A stretch of DNA of 60,326 nucleotides, the filler included, from Hausera hauseri (Eukaryota): assembly GCA_046269625.1 (NCBI GenBank). It is 12 parts of 12 records of this genome, joined end to end, with 100 filler letters (N's around TTAATTAATTAA, not from the genome) between each part and the next. Parts side by side here need not be neighbours in the genome. Positions count along the whole stretch, not along the records: positions 29,961 to 34,471 come from JBJURY010547563.1; 11 more parts are not named here. One strand, given 5' to 3'. Position 1 is the first letter of the stretch; every line of letters begins with the position of its first letter. This document shows positions 1 to 60,326 of the stretch, one piece after another. The position numbers and the translations under genes were made by a program. Under the pieces are notes generated by a model. That model was not told where the DNA came from. It was given only the letters and a program-made list of their open reading frames with translations, and did no database searches.

Positions 1-300
1 ATCTTCGGTCGAAAGGTCTTTCTGAGAATTAGAATACTCCTGCCATAGACCTTTGCATTCACCTTTCAGCAGCATGTCGAATGCAAATGAGAGGTCGATT
101 CTATTAAAAGTGGCAAAGTCTTTTGTATCTTCAAGCCACATTGTCGCATCCTGATTTCAACCATCAAAGAATTATGGCTTTGGGGCCAAAACATCTTAAG
201 CACTTTGAGGCAATGACGAAAAAATTTTTCGTCTTTTCTCTGCTTGCTTCTCTGTTAACGTACAGATTTCGGATTTAATATCACTGCCATGGCCACCAGT
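1..300 (-). mobile_element. Degenerate LTR-retrotransposon gag (capsid N-terminal) fragment
   Basis: The minus strand reads ...FFDG*NQDATMWLEDTKDFATFNRIDLSFAFDMLLKGECKGLWQEY..., matching the FxG...D...WL...F...L.G...W pattern of retrotransposon capsids. Interrupted and cut by the window edge. Confidence 0.4.
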
Positions 301-852
301 AAGAGAACTAGAAGACTCCATATCAATTTATTAAACTACCATAACATTCACACTATTTAAACAAATCATATTTTCTAACCGTGCTTAAGCAGGATAAATA
401 AAGTGGCAATTTTTTCAGTTCAAACAAAATATTTTAAGTAAACGTTATGTAAGAAAATGTTAGGTGCAGTTTGTCGCTTAATCTACTCACATATGGATAA
501 CTTGAGCATATTATAGGAAGATTATTGATTACATGCTAATTTCAGATATCCAAAGAATTTAAATATTGTTTGCACTTCACAAATTTATTTCTTTCATCAT
601 GTCACCCATATTTACTCAATTTTGCATCGAAAAACAAACACTATGCTATAAGAAAAGTACAAACGAATTAAACTTCAGCAATCTTGTTTTAAAAACCTAT
701 TTTTCAAGGTTAACCTACTTAGTTTTTAAAAAATTATTTTCGTCAGTTTTCAACGATTATCGTCAATTTTTCTATGGTTTACAGTTTTAAACTGAATTAC
801 ATAGCGTATCCATATTCGGTCTGTTCATCTTTTTACTTTTTGTTTTATTGAC

Positions 853-3800
853 ATGAATTATTTCGAATTGAAATACGATAAGTCAATTATTCGCGAATTC
901 CGAATACCCGAAAGGTTTATAAACTTTTCTATTTTCAATAAATGAAATTATTGTAGATTTGAGTTGACAAACAACTGCATTAAAATTGAAGGAACCGATA
1001 ATATTTGGCAAGTCAAAAATGATGACAATGTTGAAATGGAACTTAAATGTATTTACAATGGCTCAACAATCGAATTAATATACAAAAATTCCGATACATA
1101 TCAACAATGGACGAATATCTGTTCGATCAATCTCAGTGGGATTTCGTCACATTTCCACAAATCCATTATCGAAATGAGAAATTGCCATTGGATTTCCAAT
1201 TCTCAAATTGTTATCATTTATTTCCTCTATTTTGATTGGAATTATTTTGTTCGATTTGACTGTAACAGATCCCGATTGACAAACGTTGAGAAATTCCCGG
1301 AAAATGCCGTGTTTTGTCGATCACTGTCCAACATTGATTGTGTTGTTGAACCAAATAAACGGATTTTCGTTCTACTTGTCAATGAGAACAAAGAAGAACA
1401 ACAATTTGCCTGTCCTACAATCTGTGAATTGCAGAACATTCTCGACCATCGAATTATTGAGGGATTTCTGAATTTGTTTGAGTTTTGGCGTAAACGATAT
1501 GTGGAGATTAGTGAGAAAATCACAGGTGACGATAGTGATAATATGATGATTTTTCTGCTCATCAATGGAATACCAGTCCGAAAATATTTGGGATTTCTGT
1601 ACGTTCATCAATTGGTGCTTGTCGATATGATACTGGAATATTGCTATTCTTCTACTCTGTCGTCATCTTCGATGTCAATGCATGGTAACAAATTTGTGGA
1701 ACAACTGTTGAGTTTGACTAATGAATACGTGTCTGATGCGTTGGCGGTTTTACATGGAATTGTCAAATTATTTGGGATTAATTTTTCTGAACTGAAAACG
1801 AAATATGAAGGTCTTGGTAAAACAATCGAAATGCTATGCGAAACAAGCAGAACGTGCCGGAAATTAATTGTATCTTCAAGATGGTCACTGAGATTTTTCA
1901 AACGGCGTTTTGATCGCCAAACGTCAACGGATTATGTTGATAGAAATCAAAACAGTTCTTTTCCAACAAATCGACATGATTTTATTAAAGATTGTTTGAT
2001 GTCTGGTAATATCGCTGGAGTATGTATGCATCTTCAACAAACAAAAATTGGCATTCCGTCCAAGAAGGAGTATAGTGATATATCCCATGATATTATCGTT
2101 GGGTCCATTTGTCATCGGGATTGGAATGACTTGAAAGAACTTATTTTGAAATTGGGCTACGAACCGATAAAAACATTGACGTCGATTTGTCTCGACACGA
2201 ATAACACCGAGATTCGTAATTATCTTTTTGATCGATTGAATCTCGCCAAAGATTATCAACAATCGAAATCGATTGTCGACCGTTTGGAAGCTGCACACAA
2301 ATTTCATCAGTCAGAAATCAATTCGAATTCTGGAATCTTTCCAGTGTTCAACGAGACGAAACATTCGGCAATTACCGGATGTTGTTATCAGTTGAAATCG
2401 TTTATGGAAAAGATCGGTCAAATGTTTCCCAACTCAGTAAATGAAAATCCATGGTGTTGTACATCCATCAGTTCTGAATATTCCGTGAATGTTAATGATG
2501 GTATTGAAACGATGAAAGTGTGTTTGAAATGGATAGTCGATCTTCTTGATTGCAACGGTGGAGACATTCAAAAAATATCTAACATCATAGACCTTTGTCT
2601 TATCGATGCTCATTATCAACAAATCATTTTGAAGTCTGATTCGACTTATCCACTGCCAGAGGAACACCTAAAACTATTGTTATGTAAATGGCGTGATAAA
2701 GACAACATTTTGGTTGAATACATCATGGATTCCAATGATGTCGATCTCGTAAATTTTGTATTGAACTCAGAAGCCCCGCATCATTTATTAGCTGATCAAA
2801 TTATTCGAAAGTCTTTGCTGATTCTCAATCCCCAACGGGGCAAAGAAATTATCGACATAAATGAAAATACAGCATTTATAATAATTGGATCTCAGTTAAC
2901 AAAATCACCAAAAAAAGTATTTCAAATTGTCGATGAAATGTTTGTCGATGATCTCCAAACAGCTGTTGACAAATTGTCTCATGCCAGTGTAATTTCACCA
3001 ATCCATTATTCATGTCACAACAAAGGGTGTTGCTTTTCTTTGGAATCAGTTCCTCAGAAGGCATTGAAACGTATTGTAGATGATACAGTGTCTGGTATTG
3101 TACGAACCGAATCAGATGTGGAGTTTCCATTGACGTTGTTTTTTATTCTTGATCACGTCAGCGAATTCACTGTCAAAGTTGATGACATCCAGAACAGAAA
3201 CTTACAGAATACTCTATTATTGAACTCTTTGGTAAAAAATAATTCAAAAGTTGATCTGTTCCGCAGTATCTTACCGTATGACATTTTAAAATGTCAAAAC
3301 GAAAAATATTCTATGATACAGTTGGACGAAATTGTTTATGCAGCTTTGTTTTCTGGAATAACGTATGATGAAATAATGCAGTCGTCTGATCCTTGTCTCA
3401 CTGTAGTTCGAAATATTCTTGTGAAGAATAAATACTGGGACAATCTCCGAAATAGGCTCATTCGACCTAAAAATTTGTGCGAATCGTCCACAAACATCGA
3501 AGAATATTATGAAGTTAATCTGTACAATTTTCTCAAACGTTCAGGCTTTCCTTTATCGTTAGAAACAATGTTTGGCTGGCAAGAGCATAATAATTTTTCA
3601 GACAAAGCAGCCGTGGGCTTGCACACTCCGGATCTTAATGATATTCAAAAGAAACACAGTAGTCTATATTCGTACAAATGTAGTTTGGATTACATTTATT
3701 ATTTGGCTTTGGGACGGCCGTATCAGGCATTTGTCAGTATTGTTAACGAATTTTCGGTCAGTGGTAAGATACACAGTATGCCATCTGATACTGTTCGAGA

Positions 3801-4030
3801 CGTTAATCGAAGTGTTTACCAATTAGCATTTTCCAATATTGACTCACCTCAAATAATTGGTGCATCATTTGCTTTTCTTCGATTGATTGGTTCAAGTACT
3901 GAACCGTTAAAGTGCTATCTTACGATTATTGAATGGATAATTGATTGGCACGTGAACAGTTTTCAACAGAACGATAATTTTGAGTGTTCAGAGAGTCACG
4001 TGACATCCGATTTTCGGTCCTATTTTACGA
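853..4030 (+). CDS. SPG11: Spatacsin (SPG11)-like N-terminal/central portion
   Basis: LKLGYEPIKTLTSICLDTNNTEIRNYL, NLYNFLKRSGFPLSLETMFGWQ, LDYIYYLALGRPYQAF and IIGASFAFLRLIG resemble spatacsin LKNMGFDVKGQLLKICFYTTNKNIRDFL, SRLFGWQ, FAYYLHNGRPSFAF and IGAACVCFLELLG. Confidence 0.85.
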
Positions 4031-5010
4031 AAAAAATCGCTTTTCAAATAAATGACTTTTATAAACAATGTCAGGGTTTACTTCAGAGTGAAAATACTGG
4101 CTATGCCGTGAATTCCGGGCAATATAAAACCTGGAAGCGAACCTGTTGTTTGAAAGAACATCTATATTATTGTTTAAGTTATTACTATATGACCCTTGCC
4201 GCTGAAGAGGCCAATAAATATGGTGAAATTGTTGCTTGGCTGAAATTGGCCAAAGAACGATTGGAAAAATGTAACAAACCGCTCAAGGAATTAAAAAGTA
4301 GTACTGCTGATGATACAATGAAATTCGTTTTCGATGTTGTAAATGGAAAATTTGAAAATAGTAAAAAGGATAACGATTTCATCTATCATGACAAAATTCC
4401 TGAATCTATATACAGTGAACGAAAAGCCGGAATAATCAGAGAAATTCAAAAAGAGATTGATGAAAAAAATGAGGAAATTCAAAACTTTCTGACAAAAATC
4501 CAATGGAGCAACGAAAATTTAAAAATTATTGATTCGGACGCCCCACAAGATCTGTACAATTGTGCCGCATTTTTGTCGGCCAATCCAGATATTTTATCAA
4601 CAATTAAAAACACCATGAAAGACATTTCTTCAATAAGTATTGAAGTTGAAGGATCATTTGAGACTCTGTCGAAAAAAATGCGCTCAGTCACAATCGACAA
4701 ATGTTTGGAATCATGGAAAAAATTTGAAACGCAATATTCCGAATTGTTAAGTAATTTTGAAGATGCAAAAGATTCCAATCTCCAGTTACGAGAAGCATTT
4801 TCATCCACTGTCCAATCCTTGAAATTATTGGATCAACCCATTGATAGTTTTGTCGAAAGTCTACCGACACTAAAACATCTGTCCAACGATGGAGACGTTA
4901 AATCATCTCTGTACGAAAGCAAGAGACTTTTAGACATCACGATTGGAGTTGACGGATCACTTTTCTGCTATCATCCGAGTTTTGCATCCAATATGCATGC
5001 TGTTATAAAA
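853..5010 (+). CDS. Chimeric open reading frame: spatacsin N-terminal half fused in frame to an HD-PTP BRO1/V fragment and a hexokinase fragment; runs off the contig end
   Basis: Exon 853-914 (MNYFELKYDKSIIREFRIPE) splices in frame to 957-5010. There is no stop for over 4 kb, and three distinct homology blocks are recognisable. Confidence 0.8.
915..956 (+). other. 42-nt spliceosomal intron
   Basis: AAAG|GTTTAT...TTGTAG|ATTT. It contains an in-frame TGA, and removing it joins ATG853 in frame to the long ORF. Confidence 0.7.
4033..4930 (+). CDS. PTPN23: HD-PTP (PTPN23)-like C-terminal BRO1 half plus start of V domain, with an internal deletion near 4405
   Basis: KIAFQINDFYKQ, AEEANKYGEIVAWL, FVFDVVNGKFENSKKDNDFIYH, YSERKAGIIRE and SNLQLREAF...LKLLDQP match HD-PTP. 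The roughly 45 aa normally between FIYHxxxP and YSEEKA are missing. Confidence 0.85.
4933..5010 (+). CDS. Hexokinase C-terminal domain fragment
   Basis: DITIGVDGSLFCYHPSFASNM matches the hexokinase TVGVDGSLYKxHPxF motif. Only 26 codons before the contig end. Confidence 0.65.
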
Positions 5011-5110
5011 NNNNNNNNNNNNNNNNNNNNNNNNNNNNNNNNNNNNNNNNNNNNTTAATTAATTAANNNNNNNNNNNNNNNNNNNNNNNNNNNNNNNNNN
5101 NNNNNNNNNN
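5011..5110. other. Artificial contig-joining linker
   Basis: 44 N + TTAATTAATTAA (stop in all six frames) + 44 N. Confidence 0.99.
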
Positions 5111-5170
5111 ATATAATTTATTTCGCGTGTCTTTGTTTTTACATTTCGTCATAAATATTTGTGCTTCGTT

Positions 5171-5635
5171 ATGGCATGACATTACGACATGTCCAATTTA
5201 ACAGAACTCATTCGTTTGTATTACTCCTTTGACGATCTCCGGAGTCACCTTTATAATTTTGATCGACCTTTACGTGATGTGTGATACTGTTTGCCCAAAG
5301 AGATACTTCTGCGTGCTGAGGAGAATCGGATGGTACGGGAACCTTATTTACGACATATGAAGCAGGTTATTGGTGACATGGACACGCTATTCGGTCAGAT
5401 TTTTTGCATTTGTCGGAAATTGGCGGATTACTATGCGTTGGATGACAATCCACGTCAAATACGGTTTGTGGACGATTTTGTCAAATGTGATTACATTCCA
5501 ACGTGGCAGTCAGCGGATCGAATTTGTTTCAAGCAACATTGCAATGTAACTAATTCCGATGTATTTATTCATTCTCTTGTAGAATTGGTTAATGCATGTG
5601 GTTCGTGTGGTAGTGATGGTGATCCGATTTTATAA
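5171..5635 (+). other. Unidentified degenerate ORF
   Basis: Coding-like stretch including ORF 5291-5635; no recognisable motif. Confidence 0.2.
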
Positions 5636-7937
5636 TTATTGGAGACTCGGGTTTAGTTGTCCTACATAAATAGAAAATAAAAGTTCGATATGGACTTGAT
5701 TGCCCTTCTGTATTTCAAACAACAACATTATATGAATAAAGATATTGTCGTTTTGGCTAATTTAATTAACAACTACAACAACAATAACAACAATAAAAGT
5801 GATTATGGGTAAAGTTAAATAAAAGAGCTGATAATCAATAATTCTACGGCACACACAGAGGGTCAATTGTTCTGATGTATCAGTGAATATTTAATCGGTA
5901 CATTTTCGCAATACTAAATTTACCAATCGTTAATGTTATATATCGATTTATCAAAGTGTGTATACACATGCCTTATACGAAAAACAGTCACATAAAATAT
6001 TATAGTATTGTGAACAATATTAATAACAGAATATAAAATAAATGTGAAAAAGAATTTTTTTAAAGAAAATATATAAAACAACAATGATAATTATTATTGT
6101 GTAATATATGTAAACTTACGTTGTTACTGGCCACTGATCGAAATACAAATAATTTAGAATCTATCTGTTATGTACATATATATCATTGCGTGTGTGTTGT
6201 CAAACATCATATCATTGTTGACCATTCAATTCGTCTATTAACTTTAATGTTGGTGTGTGAATGCAACCTAGTGTGCTAGCAATCTGTGTCACGTTATGTC
6301 TCATTTATCGCGATTCATTTCTTAATTGTCAATACACACACACTTTATCGTTGCTGTGTACGTCCATCCGACCGTCGTCACAGTATTCAATCTGCTCGGA
6401 TTTTACTATCCGCCATCGTTAGTTTCTCAAATTGAAAGACAATCATTATCATCATACGTATTGAATATAATAGACTTCATTATCAACATCCGATGACTTT
6501 ACTGTGTGGATATTACTACTTATTGTGGCTTACATTACAATCTCTTTTGTGAAGAAAAAACGTTTTCGGTTTTGTGAAATATATTTTATTTTTTTGTTGC
6601 TGATGCTTTTGGTTTTGTATAACGAACACATATTGAAACAACGGTTAAAATGATGATGATTTTCAACGACGTTTTTCACTCACTTACAATCGTCTGATCG
6701 TAAGTCGGCTATAATGTGAAATGTTTAACTATCGATAGGCTACGTGCTCAATCCATTTCACCACCGTCTGACTTGTGCAAGGGGAATTTTTGCCAATTTA
6801 AATTTCCCAATCGATTTTCCCAATGTTCCCATGGTCTGACCGAGTTGCAACCATGTCTATTGCAATTGCCAATATCGATTTACCCATTGTACACATTTCT
6901 GAGTGCTAACAACATGTTTCTTGTTATACGTGACACATTTCCTGTTTTGCTTCTTCCTCTTCTAGCGCCTCTCCGTTACATTTTAGGCATACCCCACCTA
7001 TATTAACTTTTGCTTACCAAGTCATTCGCTATCGATATGGTCCAAAGTCCATTGCTCGACCTCCTTTTCGGCCAGGGGGGGGCCTGTAAAATTTTTAGTG
7101 AAATCATCAGAATATCCAATCAGGTGGGGAAAAGTGGTCTCCCGACCAATCAGAGATTGTTTTGATAAGTGGTTTGGAGAGCTCACTTCTACCTACTTAA
7201 ATACACATGTATCGATCTAAGGAAAATCGAGAAGCATTTTGGTAAATATCGCGACATGACGGGTACAATTCACTGTAAGTGCGACCAATGTCGATCTTCT
7301 TGGCACATTATATCATCTGTCCAATTGCTGCTACAGATTTACAACGGAGTAGTCTTTGTGACGACCAGTTTCCATTTGAATCTTCGAACAATTAAGAATT
7401 CGACAGGTATTTATTTGAAGCAGCGTGTGACGCTAACAACACAGACACTCAATCACCAAACGATGTTGCGTCACAACAACAAGATCAATTGCCAAAACAA
7501 CCAATAAGGTATTCTCAACAACGGCAAACCGTCCCGTTCAATCTTTATCATAAAAACACAAAGTTACATTGTTATTATGATATTTGATATGCATGTTTTG
7601 GACTAAAGTTGGAGAATCTAAACCCAGGAGTGGCTATTTTTAAACCCCCGTATATGATTGATTTTCAAAATTATGTAGATCAAAGAATCGTGGATCAAAG
7701 ATCGATTCGAGCACCCAAATTGTTGACGAGTTTTTATATTATTCCGGATTCACGTTAATTGCAGGCCCGACATTAACAAAGCCACATGCATACTTCCGCA
7801 TAACACTCACAGACCAATAAACGCTTAGAAACTTTTCGCCGAATTTTAAATGTATTAGTGACTAGTACTACACTCATGGCCATGTAGTTAAATGGGAACA
7901 ATTAAAAATAGTCACTTTTAAGTTATTATATTTTTGG

Positions 7938-10500
7938 TCAGTAAAAATAAAATTCGAGAATTAGTAAAACAGTGTATTGCACATTTACGTAAATTGAACA
8001 TGCAGAACCCATGACTGTCACTGTGAGGTTACAAATCACAAATGTCGTTTTAAGAGATTTAGCTGCTGCGAATTGCGCAATGACTGTATCAAAGTCAATG
8101 GTATCAGCAAGTTCCTTCTCAATGGAGATGATAGCGAGGGCAATCAGTCGGGCTTGCGACATTGTTGATCGCAAGTAAGACTTGAGCAGCTTCTGCTTAG
8201 TGAATTCTCTTTCACATGAGGCAACCGACACAGGGAGGGTTAGAAAAATTTTAAGCGCATTGGTGAGGTTTGGGTATATCTCTTGCAAACCCAGATTCGT
8301 TACTAATTGCAGGAAGTCTTTGCAGATAGTCTCTTTTGCATTTTGTCACTGTAAAATGCAATAAGTTCGTGACGGATGCGTTTCATCTCTTCCAGTAGAT
8401 CCTGACCATTGACATCGGAATGATACTTCTTGGAAAAGTTGGAAATTTCTTTTCCAAGGCGGTCTTCATTATATTCATTTCAAGAAGCCGAAATCCGTTT
8501 AAATGGCATGGAAATTCTAAAAGCGTCGATTAATCTCAGGGATCATGTTGTCCAAAACGTCGGAAACCATCATCCTCCACTAGTTCACCGGGTATAGTCT
8601 TTCGTTTGTGTCTTCTTTCCTCCATTGTAATGTTGATAGCATGTTCATCTCACAGATTTTTGAACAACATATTCTCGCATTTCTTGTAAATGGGCAAGAA
8701 GGACTGTCAAATGGTTTACGAAATCTTCCAGACTGCCACCAACTACCTGGAGGCTTTTGTTCGCCACATCCACTGTTTGTAGCACAGCATGCCACATGTG
8801 CAAATGTGCAAGAAAAGAAAAATGAGACATCTGATCAATAAGAATGTCAACATCAAAACATATTTCCGATGTTTCATCTTGGCTAATAAGGTCTTCCAAG
8901 GCAGCAATCATTTCGGAATGTTGAGTAGCAACAGTACAAACTTCTTTGACTTTTGAACACCATAGAGTATCGCAGTGCCCTTTTATGTTGATCTTGACGT
9001 GGTGCTTTATTATCTCCCATCTGTGAGTCGAGGATGAGAAGAACGTTTATTTGGCAGGTGTGCACGCATATAAGGTTAAGAATGTGAGCACTGCAGGGAA
9101 CGTAACGGGCTAGCGGATACAATTCCAAAATCCGAGTTCGAACTCCTCGATTCTTGCCGGACATATTTGCAGCATTGTCGTAACTTTGGTCCCTGCACTC
9201 TTGAAGGGACAGATGATTTTCTCTCAATTTGCCAACAATTTCTTCTGTAGTTGCTTCTCCCGTCTTCCTGCGACATATGACAAAGTCGACAAAGCTTTAC
9301 AAGACTTTCACAATTCCATCTCCACAAATTTGGACATATCTGATTTATTGTGCCATCTACTCCACATGGGAAACGTCGGGCGTTGAGTCAGACATTATAG
9401 AGAAGTACTTAGCCTCTCGAATGCCAGTCAAAATGGTTGCACGAATTTTTCCAGAGATGAGAGAAATGAACTCATTTTATATGAGAGGAGACAAATATGT
9501 CACAGACTGTTTTTTCTCAGTGATATTAGACAGATGAGTTTTCAGAACACTGTCACATTTCGCAAGAAGCTCAACAGTCTCGAGGAAGTTGCCAGAATTT
9601 GTCGAGTTTGCCAAACATTTTGAGTGGTTTTTGAAAGCATATTTTTTCTTTGCCAAATACATTACGATATCAAAGGTGCGCTTCGATATTTGCGTCCATG
9701 TGTTCCTTTCCTCTTCGGTTTCTCTCTGCAATGCAATATCCAAAGTTTCCTCATGTTTTAGACCTGCCTCCAGATTTTTCCACAGATGAAAGGCTTTCTT
9801 GCGATGTATTGAATTTTCATGTTCGCTAATTCTTGAATTTAGTTTTCTCCATGTTCAAAATCCCTCCTTGCTGTTAAATGCAGATTTCATTTCCATTGAA
9901 AAAAATGCAAAAAAGCAAAATGCTGCAGATTTTTCAAATGAATAACACAGTCATAATCTTGGAACCGCACTCCCATTCTGAAGAACTTTCGTGAACCATA
10001 CTTTTGACAATGACCGCCCATCTTCTGATTCCGCAAAGTGAGCATACCTAATGCAAAATGTTTGTGGGCCGCGACGAATTAATTCTCATCGAATATTGTC
10101 CATAATGGGTAGGGGCCATTCTCCTACGTCATCAGGCTCTCCTGATTGGCATCTGCGTGGTACACCTGTTCCAAATGATCTGTTGGCTGCAGAATGGGTT
10201 GGGAAATTGTGTTATGGCCATCATCTCCTGTGATTGCCGGTGCTGTCTCTGCCAAGCTCTCAACCATGCTTCCGCCCATGTCGATTGCCTCATTCCCATT
10301 AACAATCACTATCTCCTCAGCGCCATGTTCCACTTGTTGCTCTTCTATCAGTGCATCCTCTTCCTTACCGAAGTCTCTCGACACAGTGGACAGTGACGCA
10401 TTTGGTTTATGGAGCCACGCAGAAAGTTGCCTGGACGCCTTTGTGTTTGCATTAGCCTCTTCCCGTCTCCTTTTCTTGCCTTGAGTGCCGCTTTCTTACC
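7938..10500 (-). mobile_element. hAT-superfamily (ZMYM1-like) transposase pseudogene
   Basis: GNFLETVELLAKCDSVLKTHL, QSYDNAANMSG...YVPCSAHILNL (catalytic region) and YPNLTNALKIFLTLPVSVASCERxFTKxKLLKSYLRSTMSQARL (hAT dimerisation domain). Multiple frameshifts and stops. Confidence 0.92.
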
Positions 10501-10866
10501 GTTGCAATGATTGCAGTGGCCGCTTCATAATGATTAACCTTCAAGCAAAAGAAAATTATAAAGTACAAACAACTTTGAAGAGATATAACAATAAGTAAGA
10601 AGGCACAATCAAACAAGTAGATACCTATATTATAGATAAGTTTTGCAATCAACAAGTGATGAGAAAAGGTTGTAACAAATTTAATTAAATTGTATCAGAC
10701 TGACTGTCATATTGATTTTTGATGATAACGGCTTTATCATGCATGCTCATATTGTTATTGTGTCACCATTTTGTTCGTTGGATACAAGATAAATGTATTC
10801 AGCTGAAGCCTGAATGTTACATAATTAGCATTTAGCAATTCAAAGATTACAGAGGTAGTTGCTGAT

Positions 10867-10966
10867 NNNNNNNNNNNNNNNNNNNNNNNNNNNNNNNNNN
10901 NNNNNNNNNNTTAATTAATTAANNNNNNNNNNNNNNNNNNNNNNNNNNNNNNNNNNNNNNNNNNNN
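10867..10966. other. Artificial contig-joining linker
   Basis: N44-TTAATTAATTAA-N44. Confidence 0.99.
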
Positions 10967-11890
10967 TCGGGCTTTATTGCTGAACCTATTATGGTAAATA
11001 CAAACGATGTCGGATTTTTGAAAAGCTGGTGTAAAGAATTTACGTCCCAAGCAACATTTGTTGGATTAATCCTTAAATTTAGTTTGATAATAGCGCACCA
11101 TAGGTCGAGTAGGGGACCTAGCGGATCTGAAATTTTGCGATGAAGCACGGCTATGATTGGGTGTGAATCGTTTTCGTCGCGGCATGGATAAATTGTCCAT
11201 TTTAGAAGTTAAAGCAGAAATGGCTTGGTGTAATGCCGTGTTTTCAGCCCGGAGAGTGTTTATTTGGTTATTCAGCGCTAAGATTTCTGCATTGGGTGGT
11301 GTCATAGACGGTTGTAATGTGGCTGAGACAATAGGAGTACTATGTATATTTAATATTTCATAGCTTTTGTCAGCCAGTTGTGCTAACTTTTCTAACGTAC
11401 CGGTGTCTTCAACGACGGTTAGTAAAGCGCGTAATTCTTTCGGCAACGATTAAAGGAAATATCTGCGCAATAAATCGGCATCGTTGGTCTGGTTCACTTC
11501 TAACTTGTTCAATTGGGTTAAAGATGTTTGTAAAAATTCCGAGGGTTTTTGGTTTCTTATTGAATTATTATTGAAATATTTTTGGATAATGTTATCCAGA
11601 GAAGGCTCAGTGAGTTTATGAACCGCGTTAAATAGTGTCTTGTATGGGTCTACGGTTTAAAAGATTTCGGAAAGATTTGGAAGCAGTGATTTAATACTGG
11701 CTGGCACGAGTATTAATAGACTATTTGTCTTGAAGAAAGGGTCAGTAATGTTATTTGATTTTAGCCATTGTACATAGAATTCCAGACATGTACGACTGGA
11801 ATGTTGTTCATTGGTAAAATAGTCGACACAAGGGAAATTGACCAACAAGAATGATGCAGGTAGAACTAATGGGGGTTGCTTGAATGGAAC
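10967..11890 (-). mobile_element. Ty3/Gypsy gag pseudogene (family A)
   Basis: LPKELRALLTVVEDTGTLEKLAQLADK followed by a YYxTKFKD knuckle. Homologous to 23856-24731, 28240-28799 and 57461-57748. Confidence 0.85.
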
Positions 11891-12553
11891 GTGTATATTA
11901 GGAATATCGGTGAGTTCCCGGGAATCGTTTAATGAAGATTTGGTATCGGAACCACCGAATAGGCGAGGACGATGAAGGTGAGAATAAAAAGGATGATATT
12001 AGATCGGAATAATGAAGGTGGTATCCGTTTATGCTTAGCGTGAATCTTTTTAAGTTAATTCGATGAGCCAACTTTACAAACAAATCTGCTACTGTTGCCT
12101 TAGCGTGTATGTGATGTGTGTGTATATGTTTATTTTGAAGAAAAAGAAAAATAGGGAAAAAAGGCGAGTGTCATATCAAGGGTATAGTGCGCCGCCGGGG
12201 AAACGACTGCGCCAAAACCACAGGTACTGCCACTCTGCTGCCACGCCGGGACTGCCACTCTATAATTTTCACCTGCTGGTGGGGACGCACTGACCTTTAG
12301 ACTCATTGAAGTTTGTCTTCGAGTGATCGTGTAACGTATTGTAAAAATGTAAAAGCGTATTTTTCTTCTTTTGAAGTTCGACATAGTTGGTTTATCGTAT
12401 TATTTTAATGACGAACGGAAAACAAGTTGAGAGATTATAAAATATTGTGATTTTTACTCCAAAATTTTTATCTACGCTACATGTTACGGGAAGATTGCTG
12501 GAACCTAGGAAATCAAATACGAAAATAGATAATTCTGAAAACCGTATGATCAT

Positions 12554-13084
12554 CTATCGTGATTGACGTCTTAGATTTGTAGAATCCCATTTTTTACCGA
12601 TTCCTGTAAAAGGTGTAAGTAATTTAAATGGTAATTTAAACGGTGCATTTGACACTTGAATGGTAGACTTGACAATTTTATTTATGTAAGGTTCTTTAGG
12701 TCGGTAAATAAGGGTTCGCATGTATCGTTGTATTCTAGTAATGTTATATGAGCACGCATAAGCATATAAAGGTGTTATTGAGAGATAATTAGAATACATG
12801 ATCCAACCTTTGACTTGGGAAGGCAATGGTCGAAATTTTTGAGCAATATCTTTTGGAAATTGTGTATAAATATCTGCATTCATATTTTGGTACAACACCC
12901 ACAGCCGTTTGTCTGTCAAATTTAGTTCATGATATAAATAGGCATATTTTATCGAGAGATAATTCTCGTCGTCTTTATCGATGTCTCGACACAACGGGGA
13001 CAATTTATCAGCAAGATAATAACTGTAATAAATTCCTGTAAGACGTTTGTTGATTGAATCTGTGATTTGGATAAACTGCCCCAT
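12554..13084 (-). CDS. Unidentified Tyr-rich ORF (176 aa)
   Basis: ATG-started open frame of 531 nt in AT-rich DNA; no recognised domain. Confidence 0.3.
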   Translation of the reverse strand: MGQFIQITDSINKRLTGIYYSYYLADKLSPLCRDIDKDDENYLSIKYAYLYHELNLTDKRLWVLYQNMNADIYTQFPKDIAQKFRPLPSQVKGWIMYSNYLSITPLYAYACSYNITRIQRYMRTLIYRPKEPYINKIVKSTIQVSNAPFKLPFKLLTPFTGIGKKWDSTNLRRQSR

Positions 13085-13420
13085 TATTTCATTATATCCT
13101 TCACTGGGAAATCGTCGACGAACATTATGTTCAAGATCACATATAGACTGACACCATTGTAATGAGAATATAGAATGAGAATATATAATTTCAAAATACG
13201 AAAAATAAGCCCAAATACAATTATAAACTTTTATTCAATTTTTAAATTTACAAAATCTATTATTTCAATATTTCGTTAAATTCCATTGACAAGTCAATAA
13301 TCCAAAGACACAAAAATTAGGATAAAACATGTACAACATCTACAAAAGACACACGAAAACAGATTGAAGATTAAAAACACGGAACAAGCATAAAAAAATT
13401 TCATCACAATAATCACTGAA

Positions 13421-13906
13421 TCATCTTTTCAAAGAAACCATTTCACATTCCGTTTCTGGGTCTTCTTCATCTTCGACATTGTAATCACTATCTTCGTTGG
13501 CTCTCATCGGATTTTTGATGCATAACGAATGAGACATATTGTCCAACGTGTCATTGATCGGATCGGCAGGTTCTTCATGTATCTGATCGGCATGTTTGTC
13601 GTCAACACACACCGGCAGTGGCTCGGTACAATTTTCAACTTTTGGAATTTTCGATCTGATCGGATTTTCGGTATCGGATGCACCGTTATCTATTTCGTTT
13701 CGTTTTTTTCGTTTTGACAGATTCCAATTTGTCAGTCGACCCCATGGCTTACAATTCGATTCAGACATTGAATCAGAGTCGTCTGAAGAATCATACGATC
13801 CTGAACTAGAGGAAATGAAAGGTGACATTGAAGACTTGTCAGAGAAAAACTCGTCTGATTCTTTGCCGTACTTGTTGTGCGATTTTCTTGTTCGAGTACT
13901 CGACAA
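13421..13906 (-). CDS. Low-complexity Ser/Asp/Glu-rich ORF with a basic cluster (SKRKKR)
   Basis: 161-aa open frame with disordered composition; no family recognised. Confidence 0.25.
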   Translation of the reverse strand: MSSTRTRKSHNKYGKESDEFFSDKSSMSPFISSSSGSYDSSDDSDSMSESNCKPWGRLTNWNLSKRKKRNEIDNGASDTENPIRSKIPKVENCTEPLPVCVDDKHADQIHEEPADPINDTLDNMSHSLCIKNPMRANEDSDYNVEDEEDPETECEMVSLKR

Positions 13907-14299
13907 AATATTCTACATAGATATATTCACAAAATTTAATCTTTTTTACATTCGAATTTTTGTTGCAATTTTAATCTGAGACTGTTCGACTTTGACAATT
14001 TTTTTGATAAAGATATTGGGACAATACTAATCGCCCTCTGGAATATTCATCAACGATGGCTTTAAACACATTGCATGATGACCTAAATCACACGAATAAC
14101 ATAAAAGAATCATTTCAGGTAAATTATCACCCAAACAAATTTAGCAGGGCTTTTCTTCAGTATCTTCAAATTTCTCGATGGCCATTAGTTTCTTTTGACG
14201 AAAATGATTTTGACCCCTGGCTTTTGAGGTTTCTTTATCGCTGTTCTGATTTGTGGACGATTTAACATGAATCGGATTGTTTGCGTGATTACTAGTAGA

Positions 14300-14349
14300 C
14301 ACTGTTTCTGTGGTGGGGCCAGAGTCCGCGGCACCACACTACCCCCCCC
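14300..14349 (-). repeat. Polypurine tract and start of the 3' LTR of the family A element
   Basis: The minus strand reads GGGGGGGGTAG (14349-14339) immediately followed by TGTGGTGCC (from 14338), downstream of integrase. Confidence 0.75.
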
Positions 14350-14616
14350 GTTACAAAAATGACGCTGTGTTAATGTAACGAAAGTAAAAAGACAAAGTAG
14401 AACAATGTAAGCGAACTATTGTTTTCTTGTATGGACAAGACGTTGAATTTTATCTGTATTTTGTTCTCTGCTGTATTTGCTAAAAGTGACTGTCTTGCTT
14501 TGTTTGACGTGTTGTTTGATAGTCTGCTGAAGTGATTGTTATGAAGTTAAATTTTGATTTGGTATGTCAGCAGGTTCAGAACTCGTCGGTATGTCATTTA
14601 GTATAGATTTTTGAAT

Positions 14617-16390
14617 TTATGTAGGTTTTGCAATAGCAGATTGTCGTGTAGGCAGAGTGGAAGAAGAATTGAAGGAATCAAGACAAGTTTGTGTAGACTC
14701 AGCTGAGGATTCTGGTGTGTAATTAACAGAGAATGCGGGTTTTACGTTAGTTATGTGTACATTTTGTTCTTTGTAGTTTTTGAGGATTGTAACCGTGTGT
14801 GAAGTTAAATTCAGAATCTCATATGGTCCTAAATAATGTGGTTGGAATCCAGAAGGTGAAGGATTTTTTAACCACACAAATTTTGCATTAAATAGTAAGT
14901 CAGGTAGGTATTTTTTGTCACCATGTATTATTTTACAGAAGGAGTCCTGACTTAACTGAACGAAATGATTTTGTGCAGACCTAATGGTTTCGTCAGTAGG
15001 TGTGTTATCCAAATCGGTGTGTTCAAAGAGTCACGAATTGTGGTACCAAAAAGTGCTTCAGCGGGTGCGCAACCGGTCGTAGTAGACGGCGTGTTGCGCC
15101 ACCCGGGTAAAACAAAAGGGAGGATGGTTGTCCAATTCGTGTGAGTTTCGGCCAGGATTTTAACGAGATCTTGAGAGTGCGGTGAAAGAGTTCCAATAAG
15201 CCGTTCGACTAGGGATGATATAGAGTTGTGTATGTGATTTATTCCTTTCGATGAACTAAAGACTTGAATAGGTTCGATTCAAATTGGGGACCCTGTTCTG
15301 TAATTATATAGCGAAGTGAACCGAACCGGCTAATTCAAATCCTTATGAATGCGTCGGCAATGGAGTCTATATTGATGGAACGCAAAAGAACGGTTTCCGG
15401 CCAACGAGACGCGCGGTCAATCATTGTTAAGATGAATTGGTGGCCGTTATTGAAAGGTAATGGGCCAACGATATCTATGTGAACTGACTCAAAGCGGGAT
15501 GTACAGGGGAAATGGAATAATGGTGGCTTAAGATATTTAGCTACTTTGAACTTTTGACAAGCTACGCATTGTCTAACCCAGCTCTGAACATCAGATCCAA
15601 TTGGTGGCCATGTTACTTAGCGTTTGAGAAGGCGGTATGTAGCCTTTGAACCTGGGTGATGCAACGAATAAATATTGTTAAACGCTGTTTATTAAAGTGA
15701 AGGTGCTAAAATTGGTAAATGCTGCCCAGGTGTTAAAGTGTCCATGGCTATTCCATCGATGATTTGCACGGATTTGTATAGTTTCAGAATTTCAGTGGAA
15801 GAGGAATTTTGGATCAATTGTTCCTTGGAGAATATAGGCGCGACACTGATTTCACCGACTGACCGTGATATGAAATCAGCTATTGAATTGTCTGTGCCAG
15901 AAATATGGCAAATTTTAAAGTTGAATGTTGACAGGTATGAGATATGGCGTTCTTGTCGCAGTGATGGTTGTTTCATGTTCATTACGTGAACGAGAGGTAT
16001 GTGGTCCGTTTGGATAGTGAAGGAACGAGCGATAAGTAAATGTGAAAAATGTTTCAGAGCTAAAAAATGGCCAGGAGTTCTCTACCGAAGATGGAGTAAC
16101 AGCGTTCTTGTGGCTGGAGCTTATGCGAAACTAATTTTAATGGTTCATTTAGTCCTTGAGATATGTGATGAAGAACCGCTCATACTGCTGCAGTTGAGGC
16201 GTCGGTTGTTAAAATGAAGTCAGCAACAGGTTCTTAGTAAGCGAAAATCTCGACTGTTTTCATATTGTCGCGGAGTTCATCGAACTGGTTAACAAGTTCT
16301 GGTAACAATATATAAGATTTTTCTTCGGAGCTGCTATTAGTTGAGTGAAAAAAGCAGGTAACTGGCTAGAGTGTGGGACGTAAAAATTGG
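14617..16390 (-). mobile_element. Ty3/Gypsy pol pseudogene (RNase H, integrase), family A
   Basis: RQERHISYLSTFNFKICHISGTDNSIADFISR (RNase H end), HPG...CVAC zinc finger, HIDIVGPLP integrase core and YLGPYEI (GPY/F motif). Confidence 0.92.
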
Positions 16391-16490
16391 NNNNNNNNNN
16401 NNNNNNNNNNNNNNNNNNNNNNNNNNNNNNNNNNTTAATTAATTAANNNNNNNNNNNNNNNNNNNNNNNNNNNNNNNNNNNNNNNNNNNN
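16391..16490. other. Artificial contig-joining linker
   Basis: N44-TTAATTAATTAA-N44. Confidence 0.99.
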
Positions 16491-16594
16491 ATAGTAGTTA
16501 CTTAGTTTTACTTGGCCTTATCCTATATCCCACATTACTTGATCAAGAAAACAACACGATATTTCTATACAACATTTATTAACAATAACAATAT

Positions 16595-19500
16595 TTAGAA
16601 TGCCACATGTCCGTGAGGTAGTGAATAAATTCCATCGCTCAGGATCTGACTCTTGTCATTCATCCAATCTAGGCCTTTTTCATGCAGTTTTACTGTTTCG
16701 ATGTTATGATCCCTAGATTGTATACTTCTCATTTTTGATATGATGTGAGTCTGCTCATGCTGAACTCTCGCGTAGTCCTTAAAACTGATATTCTTGGTTA
16801 CGGTCGTCCTTTGAGCGCCCTTAGCTCTGTTTTTGATCTGACCACATACATCAATCGCATACATTTTGGACCTAAGGGCCATAAATCTCCAGATGATTGC
16901 TCCATTTACCTCCTCTTTGAATTTCCCTATGATTTTCTTATTGGAAATTGAATAGTTGGGATGTTCCTTCGGATAGTCTTAGGTATCCATGTGTTCAGCC
17001 AATTTGGAAAAGTCCTCATAAATATCCTCTGTATGAATCTGATAGATGAAACTATCATTATCCATGTACATTAGCTGCATAGACTTTAATGTGGGGACCA
17101 TGATGTCGTAGTGGAAAGGATGCATCAGGGTCTTTGACAGGTCGCGGATTGCCATACCGACATGTATGGGCTTGTTGAATACCAATGCTGTTTTCGGCAT
17201 ATGGATTCCTACCAAGTTCTCCGTATATATTGTGTTGCTGTGGAAGTTAGGCTTGGCGATGAGCTTCTTTGCCCGCTTCCAGTAGCATACCAGCTCAATG
17301 TTGATCCTGTTGCGGATATTCTCCATGGTCTTGACAAAAACGCTGTTGTTATATAGTTTAAATTGGTCTTTCTCAAAGTCATTCTTGGCATTAGTCCGCA
17401 GCTTCGTTAAGTCGATTCGGCCATATACTTGTTATTGGCCTCACTATACCGATGAATGGCCTGGAATATTCCGCCTCTTATGCCTCTCTCGATCATAAGG
17501 ATCATATCATAATCCTTAATGATCTGCAGCCTAATACCAGTATAGCGCAGCATCACAGCCAAACTCATTCCTGGAGTCGTAAAGAAATGATCCGGATCCA
17601 AAGCATGGCTTTTCCCTGTAGCACCCTGAAACTCTCAAAGACGTCTATCAGCAGCAGTACATCAGTTTGGAGATATACATTACTATATTCCCCTATTGTC
17701 CTGCATTGGAATGCCTGCCAGACGTTGTGAGTATGCTGGTAGTCAGCATCACTAATATGGCAATCAGAGAGGATATAGTAAAAGTCCTTCTTGAAGGGAA
17801 AAATCGCTTCATCCCCTTGAGTTCTTCTGCAGCGAGGATCTTCAATAAACTGTTCAGTGAAGACGACATAAAGCGAAAACTGTCTGTGAAGCGAAGTCGG
17901 ATTTTACTAACATACTTAGTGAAAGTAATATATTTCTCCTCACTGCTGGGGATCACATCTATATAGTCATCAATGTTGCCTAATTCTCGGACTATGAAGT
18001 GGCTGTCATAGCCGCTGAGATTGTGGAATACTACAGCACAAATGTGCATGCTTTGGAGCGAAGATTGCAGTTGTTGCATGCTGCATCTCTATATGTTACT
18101 GTAAATGGAAGTGATTCTTGACTTTCCAATTTACCTTGGTTAAGGACTTGTCGCATAAGTAACATGCTGTTGTCTTGCGCCATTCTTCTTCTTCTTTCCA
18201 CGACATAATCATATTACCCTTATGCTGCCGAAGCATGTTTTGAAGCTTATGAGCCATGTCTTCAAGTCGTTTCATGAAATGTGCTGCTGCACCTGGACCT
18301 CTGAATAGAAATGGTTCACATTCCAGTCCTTTGGCATACATGCAATACAATGAGAGTTCATGATATTAATATGCCGTTGTGCTGCTATGTTGAGCACTGG
18401 GAGTGCAACTCGGAATTAGTCTGAGAATAGCTTTAAAGTCGCAATAGACGACAATTGGGACCTTCAGCTTCTTCTGGAACTCCTTGAATTCAATATAGTC
18501 CTCCTTGAGAAATTCTGGACTGATACAGTAATTGTTGCTGCAGTACATCTTGTGTTCTGCAAGCCTGTCCAGTGCAGTATCACCGCTAAAATGAGACAAG
18601 CATCGCTTACAGATCTCAATTTTTCCATGATGATTCGTAATTTGGGATCTTACTAGACTTTCAAAATTCTTTTTCCATATGTAATGTTTCTTTTCTCCAT
18701 CGCCTAGTAGGAGCAGATCCCTATGATCTTCCAATTCAGTATAATATATCTGCAGTGGATAAAATTTGTCCTCCTCATCCAATCCAATGATGTTGATGGA
18801 TATATTGTTGATTTTACTGAGCTTCTTGACTTCATCTATGGATGGCGGGCACTTAATACATTGGAAGTCATAGTTGTGCTGCAGATCATTATATATATCC
18901 AAATTCGATCACCTGCATGTTTTTGATCCTGTAAGAGTTTTGATAGAATGGCATACATGAAACACATGTCGTTATTATTGACACTTACACATGATTTTTA
19001 TTAGCGATCCAATCAGAGAGCTGAATATATGAACTACCCCGCATGGGAGAGTACTTGTGAAAATACACAAGCAATCTCTTGATAGTTGCCAGAGTCCATC
19101 CACTCTTCTTATCCTGGCTGTCCTCAGCCTCGTGGATCAGCTTCTCGTGCTCATCTTCCATCCATTCTGCTATATAGGTGTTTTCCAATAATGGTCTATT
19201 TCTGGTCTTGAAGACACTTTTGAACTCTTCGCCATCAATATTGACGTAAATGGCCTCAAGTTTCATATTAACCTTAAGGGCTTTGAGCTCAGCTATGTTA
19301 TCCTGGAGAATCCCTATTGTTTCTTCCTCTGTGTACTCCAGGAACATCCTGATGGTTGTTTGGCCAGTTGCATCAATGACATATTTGCGGACTTCTCTCT
19401 TTAATACTGCAGCATTAACTGGCCTCTGTCTTTGGCTTTTTGGTGGAGCCGCTGCGCCTGATGCGCCTGATGTGCCTGATGGCCCTGATGCACTTGGATA

Positions 19501-20067
19501 TACTGCTGTGTCTGGCTGTGGTACTGCAGTCTCTGCTGCTGCAATTGGCTTATGTTCATTAAAGATGATCTTCTTTGACTTTGATGCGAAGTCTGTCAAA
19601 TAGGCAATATGATCTTCGTAAAATTGCAAGTATTCTCCATCATATACAGCCTCACATCCTGGGCAAATATAATAGAGGATCCTATTGAATTTGTATCCAT
19701 AATAGCTCCTCATAGTATTATGACAGTTCTGAGGGTTGTGTATTGCACATGTGCAATACATGTATGAACTGCATCTTTGATTTCGCTTAGGCATGGAAGT
19801 CATTATTGGCATAATGTTTTTCAACGTGGTGAAGGGAATTAAGTGTTGTTTATGGACATTGTAAAAGTCTTCATAATTGGTTCGGTACACTATCTCACAT
19901 GTAGGGCATATATAATACTGAAACCTGTTGTATAGATGGCTAAAGTACTTTTTCATAATATTGTGGAAATTTTGTGGCTCGCGGATTTTATCGAAGCATT
20001 CTCTGTAAAGTTTGTACATCTAAAAATCAACTAATTATTTGAGGAGAACAATTAAAAAACTCACCAT
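16595..20067 (-). mobile_element. Polinton/Maverick (adintovirus-like) protein-primed family B DNA polymerase pseudogene
   Basis: GSSYIQLSDWIANK, VVYCDFKAIL, FHNLSGYDSHFI, FTDSFRFMSSSL, IERGIRGG, MENIRNR, NKPIHVGMAI.DLSK, LMYMDNDSFIY and RAKG...DK...SLPHGH. Many frameshifts and deletions. Confidence 0.93.
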
Positions 20068-20970
20068 TTCTTGAAGTGATTGTAGAAATAATGAAAAAAT
20101 ATGTCCATATCACCATGTACTGCCTCGCTTATTGATTGGTTTTAATGCACTTTTGTTTTAATGCACCAACTAAATGCACGTTGGCGCCAAACTCCATTAG
20201 GTTTTCGTATATGGAGAATCGAATGGCGTCATTGGATTCTTCGAATAAAGCATTCTTGACCGAATATTCGAGTTCGAATAGCTAATTTTTCGACTTGAAA
20301 GCTCGAATTTAAATATATAACATCATATTCCCAATAGGCACGTATTTATTTCTATCTGCCTCCGCTAATTATTATATCGAATTTTGAGTGCTAGGAGCAA
20401 ATAAAACCTATGGAAATGTTAGGATCTCTTAATTACCAAAAAATCTGAATTAAAAAAGCCAAAAAATCGATTAGAATTCCAAATTGCCCTTTTCGAGTTT
20501 GAAACCTGTGACAGAAATAACCATTTCCCCAATTAACAAAAAATCCCAAAAAGTAAAAATCGAAAACGGGCTTGATATCCAAGAATCCAGATAAACAAAT
20601 TCAAAAACTGCATTAAAAAATACCAATCCAAACCGAAACAGTTCAAAAAGCAAGTTAAAAAGCCACAGAACAAAATTCAAAAAAGGCATCAAATGAAAAT
20701 CAAAAAGTACAAATTTCAAAAACACTGAAACAGAAATTTATCACCAAAATTCAGCGACTTTTCTGTACAGTGAACCGATGCAAACTTCGAGCATCGAACC
20801 GTACCCAGAATGACCGGTTTGGGCGTCCGATTCGTGGTCCAGAGAATCAGAGACAGTGTGATTGTGATCCGAAACATTGACGTGAATAACGTTATTTTGT
20901 GATCTTAAACTTTTCAGTTCAATCGTTACTGTGACTATGTGAATATTTTGTTATAAATAATAAATACTTG

Positions 20971-21070
20971 NNNNNNNNNNNNNNNNNNNNNNNNNNNNNN
21001 NNNNNNNNNNNNNNTTAATTAATTAANNNNNNNNNNNNNNNNNNNNNNNNNNNNNNNNNNNNNNNNNNNN
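20971..21070. other. Artificial contig-joining linker
   Basis: N44-TTAATTAATTAA-N44. Confidence 0.99.
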
Positions 21071-21141
21071 TACCAATACTTGTTTCAAAAAATAGTCAGT
21101 ACCTACCAATAAATGTTTTTCCAACGTTTTCACAATTCAGT

Positions 21142-21639
21142 AGTCGAGCAATCACGATGCAAAATATTCAAGCTGCAATATCCAAGTCAATGGTCGAAAT
21201 CGCTCGTACCCAGGATGAAGAAGTTGGAGATGGAACAACTTCTGTCACAATATTAGCTGGTGAATTGTTGTCTCAAGCGGCACCGTGCTTGGAGAAAAAA
21301 ATCCGTCTAAACCAAAATAATAAATTTATATAGAGAAGCACTCAAAGACGTGTTGGAATTTATGAAACTAATTGCAGTGTGAAAATCAATCCGAATAATC
21401 GCGACGAATTATTGAAAGTTGTCAAAAGCTGTCTTGGTACAAAATTCGTCAACAAATGGTCCAACAGGGCCTGTATAATTGCACTAGATGCAGTTTCAAT
21501 TATCATGACAGATGAAAATGATCGCAAGGAAATTGACATAAAGCGTTATGCCAAAGTAGAAAAGATCCCTGGTGGAAGTATCGAAGATTCCACCGTTCTG
21601 TGTGGTGTAATGTTCAACAGGGACATTGTTCATCCGAAA
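21142..21639 (+). pseudogene. CCT3: T-complex protein 1 subunit gamma fragment
   Basis: [27 protein letters not shown] and [37 protein letters not shown]. Frameshifted, with an internal deletion after NIQAA, and truncated. Confidence 0.92.
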
Positions 21640-22930
21640 AATGTTAATAATGTAACAATCCCAGTGGACACGAGTCAACCGAATCCAAATAAAGTGGAAT
21701 TTGACAATTTATACTTAGACATGAATGGTATTATTCACCCATGTACTTGCCTGGAAAATAAACCTGCTCCAAAAATGAAGACGAAATGTTCTTTGAAAAT
21801 TTTGCCTATATCGATCTTATATCTTCAGTGATACGACCAAGACGATTAATTTACATGGCAGTTGACCGTGTTGCTCCCAGAACAAAAATGAACCAACAGA
21901 GATCCAGACGTTTTAGAGCTTGCAAGGAATCAAGAAAAAAACGATTGACCATTGACAGAATTCGAATGGAATTATTGCAAAAGGGTGCAAGATTACCCGA
22001 TCCAAATGACCCTTCGGAACATTTCGATAGCAACTGCAAGGCGAGATTGGCGATTTCCTTGCAGTATTATGCATATTTGGAATTGAATTCAGATCCAGGA
22101 TGGAAAAATATCCAAGTCATATCGAATGACGCTAACGTTCCTGGTGAAAGAGAACGTAAAATAATGGACTTTATTCGACGTTAGAGAGCGAATCCAACAC
22201 ACGATCCGAATACCAAACACTATTTATGCGATGCAGATGCCGATTTGATCATGTTAGGATCGTCAACGCATGAGTCATATTTCACGATAATTCGAGAAGA
22301 ATTCATACCCAATCAGCCGAAACCATGTGAAATCTGTGGTCAAACCAATCATCTAATGTCCGAGGGTTAAGGATTAGACAGTGTGGAATTTAATATCGGT
22401 ACAAGTTCTTCGTTACCAGAGACTGAGTTTATTTTTATTCATTTGAATATCCTACGAGAATATTTGCAACAAGAACTTGAAATGCCGAATTTACCATTTC
22501 CACACGATTTTGAACGAGCAATTGATGATTGAGTTTTTATATGTTTCTTTGTCGAAAATGACTTTTTGTTGCATTTACCCGGTTTGCAAAAATGAGAAAA
22601 GAAATTGATAGACTGGTGAAACTGTACAAATCAGCTGTGTATAACACGAGAGCATCAGTTTTGAAGGTCCTATAAGAAACTGAGGACAACAACGATACGG
22701 TTATTGATCCACAGTTGGAGCACGATGTTTGTGACCGCATATGGAGAGACAAGGTATCCAGTTTACCAGGCAACACTGTACATAATGCTAATGTTCTTTG
22801 TGAAAATGTCAAAGATATTAAAGTCATATCGTCATACTACAAAGATCCTTAATTTTATGCCGATTACATATTTAAAGCTCGTTTGTTACAAAATGTAATC
22901 GGACCGAATACAATCAAGACCGAACCTGAA
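21640..22930 (+). pseudogene. XRN2: 5'-3' exoribonuclease 2 fragment with internal deletions
   Basis: [83 protein letters not shown] and the C-terminal KDP*FYADYIFKA. Stops and frameshifts present. Confidence 0.93.
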
Positions 22931-23649
22931 AGGAAAAGTTTAATACTCAACCAGTTAATCGAGTGGTTAGTCATCCATTTGGAGAAAATTCTAACATCAA
23001 TAATAAACACAAATTGACTTCTAAACATTTGTTATGTAATCCGAATATCAGTGGGTCCTTAGTTGGGCAGGGTTCACGAAACATCAACGCAAATACGTAT
23101 ACGGCTGAAGGCAGTGATGAAGTTCGTCAGATCGTCTATCTGGCTGTCGTACCCAAAAATCATACTCTGCAGTTGTTCTGGACCCATGATTTATAAAAAG
23201 GTCGGTGAATTTGCTACATTTCTATTTCGTAATAATTTGTAATATAATGCCAACCAAAGTAGTTCAAACACTGCACTTAACATCTCTCAGCTATACTATA
23301 CCGTTGGTCAAAAATATATCAGTCGAATCATCACAAACCAAATATATGATCTCCGCTATTAGAAAGATCAGTCATTACAATGCAGGGATCTTGGGTGCGC
23401 CCACGTCTTATGCACCACATTGCGCACCCGACCTCTGACAATTTTACCCCACTTATTTTGTTATTTCAAAACAAACATGCACAAACTTACTACATTTATA
23501 AATTAGCAGCAATTTCAAAATTGTCGGGCATACTACAACTACAAACTGCTTTCACTAATTTCCTTCTCAGCTTTAACGAATTTTTCCTTCAACAATCAGA
23601 CAATAACAAGTTACACCCATTTACCCTCAATACCTATATTGACCGTACA

Positions 23650-25473
23650 CCACCGTCTCTTAGGTGGATCTGATCCAAATGCATCTTCTAAAGACCAACA
23701 AGATTGCTGATATCCCAACTATAAGTATACCGTTAAATTCACCTCTACCTCCTGCACCTACTGTAAATCTACCTTGCGTAGAATACTTCGTCGGCAAGCA
23801 ACACTCTAGTCGGGCGTGGCTGGATTTTTATGCGCTTGGTTGAATTAAAATAATATTGTCGATTCGTTCCTTAAAGCAAACAGTTTGCCTATACTCTTGC
23901 CTTTTAACATTAAGTCGCAACTTCCAAATTTATCGGAAATTTTCCAAAGTAGGGACTCATAAAACATTCTTTAACGCTATTTTAAAAATCACCGAACCAT
24001 CCATAGATAACATCATCCATAAATATTTTAACAACAACACAATAGGAACATTGAAACCCTCTGAATTTATACAAACCTCACCAACTCAATTGAGTACCCT
24101 TGGCGTTAATGAATTAAATAACGCCGATTTGCTACGTAGGTATTTTCTACAGTCTTTACCAAGAGACATACGCGCACTATTAACAATAGTAGAGGACAGA
24201 TCGTCACTACAAAAACTAGCACAACTGGCTGACAAAAGCCACGACGTCTTACATGCAAATACAGCCCCATTAATTGCCGCTACGTTTTATGCACCAACAA
24301 CTCAACAAGCTAGCGACATAGCTAATCTGAACTCATAGATAAATTCTTTACGTGTCGAAAACGCCAACATACATCAAGCGATTTCTGCACTCACGTCAAA
24401 AATCGAAGCTTTGACCATTCCTAGACGAAATCGTTTTGATGCGAACCATAGCCGCACCTCATCTCAAAATTCAAGGCATGCAAGGTCATCTACACGGTCA
24501 ATAGTGTGTTACTACCACACCAAATTTAAGGACAACTCCACTAAATGCTGTTTAGGTTGCAGATTGTATGCTCCCCATTTCACACGACCCGACATTGTTT
24601 GTATTTATCATAACAAATTTAATTCTAAAGCACATAATTGCGTTACAGGTTGCACTTTCGTTAACCGATCTAATTCACCACGACCTACTCTTTCTAACAA
24701 CATAAGTCCTGTGCCTCAAAAAAACTCATAAAGCCGCCAGATGTTTCGGCACATACTGGCACAGGCAAACGTCTTCAATCTAATAGCCGTACCTACGCTG
24801 TTTTCACATTAAAAGCCTCCTTAACATCCAAACCCAATTAACCAATCAACTTTCTCATCGACTCGGGGGTACTGTTTCGTTGTTACCACCATCTATCAAA
24901 ACACCATTCATATCACCATCTAACGCTAAATTATACACAGCTAACGGCCAAGTTTTACGCATTTTAGGCACGTCCAAAGTTTCATTCACTTTACCACCAT
25001 TCTGAGACATTTTCAATTGAAAATTCATCGTTGCCGACACACAATCTCCAATACTTGGGTCTGATTTCTTATCCTTCTACAACCTCCTTGTAGATTGCAG
25101 ACAATGTCGGATCATTAAAGCAGTTCAGCAAAGCCGACCCCTACAAATAACCAACCGATCATGAGGCCTATCTTAATTATAAAATCAATATTGAAGAAAC
25201 CATTAACCAATGTGAATAAAAACCTTACTGATAAAACCAGTATAAACAATCCTACTTTTCTGTTAAAGTCCTCTTTAGGCGGCCCGATTTCTACCATTTC
25301 TCAAACTAAGTTCAATCAAACATTTACTACGCCTAGCCAAGAAATGCAACAATATTTAGTCAAGTCTTGTTTTCATACAATAAAAAAGACCTAGCATTTC
25401 GACCGGTTAACACGATGTTTCATCATATCATTACAGAAAATCTTAGGCCCGTTAGGCAGAAACTCCGCCCACT
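23650..25473 (+). mobile_element. Ty3/Gypsy gag-protease-RT start (family A), degenerate
   Basis: FLQSLPRDIRALL...LQKLAQLADK, tandem CYYHTKF...C / CIYHNKF...C knuckles, FLIDSG protease motif, PILGSDFL, and HHIITE...VRQKLRPL. Confidence 0.9.
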
Positions 25474-25537
25474 AGTAGTTGTATAAGGAGGGTTATGGAC
25501 CGTAACGCTCCTTATACAACTACTAGTGGGCGGAGTT
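25461..25537. repeat. Near-perfect hairpin at the contig end with an AGTAGT...ACTACT core
   Basis: 25461-25490 is the exact reverse complement of 25508-25537, and the loop GGTTATGGACCGTAACG is itself quasi-palindromic. Confidence 0.9.
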
Positions 25538-25637
25538 NNNNNNNNNNNNNNNNNNNNNNNNNNNNNNNNNNNNNNNNNNNNTTAATTAATTAANNNNNNN
25601 NNNNNNNNNNNNNNNNNNNNNNNNNNNNNNNNNNNNN
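25538..25637. other. Artificial contig-joining linker
   Basis: N44-TTAATTAATTAA-N44. Confidence 0.99.
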
Positions 25638-28239
25638 ATCAATCATTAAGGAAGAAGAATACTACCCTTACGTTAAAACTCATGAGGAACAAGTCCTACC
25701 TAAGGCGGAACGTTCTATGCTAAAATGTACCGACAAAATGTTGGAGTTCAATAATCTTAGAAACATCTTAGAAACAATTTAACATCCATTGTACAATACA
25801 ATTGCATTTTTGCAATTTGACTTGACATTTTGAACATTTTTGCGATTTGACTTGACATTTTAAACTTAACAATGAAATTCGACTCTTCTGATATGGGTAT
25901 CATAACTTTTTATTATTTGGAAATTTTTTCCCTATATATGTATTGTAAACCATTTTGATATGGGTATCACAACTTTTTATTATCTGGAAATTATAAATAT
26001 TTATGTGAACCAAACACTCCAAACGCTTATGAACAAAAGTACAATTATTTTTAGAAATACAATAGCCAAATACAAATTGAAAATATTAACAATAGCAATT
26101 TAACAATAGTAATGAATCATTATTAGAAAGAATAGCTTCATAAACAACTCCGACGTCACAAAATCAAATATTACAAATGGAATTTAGAATACAATTATAG
26201 TTATAGATCGTGACAATTCAAAATTTTGAGAGCAATTACTGTCATCCACGAAGGAACAACTGGTATAAAAACTAGCTAGAAATTCACACAAGACACAACA
26301 GACTTCTCAGACATTTTGATCACAATATTATTGAACCAGTAGTGACCTTTTGGTAGGTCTTTTGGTTGATTACGATGAATATATTAGACATTTATTTCAG
26401 TTCATATAAGAACCAAGAGATCCATAATTCGAAATTATCCAGAATAATTTGAAATTCGTCGGAACAAAATTACTTCGATTTGACTTTATATATATTTGAT
26501 TATACAATTATGGCAGAAAATGATAGCAATAATTCGGCATCATACATTGAGAGCCTAGGTAAAAGTTCATGATATGTCGTTGTTCTTTTAATCATGATTA
26601 TTTGAATTGTAATATTTTTTAATAGAAATATAATTTTGAAAATGTAATTATATGTATTGTCTTGCCGGTATAGAAAGAATTAGGAAGACATAACCTTGAC
26701 GTATGAATATCGATATGAAGACAAGTGTTGGCCATAAAGAGTAATCCAAAATCTGGTGATCTAATAATAATTTATTAAAGTCAAAGATGTCAGAATTTTC
26801 AATCAAGGAAGACAACCCCGATGAGTCAATGATCTTCAATGAACGGCTGAGGGGATAAACTTATGTTGTCTACCTTTAGTGGACAGATAATGATATTGAT
26901 GAATGTTGATGTTGCTCAAACCCGTTTTAATGGAACACTGGTGATTGACCGAATAGGCGTTTAGGTATTAAACAAAAACCGGGTGAAGGCCTATAAAATA
27001 AGTGATATTGTAGAGGTTAGTATACTAACGAAGTCACAGTAATAATAAAGAACGATCGCGTGGATGTAGATGTAAAAATAAGCCCCGAAAAGATCCTTGT
27101 GACGAATAATATTTGAACTATAGGTAGAGGAACTAAAAGATAGTCATAAGAGTGCGAATCTGTAAGAATCTAACAATTATCGAGTAAAATATAACTACTG
27201 ATAGGTAACGAACGTTTAGCGTTGTTGAAAAATAAATAGACTATTGTAAAGAGGGCAATGATCCAAGCACCTCGTTTTTCGGACTATTATATATTAAAGT
27301 GAGCTGCATATTAAAATATAAAGTATGATTGTCTTTACATTGATTTAAACAATAAGGAAGCAATAGTTCGGGAATAAGATGGCCAGAAAACGACTTGTAA
27401 CTAGAATAAACTCGAACTGGTGTTAGTTCCTCTATACCGGTAATACGTGAGTTTTCACTTCTTACAGTCACAATATCATTGTGATTTATATTGTTGACCT
27501 TGTCGTAGTTTAGCCAAGGATGATAAAACAGATTAGGATGTTTGGCTTTAACCAGGAGTCTATTTCCAACGTTAATATTACGAAGAGAGAAGTTTATACC
27601 TATTGAACATAGATTCAATCAATGTCCTAAGAGACAACGATGGTCGGGATAATATATTAGTTCTAAATAAATGTTTTGGAAGAATTTTGGATAATATGTG
27701 TTTCACCATGATACAGGAGATTAAGAAATTCAAAAGTATGCAGGGTTGCCAACAAGATAAACAATGTTGTTCTAATATTCCAAAGGATACCACTACTTGA
27801 CGTCTTGAATTAAGTGTTATGATGCTCGACCATGACCAAATAATTTTGAGAGAACCGGATGATTTTAATTTGGTATTTGTAGCAAAGCATACATTGTCAG
27901 GAGAATGTAGTTCCGTTTTAATAGGGAATAAAGAACTCGATTCAAGGAAGGAGAATATACGACAATAGGACAACAGGAAATAGGTGCATGGCAGACTTGA
28001 GTAATAATTGAAGTGTATAGAATCTCGATAAAGGAATACCTAGAACGAAATTCTAGTATTACAGGTATATAATAAGAAAAGGGTAGAATTCAAAGGATAA
28101 CTAATGAGGAATGTGTTTAAGAATAAGTGCTAGGTGCAGGTTATTCGTAACCGAACCACCATTGAACTCGCCTTCAGAGAGAGAGAGAAGATTTTTATAT
28201 ATATGCGTACGATTTAAGGTCACTATACCAACCCCTGTA

Positions 28240-29127
28240 CATTAACACTGTAGTAGATGACTCTACTGCCCTCGAAAAGTTCGTCTTATTGGCTGAAAAA
28301 AGCTTTAACATTCTGCAGTCCAATAACTCGCAGCCTGTAGCCGCAGCAACTACTCACACTGCCAGACAACACTTTATTTGCACAACAACTAAACATGATG
28401 CAGAAACAATTTGATACCCCACAACAAGCAATTTCTGCAATCACATCCCAACTCAGCGACTTATCTGTGCCCCGAGGAAGCGAAAATCGTATTTCTCGCA
28501 ATCGAAGTTTTTCCAGGCACTCTTCTCGTTCTAAATCTAGAGATGGTAGGATGACGTGCTTTTATCACAACAAATTCCGCAAAGATGAAAGGAAATGTGT
28601 TTTAGGCTGTCGATTCTACGATGCACGATATGCCGTAGACAATCGAATCTGCATCTATCACGCAAAGTACCAGTCCAAGGCTAGGTCATGCGTGCCAGGA
28701 TGTAAATATTATAAAAGGAATTCTAGTTCTCCATTTTCTTCGCCTCTGCGTACTCACCATTCCTCCTCTTCCTACCAACAAGTCTCAAAAAACCAGTAAT
28801 GCCACCATATTCCACGGCACATTCTGGTACAGGCAATATTGCTGACACTACTGGCCGTTTCAACACGGCCTCTGCAGTCTTTCTGTTGGAAGCTAATCGG
28901 TTACTTAAAGCACATCACACATAGATTTCCTTATTGATTCAGGAGCTGCATTTTCATTTCTTCCATTGTCTTTCGCTCCTACATCCAACACAGTTTTCTC
29001 TACTTTACTCTTCACTGCCTGTGGTCAACCTTTGAACATTGTATGTACCACAAAGCTGTCTTTCTCATTCTACAACCTACCAGGAAAATTTTCCTGGAAT
29101 TTTCACAGCCAACATCAGATCGCCCAT
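28240..29127 (+). mobile_element. Ty3/Gypsy gag-protease fragment (family A)
   Basis: CFYHNKF...CVLGC / CIYHAKY...CVPGC knuckles and FLIDSGA protease motif; ends at ANIRSPI. Confidence 0.88.
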
Positions 29128-29860
29128 AGTAGTAGGAAGGGAGCGCATGAGCACAGTACCAATCCCCTTCCCCCTTGCGGAGGAAAAAATTGATGTGGTT
29201 CGCGGATGAGCCATGGGGTAGAGAAAATGATTCACACATACACGATTAATAGGGCGTAGATAGGAGACACACGGTTATTAAAGTGATACACACAAGCACG
29301 CGTACTGCATGGTTTGTAGGTGGACTTAACATTTTGAATTTCGCGCCAAACATTTTTGTTGTAATTTTGGTTTTGGTGTAAGGTGATTGGTTGATTTGTT
29401 TCAATTTTGTCAGTGAACAAAGTATTTTCTGATCTAATCATGGTTTCACTATTCCCACCCCCTACTTGTTTAAATTTTACAAAGTTGATATAAATACCCC
29501 TGTGTCACCTGAGAAAAAATGTCTCAAAATTTGTCAACATTTAAATGAACACTATGACAGAAGATAAAAAAGTCTTTACAAATATTTATTAATATAACAC
29601 ATACAAACAATGAAATATTTACAGATTCAATACAATAATGTCCATAGGCGACACTTTTATTTTTCGATATCCAGTGTCGTTTGTCATCAAAAGGGTCCAA
29701 AGCTTTCTTTTTGGTACTGATCATCATCAGTTGATGGTTCTTTGTCCCAATCCGTTCTTGATCAACAATTGTCCCACATCCACTTTCATATGCTTGCAAG
29801 TAGTTATCAAAGTGCAAATCCGTTTGTTTCAGATTGATACCCTTGCATTTGAGCACTGGT
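29128..29860 (-). mobile_element. Polinton/Maverick terminus and pPolB C-terminus
   Basis: ORF 29856-29524 has KCKGI...LHFDNY...IGTKNHQL...KKALDPFDDKRHW...SVAYGHY (pPolB end). AGTAGTAGG begins exactly where Gypsy homology stops. Confidence 0.8.
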
Positions 29861-29960
29861 NNNNNNNNNNNNNNNNNNNNNNNNNNNNNNNNNNNNNNNN
29901 NNNNTTAATTAATTAANNNNNNNNNNNNNNNNNNNNNNNNNNNNNNNNNNNNNNNNNNNN
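29861..29960. other. Artificial contig-joining linker
   Basis: N44-TTAATTAATTAA-N44. Confidence 0.99.
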
Positions 29961-31432
29961 GCGGGTGGTGGGATGTTGTCTACAGATGTTTACACTGGAA
30001 TATCTTTGATAATTTTTCGAAGAATTCACTAATAAAATATGGTGTGCGGTCAGTCAATAACTGCTTCGGTGTGCCTAGTACGGCCACAACATAATAAAAG
30101 AATGTTTCGGCTACCGTATGACTAGTCATATTTTTCAAAGGTATTAGAACAACATATCTTGAATAGTAACCAACAAGTGACAAAATGTATTTATATCCTG
30201 ATTCCGATGTTGGAAACGGTCAAGAAATATCCATCGAACAAACTTCCATAGGTTGTCGTGCTTCGAGAAGACTTCCTAAAATGGCTTTGCACGGAATCCT
30301 CTATCCTTTATGGTAGCACACATTTTGAAAAAACGTACCCATCCCTCAATGTTTGTTCATTTGAGGCCAATAACATTTTGTGGCAATGCGTTTCAATGTC
30401 TTGTTTAACGACGGATGACCCGCTAAATGTGAGTCATGTTCTTGCAGCATAACTGCTTTGATTGTTGAATTGGGTACAATAATTAGCTTTCTTTCACCAA
30501 CTTTAAGTTTTAGTATTCCATTTTCAATGTCTAAATGTTCCTTACGTCCGTAAAATTTCTGAATATGACTTGATACTTGATCAACCGTTTGTCCATTTGT
30601 TAAGTTTGACTTGGACAATAAATGGATCTTGATTTTGTAAAGCTTCGATATTTCGAACCTGAATTTGCTTTTGTTTCTGTAACATGTCATTAATAATTTT
30701 CTCATTTAATTGTTTCTTCTGTCTTGTGGTTTATGAACGGCAGCAACTATATTTTCATAAGGTAATCTAGAAATTGCATCTGCGTCTGCATTGTCCTTTC
30801 CTGGTCGATATCGATATTCGATGTCATAATTCAAAAGCTCTAGCTTCCATCTTCGGAGTCGGCTTGATACATGTCTATTGTCTGAGCGCAAAGAAAGTAG
30901 TGCTTTATGATCCGTGAATATTATGACTTTGACCATAGACATAATATTCATAATGTCGTAGTCCGTCACGTATTGATAATAATTCTAATTCCGTGGTAGA
31001 ATATTTCTTTTCGGCGTTATTTAGACTTCGTCCTCCATATGCAATTACATGCTCAGTTGTCTCTTCTGGACACTGTTGAGCCAAAATGTAACTAATAGCT
31101 TTAATGCTGGCGTTGGTTTTCAGAATAAACAAGAGTGAAAAATCCGGATATCGTAATGTGGGTGCTGATGCTAGACGTCTTTTTATTTCATCAAATGCTT
31201 CTTGATTTTCTTCCGTCCATTCCCACTTCTGATCCTTTCGAAACAATTTATACTGGGGTTGGTTAATTTCTACAAAATTCTCAATAAACGTAGGATAAAA
31301 TCCTCCCACTCCTAACCAGGCTCTCATCTCATGTACACTGGTTGATGGAGGATATTCCAAGATTATGGATATTAAATCTGAACTGGTATATATGCCTTGG
31401 TTTGAAACAACAAATCCAAGATATTTGACTTC
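29961..31432 (-). mobile_element. Ty3/Gypsy pol pseudogene (RT thumb, RNase H, integrase), family B-related
   Basis: EVKYLGFVVS, LRYPDFSLLFILKTNAS, IAYGGRSLNNAEKKYSTTELE, TDHKAL, EHDSHLAGHP...YWPQM and PKQLLTDR. Confidence 0.92.
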
Positions 31433-31890
31433 TGTTGGTATTGTATATGGTGCCAACAATATTCTAGTAAGTGGTTCGACGTAACGGATATCATTATTAT
31501 ATTTGATAGGTATTTCTGAATCACAGTGTATCTTTGATTAAGGATAATTCCAATCTTTTACACTTGTATGTGAAAAGTACTTCTAGGACTCTGCTCTGGA
31601 TTCCTTCGCCGAACGAGAGTTATCATTGTCATTTCTGGATTTGACGCACAGATGGCTAATCGGTTTCTCAACGTTTCAAAGTTTGCCTAGCAGAAATTCT
31701 GAATTGTTTCGGAATACACTTCTATTGTTTTGTGGGTCAAATAAAATAAGACATTTCTATTTGCGATGTAATCGGCAATGTTCACCAATTGAGCCCTGTC
31801 GGTTAATGAATTGTCTGTTTGTACAATTTCTTTTTCCGATTTTAAGAGTTTGTATTGGGCAAAAGCCCTGTATAGGCCGCACAATACAAG
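31433..31890 (-). pseudogene. Chuvirus-like glycoprotein, central fragment
   Basis: VNIADYIANRNVLFY...SNPEM...GEGIQSRVLEVLFTYKCKRLEL...HCDSEIPIKYNNDIRYVEPLTRILL aligns by eye with the glycoprotein at 34727-35100. Confidence 0.8.
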
Positions 31891-32779
31891 TTCTAAAATC
31901 CAGTCGTAAAACGACTGGTGAAAACTTGGGGAAACAACAACTCCAGATTAGGTTTGTTGTAATAAATTTAGGTTGATGTAGGTGATCTAGACGTCGTGTG
32001 TAGGTGGAGTTGGACTCCACACCATATAAGAAGTTGGCAAAGATGTCCTCGACGCTGTGGTATTTGGTTGCGGTTGTTTTGTCTGTTTCAAGACAGCATT
32101 TCAATAAATCTTCATTTCGGTTGTCTTTGTCATCATCACGGCTGCTGCTGCCGCTGCTTGTTGGTTTCGTTCTTGAATCGCGTGAGTCATCAGCAGAGAA
32201 GCTGTATGAATATGAAAAGAATATTAAAGAAATTTATCAGGAAATTATCGGCGTTCATGTCTGCATCCATTCGGTTGAATTCGCATTTGATATCTGATAG
32301 TGACTATGGGAATTATCGTTGACAATAAAACAGGTTTGTCCACCATGTGAAAATGATGAAGTGTTAATGACGGTATGACCGACGGAAATCGTGTGCTGAT
32401 GAGCTGTCGTCAGTTGTTATGGGACCTTGTGGTGTAGTCGAGTCGATGGACAAGTTCCATATTAAATTGATGAATGACGCGTTGGTCGTAATTCCTGCAA
32501 TCTTCATCAGTGTCGGTTGATCGGCGAATAAATCGGACAATTATGGCAGATCGCCCATTCGATTTGTGGTTGGTAATGATATCGCAGTCGCAGCTGCGAT
32601 TGCTGATGACGACGACAGCAATGCGAATTTGTTGATGTTTGTCGCTTTCCCTTTTTTTAAAAGTTAAACTGTTCTTTTGGACTGTAGATTTAAATAACCG
32701 GGTTTAAATCCACAGATTTTTGCTAATGATAATGTTCTTAGGCGAATTCATGATTTTTTAGTATTTGAATTTGTTTTGA

Positions 32780-33520
32780 TATTTGATTTTGTAAAGAAAA
32801 GCTTTACAACGATATAAAATAATTTTCATAGTTTGTACTAAATACTTGTTCACATTTTGTAATCAAGTCTTGTTGTATAAACTTAACACCTTGGATATTT
32901 TTAGATATTATAATTTTGGTTTTTACTTCATCAATTACTTCACTATTTGTATTTTCAACATTTGTTTCATAATGTCGTGCATGACGTTTTCCCGTCGTTG
33001 CGTTAGATTCGCCTTTCCGGATTTGTACTAATGCAATCATAACTTTTAGGGGTTGTGCAGTATCGTAGACGTTCTTGTGTGACAATATCCTATTCTAATT
33101 TACAGAAGGGAACATCCATTATCGTATTCGTGTTTGTTTCAAAGATGAAGGTATTTTCTTTGATTTCAACATCATACTGATCGTGTACAACCGATTTTGA
33201 AATAACTCCTTTACCTGTATCGAAATTGCCTCCTTTGCCATTTCCTTTTCATCTTTATGCAACAATTCATTTTTCTTGTTGAGTTACTTGATCTCTGCAG
33301 TTAATAAGATGTCACCTCACTTCAATTGTTGGGTTTCACCTGCGTCTCGACAATATGTGAGATTGACCGACACGTATCTAGGCATTGTTGTTGGTTTGAT
33401 AGCGGAAACATGATGTAGATGACCGCAGTAGGTAATAGTACGGGATACTCGTAGTGAACACTAATCCTTTTATATGATGTGTGGATTTGTCATAATAAAT
33501 ATACGAATTTTGTGTCGTAA
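32780..33520 (-). pseudogene. Chuvirus-like glycoprotein, N-terminal ectodomain fragment
   Basis: SRTITYCGHLHHVSAI (cf. chuviral RTIYYCGMHSHVSAV), GGNFDTGKGVISKSVVHDQYDVEI...FCKLE, and GVKFIQQDLITKCEQVFSTNYE (cf. GLKFIKKEMMTRCDKVMFATNYE near 34614). Confidence 0.8.
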
Positions 33521-34319
33521 TTCCTAATTTCTTCGGAAGTGCGTCCGGGCGAGATTGTAAATTCATTAGAGTAATAACTTCCTTCATAAACTTTGTCACA
33601 ATTGTATGTTAGTATGGTTCCTGATTTCTTAAAATTTGAGAATAATGCCAATATGAATAGGATGAGTTGTAAGAAGAATCCATTAGTTTTAGTTCCGACA
33701 CTTCAGCATTTCTTCCTGAATGTTTCATCATTTTATCCATAACAATGGGAACAGCTTCTTGTGAGGAATTCTCTGTAATTTCGAAAATAGCCTTTTCTAA
33801 TGTTGTTTGTTCTGCTTCTGGATGATTTTCGTTTTCATTTCGTAAGAATAAGACATTCCATTTGCCGTATTGTGATATGATCGATTTGCTAGCCTGGATT
33901 ATTTTTCCAGTTGTAATTTTAAGTCAGTTTCGTTGTTTCGGATATAAGTAGAATTATTACTTTCTCAAGGTTTCTGCGCGATGGCGCCTCTAAAATGAGT
34001 TGGGTAATGTCTTCAAAAGTAAAATTTTCCCATTCCAAATTTTTAGTGGTTTTTCACAAATTTGAATTGCTCTTTAACTTGTTTCTTCCATTTTGGAGAA
34101 TGGAGGATTATCGGATCTTTGCTTGTATCGACATAACATAGCTCGCTAGCTAATTTTGCATTTTTGCATTCCTTGTACAGTTTTGGCGTTTCGAATTCAA
34201 TTAGTTGATCCGCAGTTTTTAGCATTTGTTATTGTTTTATTTCGTTTACATCGCTCATTTAGGTAAAGTTTTCTTTACGATTGGTTATACCACTTCTTGG
34301 CCATCAGTGTCAGTGTTTG

Positions 34320-34471
34320 GCTTGTTCAGTGTTTGGTAGTCTAACCTATAAGTCTTGATTATCGTATTTGATAAATGGTTTGTTTAATGCCGTACAGTTT
34401 CGAATTCCTGTTGGTATTGTATGTGGTGCCAAAAATATTCTGGTTATTGGCTGAACATAACGAATTTCATC
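34320..34471 (-). pseudogene. Additional chuvirus-like glycoprotein fragment
   Basis: DEIRYVQPITRIFLAPHTIPTGIRNCTALNKPFI...VRLPN; a paralog of 31433-31500 that continues further into the glycoprotein. Confidence 0.7.
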
Positions 34472-34571
34472 NNNNNNNNNNNNNNNNNNNNNNNNNNNNN
34501 NNNNNNNNNNNNNNNTTAATTAATTAANNNNNNNNNNNNNNNNNNNNNNNNNNNNNNNNNNNNNNNNNNNN
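34472..34571. other. Artificial contig-joining linker
   Basis: N44-TTAATTAATTAA-N44. Confidence 0.99.
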
Positions 34572-35744
34572 ACGGAACACCCGACACCGACTATATTTAT
34601 TTCCGACCCGCACGGACTAAAATTTATTAAGAAAGAGATGATGACACGCTGTGATAAAGTAATGTTCGCCACAAACTACGAAGCGTTCTTTGTGCCGAAA
34701 CAGAAATAAACGCGAGAACTTACAAATTGAAAACGCAAGACGTTCGGATTGAGGACTACCTGAAAAATAGGGACGATTATTTCTACTGTAAAGGACAAGT
34801 CGGAATAACAGAATTATATCATAAAATGATAATGAATGATAATAAGAACTATAATGGCTCTTATATACGCAAATCCAGAATTAGCTTCTCCAATAATTTC
34901 CATGAGAGAAGGAATTTTCGGTCGAGTTACGGGCGAAGTATTACTAACCTATGAATGTGAAAAAAGAGAACTACCTATCAGCGTAGAAGAAAAACGTTGT
35001 ATCCAAGAACTTCCTGTTATTTACCAGTATACTCCAAGATTAGCTACACCATTGACGAGAGTGTTGTTGGATAGCGCGACACAACTGATCATTCTTAAAG
35101 ATTGTAAATCAGGCTTAGGAGAACCAATGTTTCGACGTAGCGAAACAGACTGGGTTAGTTTACCTAATGGAGATATCACTGCTGCTCCTAACAAGCTAAC
35201 AGGGACGAATCTTGCGAAGGGTATTACAGACGATAAATTTCAAGACATCTCGTCAAAAGGTATATACAGACCAAAAGAAATTGAAGCCTTCAGACAATTC
35301 CCCGCCTTTCCACGACAACGAACACATGAGCTAAATCGAGCTATGGCGTCTGTAGTAGACGATACACGATATCAAGCTAAATGGGAATCATTACTTGGCG
35401 TAAACCACTATCAAAGAGTGACAACAGAAATACTCTATAAAATTTGGGGAAGATTTTTGATTTTTGGACAAGCCGCATCAGGATTTTTAGCGATATACTT
35501 TCTGATACAAATGATTAAGTCGGTTATCCAAGCCGTGATAAACGGATATGAAATATTTACACTAACCGGATTTTTATGTAAAATTCTGACTGCAATCATA
35601 ACGCCTTTTGGAAAATTCTTAAAAGCATATGAGGAAAGTAGATGGAAATCGGACGTAGAACGTCATGTCGGTTACTATAATCGTAAACGAAGAGGGAGAC
35701 CGTTATTCCTACAAAAGCGGAAGTATACAAAACCTATTATATGA
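34572..35744 (+). CDS. Chuvirus (Jingchuvirales)-like envelope glycoprotein, C-terminal half
   Basis: GRVTGEVLLTYEC...CIQELPV...ATPLTRVL, SSKGIY...IEAFRQFPAFPRQR and IWGRFLIFGQAASGFLAIYFLIQMIKSVIQAVINGYEI mirror chuviral G (VAGEVIHIVKC...CYxQLPV...TPRTHIL, TSGIY...LRDHIMFPAE, WxKFLxFGxxSAG...IxHGYAL). Confidence 0.85.
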
Positions 35745-38700
35745 AGAAATAATTCAGATGATGACGAGCCTAAGGGAGGAGAAGCGCTTGTAGGAATAAA
35801 TAGACATAAGATGTACTCCGTCATGAAAGCGCCATTGCCCATGTTACCTCCTACCGCTCCATTCTACGAAGATTGCGACAAACGATCCATGAGCTCATAT
35901 CAAACGGAAATCTATAAAAGAACAATTAATGTCGAAGATCCTTATGAAGGAACGAAACGTTACGGAATTCTACGGAAAATGTGCTACCGACAATCCGCAG
36001 ATGATCCCAAAGTGTTTTATTCACCGAGAGAATCTAAAAATATCGAAACTAGATCTACGGTTTGGGACAAACCCAGATTTAAAACCTTCCAACATACTGA
36101 ACTACATACCAACAATCGAGAGCCGCTAATCAGTACTCACGAAATGGAAGAACTGCATGTAAAAAACAATGAATTATATTCCGACGAAGAATTAAGACAG
36201 TTATCGGGAAACATAGTATCCGCCCCAGAAGTACGAATAAACGGACACAAAATATCAGTAACTAAATGTATGAAAATAGCATCGAATTGTTTCGGAACAG
36301 TGATCGAAGGAAGACCGTTCGCCAAAATCACTATTGAGGATTGGGAAGTTTATGCGTCAAGTTTATACATCAAAAATAATTCAATACCTCAAACGCTAAG
36401 AGGACAGTTATATCCGCCGTCTACGAAAGATCCGGGTAGTATAGGAGCTTTTGGCCAAATGTCAAAACCAATGTTTAAATGGAACCCAGAAGTTCATTTA
36501 GTTTGGCAAACATTTCGACACAAATTTGCGATCATGGAACAATTAACTGACGACGTTGTTCTAGGATGCAATTTATTGAAAAGGTTACCAAATATAGCAG
36601 TCGACCTACAAACAGGAAAATTAATAGAAATCAGGCTCAATAAAGGTGTGAAAAACTCTAATAATAGAAAATTTGGGGAAGTGTGGATACCAGTAGACGA
36701 GAATATTCCACCAAGAACGGAAATAATAATTTATGCACAAATTCAGCAAGATGACGATCATCCAGTATACTTCGAACCAAAGGAAACGTTAAATCCAAAT
36801 ATAACGCTCAGTAATGTACTTACGAGAGTACATTCTGGTCGTGTGCCGATCAGAATAGCGAATAATGCACCAACTCCTATCAAATTCCATGCTTATACTA
36901 CTCTAGGAGATACGTATAGAGTATCGTCAATAACCATTGAAGAAAAGCCTTATAAGTATGCCGAATTTCCGCCTCATGTTGAAACTAAGTTCTGCCCGGA
37001 ATTCTACTATCGATTTTATGAATTATTATGCCACTATAAATCAATTATTGCTAAGGATAAAAATGATAGCGGTAGAGCAAAAGCGTTAAAACTGACTGTT
37101 CCGCTCAACAAAAAGCATGATTCAAATGAAGAAATAGATTTGGAGGATCAGAAGATTCCGAAACAATACCCTCCACCACATTCGCTAAGACTTGAGTAAA
37201 CAAAGGAAGTCGAACGAATGCTTAAGGCCGATATAATTATGCTCAGTTACAGATCCTGGTACTCGCCTATCCTTATGGATAAAAAGAAAGGCACCATGAA
37301 GCACCGATTTTGTATCGATTATAGAGCTCTAAATAATCTTATGATGAAAGATTCTTTTTTAATGCCATTAGTGAAAGAGGCCTTAGACAGACTCTCAGGA
37401 GCAAAATAATTTACCACTCTGGAACTACAATCCGAATATTGGCAAGTGGAAATAGAGGACGAAGACCGCTATAAAACAGCGTTTAAAACACACGATGGCG
37501 TTTATGAATTTAACGTCATGCCGTTCGGTATTACTATCGGATTAGCCATATTTACAAGAATGATGAACAAAATGTTAATGGGACTGGATCATGCCTTTGC
37601 GTATTTAGATGACGTGATAATAGCATCGAGAACAGAAGAAGAACACTTAAAGGATATTGAACACGCACACTGATGAGATTGGAACAAGCCGGATTGAAGT
37701 TAAATCCGAAGAAATGCAAATGGGCTCAAAATGCAATATCCTACCTGGGTCATATAGTTAGAGAAGAAGGATCGAAACCAGATAAATCGTTATTGAACAA
37801 AATATCAGATTGCATGGAACCACAAAATCAGAATGAGTTAAGACACTGGTTAGGTCTCTGCGGATATTATGCAACATATGTGCCGGATAATTCAAAGATT
37901 AATTCACCTGTATATCGTCTGCTTAAAAAAGGGATTAAATGGAAATGGACAGACGTGGAACAGAAAGCTTTTGATGAGAGGAAGAAGATATTAACAAGCG
38001 AAACCGTTTTGCGATATCCAGATTTTAGCTTACCCTTTATAATCAAGACAGACGCCAGTAAAGAAGGCATTGGTTATGAATTAGCACAGAAAAGAATATG
38101 AAGAATTAGAACACCCGATTGCTTATGGAGGACGTTCCTTAAAAAGGCCGAGAAAAATTATTCTGTTACCGAATTAAAAACTCTAGCCGTAAAAGAAGCA
38201 CTACGCCATTTCAACGTTTACGTATACGGACAGAAAATTATAATTGTTACCAATCACAATGCTGTTACGACCTTAAGGGCCGAGCAAATAATCCGACATG
38301 CAGGCTTAATAAATGGATCGAAGAAATCTCCAGATATAACATTGAATTTCAGTATATGCCAGAGAACAAACATGTAGACGCAGACGCCCTATCGAGATTA
38401 AAGATTAAAACAAGCGCAATCATTACAATGAAGAAAAGTCAACTTGAGGAAGTAATAGACCGCCAAAGAGCGCTAACAATGGATAAGGCCATTAAAATTT
38501 CAACTGAACAAAGAAAGGATAAGGTCGTCCAGCAGATTATAGAATTCGCCAAGAAGGATGTCGTACCAAGAGGACGAGAGTTAAAGAAGCATTTAAACAG
38601 ACTCGGACATAAATATTGCGTCTTGAATAACAAGAGTAAAGAAGATATTTTATATTACGAGCGAAAAGGAAGGAAATTGATAGATATCCCAAAGAGTTTA

Positions 38701-39780
38701 CGAACCGAAGTGCTGATGTCAGAACATGATTCATACTTAGCCGAACACATGTCCTGGAAGACATTAGAAAGAATAATAAACAAGTACTTTTGGCATAGTA
38801 TCTATATTGATGTGAAAAATTGGGTAAATGCCTGTGAAGTGTGTGCAACTAAGCAGAAAAAGACGAAAAAATACATGGCCGAGTTAAAACGAATTGATGT
38901 ATCCGATAGGCCCATTTAGGCCATGTCGATGGATATCGTAGGATCTCTTCCTACGACTCATAGGAACAATAAGTATATGTTAACGTGCGTCGATCGCCTA
39001 ACTCATTTTGTCAAAGTGGTAGCATTGGTTGATCAGAAGGCGGAAACTTTAGCAGAAGCAGTAGTAAGAAGAATCATTTGTCGATACGGACCACCTGACC
39101 AAATATTAACGGATAGAGGTAGAAACCTTACCAGTGAACTTTTCGAGAAGATTACCAAGATATTTGAAATCGAACGATTAACCACTACCGCATATCATCC
39201 TGAGTGTAACGGGATGGTAGAAGGCATGAATGCTACCATCATACGTATATTATCAACAGTTGTGGCAAAGGGCCAAAAGGATTGGGATGGATTTTTAGAA
39301 GGAACTCAATTTGCGATTAATACTACACCACATTTAGTAACAGGATTTACACCATTTTTCATGATGTATAGTTGTGAAGCTGTGTTACCTGCAGACTTAG
39401 TAATGACGCCATACACAGTCAGTCTCGAAGATTTGGAGCAGAACTTTGCAGAAGTATTGCAGACACGATTACAAAAATGTTGGGAAATTGCCAAGGAGCT
39501 ATTTTAAAAATATCAAGAACAGTTTAAAAAGCAATATGATAAGAAAGCGAAACCGCACGATCTAGAACAAGGAAACTGGGTTTATGTACATTATTCGGTA
39601 GCCAAAAAAGGCACCTCACTAAAATTGACTTGTACGGGTAGAAAACCGTATGAAGTCACCAGAGTCACGCCAACCACAGTGTATATTAGCAAGAATGGAA
39701 AAGAAGAAGTTGTGTCAATACAGAGAGTTGTCAAGACAGAAATGCGACCCAGCAAACGTTATAATTTACGCCAACGTTGG
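35745..39780 (+). pseudogene. Linker plus Pol (protease, RT, RNase H, integrase) of family B copy 1
   Basis: VVLGCNLL (protease end), RFCIDYRALN, KTAF...MPFG, AYLDDVII, IKTDAS, HVDADALSR, H..H...CEVC, MDIVGSLP, ILTDRG and HPECNGMVE. Confidence 0.95.
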
Positions 39781-41211
39781 GTAAAAACATCCTCAATAGT
39801 TACTAGACCAATATCATATGTTCAGATAGTTTTAGCATTATCACTAATTGCCTCCTACATCCCAAGAATACAAGCGCAATGGTGGCATGATGAATCCACA
39901 TTAGGAGATATATACGGAATTCGGAAGAGTGGATCGAAATCGGAAGCAGATAAAACGGAGAAGAAACCAACAGCCGAACAAATTCAAAGACAAGAAGATA
40001 CTAAATTGTTACAATCGATGATAATTCACTATTATTCGCCAAACGCAGTATGATCGGATTTAAGGTTTGGAGGCCACACCTTGATTTTGGAAAGTTTCAA
40101 ATTGTCTTATTTGACCTAACCACAAAAGCAATGAAAAATTGTAATTTCGAACCTGGAGAGAATATCCAGTGCTGCGACAGATTTTGGACGCACGTATAAC
40201 CTCACCTATCGTCTCTACTTGCCAGACTCATCCGAAGTTTATCTTGAAACAAAGCCACATTCACAATTAATTATCCCTGCATGGAACAGACATCATGGAG
40301 TAAAACTTAATGAAATATTACGATCTACTGACCCAGATATAAGAATATTAAACGAAAATATCCAGATAATCTCTGTGAATAAGGACAAACAATGCATTCA
40401 AGTAGACGCTAGAACAGGATTAACTTTTAGTCAGGAAATTAGTATTACGTTTGAAGCAACAGATGGACTGACCCCAAAAATAGAATATTGTTCTATTCGA
40501 GCAGGCGTACAAAGTCCATGAAGTAAAATACCCGTAAACCAAGAATTCAAGATAAGATTTGACTTATATGAAGTACGGCCTAATAAATCAAGTGTACAAC
40601 TTCGAACTTACTATCCAGAAAATAAAATTTGGAAAATTTTAGTAGAGACAACCACCAGAAGACCGGCAACTCAAGTTAATACCGTTACGACAACCGTTAC
40701 GTCGGCCAGTGTGCCGAAAAGAGAATTAGGAAGCATTCCTATTAGATATTCGGTATATCGGTCTAAGATTGTGTTCTTTGTGGAAGGAAAACAAAATTAC
40801 AATATACATAAATTGTCGGACAACGTATAATAATCAAGCTGTGACATTATTTAAAAATACTTATCAGAGTGCAATTTATTAAAACCACAAACCAAGTATG
40901 TAGTACAAGTATACGCAGAGAATAAGCAAAATCAGACTGTTACATTGCAAACTTTAGATGAGATTCGCGCAGAATCCCATGCATACGAGGATATAGATGG
41001 ACAGATCACAACTCCGGTCACCACACAAGCCCCAATGGGATTAACTACGCTACCAATCGTATCCATCTCCATATTGTCAACATTTGTTCTCATATTAATC
41101 GCGATTTTTCGGCTAGTTACCAAAAACTGCTATTCTAAGCGTTCTGAAAACTCAGAGTGGGAATTAAGGAAACTGGAAACCTCTGTTGATCCGTATGATA
41201 AAATAACCTGA
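39781..41211 (+). pseudogene. Type-I membrane protein fused in frame after integrase (signal peptide, FN3-like domain, Thr-rich stalk, TM, short tail)
   Basis: After RYNLR: YVQIVLALSLIASYIPRIQA (signal-like), TTTRRPATQVNTVTTTVTS, LKPQTKYVVQVYAEN (FN3-like), IVSISILSTFVLILIAIFRLV (TM) and tail YDKI. ORFs 38923, 39625, 40219 and 40945 share one frame. Confidence 0.7.
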
Positions 41212-41540
41212 CAACTACAGAGCGGGTTATTCTATCATCTAATAAAGAATTGATTTAATTTTAAAACTATCCTTTGTCGTAAGATTAATCCTTACTGTTT
41301 ATTTTTCAGACTGATGAGTAAAGAAAGAAATACGGAAGCAAACACCGGACGACCTAGGATCGACGTATCACAATCTACCCAAGAGTCAGAACAATGTAGT
41401 ATCGATAAATCGCCGAAACGCCGATTTAGTATCGACGAATTCTTGCAGAATTATGCTACCATCTTCCTCCCAAATTCTAAATCGATATATAGAGAAATAC
41501 ATAACGTACTACATGAGAAAACCTTCGTGAAGTATGATCG

Positions 41541-41640
41541 NNNNNNNNNNNNNNNNNNNNNNNNNNNNNNNNNNNNNNNNNNNNTTAATTAATTAANNNN
41601 NNNNNNNNNNNNNNNNNNNNNNNNNNNNNNNNNNNNNNNN
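41541..41640. other. Artificial contig-joining linker
   Basis: N44-TTAATTAATTAA-N44. Confidence 0.99.
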
Positions 41641-44070
41641 CAGCGTTTTACGGTAACACCAGTGCAGCACACACAGCCTCCCTGGTTGAGCCTGGCTGGC
41701 TGCAAATTGTTTTTTCCCATCCTCTTCTTCCCACCGTCGGTGAATAAGATCGAGGATGTGCAGTGTGCTCACTCAAAACACACACTCTCCGACTGCGGAA
41801 AATACTGAACCTCAGTATTTTCAATCTAAGTCCCATGGGTCGCTCAAGAGGAATCTCCTCTGGGGGTGATGGCGGCAGGGCCCCGGGTTTCAGTTATATC
41901 CATGACAACCCTGGTCTGGAGAGTACACACTTACCCGCTCTCAGAGCGCTGCTCTGATTGGCAACGTGTTTGCGTGATGGATCAGTGGATGGACTGCCTG
42001 ATCAGCAGGTCCACACTGCAGTATCCAAGAGCACCTCTGAGTTTCGGCGGCGTCCTGGAGACCATGTCGTCTCCACAGCAGACTCTGGCTCTCCAGTCCG
42101 AGCTGCTAGAACTCCGGATAAAAGATGTGATTTCCAGGGTTCCCAGCAGGGAGCAGAGTATGGGCTTTTAGTCCCGGTATGTCCTGGAACCAAAAGTCAG
42201 GCAGGATGGACCCATTCTGGATCTGTTCTTTTTCTCACCCATCCGCAAACATAGAGAAATTGTGTTCTTAATCCAAAAGCACATCATTTTCTCCAAATGC
42301 GTGGAGATGGCCCTGCAGCCATTACGCACGGCCAGGATGAGGATCCTGATCTATTTGGACGACCTGTTCTCTGGCTCGATCCAAAGAGGAAGCAGGAGTG
42401 CAAACGAGGATGGAACTCACTTGTCCAACTGAGCTTCTCTATAAACTGGGAGAAAGCTCTGTCATTCATCCCATTCATCTGGGAGTGGAGTTAAACTCAT
42501 CCACCATGAGAGCGCACCTGTTCCAGCAGGAAGACGCTCTGACGGCACTGCTCGACATGTCATCCGCCGGCGGACCGACTGTACGCCACAAGCAGCGAGT
42601 GGTCTCCGCTCCTCCCTCGGTGGGAGCGAATCTGAGCCCACGAGACTAACCTCTGCAGGGGATGGACGTATTCCCTCAGTCTCCACTGATCCTGCGCCCC
42701 TTTGTCCAGGGGCGAAGAAACAGCTGAGTGTGATTCTGGTGCAGCTGTTATCAGATGTAGACAGGAGTGATCAGTAAATTCCCAGTGATTGATCAGCACC
42801 TCTGGGTCTGGCCGCTGAACAGGAGCATCTAGAGAGGCTGGGCCTCTCTTAGGATGTGGTGTTCATCACTCAGGGCGCACGGGCTGCGCCACCACAGCAT
42901 TTTACACATCCAAATGTACAGCGTTTCAGCGCTGGTGTGTAGAGAAGGGCCTGGATCCCTTTTCATGTCCCCTGCCCTGCATTTTGTCTGTCTTCCAGCT
43001 GCTGATGGACAGAAAATTGGTTTTCAGCGCAATTAGAACATACGCTGCAACCTTTCCTTTGATCACGAGGGCTACGGTGACAGAACTGCGTTTAATCACC
43101 TGCTGATGGAACGCTTCCTGAAAGGTGTGTGCAGACACAAACCTGTGTCACGCATGTTCGCTCTTCAGTGGGTTTTAGCGCTGGTTCTACGCGCACTGAC
43201 TAAAGCTCCATTAAGCTTGTCACTCAAAACAGCTCTGCTGTTAGCGCTGACATCAGCTAAGAGAATGAGTAATTTATCAGCTCCGTCTGTGGCTCCATCC
43301 TACCTGTAGCGTTGGATGGTTTCTTCTCTCCCTCCTCCACATAACTCTGAGGAGGAAGCCACCTCATCTTATCTGTCCTGTACGCGCGCTCTCTTGCTAC
43401 ATCGCACGCACAACTGATTATGGCGCTCTCTGCGCTTGTTTGTGTGTGATCAGAGAACAGTCTAAAGGACCTCTGTCAGATCAGCGCCTGTCACACTGGC
43501 TGTGTGAGGCTGTTTTACAAGCTTATATCTCCTCTGGATCACAGCCTCCAGAGGGGCTCAGAGCTCACTCCACCAGAGGAATTCATCCTCTACAGATCTG
43601 CATGGAGGAGTGTCAGTACAGGACAGCTGCACTGCAGCTTCCTGGGTTTCTCCATGCTCATTTATTTGTTTTTACCTGCGTGATGTTTCCTGTTTCTCTC
43701 TGACCCACTCTGTTCTCAGAGTTCGGTCGAGTGATGATGTGGATGTATTTAGTAAGCGCACTCTCCTGTTACGTGGCGCTCACAGCTGAGATAAGGTGCT
43801 CTCAGTGCCTTTTTGTGCACTACAGAGAACAGTCTGTAGGCTAATTTCACAAGTTACATCTCGTCGGGGCTGCAGCCCCAGATGTTTTGACAGCTCACTC
43901 CACAAGGGGTTTTTCTTCTTCCTCTGCTTTGCATAGAGGAATGTCAATTCAGGACATCTGCTCAGCAGCTTCCTGGTCGTCCCCTTGTCCTTTCATCCGT
44001 TTTTACCTGCGTGATGTTTCCAGTTCCTCTCTGACCCACGCTGTCCTCGGGACCTTGTCAGGGTAATGGT
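41641..44070 (+). mobile_element. Degenerate DIRS-type tyrosine-recombinase retrotransposon (teleost-like)
   Basis: RT remnants (PILDL; MRILIYLDDL at 42337-42366) and YR motifs LSLKTALLLALTSAKR and LSDQRLSHWL...LRAHSTRG. The YR 3' end is present twice (about 43560-43730 and 43890-44065). Confidence 0.88.
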
Positions 44071-44225
44071 TTTATGTCTGATCCATTCAGACAAATTTTT
44101 ATGTACATATTGTAAATATTGTACATATTTTATTCACATTATATGAATTATGTGATGGAATGTTGTTCGGTTTTCACGCAGGAATATGCTCATTACATAA
44201 GCTCACACACAGGCCATGACAAAAG

Positions 44226-44666
44226 CTAAATATTCAGACAGCCCCTACAGACAGTATTCTCCCGCCACGGCACTTGTCCCTGTGGGGTTTGGAAAAACTG
44301 AGTAAAGTTTTGCCTGACACGCTGTGCGGCTCGTGAGGCACGGGCTGCCGACAGTCTGCCCGTGTCCAGCAGGTTGTTGTCTCCAGCCACTTCGGTCCTC
44401 CAGACACCTTGCTGGAACTCGCCTGTTGCGGTAGGTGAGTCGGCAAAGTTTGGAGGGATATAACTTGCAGCAGGCGCATTAGCAGCATCTGTTGTTGTTA
44501 GGTAGTTGTGCAGACACACGCACGCCTTAACAACATCGACAACCTTGTCTGGGACAAACTCCATTGGACGTCCAAGGATCCTCCACCTTGACGCCAGGAT
44601 TCCAAACGCATTTTCGATCACACGACGTGCTCTGGAGTGCCGGTAGTTGTAAATCTGCTCTGCCAA
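44226..44666 (-). mobile_element. PIF/Harbinger transposase C-terminal exon
   Basis: YNYRHSRARRVIENAFGILASRWRIL...KACVCLHNYL and G.VPW. Confidence 0.9.
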
Positions 44667-45374
44667 GTTGAGGTTCCGATCTGCACAAACAAAATAAAAA
44701 CAAAAAGATCATTAATGAAAAAAAACTGTCATTTTTATTTCAATAACATAACATGCTTGATGCAAACACAACTGCACATGCAGAATATAGAAATGTATCA
44801 AGTAGAGCAAATGAGAGTGAATAGTTTTGTTATGCATTATTTTTATTTTTTTAATTAAGTACTAACCTGAATATGGACACATGAGGTTCACATGCAGAGG
44901 GAATGCATCATCTCCAACAAACACATGCTGTCCTCCCTAGTGTCAGATTAGTCCATTCATTTAGAAAAGGGCAGGAGGTGAAAGAAAAGGTTATAGCTAA
45001 GAAGGAATCGGCAGAAGGAGTGATTACTGAAAAGAATCAAATAGAACTGTTTAAGAATAAATTAGTTGCCAGTGTTAGAAACACCAAATTTGAGGAGTTA
45101 TCAAATGAAGACCTCAAAATATTGGCCACACTTTTACATTAAACTCATTACTAAAAGAAATGGTTTGTTGAGACTAGTGTTTATTTTGGTTTATTTGTGT
45201 GTGATATGTTTAGGACTCTCTTGGCCCTGGTTTGCCATGTGGTTCAGGTCAATGTCAATGCAGAGGAAGACCTGAAGAAAATGAAGCAGAGAACCAGGTA
45301 CTATAAGGTGAAAAAATATTCTACAGTATAAAATTATGTTCTTGACTAACTAATATTTGCTTAAAAAATGTGTT

Positions 45375-45470
45375 GAGAAAAGCATCAATCTGTTCCACTG
45401 TCTAAGTGAACTAAATGATCAGTCCCTGGTGGAGGAAATCCAACAATCTCTACAAACAGGAAGTCTCTGC
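45375..45470 (+). pseudogene. Fragment of a teleost NLR-C (NACHT-LRR) family gene
   Basis: EKSINLFHCLSELNDQSLVEEIQQSLQTGSL is the characteristic post-NACHT motif of fish NLRC3-like genes. Confidence 0.8.
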
Positions 45471-46073
45471 AGGTTTCAGCAGTTTGTGAAATGAACTGAA
45501 GGATGCTGCAGCTGGAAACTGATAAACTAAAACTGAGAGTATTAGATTTTATGCCTCATTGCAGGAATAATTCAGATTAAACTCTCCAAAGTACTGGGAT
45601 TAAACTGGTTCCAGAAGCTCAGAGTCCTGGAAAAACCCCAGAAAGTTGTTTTTGGTCTCTGAAATGTTCCGTTGGGATTCTCCTCCTCCATGTGACTCAG
45701 AGTTTTTCCTTCCAGCACCAATAAAACTTTCCCGTCTCTCGGTCCAGCAGCCATTAGCTTCTGCCTGCGGGCGCATTAAACGCTGCAGCTTGGAAAACAA
45801 AGCCTGCATTCTCACACTTCCAGGTTCTGTTCAGTTCTGATCATGAAGTTTACTGGACCTGTTTTATCACTGCAGCCCCAACAGATGTAACTGAGCCGTC
45901 ATCCGCGGGACAAGAAGGCAGTAAGTTTCATTTGTGCTTCATCCAGCTGTCAGGACGTTTTGTTTTTTTTGTTTTGTTAGTTTGTTTTTTGCAGAGATAA
46001 CGACTCACACAGAAATCACATGATGTTAACACCTCCTTTAAATTAAATATGGAAATGTTGAATTAATCTTTTT

Positions 46074-46173
46074 NNNNNNNNNNNNNNNNNNNNNNNNNNN
46101 NNNNNNNNNNNNNNNNNTTAATTAATTAANNNNNNNNNNNNNNNNNNNNNNNNNNNNNNNNNNNNNNNNNNNN
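46074..46173. other. Artificial contig-joining linker
   Basis: N44-TTAATTAATTAA-N44. Confidence 0.99.
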
Positions 46174-49100
46174 TACAAGAACTTCCAGTAATATATCAGG
46201 ACGTACTGAGGTTAGTAACACCAATTACCAGAGTGTTGTTGACAAATGCCACTTAACCGACAATTTTTAGATACTGTAAAACCAGCTTAGGAGAGCCAAT
46301 GTTCAGACGTAGCGAAACCGACTGGGTAAGTCTACCTAACGGTGGTATTATCGCACCACCTACCAAACTGACAGGAACAAACTTAATAAAATGAATAACC
46401 GATGACAAATTTTAGGATACAGCTGCAAAAGATATTTACCGACCAAAAGAAGTAGAGGCGTTTATACAATTTCGCGCTTCTCCCCGCCAACGTACTCATG
46501 AATTAAACAGAGCGATGCATACAATATTAGAGGACTCGCGCTATCAGGCGAAATGGGAGTCACTACTTGGAGTTGGCTATTACAAGAAGGTAACTACAGA
46601 AATATTATACAAAATATGGGGAAGATTTCTGATATTCGGACAAGCCGCGTCAGTATTTCTAGCAATATACTTCTTAATTTAACTAGTAAAAGCTATAATT
46701 CAAGCAATCATAAATGGATACGAGATATTTACCTTAACAGGATTTTCGTGCAAAATTTTAACGGCTATTATTACACCTTTCGGTAAATTCTTAAAGGCTT
46801 GTGAAGAAAGTAAATGGAAAACAGATGTAGAGCGACTTGTGGGCTACCACAATCGAAAACGTAAAACACACGTATTTGATTATAGACAGAAATTCATAGT
46901 CAGTAAGACACAAAAAAATAATTCGGATGATGACGAGCATAAGAGAGGAGACATCATCACCAGGCCGAGTAAACACAAAAAGTACTCTGTTATGAAATTA
47001 CCATTACCAGTAATGCCACCAATGGCACCTATAGATGAAGATTGCGAGAAACAATCTATGAGCTCGTGTCAGACAGACGTCTATCGCAAGCCATTTAATA
47101 TAGAGGATCCCTACGAAGGAACAAAACGCTATGTGATATTTAGCAAGATCCACGAAACAGAGAGGACGTCTGCCCCACACCATCGATCGGCAATAGACAA
47201 CCACGGTATAATTTACTCACATAGAATACCTAAGCCAAACGAAACGCAATCGATATTTACTCGAAGCTGCAAAGCATGAAATCTCCGAAAAACACATGTT
47301 CAGCCTCCAGTCAGAAACCCAAGAGTAGAAAACGCGAATGGAACGAATAACGAACTATATCCAATTGGAGAGTTAAGACAGTTTGTCGATCAGCCAGTTG
47401 GAACCACTGAAGTTACCATCAACGGCTATAAAGTGTCTACGATACGACAACCCAAGGTAGAGCCAAGCTATTACGGTACAGTAATCGAATGAAGGCACTT
47501 CGCAAAAATTCAATTGGGGGATTGGGAGGTTTATGCACTAATAGATACATGATCTGAAATATCGCTGATAAAATATGATTCAATACCACAATTCTTACGG
47601 AAACAATTATATTCACCTCCCACGACAGACCCAGGAAGCATTGGAGCTTTCGGACAGTCGTCGAAAAGCAAATTCCGTTGGAAACCAGAAATTCACATAA
47701 TGGGACAATCTTTTCGTCATGAATTCTCGGTAATGGAGCAACTAACGGATGACGTAGTGTTACTGTGTGACTTATTGAGACAACTGCCCAATATAGCAAT
47801 CGATTTCAATGCAATCAAGTTGATAGAACTTGGCCCAATAAACGGAGTTAAAACCACTAAAGATAGGAAATTTGGAGAAGTGTAGATTCCAGTGGATGAA
47901 ACCCTATCACCCAAAACAGAAATCCTAATATATGCTCAGATACGTCAGGATGACGATCAGCCAATATATTTTGAACCAAAGGAATCGCTCGATTCAAACC
48001 TCGTACTCAGCAATGTTTTGACAAGAGTATCAACGGGTCGTGTACCAATCAGGATAGTCAATAACGCACCAATTCCGATCAATCTGTACGCTAATACCAC
48101 TTTGGAACACATGTGGAGAGTATCATCAATCACTATTGAGTAGAAACCATATAACGGTGCCGAATTTCCACCCCACGTCGAGACTAAGTTTTCACCAGAA
48201 TCATATTGTCAATTTTACGAATTACTTTGTCATTATAGTTCAATTATTGCGAGAGATAAAGAAGACATTGGCCGAGCCAAAACCTTAAGGCTTACGATTC
48301 CGCTTAAGAAAAATCCCGGATGTAACGACGAAATAGACTTAGAAGATCAAAAGATTCCAAAATAGTACCCTCCTCCACACTCGTTAAGACCAGAGATAAC
48401 CAAAGAGGTTGAACGAATGTTAAAGGCAGACATAATTAGACCATGCTACAAATCTTGGTATTCACCGATACTCATGGTCAAGAAAATAGGTACTATTAAG
48501 CACCGATTTTGTATCGACTATTGAGCACTAAATACACTTATTATGAAGGACTCTTTTCCTTTATCATCAGTAAAGGAAGCTCTGGACAGACTTTGGGAAG
48601 CTAAATGGTTTACCACTCTTGGCTTGCAATCAGGATATTGGCAAGTGGAGATAGAAGAAGAAGATTGTTACAAAACGGCATTTAAGAGACACGACGGCAT
48701 ATATGAATTTAATGTTATGCCTTTCGGAATCACCAATGGACCAGCTATTATCACCCGCATGATGAATAAGATGCTAATGGGACTGGCACATGCATTCGCC
48801 TATTAAGATGACGTCATGATTGCCTCGAAAACGAAAGACGAACATTTAAAAGACATTGAAGGTACACTCATGAGGCTGGAACATGCTGGACTAAAACTGA
48901 ATCCCAAGAAGTGCAAATTGGCTTAAAATGCGGTATCGTACCTTGGACATATAGTTGGAGAAGGAAAATCGAAGCCAGACAAGTCATTACTAAATAAGAT
49001 ATCGGACTGCATGGAACCTCAGAACCAAAAGAAATTAAGACATTGGTTAGGTTTGTGTGGGTATTATGCTACTTACATACCGGACAACGCGAAGATACAC

Positions 49101-51200
49101 GCACCTTTGTACCGCTTATTAAAAAAGGAAATCAAATGGAAGTGGACCGATATCGAACCAAAGGTTTTCGATGAAATAAAGTACATTTTAACTAATGAAC
49201 CGGTTTTAAGATATCCTGACTTCAACCTGCCGTTCATAATCAAAACGGATGCCAGCATGGAAGGCATCGGATATGAACTGGCTCAGAATCGAGAAGACGA
49301 GGAGTTAGAACACCCGATCGCATATGAAAGGCGTTCTCTAAAGAAGGCTGAAAAGAACTATTCCGTAACAAAGCTGGAAACATTGGCAGTGAAAGAAGCA
49401 CTGCGACACTTTAACGTGTATGTCTATGGACAAAAGACTGTAATCGTTACCGATCATAAGGCAGTCACGATCTTAAAAGGTAAAGCGAATAATCCAACGT
49501 GTAGACTAAATATATGGATAGAAAAATTTTCACGTTACAATATTGAATTTCAATACAAACCCGGAAGTAAACATGTCGATGCCGACGCATTATCGAGACT
49601 TAAAACCAAAACAAGCGCAGTTACTGTAATGAGTAAAGCACACCTCGAAGATTTAGTAGAAAGACAACGGAATTCGTGCTGGATAAAGCATTAAAGATTG
49701 CTGTCGAACAGAGAAAAGACAGGGTTATACAACAGATTATCGAGTTCGTTGATACCAACGTAACACCCAAGGGTCATATACGGAAACACCTACGACGATA
49801 TGGTCACAAATACTGCGTCGCTGGAGATTGGAACCATGAAAAAGTGTTATACTACGAACGAAAAGGACGAAAATTGGTAGTCATACCAAAAGGAGTGCGC
49901 ACAGAAGTGCTTTTAGCCGAACATGATTCATACTTAGCTAGACACATGTCGTGGAAAAAGACATTAGAAAGGATATTAAATAAATATTATCGGCCGAGTA
50001 TTTACATTGATGTGAGAAATAAGCGCAACCAAACAAAGGAAAGTGAAAAACATATCGACGTGCCCGATAGACCAATGCAAGCAATGTCTATGGATATTGT
50101 AGGGCCATTACCTACAACTCATAAGAAAAAAAATATAGTTTGACCTGTGTAGATCGACTGACTCATTTCATCGAGCTTGTAGAGTTACTAGACCAAAAAG
50201 CCGAAACCTTGGCAGAAGCCGTAGTTCGCAAAATCATTTGCAGATACAAGCCACCCGAACAAATCTCGACAGACAGAGGAAGAAACTTCACGAGCGAATT
50301 GTTCGACAAAATTACCAAAATTTTTGAGATTGTACGGCTAACTACTACGGCTTATCATCCCCAATGTAGTGGAATGGTTGAGCCAATGAACGCAACAGTT
50401 ATACGAATCTTATCGACAGTAGTCGCACAAGACCAGAAAGATTGGGATGAGTTCTTAGAAGGTACACAGTTTGCTATTAATACTACGCCACATCCTGCAA
50501 CAGTACTTACTCCGTTTTTTATGATGCATGGCAGAGAAGCTGTATTACCTACAGATATAGGACTGATTCCATACACAACAAGAACGGAAGATTTGGAACA
50601 AAATTTTGTCGAAGTATTACAATCAAGATTGCACAAGTGTGGGGAGATAGCCAAGGAAGTATCTAAAGAATACCAGGAACAATTCAAGAAGCAATACCAT
50701 AAGAAAGCTAAACCTCACGATTTAGAACCCGCAAATTGGGTTTATGTACACTATCCAGTAGCAAAGAAAGGAATATCTCTTAATTTTACCAGGACAGGCA
50801 CAGGACCTTATGAAGTTACCAAGATTACGCCGACCACAGTCTATATAAATAAAAATGGCAAGGAAGAGGTCATATCAATTCAGAGATTAGTTAAAACGGA
50901 AATAAGACCGGATAAATGCTATAATTTGCGTTCGAATAAAGTTAATAAGGAAAGGAAAACATCGTCAATCGTAACCAAACCGTTACCGTATGTCCAAATA
51001 ATTCTTGCCCTATCGTTAATCGCTTCATGTGTACCCAAGGTGACATCAATAACTAGAGCCGAAAAACTACGATACGCGATGAAACGCAGGGATATCCAGA
51101 ACATGCAATCACTTAGAGTACATGATATGGATTGGAGCAAACCATGTGCATGGTTTGAAGCAAGCGAACCTATTCAGAGCCACGTAAAATTTCAAATAAT
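46174..51200 (+). mobile_element. Envelope-bearing Ty3/Gypsy retroelement (family B), copy 2
   Basis: Glycoprotein C-terminus (QELPVIYQ...IWGRFLIFGQAAS, 46174-46830) continues in frame via NNSDDDE into the protease ALIDT*SEISLI (about 47535-47570), then RT, RH, IN, RSNK and the signal-like YVQIILALSLIASCVPKVTS. Confidence 0.92.
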
Positions 51201-51300
51201 NNNNNNNNNNNNNNNNNNNNNNNNNNNNNNNNNNNNNNNNNNNNTTAATTAATTAANNNNNNNNNNNNNNNNNNNNNNNNNNNNNNNNNNNNNNNNNNNN
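51201..51300. other. Artificial contig-joining linker
   Basis: N44-TTAATTAATTAA-N44. Confidence 0.99.
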
Positions 51301-51832
51301 GATTGATTTCGGTTTTCCAAATCTGTAAATCCATTTCACCAGCATGCACTCGATAATTGTTTCTTCCCTCTGCGTCCATATTTCTGTTAAACTCACCAGC
51401 TTTGAAAACTGATCAATAATAACCAACATAGATGTGTTACGACCCCTTAAACAATCAACTCACATTGACAATTAACATTTTTGTAACTTCGATTCAAATA
51501 CTTTTGTTTTGTTTTTCCTGTAAGCCCCACATGATGGGCATTTTTATTCATCTGCTCTTTGTACAGGAACGTGTACCCAGCTTGGTAACAGCTTTATAGT
51601 TTTGAAATTTTAAAAATCAATTTGTGAATTAATAATTTTAAAAATCAATTTGTAAAATATATCAAAATAGAATGAAACGCAATAATAGCGAAATTCTAAA
51701 TTTAAAATTGAAATATAGAACGAATACGGCACAATTGCGAACTTGCTAAAATTAAAATCGACGTATATAAATGAGATGCAATTCGTAAATAAAGACATCA
51801 TCACACATCGTTATCACATCGTTATTATAATT

Positions 51833-52135
51833 ATATTCCGAGGAATCCTGATCGTCGATTGTGTCGAAACAGGTATATCGTACAAAGGTTTTGAATATAT
51901 TTAATGATATAATAGCAAATATTGAAGAAAACAATTCATTCAAAGTAGATAACCTTTAACAATATTCAAATCATTATCTCTAAATATTCCAAAGAATTCT
52001 GATTGTCGATTGTGTCGAAACAGGTATATCGTACAGAGGTTTTGAATATATTTAATGATATAACAGCAAATATTGAAGGAAAACAATCCATTCGAAGAAG
52101 ATAACCTTTAACGATATTCAAATCATTATCTCTAA
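51833..52135. repeat. Tandem duplication, two copies of about 151 bp
   Basis: ATATTCC...GATTGTGTCGAAACAGGTATATCGTAC...TCATTATCTCTAA starts at 51833 and again at 51984, with few substitutions. Confidence 0.95.
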
Positions 52136-55100
52136 TGGCAGAAGGACGAAGTAACGCGAATGATTACAACTCAGAAGGTAAAATTATAATGCTGTTACCT
52201 CATCATTTATGTAAATTTGTAATTAAATATAGTTTTTAAAAATGAAATTTAATTATACGCGTAGGCACCTGTCTAAGAATACAGAAGTTTAGCGATGGAT
52301 GACCATAGCCCAGAGAAAGTGATTGAGTTACAGATACGCCCGATGTCCAACCAACGCTACCTTGGGTGAAGACGATGAGGAAAGAAACGAAGTGTTGATG
52401 TGAGCCCCTTCGAATAAGCAACGAATTGGCCATTGATCTGAAGCCTCAGGCATCGATAGAGTCCTTGACGGAACCTGAAAGCAAGAGTTTTGATAGATCA
52501 AATTGGCTTTGAATAAATTATCATAGTTTTGGATGATGAGAACCCTGTTTGCGAGTTTATAAAAGATAAATTCAAATATTAATATGAGGGGTGAGAAGTA
52601 ATTACTTATCTGTGCAAATGCTATGGGTGATATTGCTAGTGACATTGCTGGTATAAATTGATAGATTTCATGAACTGTATTGAATGATCGGATGATTACG
52701 AACAGAGCAGAATTTATGATCGAGCAACTTAACTTCGATATGTCTATAATGGACATGATTAGTGGAAGTATATGAAAAAAATGGCGGCTAAAATGGGGGC
52801 AACTATTGAAAGGATCTGAGGATCATCTGTGGGAAATGTGAACCATAATATATCTGATGTAGAAAGGGTGACACAAAAGGGAAATAATCAAATAAATTGA
52901 AAGTCAAGGCAAACTGGCGTTATAATCCTTCGGAAACCAGATGACTTTACCCCAATTGAGTTTTGAGCGGATGATGTCGCGCGTAGTTGTAAATCATACA
53001 TTTCGGATTAGTATGGAGGATTACCTGTACTTGTTGACTAAACCTTATTTGTAATGAATCACGGTGTTTAATTTAGTTTCTATTATTTTACTGCGATTCC
53101 TTTTTAGATTAATGATGAATATGGGTTTATAATTGCGGCCCTGTAACGGTGTGGTATCCTTTTGGGTTCTGTTAGGACTTATGGTATTGCTGCCGCATAG
53201 TGGTGGTATGGGAGCAGTATTGATTTATAAGTTTGAGATTAAATTAGTCGTGATTTTGGATTGGTTGCTTGTATCGATGGTTAAATTAATATGGTCCCGC
53301 ACTAACTGCGATTCGTAAACGTTTCATATTTGGGATTTTTTTGGACATTAATATTACAACACATCAGTAATAGATAATTGCTGCGAAGTTGAGTTGTGAG
53401 AATGGAGACGAGAATAATCTTTCTTTGAAAGCGTTAGGCCTACAAAACATTCAGATCTACCCCGGTTTCAAAGGGGCGAATGAGACTACTCTAATGAAGT
53501 CACTATATAAAATGGTTGCGAAGGATCCATGGGTGATCGTCAAACGTGAATAGTGGTATGCTGAGGAGTCGACATGAGTGATAGCCGTCATGATACGGAC
53601 GGTGGGAGCATTCCATGGTAATATAGTCAAGGATAAATAATATTATAAATGGGCTTGAATATATCAACCAAAAGATAAGCACGCATACACTCACGCTCAT
53701 ACATCCACGTATAATAAAATGAAGAGAAGAATAAACATTGAAATAAACATTGTCAGGTAAATAGTAGATGCATGGACATATCACAAACACCTAAAATGTC
53801 GATCGTATAATTATAAGTCTGAAATTAATATAGTTACTTTTCCAGATGGCAATCGTTGGACTGATTTTCTTTTATTAGTTGTTCATTGATTGTGCTATTA
53901 GTCAATTGGTATTATGTTAACATTAATTACATGGAAAGGTATGCAGTAATAACTATAATCCTTTTGCCCTATTTTCATTTGCCATGTTTAAAAAATATTT
54001 AACAATTGAGCTAAATTATTCGTCGCTAGGAAAGGAATTAATAAGCTTTGCTGTGTTTGAATAAGTGATAGAGGTGAGAATAAACTGACGATCATGAGAG
54101 ACAATGAAACCTGAGATTGTTGTATCGTGTTGTGAGAAGATTTTATGGGGAGCACGTGAAATATTGGAGATCTTGGGTGTTGATCATAATGATTATTGTG
54201 TTAATATTCGAAATGGTGTCTGAGATAGTTGATCCCTTTGATTATCATTGTTAAGTACCATGGAAGGGTTGTAAAAAATGGGATTAATGAACTCACAAAC
54301 CCAGATCGTGAGACGAGCGAAGAGATTATGGTTAACTAACAAGAAGAAGTGAATGTATTTCTCAGCAAATGTAGGTATCCTAAATTTTTATGTTGTGACG
54401 AGATAAAGGTCCAAAGACGACCCCTGTACCAACATGTTTAACCTTGACCTTATACATATGTATACGTAATGTATAGTGTAAAACTACGACAGATGAGAAC
54501 CGACTACTATCCCAGTATATTTTCGAGTTGAATAGCGATTCCCTTAATAATACAATATCACCCTCTTTTATTGCCTGACATACCGACCAACTTGGATTGG
54601 ACGATGGAATTTATGATGGCCACATTAATTCTTTTATAGATTTTCTTAACTGCTTTATGTTTATAATTTAATAAACTATATTTTGTAAATTTGAATTTAA
54701 TTTGAACTTTACGTATTGGGATATGACCTTGTGAGTCTCGATTTTTACATGTTTGGTGTACCAGCATAATAATTGTTCAGGAGAAAGGCATTTTATATTT
54801 GGTGTTAAAGTTAATGGAACGCTTATAAACATCTTGGTGTTCCGGTTTCTGTAGAAATTTATATGATAGATGACAGTCACTGAAATTGATAGAATTGATA
54901 GAGGTCAATATTATGAATATGGAGAACATTCAATCGATTATGATGTAGAACCCAGTTGCAGTGAAGATTTTAAGCATCATTAATAGAAAATACATAATGC
55001 GCAATATCGGATCGAGTGAAAGCAGAATTCTAGTAAGAGTATATAACTATATGAAGTTACAAGATGTTCTGATGTTTAAATTTACGAGATACGATTCAGC

Positions 55101-55615
55101 CTGTAGGTGTATATCCTTAATGGAAATTAAGATGTGTACCATACCTTGTATACTACGCATTATTTCGGGATTATTGTGCATTAGTTTCTTTTAAATACCA
55201 GAGATGAAGAAAATACAGTTATATGGAGAATACGCATTGGCACAAGGAACATAACACTTCTATCATGACCCAATAATCATAGGCGCAGGTATTTTATATA
55301 CCGAACCGCCCTCGGACTTGCCCTTCAGGTATTTCTTTAAGAATCGTTATATGTTGCCCCAAATGATGAAGTACTCGAACGAATACATAATCCTATCTTA
55401 ACCTGATCAATGAGCAACATATAAACTGGTGCCCCGAGTGAGGATCACCATATTGCTAAAACAATCAATGATTTTAAGGTAAATTCTTACTTGGATTTCG
55501 GAATTCAGATGATGACAGATACGCACCACTACGATGTAAAATATGCTGTGGATTGCTCGGAAGAAATTATGCATTGCTGCGATGCACACACATTATGTGT
55601 GTCAAATGTGCAGAT

Positions 55616-55715
55616 NNNNNNNNNNNNNNNNNNNNNNNNNNNNNNNNNNNNNNNNNNNNTTAATTAATTAANNNNNNNNNNNNNNNNNNNNNNNNNNNNN
55701 NNNNNNNNNNNNNNN
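55616..55715. other. Artificial contig-joining linker
   Basis: N44-TTAATTAATTAA-N44. Confidence 0.99.
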
Positions 55716-55985
55716 ATTTTGCCAGAGAACTAAACAAACGAAACGGCGAAGCACGTACACTCGCAGCTTCTCTTTTGTAACAAGAAAGCATTCTTAAGCA
55801 TATTGTAATAAGAACATTCCGAACATCTTTTTCTGTGAGTTTAGCCATAAGACTAGCTAAACCATCCATAGCAGCATTAATAAGTTTATCATCCGTACCC
55901 TGTCTATCATCCATTCCCATCAGCAATGTCGAAATTAATGATGTAGAATGTTTCTGAACTAAAGCATCTGTACATTTCCCAAAAG
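55716..55985 (-). pseudogene. MROH1: Maestro HEAT-repeat protein fragment
   Basis: KHSTSLISTLLMGMDD...AAMDGLASL...DVRNVLITICLRMLSCYKREAASVRASPFRLFSSL resembles MROH1 LLTAMIGGLDD...EAMLGLARL...AIRIRPFFDSE...RTASIRLFGHL. Confidence 0.7.
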
Positions 55986-55989
55986 TTCA

Positions 55990-56860
55990 GTTGGCTTGAA
56001 ACTTTCTTTTATTATAATGTGATGAATAAATTTTGGCAGACGAATGAATAAGGCCATCATCGATATTATTACGACAACGATAGTTATTCGATCTTCTTGT
56101 TGCGTTTCGTTGACAATGACAAAGTTCTTAATGGAATTTTTATATTTTGTTACGTTATCGTTTGTTACCGGCTTTCTCGACAAAGGAATTCCCTTTTCAC
56201 CATATAAAACAATTATGGCAATCAATGCGAACAGAATGGCAATCAACGGACCAAAATATTCCAATGGAACTTTTAACCAATGCGTTATTAAATTATAATA
56301 AAATTCATAATTACCAGCTTTAGTTAAAAATACCGAGTACTTTTTGTGCGATAACAGTTTCGGAGTTAATTCGAAAATTTTCAGAAATGTAAACGCGAAC
56401 AGTAACAGCATGATAATAGCGATCAGTGTAATGGATGCCTTCACTGAAAATATAAGTTTGGCATGTTTTTCCATGTTGTTGATATAAATAACGTTCGACT
56501 GTCGGACAGACAAGAATCCAGGAACTTGAAACTTCCAGAAATGATTGAAGTGGAACGAAATATAGAACTGTAATGGCAACATACTTAGCATAGGTAGTTT
56601 TTTGTTTTGTATACGAATAATGAAAAATGGCACAGTCGATGTAAATGGATAGGAGACTGAGTAATAAGTCACACGTTGCAATAGCTGATAGAAGTATGTC
56701 TGTTCCATGTTTGTGACCGTAGAATGTGAATGATGGTAAATACGAAATATTCATAACAAATGCCACTAAAAAATAGCTAAACTGATGATACCAAGGTATG
56801 TATAATTATATGGCCCTGACCAATTTGGAAAACAAAACCAAACATCGAAGCAGTTATTCG
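55990..56860 (-). pseudogene. Class A (rhodopsin-like) peptide GPCR, frameshifted and truncated after TM6
   Basis: ILLSAIATCDLL (TM2), SSWILVCPTVERY (TM3), YFGPLIAILFALIAII (TM5) and EDRITIVVVIISMMALFIRLP (TM6), split over ORFs 56766-56320 and 56708-55959. Confidence 0.8.
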
Positions 56861-57269
56861 GAATTACTTTCGTAGTTGACCAGTAACTTGCTCGTTTAGC
56901 TGATTGACACGTTGGTCATTGCAGGGAACGGGGTCTGACCATGAGTTATCATCTCGTACCCTACAATGTCGTACGATCAAACATCTGATTTTATTGTGAT
57001 CTTCGAAACTTTTTTGAGATATTTGTCTCGTCAATTGATTAGTTGTATTTGACAACGATAAACCAGACATTGACCATTCGTTTGGATAAAGGTAACTTGA
57101 TGAATAAAATTGAGCGGTAGCAACACTTGACATAACTGTTCATAAAATTGGGTAAACTTATAGGGAAAATTAATGGAACCATATCTTGCATACTATGGTC
57201 GTTTAGGAGAGTAACTTGACGTTCTGACTTGATATTAACATCGGAGTTTTCGATACATTCATTTTTTGG

Positions 57270-57373
57270 GGCAGAAAATCGGGGCCTGCCTATGTGCCCG
57301 ACGCGCCGGCAGCAAAAATCCGGCCGTGCCCACCCGAATGGGCCAGAGGGCGCCGGCCGCTGTGGGCACCACA
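57270..57373 (-). repeat. GC-rich LTR fragment
   Basis: The minus strand begins TGTGGTGCC at 57373, the same start as the LTR at 14338; it is a sharp GC-rich island. Confidence 0.5.
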
Positions 57374-57399
57374 AGTATAGTCTACCAAATTCAAAATTT

Positions 57400-59690
57400 G
57401 CAAGACGACAATGCAGCCCTACATCAAGCCATATAGGCCATCTCTAGCAAAATTGACGCTTTGGCTCTGCCGCATCGTGGTCGTTTTATAGCGGATCGAA
57501 GCAGACAGTCGTCCGCAAACTCTAAGCACGTCCAGTCACCTTCGCGACAAATGGTGTGTTATTATCACACCAAATTCAATAGAAATGCCAAAAAATGCTG
57601 TATAGGCTGCAAGTTCTATACGCAACGTTTCCAGTCAGACGATGCGGTCTGCATATATCACAATAAGTTTAAAGACAATGCAGAACGCTGCTTATGTGGA
57701 TGTAAATTTAACACTCCGAAAACTCCAATATCTTCATCTATTCAATAAAACGTCCAAAGCCGCCAGAAACCACGGCGAATTCTGGCAAATGTCATTTTTT
57801 CCGTTTTGACTGCCGTACTTCTACCAATAGCGTTTTCTTATTGGATGCTGCACTCACATCTTTTCTTCATCACTAAATTCATGATCGATTCAGGTGCAGA
57901 TGTTTCATTACTACCTTCATCTTTCACATCACCAAAAATGCTCTCTACGTTTACTGAACTTTTCACCGCAAATGGGGAAACATTAGGTATTTTTGGTGCC
58001 GTAGAAATGTCTTTCACCCTGCCACATTTTTCTGATGTCTTTCAATGGAAGTTCATTGTTGCAGATATTAAAACACCAATTTTAGGGTCTGATTTTTTAT
58101 CGCACTACAACTTACTAGTTGATTGCAGGCAACACCGTGTGATTATAAGTACAATCAATTATACAAGAGCACAAAATTTTGCACCACTTGTCGCGCAGTT
58201 GGCTGTAGCGCCGAAATCTATATTAAAGAAATCTGTTATCAAATCAGATAAATTGACTGTTGATAACTCCGATTGTGACGCCTCCATTCATGCAGTAACA
58301 ACACAAACAATTGCCAACACCGACACAACCTCTCACCTCACCTCACCATTAATGCAACTAGATACAGCTCTTCGTGACTACATTACAATTTCGTGTCCTA
58401 GAACATTGAAGAAAGACCCAAATTTCAAGCCTGCTTCTACGAAATACCATCACATTGTCACTGAACACCAAAGACCAATTAAACAGAAGGTTAGGCCACT
58501 TTCTCCACGCAGACGCAAAGCTGTGAAATTGGAGTTCAATGAATTAGGAAAGGTAGGAATTAGAAGAAGATCAAAGTCACCTTTAGCCTCACCTCTACAC
58601 GTAGTGCCCAAGAAGGGCGGTACCTTCAGGCCCTGTGGTGATTATCGCCAATTAAACACCATTACGATAGTGGACGCATATCCATTACCGCTCATCAGCG
58701 ATATTTTACACAGACTCAATTGCAACACCATATTTTCATCCATCGATCTTCATAAAGCCTACCATCAGATTCCTGTCTTACCTGCTAACATACCAAAAAC
58801 AGCTGTGACAACACCATTCGGCCTTTTTGAGTATGTTTTCATGCCGTTTGGTCTACGTAGTGCCTATCAAACATTTCAAAGGCACATAGATACAATTCTC
58901 GCTGGTCTAAACTTTGCATTTCCTTACATAGATGACATTCTCATAGCTTCGACATCTCCTAAGCAACATTCTGAGCACTTACGCATCGTTTTTCAATTCC
59001 TCCACCAAAATAATTTAGAAGTAAATTTCGCCAAGTGTTCCTTTTCCAACACAAGATCCATTTTCTTGGTCATGTTATCATTAAATTTGGCCACTCTCCT
59101 TAGCAAGACCGCATAACTCAGCTTACGAACATCCATTTGCCACTAACAACAACTGAAATGCGCTGTTTTCTTGGCACACTCCACTTTGTTCACAAATATG
59201 TGCCACATTACTCTGAGTTAACCGCACCTTTTGCCTCTTTATCATCTGAAAAGAAGAAACAACTAATTCACTGGATTCCCAAACGTGTCAACCAGTTTGA
59301 CCATTTACATAAAAGTTTAAAAACTGAAAATTCTAGCGTACCCCAAGCCTGACACAGAGTTAATATTAATCACAGATGCCTCTACCACAGCAGTCGGCGC
59401 AATACTGCATAAAATTTCTAATGTCGTCAACGAGCCTCTGGAATTTTATTCTCGGAAACTTACACCACCAGAGAGCTATTAGCTATAGTATTAGCTATAA
59501 AACACTTCTCGCATTTGTTAATTACCAGGTCTTTCACAATCCAAACTGACTACAAACCTCTCATTTACATCATGGATATGAAAACTCCTTCACCTCGACA
59601 AGAACGTCACATATCGTACTTGCCGACATTCAATTTTAAAATGGTACATATTTCAGACACTGACAATTTGGTCGCCGATTTTTTGTCGAA
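57400..59690 (+). mobile_element. Ty3/Gypsy gag-PR-RT-RH (family A), partly intact
   Basis: Double CHCC knuckle, FMIDSGADVS, ASPLHVVPKKGGTFRPCGDYRQLN, KTAVTTPFGLFEY, PYIDDILIAS, TDAS and RQERHISYL. Confidence 0.95.
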
Positions 59691-60326
59691 ATCGAATAAA
59701 GAGTTGGATTCTTATCTTCAACAGCTGGTGTTTCATCAGTTGGTTGATTTATTATCTCAGTCTGTCTGTGAATTGATTTCTTAATTAAGTATAATTCTTT
59801 TGTTACAGGTTTCAGAAAATGTTGTATCGCTTCTTCTGTTGAGGATGGAAAGGTGTATAAAGATATAGATATTTATCTTCAATGGATGGTTGATGTTCAA
59901 CCGTTTGTTGATCTTTTATCCTGTCAATTGATTTATTAATTAAGTGTAGTTCTTTTGTTACAGGTTTCTGAAAATATCGTATCTCTTCTTTTGTTAAAAT
60001 GTTTTGATTTTTAACTTGCATTTCTTGCTTATTATATTCATCATAATTTTTAATCACTTTTATTAATAATTTTCCTTGAATTTAAATAATTTTCCATCTT
60101 AAAAGGCAATAAAGTAAATTGCTCAATTTTTGGGCAAGGATTGAGAACTACTCCCTGTCCTTCGCTAACCTCACATTTACATCCGCCTTTAAATGTTTTT
60201 AATACTTTGTAAAATGTTTCTTTTCACCATTAGATAAAGAAACATCTTGTTTTGCCCTTTGGTCCCTCCCATGAGAAAAATTTAATGAAAAATTAATATT
60301 CAAATTTTCATCTGATTTTTCGGTGT

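What the first reader, a model, noticed from the sequence alone, without database searches (positions are those of the whole stretch)
853..5010. Uninterrupted triple chimera SPG11::PTPN23::hexokinase
One stop-free reading frame joins the N-terminal half of spatacsin (to about 4030, junction in an A7 run), the second half of the HD-PTP BRO1 domain plus V-domain start (with an in-frame internal deletion near 4405), and a hexokinase piece (from about 4933). Three junctions all keeping strand and frame is unlikely by chance. A retained 42-nt intron at the 5' end shows the SPG11 part is genomic rather than a retrocopy. SPG11 and HD-PTP both act in endolysosomal trafficking. It could be a young expressed chimeric gene, a product of serial deletions across neighbouring genes, or an amplification/assembly chimera.
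Basis: partly seen in the sequence, partly recalled or inferred. Interest (0 to 1): 0.72.

Follow-up and report, generated by a model that had tools for sequence, protein, structure and literature searches.

The report
Three-gene in-frame composite, probably junk
Pieces of three unrelated housekeeping genes are joined head to tail into one unbroken reading frame in an unidentified invertebrate, and a decayed two-gene join of the same build lies on a nearby contig, which suggests this genome tends to stitch gene fragments together, although an assembly error is not excluded.

Summary
Window 946-5010 is one stop-free frame of 1,355 codons: spatacsin/SPG11 to the A7 run at 4030-4036 (independent profile 66 bits, best of 200 shuffles 3.2), then HD-PTP BRO1 residues 205-326, an in-frame skip of about 42 residues, half the V domain, and 26-28 residues of hexokinase before the contig ends. 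No domain is complete, so a functional SPG11/HD-PTP synergy is unlikely. Keeping strand and frame at three joins is less improbable than it looks (p about 0.02-0.03 if joins use 6-8 nt microhomology). New here: another contig of the window carries a CCT3::XRN2 composite with the same build (same strand, in-frame join, internal deletions) but decayed by nonsense transitions and frameshifts, which argues that such joins arise in vivo. Best reading: a young, probably non-functional composite made by microhomology-guided template switching or serial deletion in a duplicated DNA copy (retained 42-nt intron). Rivals: reverse-transcriptase switching; library or assembly chimera. Parents, reads and taxon could not be obtained.

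The parts
853..914 (+). probable first exon (ATG, 20 codons + 2 nt)
   Evidence: 32% GC like the ORF, coding score +1.7 bits in frame, joins exon 2 in frame; weak on its own
915..956 (+). 42-nt GT..AG intron with in-frame TGA
   Evidence: 17% GC, coding score -8 to -12 bits in all frames
957..4036 (+). spatacsin/SPG11 segment: partial beta-propeller, helical hairpin/linker and first half of the alpha-solenoid; no Spatacsin_C
   Evidence: significant at 1969-2265 and 3508-3990; N-terminal part matches two unnamed relatives P0003/P0004 at 32-34%, fold order
4030..4036 (+). junction 1, SPG11 to HD-PTP, within an A7 run, in frame
4033..4404 (+). second half of the HD-PTP BRO1 domain (human residues 205-326)
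4399..4407 (+). junction 2, in-frame internal deletion of about 40-50 codons (BRO1 tail and linker)
   Evidence: PTPN23 326 then 5LM1 residue 8; yeast Bro1 ~331 then ~380; BRO1 profile ends at 327 of 385
4405..4932 (+). first half of the HD-PTP V domain
   Evidence: (5LM1 8-188, E 2e-11)
4930..5010 (+). junction 3 and hexokinase C-terminal fragment (ITIGVDGS...HP.F), cut by the contig end
1..322 (-). stop-broken frame resembling a gypsy gag start, pointing away from the composite
   Evidence: translation; label recalled, no Pfam hit, no match elsewhere in the window
21071..22930 (+). second, decayed composite on another contig: CCT3 N-terminal part joined in frame to XRN2 at ~21634-21645, with a 21-nt in-frame deletion at ~22037 and a ~300-codon internal deletion at ~22640-22657

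Best explanation
A real, young genomic composite, most likely a dead-on-arrival or proto-gene copy. A duplicated DNA copy of the SPG11 5' region (upstream DNA, first exon, first intron) was extended by successive polymerase template switches or deletions guided by short direct microhomologies: SPG11 to HD-PTP in the A7 run, a short forward jump inside HD-PTP, then HD-PTP to hexokinase. Because microhomologies between coding sequences often come from shared codons, the joins tend to stay in frame. The same process made the CCT3::XRN2 composite on another contig, which has since decayed; this one is its uneroded counterpart. Shown: identities, join positions, frame, intron-like stretch, second decayed composite. 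Inferred: microhomology at the joins (parents not available), DNA rather than RNA level, young age, lack of function.
For: Three different genes, same strand, open frame. Intron-like 42 nt and AT-rich non-coding DNA upstream point to a DNA source. Second composite: CCT3 residues to ~229 then XRN2 from ~30 in one frame, a 7-codon in-frame deletion of the conserved ITPGTPF stretch, Pfam XRN_M positions 2-34 followed within 60 nt by positions 354-438; its stops align to Q and W codons, i.e. single transitions, about 8 disablers in 1.8 kb by my count, as pseudogene decay gives and in vitro joining does not. 5 of 5 tool-supported joins are in frame and 3 of 3 inter-gene joins are sense-sense; p about 0.002-0.004 under the microhomology null. 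In-frame share of exact sense matches between the ORF's own unrelated parts rises from 0.37 (3 nt) to 0.46 (8 nt). At joins 3 and CCT3/XRN2 the flanking residues fit both parents (L-D/L-K before ITIG; H-P-K against CCT3 H-P-R). No inverted or duplicated block in contig 1. The setting is transposon-rich short contigs, as described for composite-forming loci in Drosophila where DNA-level copying dominated 7 to 1 (bioRxiv 10.64898/2026.08.09.743762, section 13).
Against: No parent gene was found, so microhomology and duplicate status are untested (3 of 3 word-index searches gave 1, 0 and 1 hits). All inter-gene joins land coding-to-coding and sense-to-sense with no filler, and 4.05 kb of three genes has no further intron, which suits an mRNA template pool at least as well. 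4 kb without a single disabler against 4.5 per kb in the other composite (expected 18) also fits an artefact built from intact genes, or selection. The contig is short, unplaced and ends inside the ORF. The scan for inverted or out-of-frame joins elsewhere in the window was incomplete (49 of 119 candidate frames plus 9 others; 6 of 35 planned read-throughs), so the 5 of 5 count may be biased towards joins that are easy to see.
Confidence: 0.4

Rival explanations
1. RNA route: a retroelement reverse transcriptase switched among hexokinase, HD-PTP and SPG11 transcripts; the chimeric cDNA either ended on an unspliced SPG11 pre-mRNA or recombined into a genomic SPG11 copy, leaving the native first intron in place, as in reverse-transcriptase-mediated intron loss.
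For: Sense-sense, coding-to-coding joins with no filler; internal forward jumps; only a 5' intron; abundant gypsy-type elements in the window. Multi-gene chimeras with median 6-bp microsimilarity are described for LTR retroposition (PMC5131818 passages); 5'-biased intron retention by cDNA recombination is discussed in PMC7738191 (passages).
Against: Retained intron and upstream non-coding DNA; no LTR or same-strand gag upstream, the gag-like remnant points the other way; for CCT3::XRN2 the nearest LTR (23238-23379, TGTAAT..ATTACA) is a 5' LTR downstream of the composite, so it does not enclose it. No A run of 10 or more on contigs 1, 5 or 12, but contig 1 ends before a tail could be seen.
Confidence: 0.27
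2. Library, amplification or assembly chimera built from intact genes.
For: Short unplaced contig among 12 of 4.2-7.0 kb joined by artificial linkers; all pieces look intact; contig 5 ends in a 77-nt hairpin; one contig has different GC and CpG content (0.47 GC, CpG o/e 0.52), suggesting mixed DNA in the assembly.
Against: More than 85% of MDA rearrangements were inversions (PMC1855051 abstract) against 0 of 3 here, and contig 1 has no self-repeat; assemblers need longer overlaps than unrelated genes share (inference); the decayed CCT3::XRN2 composite shows the same build with accumulated nonsense transitions.
Confidence: 0.22
3. A selected, functional new gene: a truncated spatacsin scaffold with a new helical C-terminus, kept open by purifying selection.
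For: 1,355 open codons, native-looking start and intron, three joins in frame.
Against: No complete domain; SPG11 function needs both the WD40-hairpin and the extended solenoid (bioRxiv 10.1101/2024.06.14.598999 passages); no protein with this architecture among the 7 representative hits or the word-index hits; its sister composite decayed.
Confidence: 0.08
4. One ordinary contiguous gene misread as three.
For: The first ~340 residues are not significantly assigned to SPG11; the hexokinase match is short.
Against: Abrupt switches between three families at defined residues, with half-domains.
Confidence: 0.03

Closest known systems
Tinkering loci of Drosophila (Weisman, bioRxiv 10.64898/2026.08.09.743762; abstract, section 4 part 1 of 3 and section 13 read)
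   Same: Fragments of unrelated genes placed side by side within kilobases in transposon-rich DNA, forming composites; DNA-level copying
   Different: Here the fragments abut coding-to-coding with no transposon or flank between them and stay in one frame and strand; dispersal of the parents and transcription are untested
LTR-mediated chimeric retrocopies, e.g. Drosophila CG4799_CG11924_r, maize Bs1 (PMC5131818, passages read)
   Same: Partial copies of two or three genes, short-homology joins expected, sense orientation
   Different: No enclosing LTR element found; an intron and upstream non-coding DNA are retained
Pack-TIR and Helitron gene capture (PMC8277862, PMC4224331; passages read)
   Same: DNA-level capture with introns; microhomology at breakpoints (Pack-TIR); bias to promoters, first exons and first introns, sequential capture (bat Helitrons)
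   Different: No terminal repeats or element ends seen on the contig; joins are gene-to-gene; copy number unknown
Spatacsin (SPG11), HD-PTP (PTPN23) and hexokinase families
   Same: Clear homology of each piece
   Different: Each is a fragment: no Spatacsin_C, half BRO1, half V, no HD-PTP tail, only the end of hexokinase

Membership tests
LTR-mediated chimeric retrocopy | enclosed by two halves of one LTR retrotransposon | tested here: inconclusive
   No same-strand LTR/gag in 1-852; 3' side lies beyond the contig end
LTR-mediated chimeric retrocopy | intronless copy of spliced mRNA | tested here: not met
   42-nt intron-like GT..AG stretch at 915-956; splicing itself not shown
LTR-mediated chimeric retrocopy | microsimilarity at the switch points | not testable with these tools
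   Parental DNA not found; only residue-level compatibility
LTR-mediated chimeric retrocopy | partial copies of one or more genes in sense | tested here: met
Tinkering locus | high local density of gene fragments | tested here: met
   three genes in 4.1 kb on contig 1; two on contig 5; PHD fragment on contig 3; no genome-wide background available
Tinkering locus | fragments dispersed from distant parents | not testable with these tools
   no eukaryote genome collection; parents not located
Tinkering locus | re-transcription of the fragments | not testable with these tools
   no RNA data
Pack-TIR / Helitron capture | element termini around the cargo | tested here: inconclusive
   no long inverted repeat bracketing the ORF; contig ends at 5010; Helitron ends not searched specifically
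MDA chimera | mostly inverted, local joins | tested here: not met
   0 of 3 joins inverted, no self-repeat in contig 1; the minority direct class is not excluded
Spatacsin (full member) | colinear alpha-solenoid homology | tested here: met
Spatacsin (full member) | Spatacsin_C domain | tested here: not met
   no Pfam hit in the ORF
Spatacsin (full member) | seven-bladed WD40 plus hairpin | tested here: inconclusive
   model pLDDT 61 shows about 12 strands then helices; propeller matches Z about 8, spatacsin not listed
HD-PTP (full member) | complete BRO1 and V domains | tested here: not met
   BRO1 profile 204-327 of 385 only; V to residue 188 of a 352-residue construct
Hexokinase (full member) | both Hexokinase_1 and Hexokinase_2 domains | tested here: not met
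   only Hexokinase_2 positions 187-211 of 242

The most novel reading that the evidence does not exclude
This lineage has an unusually active, genome-wide route to composite genes in which coding sequences of expressed housekeeping genes are joined directly, in sense and preferentially in frame, onto native 5' ends with their first intron (for instance chimeric cDNAs from reverse-transcriptase switching recombining into gene copies, filtered by nonsense-mediated decay over repeated rounds). With two, possibly three, composites on 12 short contigs, there could be hundreds of dated examples from intact to decayed, and the SPG11::HD-PTP::hexokinase frame would be a transcribed newborn.
Probability: 0.2. 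Interest if true: 0.75.

Novelty: new variant of a known kind. Interest (0 to 1): 0.47.

Why it matters
Chimeric genes from three unrelated parents are rare in animals, and the known routes leave transposon sequence at or around the joins. If reads confirm these joins, this genome offers a series of composites of different ages in which template level (DNA or RNA), microhomology use and frame bias can be measured directly. If reads do not confirm them, the lesson is practical: the unplaced short contigs of this assembly hold convincing-looking fusion genes that annotation would report as real. The single fusion protein itself is unlikely to teach anything about SPG11 or HD-PTP biology.

Tried and rejected
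Parent search: word-index searches with the HD-PTP/hexokinase region (1 ALIX-like hit among 4,747 candidates), the BRO1 half (0 of 311) and an N-terminal alignment (1 hit among 8,000, the input P0004 itself) found no close parent; these searches missed even ordinary HD-PTPs, so absence means little. Atlas look-ups and cluster look-up returned nothing, so the names and taxa of P0003-P0009 stay unknown. P0005 is a low-complexity repeat hit and was dropped. Single-sequence phmmer of the ORF did not find human spatacsin in PDB; the profile hit is dominated by the spatacsin rows and is not independent evidence, hence. hhalign of the N-terminal part against spatacsins was not significant; fold searches did not list spatacsin. 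A plain pairwise alignment to the ALIX-like P0002 did not open the deletion gap; the deletion rests. The frame of the long XRN2 deletion could not be shown against PDB, so it is left out of the 5 of 5 count. A third candidate (GPCR-like to helical-repeat fragment, ~55990, minus strand) has only Pfam E 0.007 for the GPCR and no tool support for the second part; its join may be out of frame; left out. A 46-nt GT..AG stretch near the CCT3 start does not restore one frame when removed; not counted as a second intron. Rfam: no match. Literature: a search on spatacsin, HD-PTP, fusion, BRO1 domain listed 20 of 72 papers, none containing 'spatacsin'; searches showed no report of this composite; subscription papers and bioRxiv supplements were not visible, and the supplements of the tinkering-loci preprint may bear on frame and strand bias.
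Full report
Context. The window is a bin of 12 contigs of 4.2-7.0 kb joined by N44-TTAATTAATTAA-N44 linkers; the finding fills most of the first contig (1-5010, possibly cut by the window start). Most other contigs hold decayed mobile elements: hAT, Harbinger-type DDE and a viral-type fusion glycoprotein by Pfam, gypsy- and Polinton-like frames by my reading (labels recalled). GC is about 35%. The host is an animal, by inference an invertebrate; its taxon was not determined.

The observation. 946-5010 is open for 1,355 codons. The first 1,028 codons are spatacsin: of 7 hits among 1.84 billion representatives, 4 are spatacsin-like and 3 of these carry Spatacsin_C. A profile from those 4 alone scores the ORF at 66 bits in two colinear stretches; the best of 200 shuffles reached 3.2. 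The matched region ends near residue 1,345-1,370 of a 2,631-residue spatacsin. The first ~340 residues match two unnamed relatives at 32-34%, fall in the right order, and model as about three propeller blades followed by helices (pLDDT 61), the order known for SPG11 (bioRxiv 10.1101/2024.06.14.598999, passages), but the direct profile comparison is not significant. Whether the short propeller is a lineage trait (N-terminal loss is described for insects in 10.1101/2020.03.08.982389, passages) or another deletion is open.

From the A7 run at 4030-4036 the frame is HD-PTP: PTPN23 residues 205-326, then at once residue 8 onward of the V-domain construct 5LM1; yeast Bro1 likewise aligns to ~331 and again from ~380, and the Pfam BRO1 match stops at 327 of 385. 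So 40-50 codons are skipped in frame. After about half of the V domain the last 26-28 codons are hexokinase (glucokinase E 1.3e-4, Pfam E 0.0046) and the contig ends. The 42-nt GT..AG stretch at 915-956 has 17% GC, an in-frame stop and a non-coding score, and is followed by coding-like sequence; the exon before it is plausible but weak.

How unlikely is it? Random joins would keep strand and frame three times with p 0.009. Exact matches between the ORF's own unrelated parts are in frame in 42-46% of sense cases at 6-8 nt, so microhomology-guided joins give p 0.02-0.03. That is suggestive, not decisive, for one contig picked from many.

A second case. Contig 5 starts with CCT3 (to residue ~229) that continues in the same frame into XRN2 (from ~30). 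The XRN2 part lacks 7 codons of a conserved motif, in frame, and jumps from Pfam XRN_M position 34 to ~354 within 60 nt. It is broken by stops at 22182, 22368, 22530, 22593, 22673 and 22850 and by frame changes; two of the stops align to Q and W, single transitions. This is pseudogene decay on top of the same architecture: 5' part of gene A, direct join, internal deletions, 3' part of gene B. A gypsy-like 5' LTR (23238-23379) lies downstream and does not enclose it. Counting only tool-supported joins, 5 of 5 are in frame and 3 of 3 inter-gene joins are sense-sense (p 0.002-0.004 under the microhomology null). I left out the long XRN2 deletion (frame rests on a recalled motif; one search did not show it) and a GPCR-like/helical-repeat join on contig 12 that may be out of frame. 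My search for inverted or out-of-frame joins was partial (49 of 119 candidate frames plus 9 others; 13 and 6 read-through frames), so the count may be biased.

Mechanism. The decayed twin argues that these composites form in vivo; MDA chimeras are more than 85% inverted (PMC1855051, abstract) and contig 1 has no inversion or self-repeat. The retained intron and non-coding upstream DNA favour copying from DNA, by microhomology-guided template switching or serial deletion in a duplicate (0.40). Sense-only, coding-to-coding joins and 4 kb without another intron favour reverse-transcriptase switching among mRNAs, as in LTR retroposition (PMC5131818, passages), with the cDNA ending in or recombining with a genomic SPG11 copy (0.27); no enclosing LTR was found. 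An artefact remains possible (0.22), because the contig is short and unplaced, every piece is intact, and 4 kb without a disabler contrasts with about 18 expected at the twin's rate. A selected function is least likely (0.08): no domain is whole. Microhomology itself, duplicate status, age and expression are inferred, since no parent was found and no eukaryote genome or read collection was available.

Comparison and novelty. It works like the composites of Drosophila tinkering loci (preprint sections read), LTR chimeric retrocopies and Pack-TIR or Helitron captures, but is not shown to be a member of any: intronlessness is not met, element ends are not seen, dispersal and transcription are untested. 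What differs is direct gene-to-gene joining with frame and strand kept, on a native-looking 5' end. No report of an SPG11/HD-PTP fusion appeared (20 of 72 papers listed, none with 'spatacsin') or in searches; this covers open-licence papers only. Verdict: real in the sequence, probably real in the genome, probably non-functional; a new variant of a known kind whose interest lies in the possible genome-wide process rather than in this protein. Interest 0.47.

Noticed in passing
window 21071-22930 (+): Decayed CCT3::XRN2 composite with in-frame join and internal deletions; a 46-nt GT..AG stretch at 21095-21140 may be a retained intron but does not restore one frame.
   Followed up: yes
window 55716-56900 (-): Frameshifted GPCR-like sequence (Pfam Srw E 0.007) runs into a 90-codon helical fragment that resembles the MROH1 C-terminus by recall only; possible third composite.
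   Followed up: partly
window ~13424-14340 (-): Stop-broken PHD finger (Pfam E 2.6e-5) followed by an acidic low-complexity frame and an unidentified 226-codon frame at 12557-13234.
   Followed up: partly
window 41641-46073: Contig with higher GC (0.47) and low CpG (o/e 0.52), holding a DDE_Tnp_4 transposase piece and DIRS-like remnants (label recalled; look vertebrate-like); possible host or contaminant DNA in the assembly.
   Followed up: partly
window 34572-41540 and 46174-51200: Two gypsy-like elements 71% identical over 3.6 kb; the first carries a Monjiviricetes-type fusion glycoprotein frame upstream of the gag/pol-like frames (34836-35741, Pfam E 1e-32).
   Followed up: no
window 23238-23379 (+): 142-nt LTR candidate with TGTAAT..ATTACA ends followed by a primer-binding-site-like motif and a gypsy-like gag.
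   Followed up: partly
window 25461-25537: 77-nt near-perfect hairpin at the very end of contig 5; element end or library artefact.
   Followed up: no
window 16491-20970 (-): Broken frames resembling a Polinton-type protein-primed polymerase region (label recalled, no Pfam hit for the frames tested).
   Followed up: no
P0003, P0004: Two unnamed relatives share the short SPG11 N-terminal region; both diverge and end near ORF residue 270-280, as if reading into an intron that this sequence lacks (inference).
   Followed up: no

Follow-up and report, generated by a model that had tools for sequence, protein, structure and literature searches.

Envelope genes located ahead of pol are an already published layout among Ty3/Gypsy retrotransposons (PMC6431247, PMC13524379). 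Errantiviruses with a GAG-ENV-POL arrangement and an HSV/gB-type ENV occur in nematodes, bryozoans, and flatworms (Chary and Hayashi, eLife 2026, PMC13524379). That source cites Sacco et al. 2022 for the nematode elements and already terms the arrangement long-standing and non-monophyletic. In planarians, Burro/GYPSM1 carries an in-frame env between gag and pol within one polyprotein (Arkhipova and Yushenova 2019, PMC6431247 section 7). This giant Gypsy element has an ORF1 of about 4,900 aa with accessory domains, including a dUTPase-like region between protease and RT, and its Env matches mononegaviral fusion glycoproteins and follows directly on a Bcl-2-like stretch (PMC6431247). Chuvirus glycoproteins also occur in other settings. 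These include the BEL/Pao element Anakin (Dezordi et al. 2020, as cited in PMC10084718, PMC12440569, and PMC13524379) and endogenous Jingchuvirales glycoprotein elements, which are PF24664 relics adjoining fragmentary Gypsy sequence (PMC10084718). The locus described here is a further example of env before pol and not a new system.

The window, that is, the whole stretch of 60,326 nucleotides that was analysed, comprises 12 contigs with linkers N44-TTAATTAATTAA-N44 between them. The element studied corresponds exactly to contig 7 (29961-34471), where all peptides quoted in an earlier note on this DNA were found on the minus strand. Contig 7 very likely preserves the relic of a dead gag-env-pol Ty3/Gypsy LTR retrotransposon in which a chuvirus-like class III fusion glycoprotein of gB type (G) serves as env and shares one frame with pol. 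Two further copies lie on separate contigs, and all three contigs (4.5-7 kb) end inside the element. The features are as follows.

29961..30492, minus strand: integrase zinc-binding and core domains (Pfam Integrase_H2C2 E 2.7e-10, rve E 6.2e-9)
30763..31432, minus strand: Ty3/Gypsy RT thumb/connection and RNase H (Pfam RT_RNaseH_2 E 1.9e-28)
31424..31440, minus strand: in-frame deletion join of G to RT thumb, between 31433 and 31432
31433..31840, minus strand: central ectodomain of G (profile columns about 299-435), ending at the deletion join
31841..32809, no strand assigned: insertion of 969 bp inside G, with a 4-bp flanking duplication and a hairpin at each end
32810..33690, minus strand: signal-peptide-like hydrophobic stretch and N-terminal ectodomain of G (profile columns 4-298 of 642)
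33700..34321, minus strand: A-rich stretch of 622 bp ahead of the G signal peptide (AT skew 0.30)
34322..34471, minus strand: short second central-G piece of a sibling element (profile columns about 415-450), cut by the contig end
34575..39780, plus strand: copy 1, with the C-terminal two-thirds of G including the putative membrane anchor, a protease-like region, RT, RNase H, and integrase
39790..41202, plus strand: decayed post-integrase frame of copy 1 only: hydrophobic stretch (N-terminal), FN3-like motif, and transmembrane-like stretch (C-terminal), from hydropathy and motif
46176..50900, plus strand: copy 2, with the C-terminal part of G, protease, RT, and RNase H in one frame, then integrase

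The minus strand of contig 7 encodes a decayed chuvirus-like, herpes-gB-type glycoprotein that extends from a signal-peptide-like stretch at about 33690 to roughly two-thirds of its length at 31433. Stops plus about six frame breaks disrupt its N-terminal part, and one stop and two frame breaks its central part. Both pieces had been proposed previously, at about 33520-32780 and 31890-31433. Their presence stands and their bounds change: the N-terminal piece starts near 33690-33666 and ends at 32810, and the central piece starts at 31840 rather than 31890. Evidence for G comes from tblastn with relatives and from a profile HMM, whose E values were 1.7e-11 to 2.8e-4 for five pieces and 0.02 and 0.15 for two further ones. 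A frameshift-aware alignment gave scores of 311 for the N-terminal piece (shuffle maximum 44, 20 shuffles), 220 for the central one (47, 30 shuffles), and 56 for the sibling piece (42, 40 shuffles). PF24664 matched two of the six scanned G pieces at E 7.5e-4 (33302-33460) and 0.012, neither reaching the curated cut-off, and whole-frame Pfam scans of contig 7 returned RNase H and integrase only. Cysteine is retained at nine of the ten conserved Cys columns covered by the pieces. The signal-like stretch, like the anchor of copies 1 and 2 that is deleted in contig 7, was assigned by eye and from its place in the profile. Contig 7 thus supplies the N-terminal ectodomain, as had been claimed, of a relative at about 40% identity and not of copies 1 and 2 themselves.

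Homology of the env to gB-type class III fusogens follows from PF24664, the family profile, the fold (modelled on copy 1), and the cysteines. Herpes gB accounted for 30 of the 32 PDB matches of the family profile (best E 0.0018). For the structure model of copy-1 G (pLDDT 80), matches to chuvirus-like G had E 3e-11 to 1e-9, and the match to herpes gB had E 0.0075; none of its PDB fold matches reached E 0.001, and a single-sequence PDB search with copy-1 G gave no match.

The G profile columns are contiguous on either side of the 969-bp insertion. Its hairpins have z scores of -3.3 and -3.2, and the combination of a flank match with an 8-bp hairpin at the first base occurs at one of 94,972 window positions, the insertion site itself. 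The ends may resemble those of Helentron/Helitron2 elements. No match to the insertion was found in Pfam (six frames), Rfam, Atlas (one 158-aa ORF), a set of 174 proteins, or elsewhere in the window. A solo LTR was rejected, given that the flanks of its TG...CA positions fail to match. An insertion is also preferred over overlapping, separate G copies around 31841-32809 because the DNA overlap score was equalled by 16 of 300 shuffles.

At the 5' end of contig 7, the previously suspected paralog near 34410 is a 63-nt repeat (34408-34470) that is 83% identical to 31432-31494, with a local score of 85, where 300 shuffles reached at most 41. The piece containing it matched P0010 by blastx (E 2e-7). 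The 12 differences between the repeats split 4/0/8 over codon positions 1/2/3, and this bias disfavours a tandem duplication after inactivation (P about 0.02 and 0.008, from only 12 differences). The 5' G piece derives from a sibling element of the same family, and contig 7 is a mosaic. Between this piece and the signal peptide, the A-rich stretch has a skew whose sign agrees with the element's coding strand. It showed no match to G, Pfam, gag, the 174 proteins, or a Bcl-2-like profile, and is probably a gag-to-G spacer. A reading of 34320-33700 as the C-terminal half of G, plausible by eye, was abandoned at a score of 32 against a shuffle mean of 30. Besides the 63-nt repeat, no long direct repeats were detected; an LTR, primer site, and gag were not seen in contig 7, and no tRNA genes were found.

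Such rearrangements raise the question of whether the joins are assembly or amplification chimeras rather than genomic events, which we regard as highly improbable. The insertion displays its 4-bp flanking duplication, end hairpins, and contiguous G columns, and the two central-G pieces are not one locus assembled twice because they differ by 17% with codon-position bias. The contigs are nevertheless short, and others in the window contain odd junctions between intronless gene pieces, for example, an ORF whose end is a BRO1 piece (946-5058) and a CCT3 piece with unrelated sequence after it (21334-21831). The CCT3 piece, at most 72% identical to its counterparts in diverse animals, places the host among animals. 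An artefact would, in any case, leave the layout unaffected, since copies 1 and 2 and their relatives show it.

G is joined in frame to the RT thumb, as the earlier note held, with the frame open over 30905-31537. The internal deletion that it had proposed is supported by copies 1 and 2, where the equivalent points lie 2666 and 2682 nt apart. About 2.67 kb is therefore absent: the RT polymerase core, the protease, and the remainder of G together with its putative membrane anchor. Likeness to the sibling G piece extends about 8 nt beyond the join, which suggests microhomology. Downstream, the RT thumb/RNase H segment has one frame break near 30929, and the integrase, cut by the contig end, has four stops in 177 codons. 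The pol order fits Ty3/Gypsy (Metaviridae), with RT thumb-RNase H-integrase in contig 7 and PR-RT-RH-IN in copy 2, and the nearest pol matches of contig 7 are Gypsy-type.

The open frame could be read as a trace of selection on a G-RT thumb-RNase H fusion that was retained either in a domesticated gene or in an element of non-autonomous type. The 222 RT thumb/RNase H codons contain no stops, against nine in the other 573 (estimated Poisson P about 0.03, uncorrected for a picked segment). This explanation is scarcely credible, however, as an in-frame join is expected by chance in one of three cases and the RNase H has a frame break. Moreover, the upstream G carries five stops, about eight frame breaks, and the insertion, and a signal peptide without an anchor would route RNase H into the ER lumen. 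As a dead relic, the copy cannot transpose, fuse membranes, or make a fusogen or RT.

Contig 7 gives no independent proof of gene order because its G meets pol only across the deletion. The proposal that G lies 5' of pol holds there as an order of pieces, and the layout is shown instead by copies 1 and 2 together with database polyproteins, in which G precedes protease-RT-RNase H-integrase in one frame. PF24664 (E 4.3e-31) and RVT_1 (E 1.4e-20) share a Pfam frame in copy 1, where G to RT is one frame, as do PF24664, RVT_1, and RT_RNaseH in copy 2 (RVP E 0.007). Both copies are cut before the point where gag would precede G. With copy-1 G as the query, a word-based homolog search found none among 2309 candidates, and a full HMMER search recovered 328 relatives. 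Among the 150 relatives listed, blastp places pol domains within the G-bearing ORF in 13, after G in 11 and before it in two. Pfam adds P0003 as a relative with G and pol, and gag features lie upstream in P0008 and P0011. The 11 of 13 relatives with pol after G bear out the suggestion of an old, diversified layout, and the published view agrees.

Contig 7 is the third and more distant member of this lineage. Its pol is 41.8-43.5% identical to those of copies 1 and 2, against 81.5% between the two, and its G is 37% (35 columns) and 41% (105 columns) identical to that of copy 1, compared with 78% for the copy 1/copy 2 pair; the far greater divergence noted earlier is thus substantiated. The three window copies form a clade in a careful pol tree (100/99), which was built without 12 of the 34 rows (11 that were short or near-duplicates, and P0073), and also in a quick tree of all 34 (100). 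In a G tree of 24 of the 150 relatives, picked by rank and context, contig 7 is sister to copy 1 with moderate, unstarred support (91/75). Both fall within a clade of G-before-pol glycoproteins (100/99) that is set apart from seven standard-context G rows. P0051 and P0135 pair in both the pol and G trees. Two results count against the lineage reading: the eight G-before-pol rows of the pol tree group weakly (52/84), and the quick pol tree places the window clade among rows without G. Attraction of contig 7 to copies 1 and 2 is also possible because its branch is long (1.2-1.45) and it has the host composition in common with them. Contig 7 G and pol are nonetheless shown to belong to the G-before-pol lineage of copies 1 and 2.

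The order could alternatively be accidental if a deletion had fused the G of some element, such as the 3' env of a gag-pol-env copy, to a neighbouring unrelated Gypsy pol. G and pol each independently group with copies 1 and 2, and G lies in the pol-downstream clade, away from IN-then-G and BEL-type rows. The stretch ahead of G is, in addition, unlike integrase or post-integrase sequence. We therefore consider an accidental order highly improbable, even though contig 7 is demonstrably mosaic through its sibling G piece and G reaches pol only via a deletion. Identity of pol is not diagnostic on its own, since the RT-thumb/RNase H piece is as similar to other Gypsy elements as to copies 1 and 2 (39-46% identity to 23 of 24 other Gypsy pol matches without a listed G domain). 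The earlier concern that G fragments and pol derive from different elements is partly justified by the 5' G piece, whose sibling source belongs to the same family.

In the active ancestor, a single polyprotein may have been organized as (gag-)spacer-signal-G-anchor-pol. The internal signal would direct G to the ER lumen, and the anchor would bring pol back to the cytosol, with host signal peptidase and the element's protease freeing the parts. G on budding particles could then have mediated membrane fusion and cell-to-cell spread. In contig 7, a microhomology-guided deletion or template switching presumably took out the G anchor, protease, and RT core. A second rearrangement would have placed the sibling's G piece upstream, and a small element may have inserted into G, with neutral decay afterwards.

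With the GAG-ENV-POL errantiviruses, this family shares a Ty3/Gypsy pol, a gB-type chuvirus-like env before pol, several divergent elements in one genome, and broadly congruent G and pol trees. Those elements are intact and mostly LTR-bounded, whereas contig 7 is decayed, deleted, and mosaic. Compared by description with Burro, G relatives also carry a Bcl-2-like stretch before G (Pfam E 0.00096 in P0007, 0.2 in P0001). Unlike in Burro, no such domain was detected before contig 7 G, where a three-sequence profile gave at best 0.2 bits (shuffle median -0.6, 95th percentile 3.0) and decay could hide it. The region between protease and RT, deleted in contig 7, is similar in copy 1 to its counterpart in P0002, P0004, and P0005 and has no Pfam or PDB dUTPase match. 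Anakin, as described in the papers citing it, likewise reflects capture of this glycoprotein family by an LTR retrotransposon; unlike that BEL/Pao element, contig 7 has a Ty3/Gypsy pol with only Gypsy-type domain matches. Its G also falls outside the clade with the DUF5641-bearing BEL-type row P0054. In contrast to the Jingchuvirales elements, the G of copies 1 and 2 and of relatives lies within the reading frame of a retrotransposon rather than as a free viral insertion.

Contig 7 ends ahead of the post-integrase region, where copy 1 has Pfam fn3 matches below cut-off (E 0.04-0.29) that are absent from P0002 and P0004. A motif C-x2-L-x-P-x-T-x-Y with a C-terminal hydrophobic stretch occurs after the integrase in copy 1, P0002, and P0004. 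Chosen after the sequences were seen, the motif appears in only two of 294 proteins (P0002 and P0004) and is missing from P0135, the other relative with sequence past the integrase. Five of six pairwise tail alignments did not exceed shuffles, and the remaining one was out of register. An FN3-like protein of this kind was not found in the literature searched, and "fibronectin" is absent from the main text of PMC13524379. These features might point to a two-glycoprotein entry system, in which a fusogen that this lineage had moved before pol would be paired with a second, type-I FN3-like membrane protein, placed after the integrase where env usually lies, as an attachment or host-modulating partner, an idea we consider unlikely.

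The locus adds one host genome in which gag-env-pol, gB-type Gypsy elements form at least two deeply diverged families, which fits the published picture of an old and diverse layout. Its significance would grow if the host belonged to a phylum other than Nematoda, Bryozoa, and Platyhelminthes, or if the membrane protein after the integrase, should it be real, were a conserved second envelope component.

On the minus strand of contig 7 (29961-34471), fragments of a decayed glycoprotein (G) stand before a Ty3/Gypsy pol, an observation of the earlier note that proves real. Contig 7 is one of 12 in the window, which are strung together by linkers identical to one another. The parts are arranged as follows.

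34471-34322, minus: short central-G piece
34321-33700, minus: A-rich stretch
about 33690-32810, minus: signal-like stretch and N-terminal ectodomain of G (profile columns 4-298 of 642)
32809-31841: 969-bp insertion
31840-31433, minus: central G, reaching profile column ~435
31432-30763, minus: RT thumb and RNase H
30492-29961, minus: integrase, truncated at the contig end

In a frameshift-aware alignment, the N-terminal G piece scores 311, where shuffled sequences reach 44 at most. The A-rich stretch shows no match to G, Pfam, 174 fetched proteins or a Bcl-2-like profile. G carries 5 stops over 396 codons, along with some 8 frame breaks, the integrase 4 stops in 177 codons, and the RT thumb/RNase H region one frame break and 0 stops in 222 codons. 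Without anchor, protease and RT core, this copy is dead.

The direct join of G to RT had been tentatively ascribed to an internal deletion, and comparison with the related elements on contigs 8 (copy 1) and 10 (copy 2) bears this out. The two points joined in contig 7 stand 2666 nt apart in copy 1 and 2682 nt apart in copy 2; what follows in G, its anchor included, has therefore been lost together with the protease and the RT core. Likeness to the 34471-34322 piece extends a few bases beyond the join, which may reflect microhomology there. Over 63 nt, that 5' piece is 83% identical to central G (31840-31433); the 12 mismatches are spread as 4, 0 and 8 over codon positions 1, 2 and 3. Small as the sample is (n=12), this spread points to divergence under selection, and hence to a sibling element; contig 7 is thus a mosaic to which two or more related copies contributed. 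The concern that G and pol derive from different elements holds to that extent, but the contributors appear to be related copies of one family.

The G profile columns run on unbroken from one side of the 969-bp insertion to the other, and the same four bases lie at both flanks, as a 4-bp duplication. A perfect 8-bp hairpin begins at its first base (z -3.3), and a second, longer, imperfect hairpin closes at its last (z -3.2; equalled in folding by 32 of 2000 random 60-mers). Flank match and first hairpin occur together at 1 of 94,972 positions tested, the insertion site alone; with criteria drawn from that site, the figure shows rarity and is not a formal test. No match was found in Rfam, Pfam, Atlas (one ORF) or the 174 fetched proteins. 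The insertion contains Ala- and Ser-rich low-complexity frames.

Membership of contig 7 in the family of copies 1 and 2, as proposed earlier, is sound. In a careful pol tree, built on 22 rows after 12 of the 34 were left out, the three window copies form one clade at 100/99; in a G tree (26 rows, 195 columns), contig 7 pairs with copy 1 at 91/75, within a 100/99 clade of G-before-pol glycoproteins. As for congruence, G and pol both group with window copies, but the eight G-before-pol rows, all on one side of the careful pol tree, are held together weakly (52/84). A quick pol tree of all 34 rows recovers the window clade at 100, placed among rows without G. The family claim is carried by trees and not by identities, because branches are long and the pol of contig 7 is, in raw identity, no closer to copies 1 and 2 than to other Gypsy elements.

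Copies 1 and 2 lie at the following positions.

34572-41540, contig 8: copy 1
46174-51200, contig 10: copy 2

They share 70-71% DNA identity, and in both Pfam places a Monjiviricetes (chuvirus-like) fusion glycoprotein upstream of RT in the same reading frame. A full HMMER search returned 328 relatives of copy-1 G. The top-ranked ones are polyproteins with G, then protease, and in many cases RT, RNase H and integrase as well. Gag features stand upstream of G in two of the best-matching (Pfam). Among the 150 relatives listed, 13 have pol domains in the same ORF by blastp (after G in 11, before G in 2). The G of this family is gB-type: 30 of 32 PDB matches of a profile built on 96 sequences are herpes gB, the best at E 0.0018. 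The predicted model of copy-1 G matches chuvirus-like glycoproteins strongly; its match to herpes gB is weak, and no PDB fold match falls under E 0.001. A Bcl-2-like stretch directly precedes G in the relatives P0007 (Pfam E 0.00096), P0001 (Pfam E 0.2) and P0016 (by eye). Ubiquitin-like-looking stretches were seen, by eye only, in P0016 and P0008, and another relative, P0076, has immunoglobulin domains ahead of a PF24664 (chuvirus-like) glycoprotein in one ORF. Bcl-2-like and ubiquitin-like stretches are described for Burro, the planarian giant Gypsy with env between gag and pol.

The host belongs to the animals; within 21334-21831 (plus), a piece of CCT3 reaches a best identity of 72%, to molluscs, insects and flatworms. 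At 946-5058 (plus), an open frame without introns, about 1350 codons long, appears to fuse two genes of the host: its last third is BRO1/ALIX-like (Pfam E 5.8e-25), and its first two-thirds, which we take to resemble spatacsin, gave no match. The CCT3 piece continues in frame into an unrelated-looking stretch, possibly akin to the N-terminus of XRN exonucleases, and is apparently another gene-fragment chimera. Further Gypsy-like gag and pol relics lie at 10989-11806, 23799-24613, 28341-28799 and 57749-59116; 10989-11806 and 24613-23799 are 66% identical, and 57749-59116 reads by eye as protease-RT. A 226-codon frame at 12554-13234 (minus, contig 3), with no Pfam match, might be an envelope-like or accessory gene. 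Decayed frames at 16491-20970 (minus) may represent Polinton/adintovirus-type DNA polymerase B regions; 18988-20019 has no significant Pfam match. By eye, we take 44226-44708 (minus) for a Harbinger-like transposase C-terminus and 55959-56805 (minus) for a broken GPCR-like gene. A near-perfect 77-bp palindrome (25461-25537) sits at a contig end.

We observe the frame and domain order, and infer the topology, processing and infectivity of the ancestor. It most likely made a single polyprotein, in which an internal signal would send G into the ER and the anchor would bring pol back to the cytosol; proteolysis would free the parts, and G would act as a fusogen on budding particles. PMC13524379 states that the infectivity of such envs remains unclear.

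The contig 7 element is filed with the GAG-ENV-POL Gypsy elements bearing a gB-type env. Its way of working is that of Burro, but it is kept apart from Burro, since no Bcl-2-like domain was found in contig 7 and the comparison rests on domains and gene order. The G-before-pol layout is already published: PMC13524379 describes GAG-ENV-POL elements, their env of the HSV/gB type, from Nematoda, Bryozoa and Platyhelminthes (its table has 10 rows for bryozoans and 9 for flatworms, and names 'Nematoda' 72 times) and considers this gene order long-standing and non-monophyletic. A single lead reaches further, namely the membrane protein encoded after the integrase in copy 1 and two relatives.

39790-41202, plus: post-integrase reading frame of copy 1, with hydrophobic start, FN3-like motif and C-terminal transmembrane-like stretch
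~50950-51030, plus: start of such a frame at a second window site

A frame of like kind lies at the C-termini of the relatives P0002 and P0004. Judged from a short motif and hydropathy, its product may serve the lineage as a second envelope protein.

Follow-up and report, generated by a model that had tools for sequence, protein, structure and literature searches.

Burro/GYPSM1 are giant Ty3/Gypsy elements of planarians in which env lies in frame between gag and pol and a dUTPase-like domain is present. The text of Arkhipova and Yushenova (2019; PMC6431247) describes their Env as matching mononegavirus fusion glycoproteins, reports BCL2-like, ubiquitin-like and ankyrin domains, with the BCL2-like and other accessory domains located between gag and env, and gives internal regions of up to 25 kb and, for some hosts, decayed copies interrupted by stops and frameshifts. 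In the text of Chary and Hayashi (eLife RP108449, PMC13524379), GAG-ENV-POL "ancient errantiviruses" with an HSV/gB-type env are described from Platyhelminthes, Nematoda and Bryozoa, elements with this layout are found not to be monophyletic, and a 2022 study is cited for a Ty3/Gypsy element with env 5' of pol. Anakin and related elements that carry a chuvirus G have a BEL/Pao pol, with env 3' of pol (Dezordi et al., 2020, PMC7642597; PMC13524379). The available text of PMC11410931 only names Burro, and Troyka, given as lacking env in that of PMC12440569, is irrelevant here.

The window analyzed here is a 60,326-nucleotide stretch of 12 contigs of the Hausera hauseri assembly GCA_046269625.1, joined by spacers, and positions count along the whole window. 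One contig (34572..41540, plus strand), bounded at both ends by spacers (joins 34472-34571 and 41541-41640) and without visible LTR or gag, carries a decayed Ty3/Gypsy copy with a class III env in frame with pol, very probably a Burro-type GAG-ENV-POL element translated as one polyprotein. In this copy, copy 1, glycoprotein, linker, protease, dUTPase-like fold and reverse transcriptase (RT) follow one another in the same frame; an ORF scan found four ORFs sharing it (34836-35744, 35745-37199, 37200-37409 and 37410-37673), broken only by single stops at 35742, 37197 and 37407. Frameshifts occur in the first ~260 bases of the glycoprotein and again from 37660 onward, and RNase H and integrase come after RT, beyond private frameshifts. 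RT and RNase H (37170..38405, plus strand; PF00078, PF17917, PF17919) contain stops and frameshifts, and they are followed by an integrase with H2C2 zinc finger, core and C-terminal domain (38686..39777, plus strand; PF17921, PF00665), to the end of which, at 39777, relatives align.

A second copy on a separate contig (copy 2; 46176..51040, plus strand) extends from the C-terminal half of env to a post-integrase hydrophobic segment and is 67% identical in amino acids to copy 1 over 865 codons. The best PDB match of copy 2 was Ty3 RT (E 3e-74); the next (E 3e-50) we take to be a caulimovirus-type enzymatic polyprotein, and retroviral RTs matched at E 6e-28 or weaker. On sequence grounds, the pol order PR-RT-RH-IN and an RT-RH nearest to Ty3-type enzymes place the element in Ty3/Gypsy. 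Both copies are inactive. No LTR-like direct repeat was found in the copy 1 contig, which is cut at both ends.

The envelope region of copy 1 (34572..35651, plus strand) represents the C-terminal ~60% of a glycoprotein, with two frameshifts before 34836. The contig start at 34572 falls inside this gene, adjoining the N spacer, so the contig holds no 5' sequence, and the env alignments of relatives to copy 1 begin at 34575-34584. Its Pfam match is to PF24664 (Monjiviricetes_fusion; E 1.4e-32), over profile positions 344-601 of 653, and from this family a class III fold of the HSV gB/chuvirus G type is predicted for it; sequence searches of the PDB returned no env relative. Two hydrophobic segments at its end (35454..35609, plus strand; 35454-35510 and 35553-35609, Kyte-Doolittle peaks 1.66 and 1.76) are predicted to form a membrane anchor plus a membrane-associated helix. 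With a single env sequence as query nothing was found among viral or metagenome contigs, and an env alignment as query found two loci in metagenome contigs, a single match of 26 residues (L003) among viral contigs, and nothing in prokaryote genomes. The PF24664 match, the ORFs in one frame, and the Pfam matches to RT, RNase H and integrase bear out the original prediction of a Ty3/Gypsy element with a chuvirus-like class III env 5' of pol and fused to it in frame.

A quick tree of env proteins was built from 60 rows, among them 40 stand-alone glycoproteins and three pol-then-env fusions, leaving out hits that spanned fewer than 200 residues of the query, most fragments, two members of clusters, and the stand-alone glycoproteins beyond the first 40. 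The window env nests in an 11-row clade (SH-aLRT 97) made up of env-before-protease or gag-before-env proteins; the 40 stand-alone glycoproteins and the three fusions fall outside this clade. One other hit, P0054, has a BEL/Pao pol with env 3'. The tree position and the in-frame pol rule out an endogenous chuvirus fragment, that is, a stand-alone G of the ~650-aa viral glycoprotein group.

The linker from the env tail to the protease (35652..36309, plus strand; ~220 codons) has an acidic patch near 35745-35770 and the copy-specific stop at 35742-35744. It had no Pfam match up to E 5, in agreement with the claim that neither capsid nor CCHC motif lies between glycoprotein and protease, and, unlike several relatives, it contains no protease repeat. 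A PTAP-like late motif in the copy 1 linker has no counterpart in copy 2 or the 13 relatives scanned and was rejected as a conserved feature. Between the copies, linker pN is 0.28-0.33 against pS of 0.72-0.78, and over all 865 codons, which align in one frame, pN is 0.18 and pS 0.79. Stops are shared at none of 14 aligned positions, and the env-to-RT frame of copy 2 (46176-48857) has 12 of its own. At the position of the 35742 stop, copy 2 reads a sense codon, and a base different from that of the stop accounts for 2718 of 2812 depth (about 97%; 72 contigs) in run X1 and 31.5 of 34.6 depth (5 contigs) in run X2; no indel reached 30% or more in 35660-35840 in either run. The copy 2 codon and the X1 depth confirm that this stop is a product of decay. 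The same data bear on whether the arrangement is a chance juxtaposition or assembly chimera that set an endogenous chuvirus G fragment beside a Gypsy pol, which we consider extremely improbable: the contigs are short, repeat-derived and decayed, and none in X1 or X2 covers the whole copy 1 stretch, but individual contigs of both runs cross the junction, this junction and the reading frame persist in two copies whose synonymous sites are saturated, with the linker under constraint, the same fusion occurs in many intact relatives, and the env tree separates the window env from stand-alone G proteins.

The protease of copy 1 is a retropepsin remnant (36310..36620, plus strand) recognized by alignment with copy 2 and with the protease regions of relatives; it has no Pfam match of its own, and six codons are missing at the catalytic motif in the alignment with copy 2. 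Between it and RT, a predicted model and Foldseek point to a dUTPase-like domain (36666..36932, plus strand) that was not detected by Pfam alone. The model has pLDDT of ~78-86 over residues 141-220, and all the Foldseek matches listed are dUTPases (best E 2.4e-4). As modeled, this domain has the same place between protease and RT as in Burro/GYPSM1-type elements.

Relatives, whose env is only about 30-35% identical to that of the window, indicate what the missing 5' part might contain. Among the best 150 matches there were 15 proteins of at least 790 aa, and in 10 of them a protease follows env in the same chain; the chain runs on through RT, RNase H and integrase in P0002, P0004, P0051, P0135, P0151, P0155, L001 and L002, the last being a single frame of 3,703 codons. 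In P0002, P0008, P0009, P0011, P0051 and L002 the chain also has CCHC knuckles, placed upstream of env. Because uninterrupted frames in relatives encode a single Gag-Env-PR-RT-RH-IN protein, gag is likely to lie upstream of env, off the contig, rather than to be absent. The original prediction had allowed for gag either further upstream or absent; the first is what six relatives with CCHC knuckles have, and the second loses its footing with a contig cut inside env. It is accordingly very improbable that the element lacks gag altogether, as an Env-Pol unit with membrane-tethered Pol that does without a capsid or takes one from elsewhere. None of the three env-bearing contigs of the window shows gag, but the contigs of copies 1 and 2 start within env, the other has undergone rearrangement, and the six relatives have their CCHC Gag upstream in the same frame. 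The third contig carries a remnant of a second family (29962..33700, minus strand; tblastn of relatives, Pfam RT_RNaseH) with env pieces 5' of RT-RH-IN, in which a deletion joins env to the RT C-terminus.

A Bcl-2-like region precedes env in P0001 and P0007 (E 9.6e-4 in the latter, weak), and BCL2-like, ubiquitin-like and ankyrin domains were weakly seen in P0007, L002 and P0151. The window, where this region lies off copies 1 and 2, gave no match to a profile of the Bcl-2-like/accessory region made from four relatives. A Bcl-2-like region suggested by eye upstream of env on contig 29961-34471 gained no support from the profile and was rejected. L001 and L002, both partial, have no LTR-like direct repeat.

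The first 45 residues encoded on the copy 1 contig, the end of domain II, resemble by eye six Schmidtea (C1a) rows in the supplement of PMC13524379. The match covers about 30 of these last ~45 domain II residues, with 12 of 27 identical to Smed_errantivirus_1, again by eye. This resemblance bears on an alternative in which the window holds an independent GAG-ENV-POL lineage, from a host outside flatworms, nematodes and bryozoans, with the same layout through separate origin or horizontal spread. We judge it unlikely, given that the relatives with which env groups resemble the six Schmidtea rows, by eye, in domain I-II, and that the dUTPase-like insert matches Burro. In its favor are the long branches of the window copies to all relatives (1.28 for env and 0.88 for RT, in trees with unnamed relatives only, where the RT grouping with P0002 is supported at only 80) and the lack of monophyly of GAG-ENV-POL elements (PMC13524379). 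In addition, the assembly may be mixed, given that the contig at 41641-46073 (GC 47%) seems to come from another organism.

Downstream of integrase, the Burro-type reading may gain a further component. The region 39796..41211 (plus strand), which the span of the original prediction (34572..41211) includes and leaves undescribed, appears by hydropathy to consist of a signal-like hydrophobic segment (39796-39852), a decayed ectodomain, a Thr-rich stalk, a predicted anchor (41050-41106) and a short tail; a second type I membrane protein is predicted after integrase, with the frame running on. An FN3-like remnant near 40730-40930 is weak (Pfam fn3, E 0.018, below cut-off), and a profile of the relatives' repeats placed its top two of 1067 window ORFs in this region (E 0.022 and 0.12). 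In L002 the predicted model of the corresponding region has tandem fibronectin type III domains. The window was not singled out by a first profile, built on the whole post-integrase regions of four relatives, and hhalign gave no match between the L002 alignment and either of two post-integrase stretches of the window (probability 0.15 and 0.11). For 40522-40827, no score from Atlas exceeded 0.82. A Pox_G7 match at 40855-41208 (E 2.8e-4, below cut-off) was taken as a composition match.

In an active element, Gag would be made first, in the cytosol, after which an internal signal would route the env ectodomain into the ER lumen. The env anchor would bring the chain back to the cytosol, and Pol would therefore be synthesized as a continuation of the env tail, a membrane tethering that follows from the predicted topology and would last until the element's retropepsin releases Pol. 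After integrase, another internal signal would direct export of the fibronectin-type ectodomain with its own anchor, and cleavage by signal peptidase and retropepsin would then yield capsid, fusogen, enzymes and second surface protein, and as product an enveloped particle that could fuse with other cells. Tentatively, and with some doubt, we propose that the Burro-type GAG-ENV-POL polyprotein contains two surface proteins, a class III fusogen before Pol and a tandem-FN3 type I membrane protein after integrase, the latter serving attachment or host-receptor mimicry, with Pol as a cytosolic loop between the two anchors. Such a pair would divide the work as in enveloped viruses that use one protein for binding and another for fusion. 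According to the text of PMC13524379, gB-type fusogens normally require partner glycoproteins and how gB-carrying errantiviruses enter cells is unknown; if the proposal is true, the FN3 membrane protein is a concrete candidate partner for a gB-type fusogen, and makes the question testable.

The original prediction took env genes of invertebrate LTR elements to lie 3' of pol, a premise contradicted by the texts of PMC6431247 and PMC13524379; hence its claim of a distinct, undescribed enveloped lineage fails, as published families already have the order seen here. The window element is a new, inactive member of a kind of layout already published in flatworm elements. Being dead and of a class already in print, it contributes little beyond a further high-copy family in which selection has maintained env in frame with pol. 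The post-integrase, fibronectin-like second surface protein is possibly its one new detail; "fibronectin" does not occur in the text of PMC6431247, nor do "fibronectin", "polyprotein" or "fused" in the main text of PMC13524379, which discusses neither the in-frame fusion nor a post-integrase protein. The likeness to Burro/GYPSM1 is by description rather than direct sequence comparison, and is drawn from a 7 kb contig, with element size, LTRs and 5' accessory domains outside its view. With Anakin-type elements the window element shares the Pfam glycoprotein family, but its pol is Ty3-like rather than BEL/Pao and its env is 5', which sets it outside that group. With the GAG-ENV-POL errantiviruses described in the text of PMC13524379, it shares gene order, env class and a Ty3/Gypsy pol, and with Burro/GYPSM1 a mononegavirus-like env in frame and 5' of the protease, a dUTPase-like domain between protease and RT, and decayed copies.

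Copy 1 of the Gypsy element, on the plus strand of contig 34572-41540, holds one frame, that of position 34836, continuously across glycoprotein, linker, protease and reverse transcriptase (RT), interrupted only by stops at 35742, 37197 and 37407 ahead of a frameshift near 37664. The glycoprotein (env) matched PF24664, Monjiviricetes_fusion, in Pfam (E 1.4e-32) and closes with two hydrophobic segments on the plus strand (35454-35510 and 35553-35609); Pfam also recognized RT, RNase H and the two integrase domains downstream. The frame and these matches confirm the predicted glycoprotein ending in hydrophobic helices, followed in the same frame by a linker, the protease and RT of pol, with RNase H and integrase further on. 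A Pfam search of the env-to-protease linker up to E 5 returned no match. Modeling of the stretch between protease and RT gave pLDDT values of about 78-86 over residues 141-220 (whole-model mean 45), and all matches listed by Foldseek were dUTPases (best E 2.4e-4). Among solved structures, Ty3 was nearest to the RT-RNase H of copy 2 (contig 46174-51200), at E 3e-74. Frameshifts in roughly the opening 260 bases of env and in the pol region, together with six codons missing at the protease catalytic motif of copy 1, mark the window copies as dead.

The in-frame fusion of env to pol is real. An alignment of the two copies covers 865 codons (env to RT) and keeps a single frame in each, with 67% amino-acid identity, pN of 0.18 and pS of 0.79, and none of 14 aligned stop positions is common to both. 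By its rates (pN 0.28-0.33, pS 0.72-0.78) the linker is under constraint as well. A total of 21,509 contigs from sequencing run X1 mapped to the stretch, and the element therefore belongs to a large repeat family. At position 35742 a different base made up 2718 of the 2812 depth in X1 (72 contigs) and, in a second run, X2, 31.5 of 34.6 (5 contigs), and contigs of both runs had no indels at 30% or more within 35660-35840. The stop is private to copy 1, and the original prediction that this TGA reflects decay of that copy holds. A linker stretch of about 45 bases at 35744-35790, which encodes an acidic patch, had contig depth ~100-fold above its flanks in both runs and showed loose ends at either edge; this stretch may represent a nucleotide motif kept across diverged subfamilies, or one common to another repeat.

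Both copies begin within glycoprotein coding sequence, so that sequence 5' of env is not visible, and relatives were used to consider what precedes it. The search with env yielded 328 proteins with E of 0.001 or lower, and the best 150 of these included 15 of at least 790 aa: ten with protease behind env in the same chain, two with sequence 5' of env that end after env, two pol-then-env fusions, and one with Ig domains ahead of env. RT, RNase H and integrase continue the chain in proteins P0002, P0004, P0051, P0135, P0151 and P0155 and in metagenome loci L001 and L002; P0002, P0008, P0009, P0011, P0051 and L002 carry CCHC knuckles upstream of env within one chain, and L002 holds a single 3,703-codon frame from Gag to past integrase. 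A quick env tree of 60 rows nested both window copies in a clade of 11 rows (SH-aLRT 97) made up of env-before-protease and gag-before-env proteins; this clade sits in a group of 17 rows (94) that is separate from 40 stand-alone glycoproteins and three pol-then-env fusions. A 14-row RT tree placed the two copies as a long branch next to P0002 with weak support (80). Because relatives have gag-env-pol chains and the env tree groups the copies with them, gag probably lies upstream, off the contig; of the two options originally proposed, gag further upstream is thus likely, and its absence is disfavored.

P0002 (HBK71150.1), an Env-Pol polyprotein, is recorded at NCBI under a Flavobacteriaceae MAG as a hypothetical protein; it probably comes from animal DNA that was binned with a bacterial genome. 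In P0004, P0008, P0151, L001 and L002 the polyprotein contains between two and seven dispersed protease-like motifs; the window element shows one. Accessory ORFs downstream of the polyprotein (L001:10617-12107, minus strand; L002:12085-13473) resemble each other by eye, and that of L002 has a weak match to RNase_T, a DEDD-type exonuclease (E 0.0011).

The frame goes on past integrase into a second, predicted membrane protein, at 39796-41211 (plus strand) in the window, L002:9904-11205, L001:9095-10279, and the C-termini of P0002, P0004, P0135, P0151 and P0155. Hydropathy placed a hydrophobic segment at 39796-39852, which copy 2 also has, and another, strong segment at 41050-41106 that follows a Thr-rich stretch; at least two such segments lie beyond integrase in all seven relatives whose chain extends that far. 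Modeling of the corresponding L002 segment from a 4-row alignment gave two beta-sandwich domains (mean pLDDT 64) whose best matches were fibronectin type III (FN3; Foldseek E 1.6e-6; Tie2 FN3 domain, VIA Z 9.4, rmsd 2.5 over 85 residues), and the L002 ectodomain is predicted to comprise two FN3 domains. The window itself gave a Pfam fn3 match below the cut-off (E 0.018), and the relatives' repeat profile, run against 1067 window ORFs, ranked adjacent ORFs 40855-41208 (E 0.022) and 40730-40879 (E 0.12) first and second, covering complementary parts of the profile; profile-profile comparisons of the window's post-integrase region with the relatives were negative. The fn3 and repeat-profile matches hint faintly at an FN3 remnant in copy 1. 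The L001 env-to-pol linker holds one more FN3-like repeat, flanked by two hydrophobic segments.

Beyond the observed gene order, frame continuity, constraint and domain identities, hydropathy and general knowledge of polyprotein viruses suggest how such a chain might be made. A single long product would be translated with Gag remaining cytosolic; an internal signal would export the env ectodomain, and a single env anchor would bring the chain back, leaving Pol to be synthesized on the tail of env. For Pol to be cytosolic, just one of the two hydrophobic segments of env could cross the membrane. A second internal signal, after integrase, would export the FN3 ectodomain, and signal peptidase and retropepsin would free the parts. 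We tentatively entertain, as somewhat doubtful, a polyprotein with two glycoproteins, one an FN3 attachment candidate.

The window's 12 contigs (4.2-7.0 kb each, separated by N spacers) represent several loci, not one, and are mostly transposon remnants. On the minus strand at 29961-34471 a second family has env pieces 5' of RT-RNase H-integrase, its env split by ~1 kb of other sequence; a deletion fuses env to the RT C-terminus, and the contig end carries a duplicate of a 63-base piece of env. Mutually related pieces of a smaller, separate Gypsy family (10967-16390, 21071-25537, 25638-29860, 55716-60326) showed no env. Remnants at 16491-20970 and 5111-10866 are those of a protein-primed DNA polymerase B, presumably Polinton-like, and of a hAT transposase. 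A stop-free frame of ~1,355 codons at 946-5010, open at the contig end, has an unassigned, long N-terminal part and a BRO1-like domain near its end (Pfam, E 5.9e-25). The interval 21334-22181 joins a TCP-1/cpn60 fragment, in a single frame, to an XRN N-terminal fragment immediately behind it, a chimeric or captured host-gene piece. The contig at 41641-46073 (GC 47%, vs 34-39% elsewhere) carries a DDE_Tnp_4 transposase remnant and DIRS-like pieces that we take to be fish-like; the assembly may be a mixture of two organisms.

The literature located contains no description of an FN3-type membrane protein fused after integrase, and "fibronectin" is absent from the main text, as accessible, of the planarian Burro/GYPSM1 paper (PMC6431247) and the eLife paper on GAG-ENV-POL errantiviruses (PMC13524379); PMC6431247 Fig. 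2A, Grohme 2018, Sacco 2022, Repbase entries or the eLife repository could hold one. Relative to these partly accessible sources, the feature may be new. Planarian Burro/GYPSM1 elements carry a mononegavirus-like env in frame between gag and pol, and a dUTPase-like domain between protease and RT (PMC6431247); elements in GAG-ENV-POL order with gB-type env are described from Platyhelminthes, Nematoda and Bryozoa (PMC13524379). The env-pol order had been taken to mark an undescribed lineage, a claim overturned by the families with the same order in the accessible parts of PMC6431247 and PMC13524379, and copy 1 is an inactive element of an already published kind. If the host lies outside Platyhelminthes, Nematoda and Bryozoa, the range of such elements would be extended. 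The opening residues of the copy 1 contig are similar to the final part of domain II in the six Schmidtea rows of PMC13524379, with 12 of 27 positions, counted by eye, identical to Smed_errantivirus_1.

Follow-up and report, generated by a model that had tools for sequence, protein, structure and literature searches.

A candidate triple-FN3 membrane protein encoded behind the integrase of a gB-bearing Ty3/gypsy element in Hausera hauseri

A decayed Ty3/gypsy copy in the Hausera hauseri assembly GCA_046269625.1 carries a gB-type envelope region (env) upstream of pol and, behind the integrase and in its frame, an open reading frame (ORF) for which a signal peptide, three FN3 domains and a transmembrane (TM) helix are predicted. 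Judged by its sequence, this ORF is a genuine gene of the element, and we consider it nearly an even call that its product, a single-pass triple-FN3 membrane protein, is a separate attachment protein beside a gB-type fusogen. The window, i.e. the whole stretch of 60,326 nucleotides that was analysed, consists of 12 short contigs with N-padded linkers; the features discussed are collected in Table 1.

Layout of the element copies

The contig at 34572–41540 starts within env, ends 330 nt past the post-integrase ORF and carries, on the + strand, the C-terminal half of env, RT, RNase H, H2C2 and the integrase core, all of them broken by stops or frameshifts. The Ty3/gypsy pol order of RT, RNase H, H2C2 and rve is present in the sequence, the protease being placed by position only: the region between env and RT gave no notable Pfam match, and the D[TS]G protease motif was absent at the expected place both in this copy (36290–36450) and in a sister copy in the window (47470–47600). 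We take the YxDD motif of RT and a GPY/F-type integrase tail (KPY at 39643, GPY at 50803 in the sister) to be marks of Ty3/gypsy. Hydrophobic stretches of the env part begin at 35484 and 35553 (hydropathy 1.93 and 1.76, respectively), and gB domain I–II is represented by its last 45 codons only, where likeness to the C1a rows was judged by eye; the first 45 codons of the env piece share 12 of 27 residues with the gB row of Smed_errantivirus_1 (Schmidtea), again by eye, a likeness that points to a flatworm as the probable host. A word-indexed protein search with the env part found no match among 1,076 long-protein candidates. A single stop at 35742 lies at the env/pol junction, and the matching junction of the sister has none. 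Compared with the sister, in which PF24664 was found at E 0.0057 on a short piece of env, pN/pS was 0.15 for env and 0.16–0.17 for the integrase. On these features, the element at 34572–41540 is a degraded member of a multicopy Ty3/gypsy family in which a gB-type env precedes pol.

That the element is multicopy is seen from the sister and a third relative within the window and from thousands of diverged contigs in public sequencing runs. The third, more distant relative (29961–34471, - strand) has env pieces adjoining the end of RT, RNase H and integrase, with the protease and the start of RT apparently missing, and ends before the post-integrase region; a 63-nt repeat in it (31432–31494 and 34408–34470) suggests rearrangement.

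Downstream of the stop of the post-integrase ORF, an AATAAA is found at 41241, followed by a further open frame that had no Pfam match, is likewise covered by diverged contigs and is probably part of the repeat family; the stretch 41241–41540 may possibly encode one more accessory product by way of splicing. Neither an LTR nor a target-site duplication was detected within the contig, which ends before reaching the 3' LTR.

Table 1. Coordinates of the element features in the window
Feature	Position	Strand	Details
gB/chuvirus-like (class III) env, C-terminal part	34572–35741	+	PF24664 E 1.5e-31, profile 344–601 of 653; upstream of pol
Linker and protease-like region	35745–37196	+	same frame as env; "protease" by position only
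RT and RNase H	37200–38400	+	YLDD at 37602; RVT_1 E 4.7e-17; RT_RNaseH_2 E 4.1e-14; stops and frameshifts
Integrase	38686–39774	+	Integrase_H2C2 E 2.4e-14; rve E 1e-11; ends in RYNLR (39757–39771)
Internal signal-peptide-like segment	39784–39876	+	integrase frame; hydropathy peak 1.71 at 39796 (modest)
Charged spacer, predicted helical	39910–40005	+	helix 45–74 in P0007 model; copy-variable length, shorter in sister
FN3-like domain 1, frameshifted here	40009–40272	+	strands 76–161 of P0007 model; frame test
FN3-like domain 2	40360–40635	+	one true stop at 40519; 35 of 92 residues identical to P0007
Thr/Ser-rich linker, domains 2–3	40639–40734	+	pLDDT <50 in P0007 model
FN3-like domain 3, frameshifted here	40744–40950	+	model and frame test; contains LKPQTKYVVQVYAEN (40879–40923)
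Short juxtamembrane stalk	40960–41049	+	S/T-rich stretch about 41008–41049
Transmembrane helix	41050–41124	+	hydropathy 2.66 (2.26 and 2.95 in homologs); helix in both models
Cytoplasmic tail, Y-x-x-I-T then stop	41125–41211	+	YxxI at 41194–41205
Downstream open frame (75 codons, runs to contig end)	41314–41540	+	after pyrimidine-rich AG near 41309
Sister element	46174–51200	+	env tail, pol, integrase; 71% nt identity over 3613
Sister, signal segment	50956–51048	+	
Sister, start of the same ectodomain	51049–51198	+	

The post-integrase reading frame

The ORF (39781–41208) lies in the integrase frame and starts six nt past the RYNLR motif. It contains 7 stops in 476 codons, compared with 36 and 33 stops in the two remaining + frames and 21–32 on the - strand, and none of 2000 shuffles had as few as seven (minimum 16). 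Six of the seven stops cluster in 40051–40134 and 40828–40854, and in each of these clusters a non-integrase frame fits the homologs (p 0.0003 each; homologs described below), pointing to internal frameshifts, so that this copy is in frame only net. With that qualification, the stop counts and shuffles agree with the sequence-only reading, which had placed the ORF in frame after integrase and RYNLR.

The signal-like segment, also part of that reading, is a candidate signal peptide: its hydrophobic peak is modest (hydropathy 1.71–1.82), small residues stand at -1 and -3 by reading, as in the -3/-1 rule of signal-peptide cleavage, and it is conserved in the sister (21 of 31 residues identical) and in the homolog P0007 (19 of 25). 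The proposed TM helix and YxxI tail end were both found, and the single C-terminal TM helix with a short tail is as expected of a type I membrane glycoprotein; three N-glycan sequons are present in the ORF. All three full C-termini end in Y-x-x-I-T; a terminal YxxI-type motif arose in 6,626 of 100,000 shuffles and is weak alone, so it is its conservation that carries weight. The mucin stalk was misplaced, since the main Thr-rich stretch (40648–40722; 11 of 25 residues S/T here, 12 of 25 in P0007 and 15 of 25 in P0008) precedes the last FN3 unit and only a short S/T-rich stretch adjoins the membrane.

Whether the ORF belongs to the element can be judged from the sister, which has 358 stop-free codons running from the integrase through the signal segment to the contig end; the stretch from the integrase tail to the signal is stop-free in either copy. 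Over the signal segment, the two copies differ at 10, 4 and 20 sites by codon position, with a synonymous difference of 0.82 and a pN/pS of 0.23 (p 1.5e-8; one pair, signal segment only). The 50 residues past the sister's signal gave no significant match to the 34572–41540 copy directly (p 0.27–0.69) and matched P0007 with a score of 99 against 27±4 (0 of 5000 shuffles), which indicates that both copies carry the same ectodomain. In base composition the ORF matches pol (A 0.373 against 0.372–0.379). Between integrase tail and signal no in-frame Met was present in the sister, and no AG occurred at a shared position past RYNLR in the two copies. The claim that two different membrane proteins flank Pol is upheld by the PF24664 match upstream and the sister-conserved signal-FN3-TM order downstream.

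The region is also widely represented in public sequencing data: the ORF region is covered in 30 of 30 bins by 25,295 contigs of one run and 1,860 of another, of which 20,104 and 1,581, respectively, are less than 95% alike, although contig depth is not copy number and the window may itself derive from run X1. Cover is thinnest at 39931–40163. One diverged contig (X2 record 14, 39606–39839) spans the integrase tail and signal; among the contigs listed for the two runs none links the integrase to the TM helix.

These data bear on two explanations in which the ORF would have no role in the element. According to the first, a host FN3 membrane gene would have been retrocopied and picked up behind the integrase, to be carried along as a functionless passenger. 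The broken state of the 34572–41540 copy would suit this, but pol is similarly broken, the signal segment appears under coding selection at a synonymous difference of 0.82, the sister has the same ectodomain start, and homologs at 34–44% retain the cysteines, the TM helix and the tail ending; we regard a passenger as very improbable. According to the second, which we find scarcely credible, the stretch would be host DNA or LTR filler beyond the coding part of the element. The contig offers no LTR or target-site duplication that would set a boundary; however, the in-frame junction is common to two copies that are 71% alike, the cover is multicopy and diverged, no LTR start was detected between integrase and ORF, and no purine tract of at least 11 occurs either there or inside the ORF. 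Both explanations fit the selection data poorly.

Fold and relatives of the predicted protein

A HMMER search over 1.84 billion representatives returned two matches, both singletons: P0007 (479 aa, intact, 34% identity over its whole length, E 5.7e-62) and P0008 (189 aa, 44%, E 5.4e-27). Cysteines, the TM helix and the Y-x-x-I-T end are common to the homologs and this copy, and P0007 also has the signal segment. P0007 starts with its own Met residues and shows no N-terminal hydropathy peak above 1.5, and an R-x-[KR]-R furin site is absent in P0007 and P0008. Within P0007, units 1 and 2 are alike (score 70 against 25±5), units 2 and 3 less clearly so (p 0.02), and units 1 and 3 showed no repeat likeness. 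The word-indexed protein search with the ORF found no match among 6,792 near-length and 445 shorter candidates, and context searches retrieved nothing in viral contigs, metagenomes or prokaryote genomes. A PDB sequence search gave no match for the ORF, two of its three pieces or P0007. A search for host paralogs had been proposed, and no host parent was found in the protein and PDB searches.

Several candidate matches were discarded. The kelch-design PDB match of the third piece was the sum of six 4-bit repeats, and a glycine-receptor PDB match was a match of the TM helix at E 0.66. Pox_G7 scored E 0.00028 and 20 bits in the ORF, under the cut-off, and was absent in both homologs. As for cadherins, which have a conserved motif triad, an after-the-fact motif pattern matched this copy and neither of the two homologs, and there was no Pfam cadherin match.

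The profile scores for FN3 were low: in domain 3 of the ORF, Pfam fn3 reached E 0.043 (14.5 bits against a gathering score of 25) and NDNF E 0.073, both below cut-off, and fn3 scored 13 bits in P0008 and had no match in P0007. The structure prediction that had been suggested was run on the intact homolog P0007 and gave three FN3-type domains, i.e. three beta-sandwiches at pLDDT about 60–75, the last of which is set off from the other two by a disordered linker rich in Thr (model from 4 sequences, mean pLDDT 54, pTM 0.27). The seven-strand beta-sandwich of FN3 topology is seen in this model with modest confidence. A single-sequence fold of the ORF itself (pLDDT 36) was useless. Foldseek searches of the PDB with the P0007 model gave as best match contactin FN1–3 (E 4.1e-10), with TM-scores of only 0.12–0.18, which are low because the packing of the domains is not fixed in the model; all 41 PDB matches listed are FN3-containing proteins, either by title or presumably so. 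VIA-align matched domain 3 with Z 9.2 (rmsd 2.5, 76 residues), a modest value near the range that the tool calls common, and domain 1 to a monobody with Z 8.6 (rmsd 3.0, 86 residues), likewise modest; structural matches of domain 2 occurred only inside multi-domain rows. In a viral library, the fold matches were arrays of FN3 and Ig-like domains from phages and giant viruses, and no fusogen was named among the 50 viral-library rows listed (several of which are unnamed) or the PDB matches listed. Atlas leads were FN3 single-pass proteins scoring 0.83–0.87, all below 0.9.

The post-integrase protein is thus predicted, on the basis of a model of modest confidence, to have three FN3 domains besides the signal peptide and TM helix. 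Of the earlier proposal of an FN3-like strand, the fold stands on the model of the intact homolog; the number does not, there being three FN3-like units and not one. The P0007 model shares its tandem FN3 fold with fragments of contactin, Tie2, gp130, CD45 and LAR, whereas comparison with cellular FN3 single-pass proteins gave 7–17% identity and no sequence-level match, and a cytoplasmic signalling domain is lacking here.

Possible roles and comparison with known elements

On the way in which retroelement envelopes of the gB type attach to target cells, a survey of 1,512 errantiviruses is silent in the parts drawn on here (PMC13524379). A conserved FN3 protein at the surface, made within one polyprotein with gB, would be a concrete attachment candidate. 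Herpesviruses divide the labour between gD and gB, and if the FN3 protein is the attachment partner of the gB-type env, a retroelement would show a herpes-like split of attachment and fusion. Under this attachment reading, the element would make one long polyprotein that begins with env, continues with the Pol enzymes (protease, RT, RNase H and integrase) and closes with the signal, three FN3 domains and TM helix. This chain would enter the ER and, at the env anchor, return to the cytosol, where Pol would lie; the basic stretch past the integrase and the internal signal would re-route it into the lumen, and signal peptidase would release a type I FN3 protein, both glycoproteins thus coming from one RNA. 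YxxI motifs are sorting signals, and the tail may sort the FN3 protein via endosomes to the site of particle budding. The task of the FN3 array, held out by the linker rich in Thr, would be to bind a molecule on the host surface; fusion would fall to gB. Since no close cellular parent was found, the array was probably captured from a host receptor long ago.

A polyprotein is the simplest reading of the shared env/pol frame and the lack of an in-frame Met in the sister; a separate ORF or a spliced message for the FN3 protein is possible because P0007 has Met residues of its own. In Atlas virus, envelope proteins can follow the integrase in one polyprotein, with attachment and fusion assigned to two proteins (PMC9094657), and in Tor elements env is described as being expressed either under internal promoters or through splicing of the RNA (PMC4402516). 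Many gB-type errantiviruses have been reported with no mention of a second protein in the parts of the survey used here (PMC13524379), so gB may not need one.

Two other roles would leave the FN3 protein functional. The first, unlikely but a serious contender, is that of a host-modulating accessory that acts on the producing cell and is not in the particle, either a captured FN3 receptor-like decoy or a protein that drives endocytosis of a host receptor through YxxI, for immune evasion or superinfection interference. Its fold neighbours include the cytokine receptors and receptor phosphatases IFNAR2, gp130, CD45 and LAR, the short tail has no signalling domain and keeps a sorting-like motif, an endocytosis signal of the YxxI type fits a decoy as well, and planarian Burro polyproteins are reported to contain host-modulating domains (PMC6431247). 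However, the searches found no specific parent receptor, the FN3 neighbours are tied, with plain adhesion proteins among them, and the location in a structural polyprotein suits a particle component. The second, which we hold to be distinctly unlikely, is cell-to-cell spread, in which an adhesion molecule would hold the producing cell to a stem or germ cell for gB-mediated transfer. In line with this, adhesion arrays (contactins, fibronectin, Dscam and NCAM) head the fold matches, and accessory TM proteins are reported to drive soma-to-germline transfer of MDG1 elements (PMC11952523); the sORF2 protein concerned is, however, described there as a short fusogen-like protein of env-less elements, unlike the FN3 protein.

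Retaining attachment as the preferred role, we tentatively propose, somewhat on the doubtful side, that a flatworm errantivirus lineage has two-part entry, in which a gB-type fusogen acquired from an RNA virus is encoded ahead of pol and a receptor binder of three FN3 domains, taken from a host, behind the integrase, both being cut out of one polyprotein. The slot behind the integrase, vacated when env stands before pol, could take a cell-type receptor module, and the POL ORFs of flatworm GAG-ENV-POL elements are predicted to hide an unannotated C-terminal membrane protein.

The env-before-pol arrangement is already known, both from errantiviruses and from Burro. GAG-ENV-POL layouts with an HSV/gB-type env were described for errantiviruses of Platyhelminthes, Nematoda and Bryozoa (Chary and Hayashi, PMC13524379), which share with the present element the Ty3/gypsy pol, the upstream gB/chuvirus-like env and the multicopy state; unlike here, no post-integrase ORF or membrane protein is described in the parts of that report considered, whose authors did not look for other ORF arrangements. 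Its table gives no LTR or primer site for Smed_errantivirus_1–6, which would fit extra sequence behind pol (PMC13524379). Burro/GYPSM1, a giant planarian gypsy element, has one polyprotein in which env is placed in frame after gag and ahead of pol and which includes captured host-like domains, but these extras are BIR, BCL2, MATH, ankyrin and SUMO-like domains rather than an FN3 membrane protein, and Burro is far larger (PMC6431247). Atlas virus and the belpaoviruses have an in-frame envelope behind the integrase, with GN (attachment in phleboviruses) and GC (fusion); Atlas virus, however, is BEL/Pao, with one phlebovirus-like cassette behind Pol and a class II fusogen (PMC9094657), whereas here two proteins of unrelated origins flank Pol. 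Extra ORFs behind pol are known as well (PMC5408684): rotifer LTR ORF3 (PMC5408684) and MDG1 sORF2 (PMC11952523) are accessory or captured ORFs downstream of pol, some of them with TM segments, but they replace env or sit in env-less elements, and none is called FN3 in the parts of these reports used here. An FN3-type membrane protein behind the integrase of a gB-bearing element was not found in the literature searched, which lay outside RepBase, subscription journals, Grohme 2018, Sacco 2022 and the GitHub data of PMC13524379.

Other contigs of the window hold unconnected features. An intron-free frame of 1,355 codons (946–5010) has a BRO1 domain (E 5.8e-25) at its end and a long remainder, and looks like a host-gene chimera. 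At 21334–22184, one frame runs through both a Cpn60_TCP1 chaperonin piece (E 7e-15) and an N-terminal piece of XRN (E 1.1e-8), XRN continues in another frame (E 2.1e-35) and a retroelement gag lies nearby; this is likely a chimera of host mRNAs. The contig at 41641–46073 has a G+C content of 0.47, compared with 0.34–0.39, contains a DDE_Tnp_4 transposase piece and may come from another organism. A 77-nt near-perfect palindrome (94%) at a contig end (25461–25537) is possibly an assembly artefact. Several related small gypsy elements, whose gag ends are rich in cysteine and histidine and which have no connection with the FN3 gene, are present at 10989–11806, 23799–25104, 28341–28799 and 57437–59784.

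Follow-up and report, generated by a model that had tools for sequence, protein, structure and literature searches.

Decayed gypsy-type elements with an envelope glycoprotein in frame upstream of the protease, likely divergent relatives of Burro, in a Hausera hauseri assembly

The closest described counterpart of the elements analysed here is the planarian “Burro”, in which env follows gag and precedes pol within a 4,873-aa ORF, in the same frame, matches the fusion glycoproteins of mononegaviruses (called there the first such case), and is preceded by BCL2-like, BIR, and MATH domains, according to the main text of Arkhipova and Yushenova (2019, PMC6431247). Gypsy elements of the GAG-ENV-POL type with a gB-type env are described from Nematoda, Bryozoa, and Platyhelminthes in the main text of Chary and Hayashi (2026, PMC13524379), which also cites the nematode NERVs as metaviruses with env before pol.

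An in-frame layout with env before pol is already known, and the family examined here is a divergent further member. Sacco et al. are said to have described, in 2022, a single-ORF layout for the nematode NERVs. The two copies considered below are very probably dead gypsy-type (Metaviridae-like) elements, likely compact and divergent relatives of the Burro/GAG-ENV-POL group, in which env in frame upstream of protease, reverse transcriptase (RT), RNase H, and integrase would form with them one membrane-threaded polyprotein.

The window, the whole stretch of DNA that was analysed, comprises 60,326 nucleotides in 12 contigs of 4-7 kb, separated by artificial spacers of the form N44-TTAATTAATTAA-N44. 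Most of these contigs have a GC content of 34-39%, are not depleted in CpG, and abound in transposon pieces. Two of them, with a DNA identity of about 73%, carry the copies A and B. Both begin within the glycoprotein (G), and gag, the LTRs, and the first 250 model positions of G are off-contig in each case; self-comparison of the window detected no terminal repeat, the two contigs ending before the LTR positions. Their parts are as follows.

34572-41540, +, contig of copy A, the partner of copy B
34572..35741, +, A: G, tail included, beginning around model position 250 (PF24664, E 1.2e-31), frame-broken upstream of 34836
35742..39810, +, A: linker, protease, RT, RNase H, and integrase, interrupted by stops and by breaks in the frame
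39811..41208, +, A: decayed post-integrase membrane protein
39811-39861, +, A: post-integrase signal-like segment (hydropathy)
40855-40938, +, A: putative fibronectin-type-III-like motif in the ectodomain (profile of five relatives)
41041-41124, +, A: post-integrase membrane anchor (hydropathy)
46174-51200, +, contig of copy B, separate from that of copy A
46176..46814, +, B: G (env), a fusion glycoprotein of gB/mononegavirus type, of which the contig start leaves the C-terminal third; four in-frame stops
46626..46688, +, B: predicted G membrane anchor, followed by a weaker hydrophobic stretch (hydropathy scans)
46863..47498, +, B: linker joining G tail and protease in frame, about 200 residues, no Pfam match
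47499..47830, +, B: aspartic protease, its active-site motif interrupted by a stop at 47550 (Pfam RVP, E 0.013, below the cut-off)
47841..48290, +, B: conserved protease-RT spacer, at the position of a dUTPase-like domain in Burro
48480..49538, +, B: RT and RNase H in the frame of G (PF00078, E 5e-30; PF17919, E 1.5e-30; PF17917, E 8e-29)
49637..50960, +, B: integrase region after two frame breaks (rve, E 1.7e-9)
50983..51200, +, B: signal-like hydrophobic segment, in frame after the integrase, to the contig end (hydropathy)

The initial annotation had described copy B as a separate contig that keeps the order of copy A and reads continuously from glycoprotein through linker into protease. Both statements hold, as B lies on its own contig past the spacers and every peptide that had been quoted (TAIITPFGKF at 46761, NNSDDDE at 46917, EDPYEGTKRY at 47103, and WEVYALIDT*SEISLI at 47523) is found in the frame 46176+. 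Stops occupy 7 of the 475 codons of this frame in 46174-47600, compared with 43 and 28 when the alternative frames are read, and 14 of 1173 codons up to 49694, compared with 97 and 73. They fall in G, the linker, the protease active site, and RT; two (47277 and 47490) lie in the interval between G and protease and a third (47550) in the active-site motif of the protease. The accompanying claim that point-mutation stops alone, and no frameshift, disturb the reading is correct for 46176-49694 (1,173 codons) and fails farther on, where breaks occur near 49680 and 50125, after RNase H and ahead of the integrase core. The integrase zinc finger of B has, in addition, lost its two cysteines. Copy A likewise shows no break between G and protease, the net A/B indel across the linker being a multiple of three; its breaks are in upstream G, in RT/RNase H, and in the 3' region, the upstream G pieces matching the G of relatives in two frames (E 9e-8 and 9e-5). 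A single linker stop is present in A, at 35742, and six residues are absent at its protease active site. Both copies are dead, and no intact member of their lineage was encountered.

Individual domains of B are recognizable in spite of this decay. Its G matches the Monjiviricetes fusion glycoprotein family (PF24664) with an E of 1.3e-16 over model positions 398-605 of 653 and is 29% identical to the G of the polyprotein P0004 (pairwise E 2e-29), and the hydropathy profile of its anchor recurs in P0004, P0153, and P0156. The protease matches those of relatives (best E 3e-6 among 15 chains) and can be aligned with that of P0004. The spacer that follows matches the corresponding spacers of P0005, P0004, P0160, P0008, and P0153 with E from 3e-10 to 1e-6, with no Pfam match to dUTPase. 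The protease-RT-RNase H-integrase order of Ty3/gypsy (Metaviridae) Pol is present in the window copies.

How the reading from G into Pol was maintained can be addressed by codon comparison of A with B. Because pS exceeds 0.75 in most domains, leaving Jukes-Cantor dN/dS undefined for them, pN/pS is reported here, a measure that overstates dN/dS. Synonymous sites are saturated (pS 0.65-0.96 across the parts, about 0.8), so that A and B represent two subfamilies rather than sister copies. The ratio is 0.14 in G (225 codons; 95% bootstrap 0.10-0.19), 0.27 in the conserved part of the linker at 46917-47135 (73 codons), 0.26 in the protease (104 codons), 0.21 in the spacer (171 codons), 0.12 and 0.09 in RT (166 and 142 codons), 0.16 in the integrase (299 codons), and 0.17 in the hydrophobic segment after it (27 codons); for all conserved parts the range is 0.07-0.27. 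The 46 codons just ahead of the protease give 0.45, and the variable middle of the linker (47136-47360, 65 codons) is weakly constrained at 0.66 (interval 0.44-0.97). In off-frame controls, with the frame moved by one or two bases, values rise to 0.88-2.40. The aligned regions contain 3 stops in A and 11 in B, none of them common to both. Low pN/pS, the lack of common stops, and the in-phase linker indel together indicate that the two lineages diverged while still coding, each decaying later. The initial annotation had predicted ratios well below one in both G and Pol, which is the result obtained (0.14 and 0.09-0.26, respectively), and neutral duplication, which it had named as the competing outcome, is excluded by the values for G and for the conserved linker as set against the off-frame controls.

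Natural chains with the same arrangement are a second line of evidence. A HMMER search with the G-linker-protease region of A returned 280 proteins at E <=0.001. Nine of the 11 best G matches have G followed by an aspartic protease in a single natural chain, the two exceptions being a 203-aa fragment and a chain that stops just past G; the order is present in 11 of the 20 chains scanned among the best 21 matches. In five proteins (P0004, P0005, P0104, P0153, and P0156) G, protease, RT, RNase H, and integrase are all found in one chain, and Gag or a zinc knuckle lies upstream of G in P0010, P0013, and P0104. Taken with the low pN/pS, these unbroken chains bear out the proposal of the initial annotation that two diverged copies sharing the junction point to an arrangement replicated as a unit. 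Judged from sequence, the arrangement would be translated as a single polyprotein.

Pol of B is 35% identical to that of P0004, and among 120 listed matches of a Pol search the relatives are 30-43% identical; none of those 120 has a G match in its chain, chains above 2,053 aa being outside the length window of that search. No match to the G piece came from a PDB sequence search, nor from a word-based protein search among 2,069 longer candidates, and of 180 pattern matches in metagenome contigs and 20 in viral contigs none was confirmed. No RNA data set was listed as carrying the element, which has no bearing on its expression. Quick trees were made from 64 and from 29 of 127 RT-RNase H rows and from 40 of 152 G relatives. 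In the G tree the window pair is placed in a starred set of 16 rows, 11 of them G-then-protease chains, and apart from stand-alone G proteins of about 650 aa. In the RT-RNase H trees the G-bearing relatives form a starred clade with copy B as a long branch outside it; placing B together with that G-protease clade is not rejected (AU p 0.43), in trees from which named Burro sequences are absent.

The relatives show some features of their own. A Bcl-2-like stretch just upstream of G, comparable to that of Burro, is weakly matched by Pfam in P0009 (E 0.001), and a similar motif can be recognized by eye in P0003 and P0016; two to six aspartic-protease motifs per chain, some of them past the integrase, occur in P0003, P0005, P0006, P0010, P0013, P0153, and P0156; the window copies have one such motif each. 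In P0066, immunoglobulin domains are fused upstream of a PF24664 glycoprotein in one chain. P0004 (HBK71150.1), a G-Pol-FN3 polyprotein, is labelled as a protein of a Flavobacteriaceae MAG and almost surely represents animal DNA that was binned with bacteria.

Three other explanations of the arrangement have to be considered. One is that G and Pol were separate genes or messages that share only a frame, divided by a linker stop, by splicing, or by a second start. Each copy does have one or more stops on the way from the G anchor to the protease, and the middle of the linker is only weakly constrained, as noted above. The positions of these stops differ, however, and each is open in the other copy, the net indel of the linker is in phase, and relatives have unbroken G-protease chains, so that this explanation is improbable.

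A second possibility is an ENV-GAG-POL order, with the linker of about 200 residues being a short, unrecognised Gag as in mite elements. From anchor motif to protease motif, the window has about 310 residues, compared with 131-214 in 11 of the 12 relatives in which both motifs were found (14 were examined), and part of this interval is constrained (pN/pS 0.27); ENV-GAG-POL elements of mites are, moreover, reported by Chary and Hayashi in the main text of PMC13524379. Yet Pfam finds neither Gag nor a CCHC zinc knuckle in the B linker, Gag is upstream of G in relatives, and two Medioppia entries in the supplement of PMC13524379 have F-type envelopes. The B linker has no match in the chains of relatives. 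A Gag within the linker is, on balance, very unlikely.

That a chuvirus-like G fossil came to lie beside an ordinary gypsy element and was neutrally duplicated, or that the junction was misassembled, is scarcely credible even with contigs this short and with stand-alone G fossils near gypsy fragments being common in arthropods (PMC10084718), given that the codon comparison refutes it by purifying selection through G, linker, and Pol despite saturated synonymous sites, that the window G groups with G-protease chains rather than with the stand-alone proteins, and that both 35693-35995 and 47345-47638 are spanned, at 44-48 differences, by other contigs of the public run X1. In the same run, which may itself be the source sample and is thus not independent of it, 21,509 contig pieces are at least 85% alike to A and 14,573 at least 80% alike to B. 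These pieces cover 30 of 30 bins over A and B, with single pieces spanning the G tail/linker, linker/protease, and integrase end/3' segment junctions, and their counts point to a large retrotransposon family.

The preferred reading, a gypsy-type element with env in frame ahead of Pol, places the window copies close to several described groups. With Burro/GYPSM1 they share, as far as the main text of PMC6431247 describes it, a mononegavirus-type env in frame upstream of the protease and, with Burro, the protease-spacer-RT-RNase H-integrase order, high copy number, and the presence of decayed copies with stops and frameshifts. They differ in having neither ankyrin repeats (no Pfam match) nor repeated protease domains from G to integrase, and in a Pol identity of about 35% to the nearest relatives. 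The stretch upstream of G, in which Burro has its BCL2-like, BIR, and MATH domains, is off-contig in the window copies. P0153, in contrast, has an ankyrin match between G and integrase, where the window copies have none, and this chain of 4,844 aa with ankyrin repeats looks similar to ORF1 of Burro (4,873 aa), as the latter is outlined in that main text. Like the GAG-ENV-POL errantiviruses of flatworms, nematodes, and bryozoans, the window copies have env before pol and a gB/chuvirus-like env, but those elements are intact whereas the window copies are decayed (PMC13524379, main text). By eye, the closest envelope rows of that paper are those of Schmidtea C1a, which resemble the start of copy A (its first 40 residues) and P0003-P0006 in a FIKK..C..ATNY motif, and the nematode envelope rows in its supplement are unlike the relatives of the window copies. 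Anakin, a BEL/Pao element with a chuvirus G, carries a glycoprotein of the same Pfam family, but its G is reported to lie 3' of a BEL/Pao Pol (Dezordi et al. 2020, PMC7642597), whereas the window copies have gypsy Pol with G on the 5' side; the gypsy-type Pol domains and the position of G upstream of Pol rule out membership in Anakin. One protein, P0049, does have an Anakin-like order, with DUF5641 followed by G.

From these comparisons, the flatworm Burro/GAG-ENV-POL elements are likely kin of the window family, itself divergent and apparently compact, and this kinship suggests a flatworm as the likely host. A search of the window for RNA families, which might have borne on the host, gave no match. 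The published oddity of an env-pol read-through is in this way confirmed in a further, divergent lineage, where the layout works with no giant accessory cargo inserted from G to integrase, and selection has maintained it long enough for synonymous sites to become saturated.

Less familiar than the env-before-pol order is a further membrane protein that these elements encode downstream of the integrase. In both copies the integrase frame stays open into a hydrophobic segment, which in B is 70% identical to that of A over 27 codons, and A runs on for about 450 decayed codons to its last anchor. A signal-like segment, an ectodomain, and an anchor follow the integrase in copy A and in all four G-bearing relatives that extend past it (P0004, P0005, P0153, and P0156), and the same is true of P0160, the best near-full-coverage Pol match among the 120 listed. 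The env section of PMC6431247 mentions no such post-integrase fibronectin-like membrane protein, and the word “fibronectin” is absent from both PMC6431247 and PMC13524379 as far as their main texts go; a literature search, with figures, Repbase, and several primary papers outside its scope, found nothing relevant on a fibronectin domain in such elements.

A C-x-x-L-x-P-x-T-x-Y-like motif, picked by eye from the post-integrase sequences named above, was recovered in 6 of 278 proteins that were retrieved, and all six belong to this clade. A six-frame translation of the window has it a single time, at about 40870. When 810 chunks of the window are scored against a five-relative profile, 40855-40938 comes out on top, but only at E 0.09 and with profile columns taken from an alignment to which the window row itself contributed. 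Pairwise comparison of post-integrase tails gives a best E of 0.008 among the relatives and 0.3-1.5 for the window frames. For one relative, P0160, a fibronectin type III (FN3) fold is predicted from a model of the ectodomain built on a six-row alignment (pLDDT 68), which matches tandem FN3 domains in Foldseek (E 2e-5) and, in VIA, gives a Z of 9.7 and an rmsd of 2.3 over 82 residues in a list consisting mostly of FN3 domains. A single-sequence model of the window 3' ectodomain is unusable (pLDDT 35), and we infer an FN3 fold for the window protein from its relative.

Hydrophobic segments in P0004, P0005, P0153, and P0156 are found before G, after G, after the integrase, and near the C-terminus, an order that fits a polyprotein threaded twice through the ER. 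Gag, off-contig here and present in relatives, would be made first, after which an internal signal would send the G ectodomain into the ER and the G anchor would bring the chain back to the cytosolic side for folding of the linker and of protease, RT, RNase H, and integrase; the weaker hydrophobic stretch past that anchor would lie along the membrane, not across it. A second internal signal after the integrase would then export the fibronectin-like ectodomain, held by the last anchor. The two ectodomains would thus be outside, Gag and every Pol enzyme remaining cytosolic. Cuts made by signal peptidase and by the element's own protease would release capsid, enzymes, class III fusogen, and second surface protein in equal amounts.

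A role of G in fusion is suggested by its family, the class III fusogens. The post-integrase FN3-like protein most likely serves attachment, although a surface protein that modulates the host would be in keeping with its fast divergence too. More tentatively, and with somewhat less than an even chance in our judgment, the elements may belong to a two-glycoprotein, retrovirus-like lineage, in which a polyprotein that threads the membrane twice supplies a class III fusogen and, after the integrase, a fast-evolving FN3 attachment protein, dividing entry between them as in herpes- and paramyxoviruses; the window copies would then be a deeply divergent branch, possibly from a non-planarian host. 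If the FN3-like protein is an attachment factor, it offers a handle on whether and how envelope-bearing elements move between cells, a mechanism of transmission called “elusive” for most elements of the eLife paper in its main text (PMC13524379). The relatives appear to include planarian elements.

The remainder of the window holds other elements and gene pieces. The contig at 41641-46073, with 47% GC, a CpG o/e of 0.52, and a Harbinger-type DDE_Tnp_4 piece, probably comes from an admixed second, vertebrate-like organism. At 946-5058 (+) an ORF runs uninterrupted for 1,370 codons and closes with a BRO1-like domain (E 6e-25); protein searches found no relative of its first 1,000 residues, which may resemble spatacsin, and the ORF is possibly a chimera of host gene pieces. 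A chimeric pseudogene at 21334-22184 (+), adjoining a gypsy gag-like region, joins a TCP-1/cpn60 chaperonin fragment in frame to an N-terminal fragment of an XRN exonuclease that continues past a frame break. Pieces of another gypsy family, with protease, RT, and a gag-like region bearing paired C/H-rich repeats, are spread over four contigs (10967-16390, 21071-25537, 25638-29860, and 55716-60326), and a further gypsy pol is located at 29961-34471 (-). Decayed, Polinton-like pieces of a protein-primed DNA polymerase B (PF03175, E 2e-7) are present at 16595-20019 (-), as are remnants of a hAT transposase (PF05699, E 3e-12) at 7938-9296 (-).
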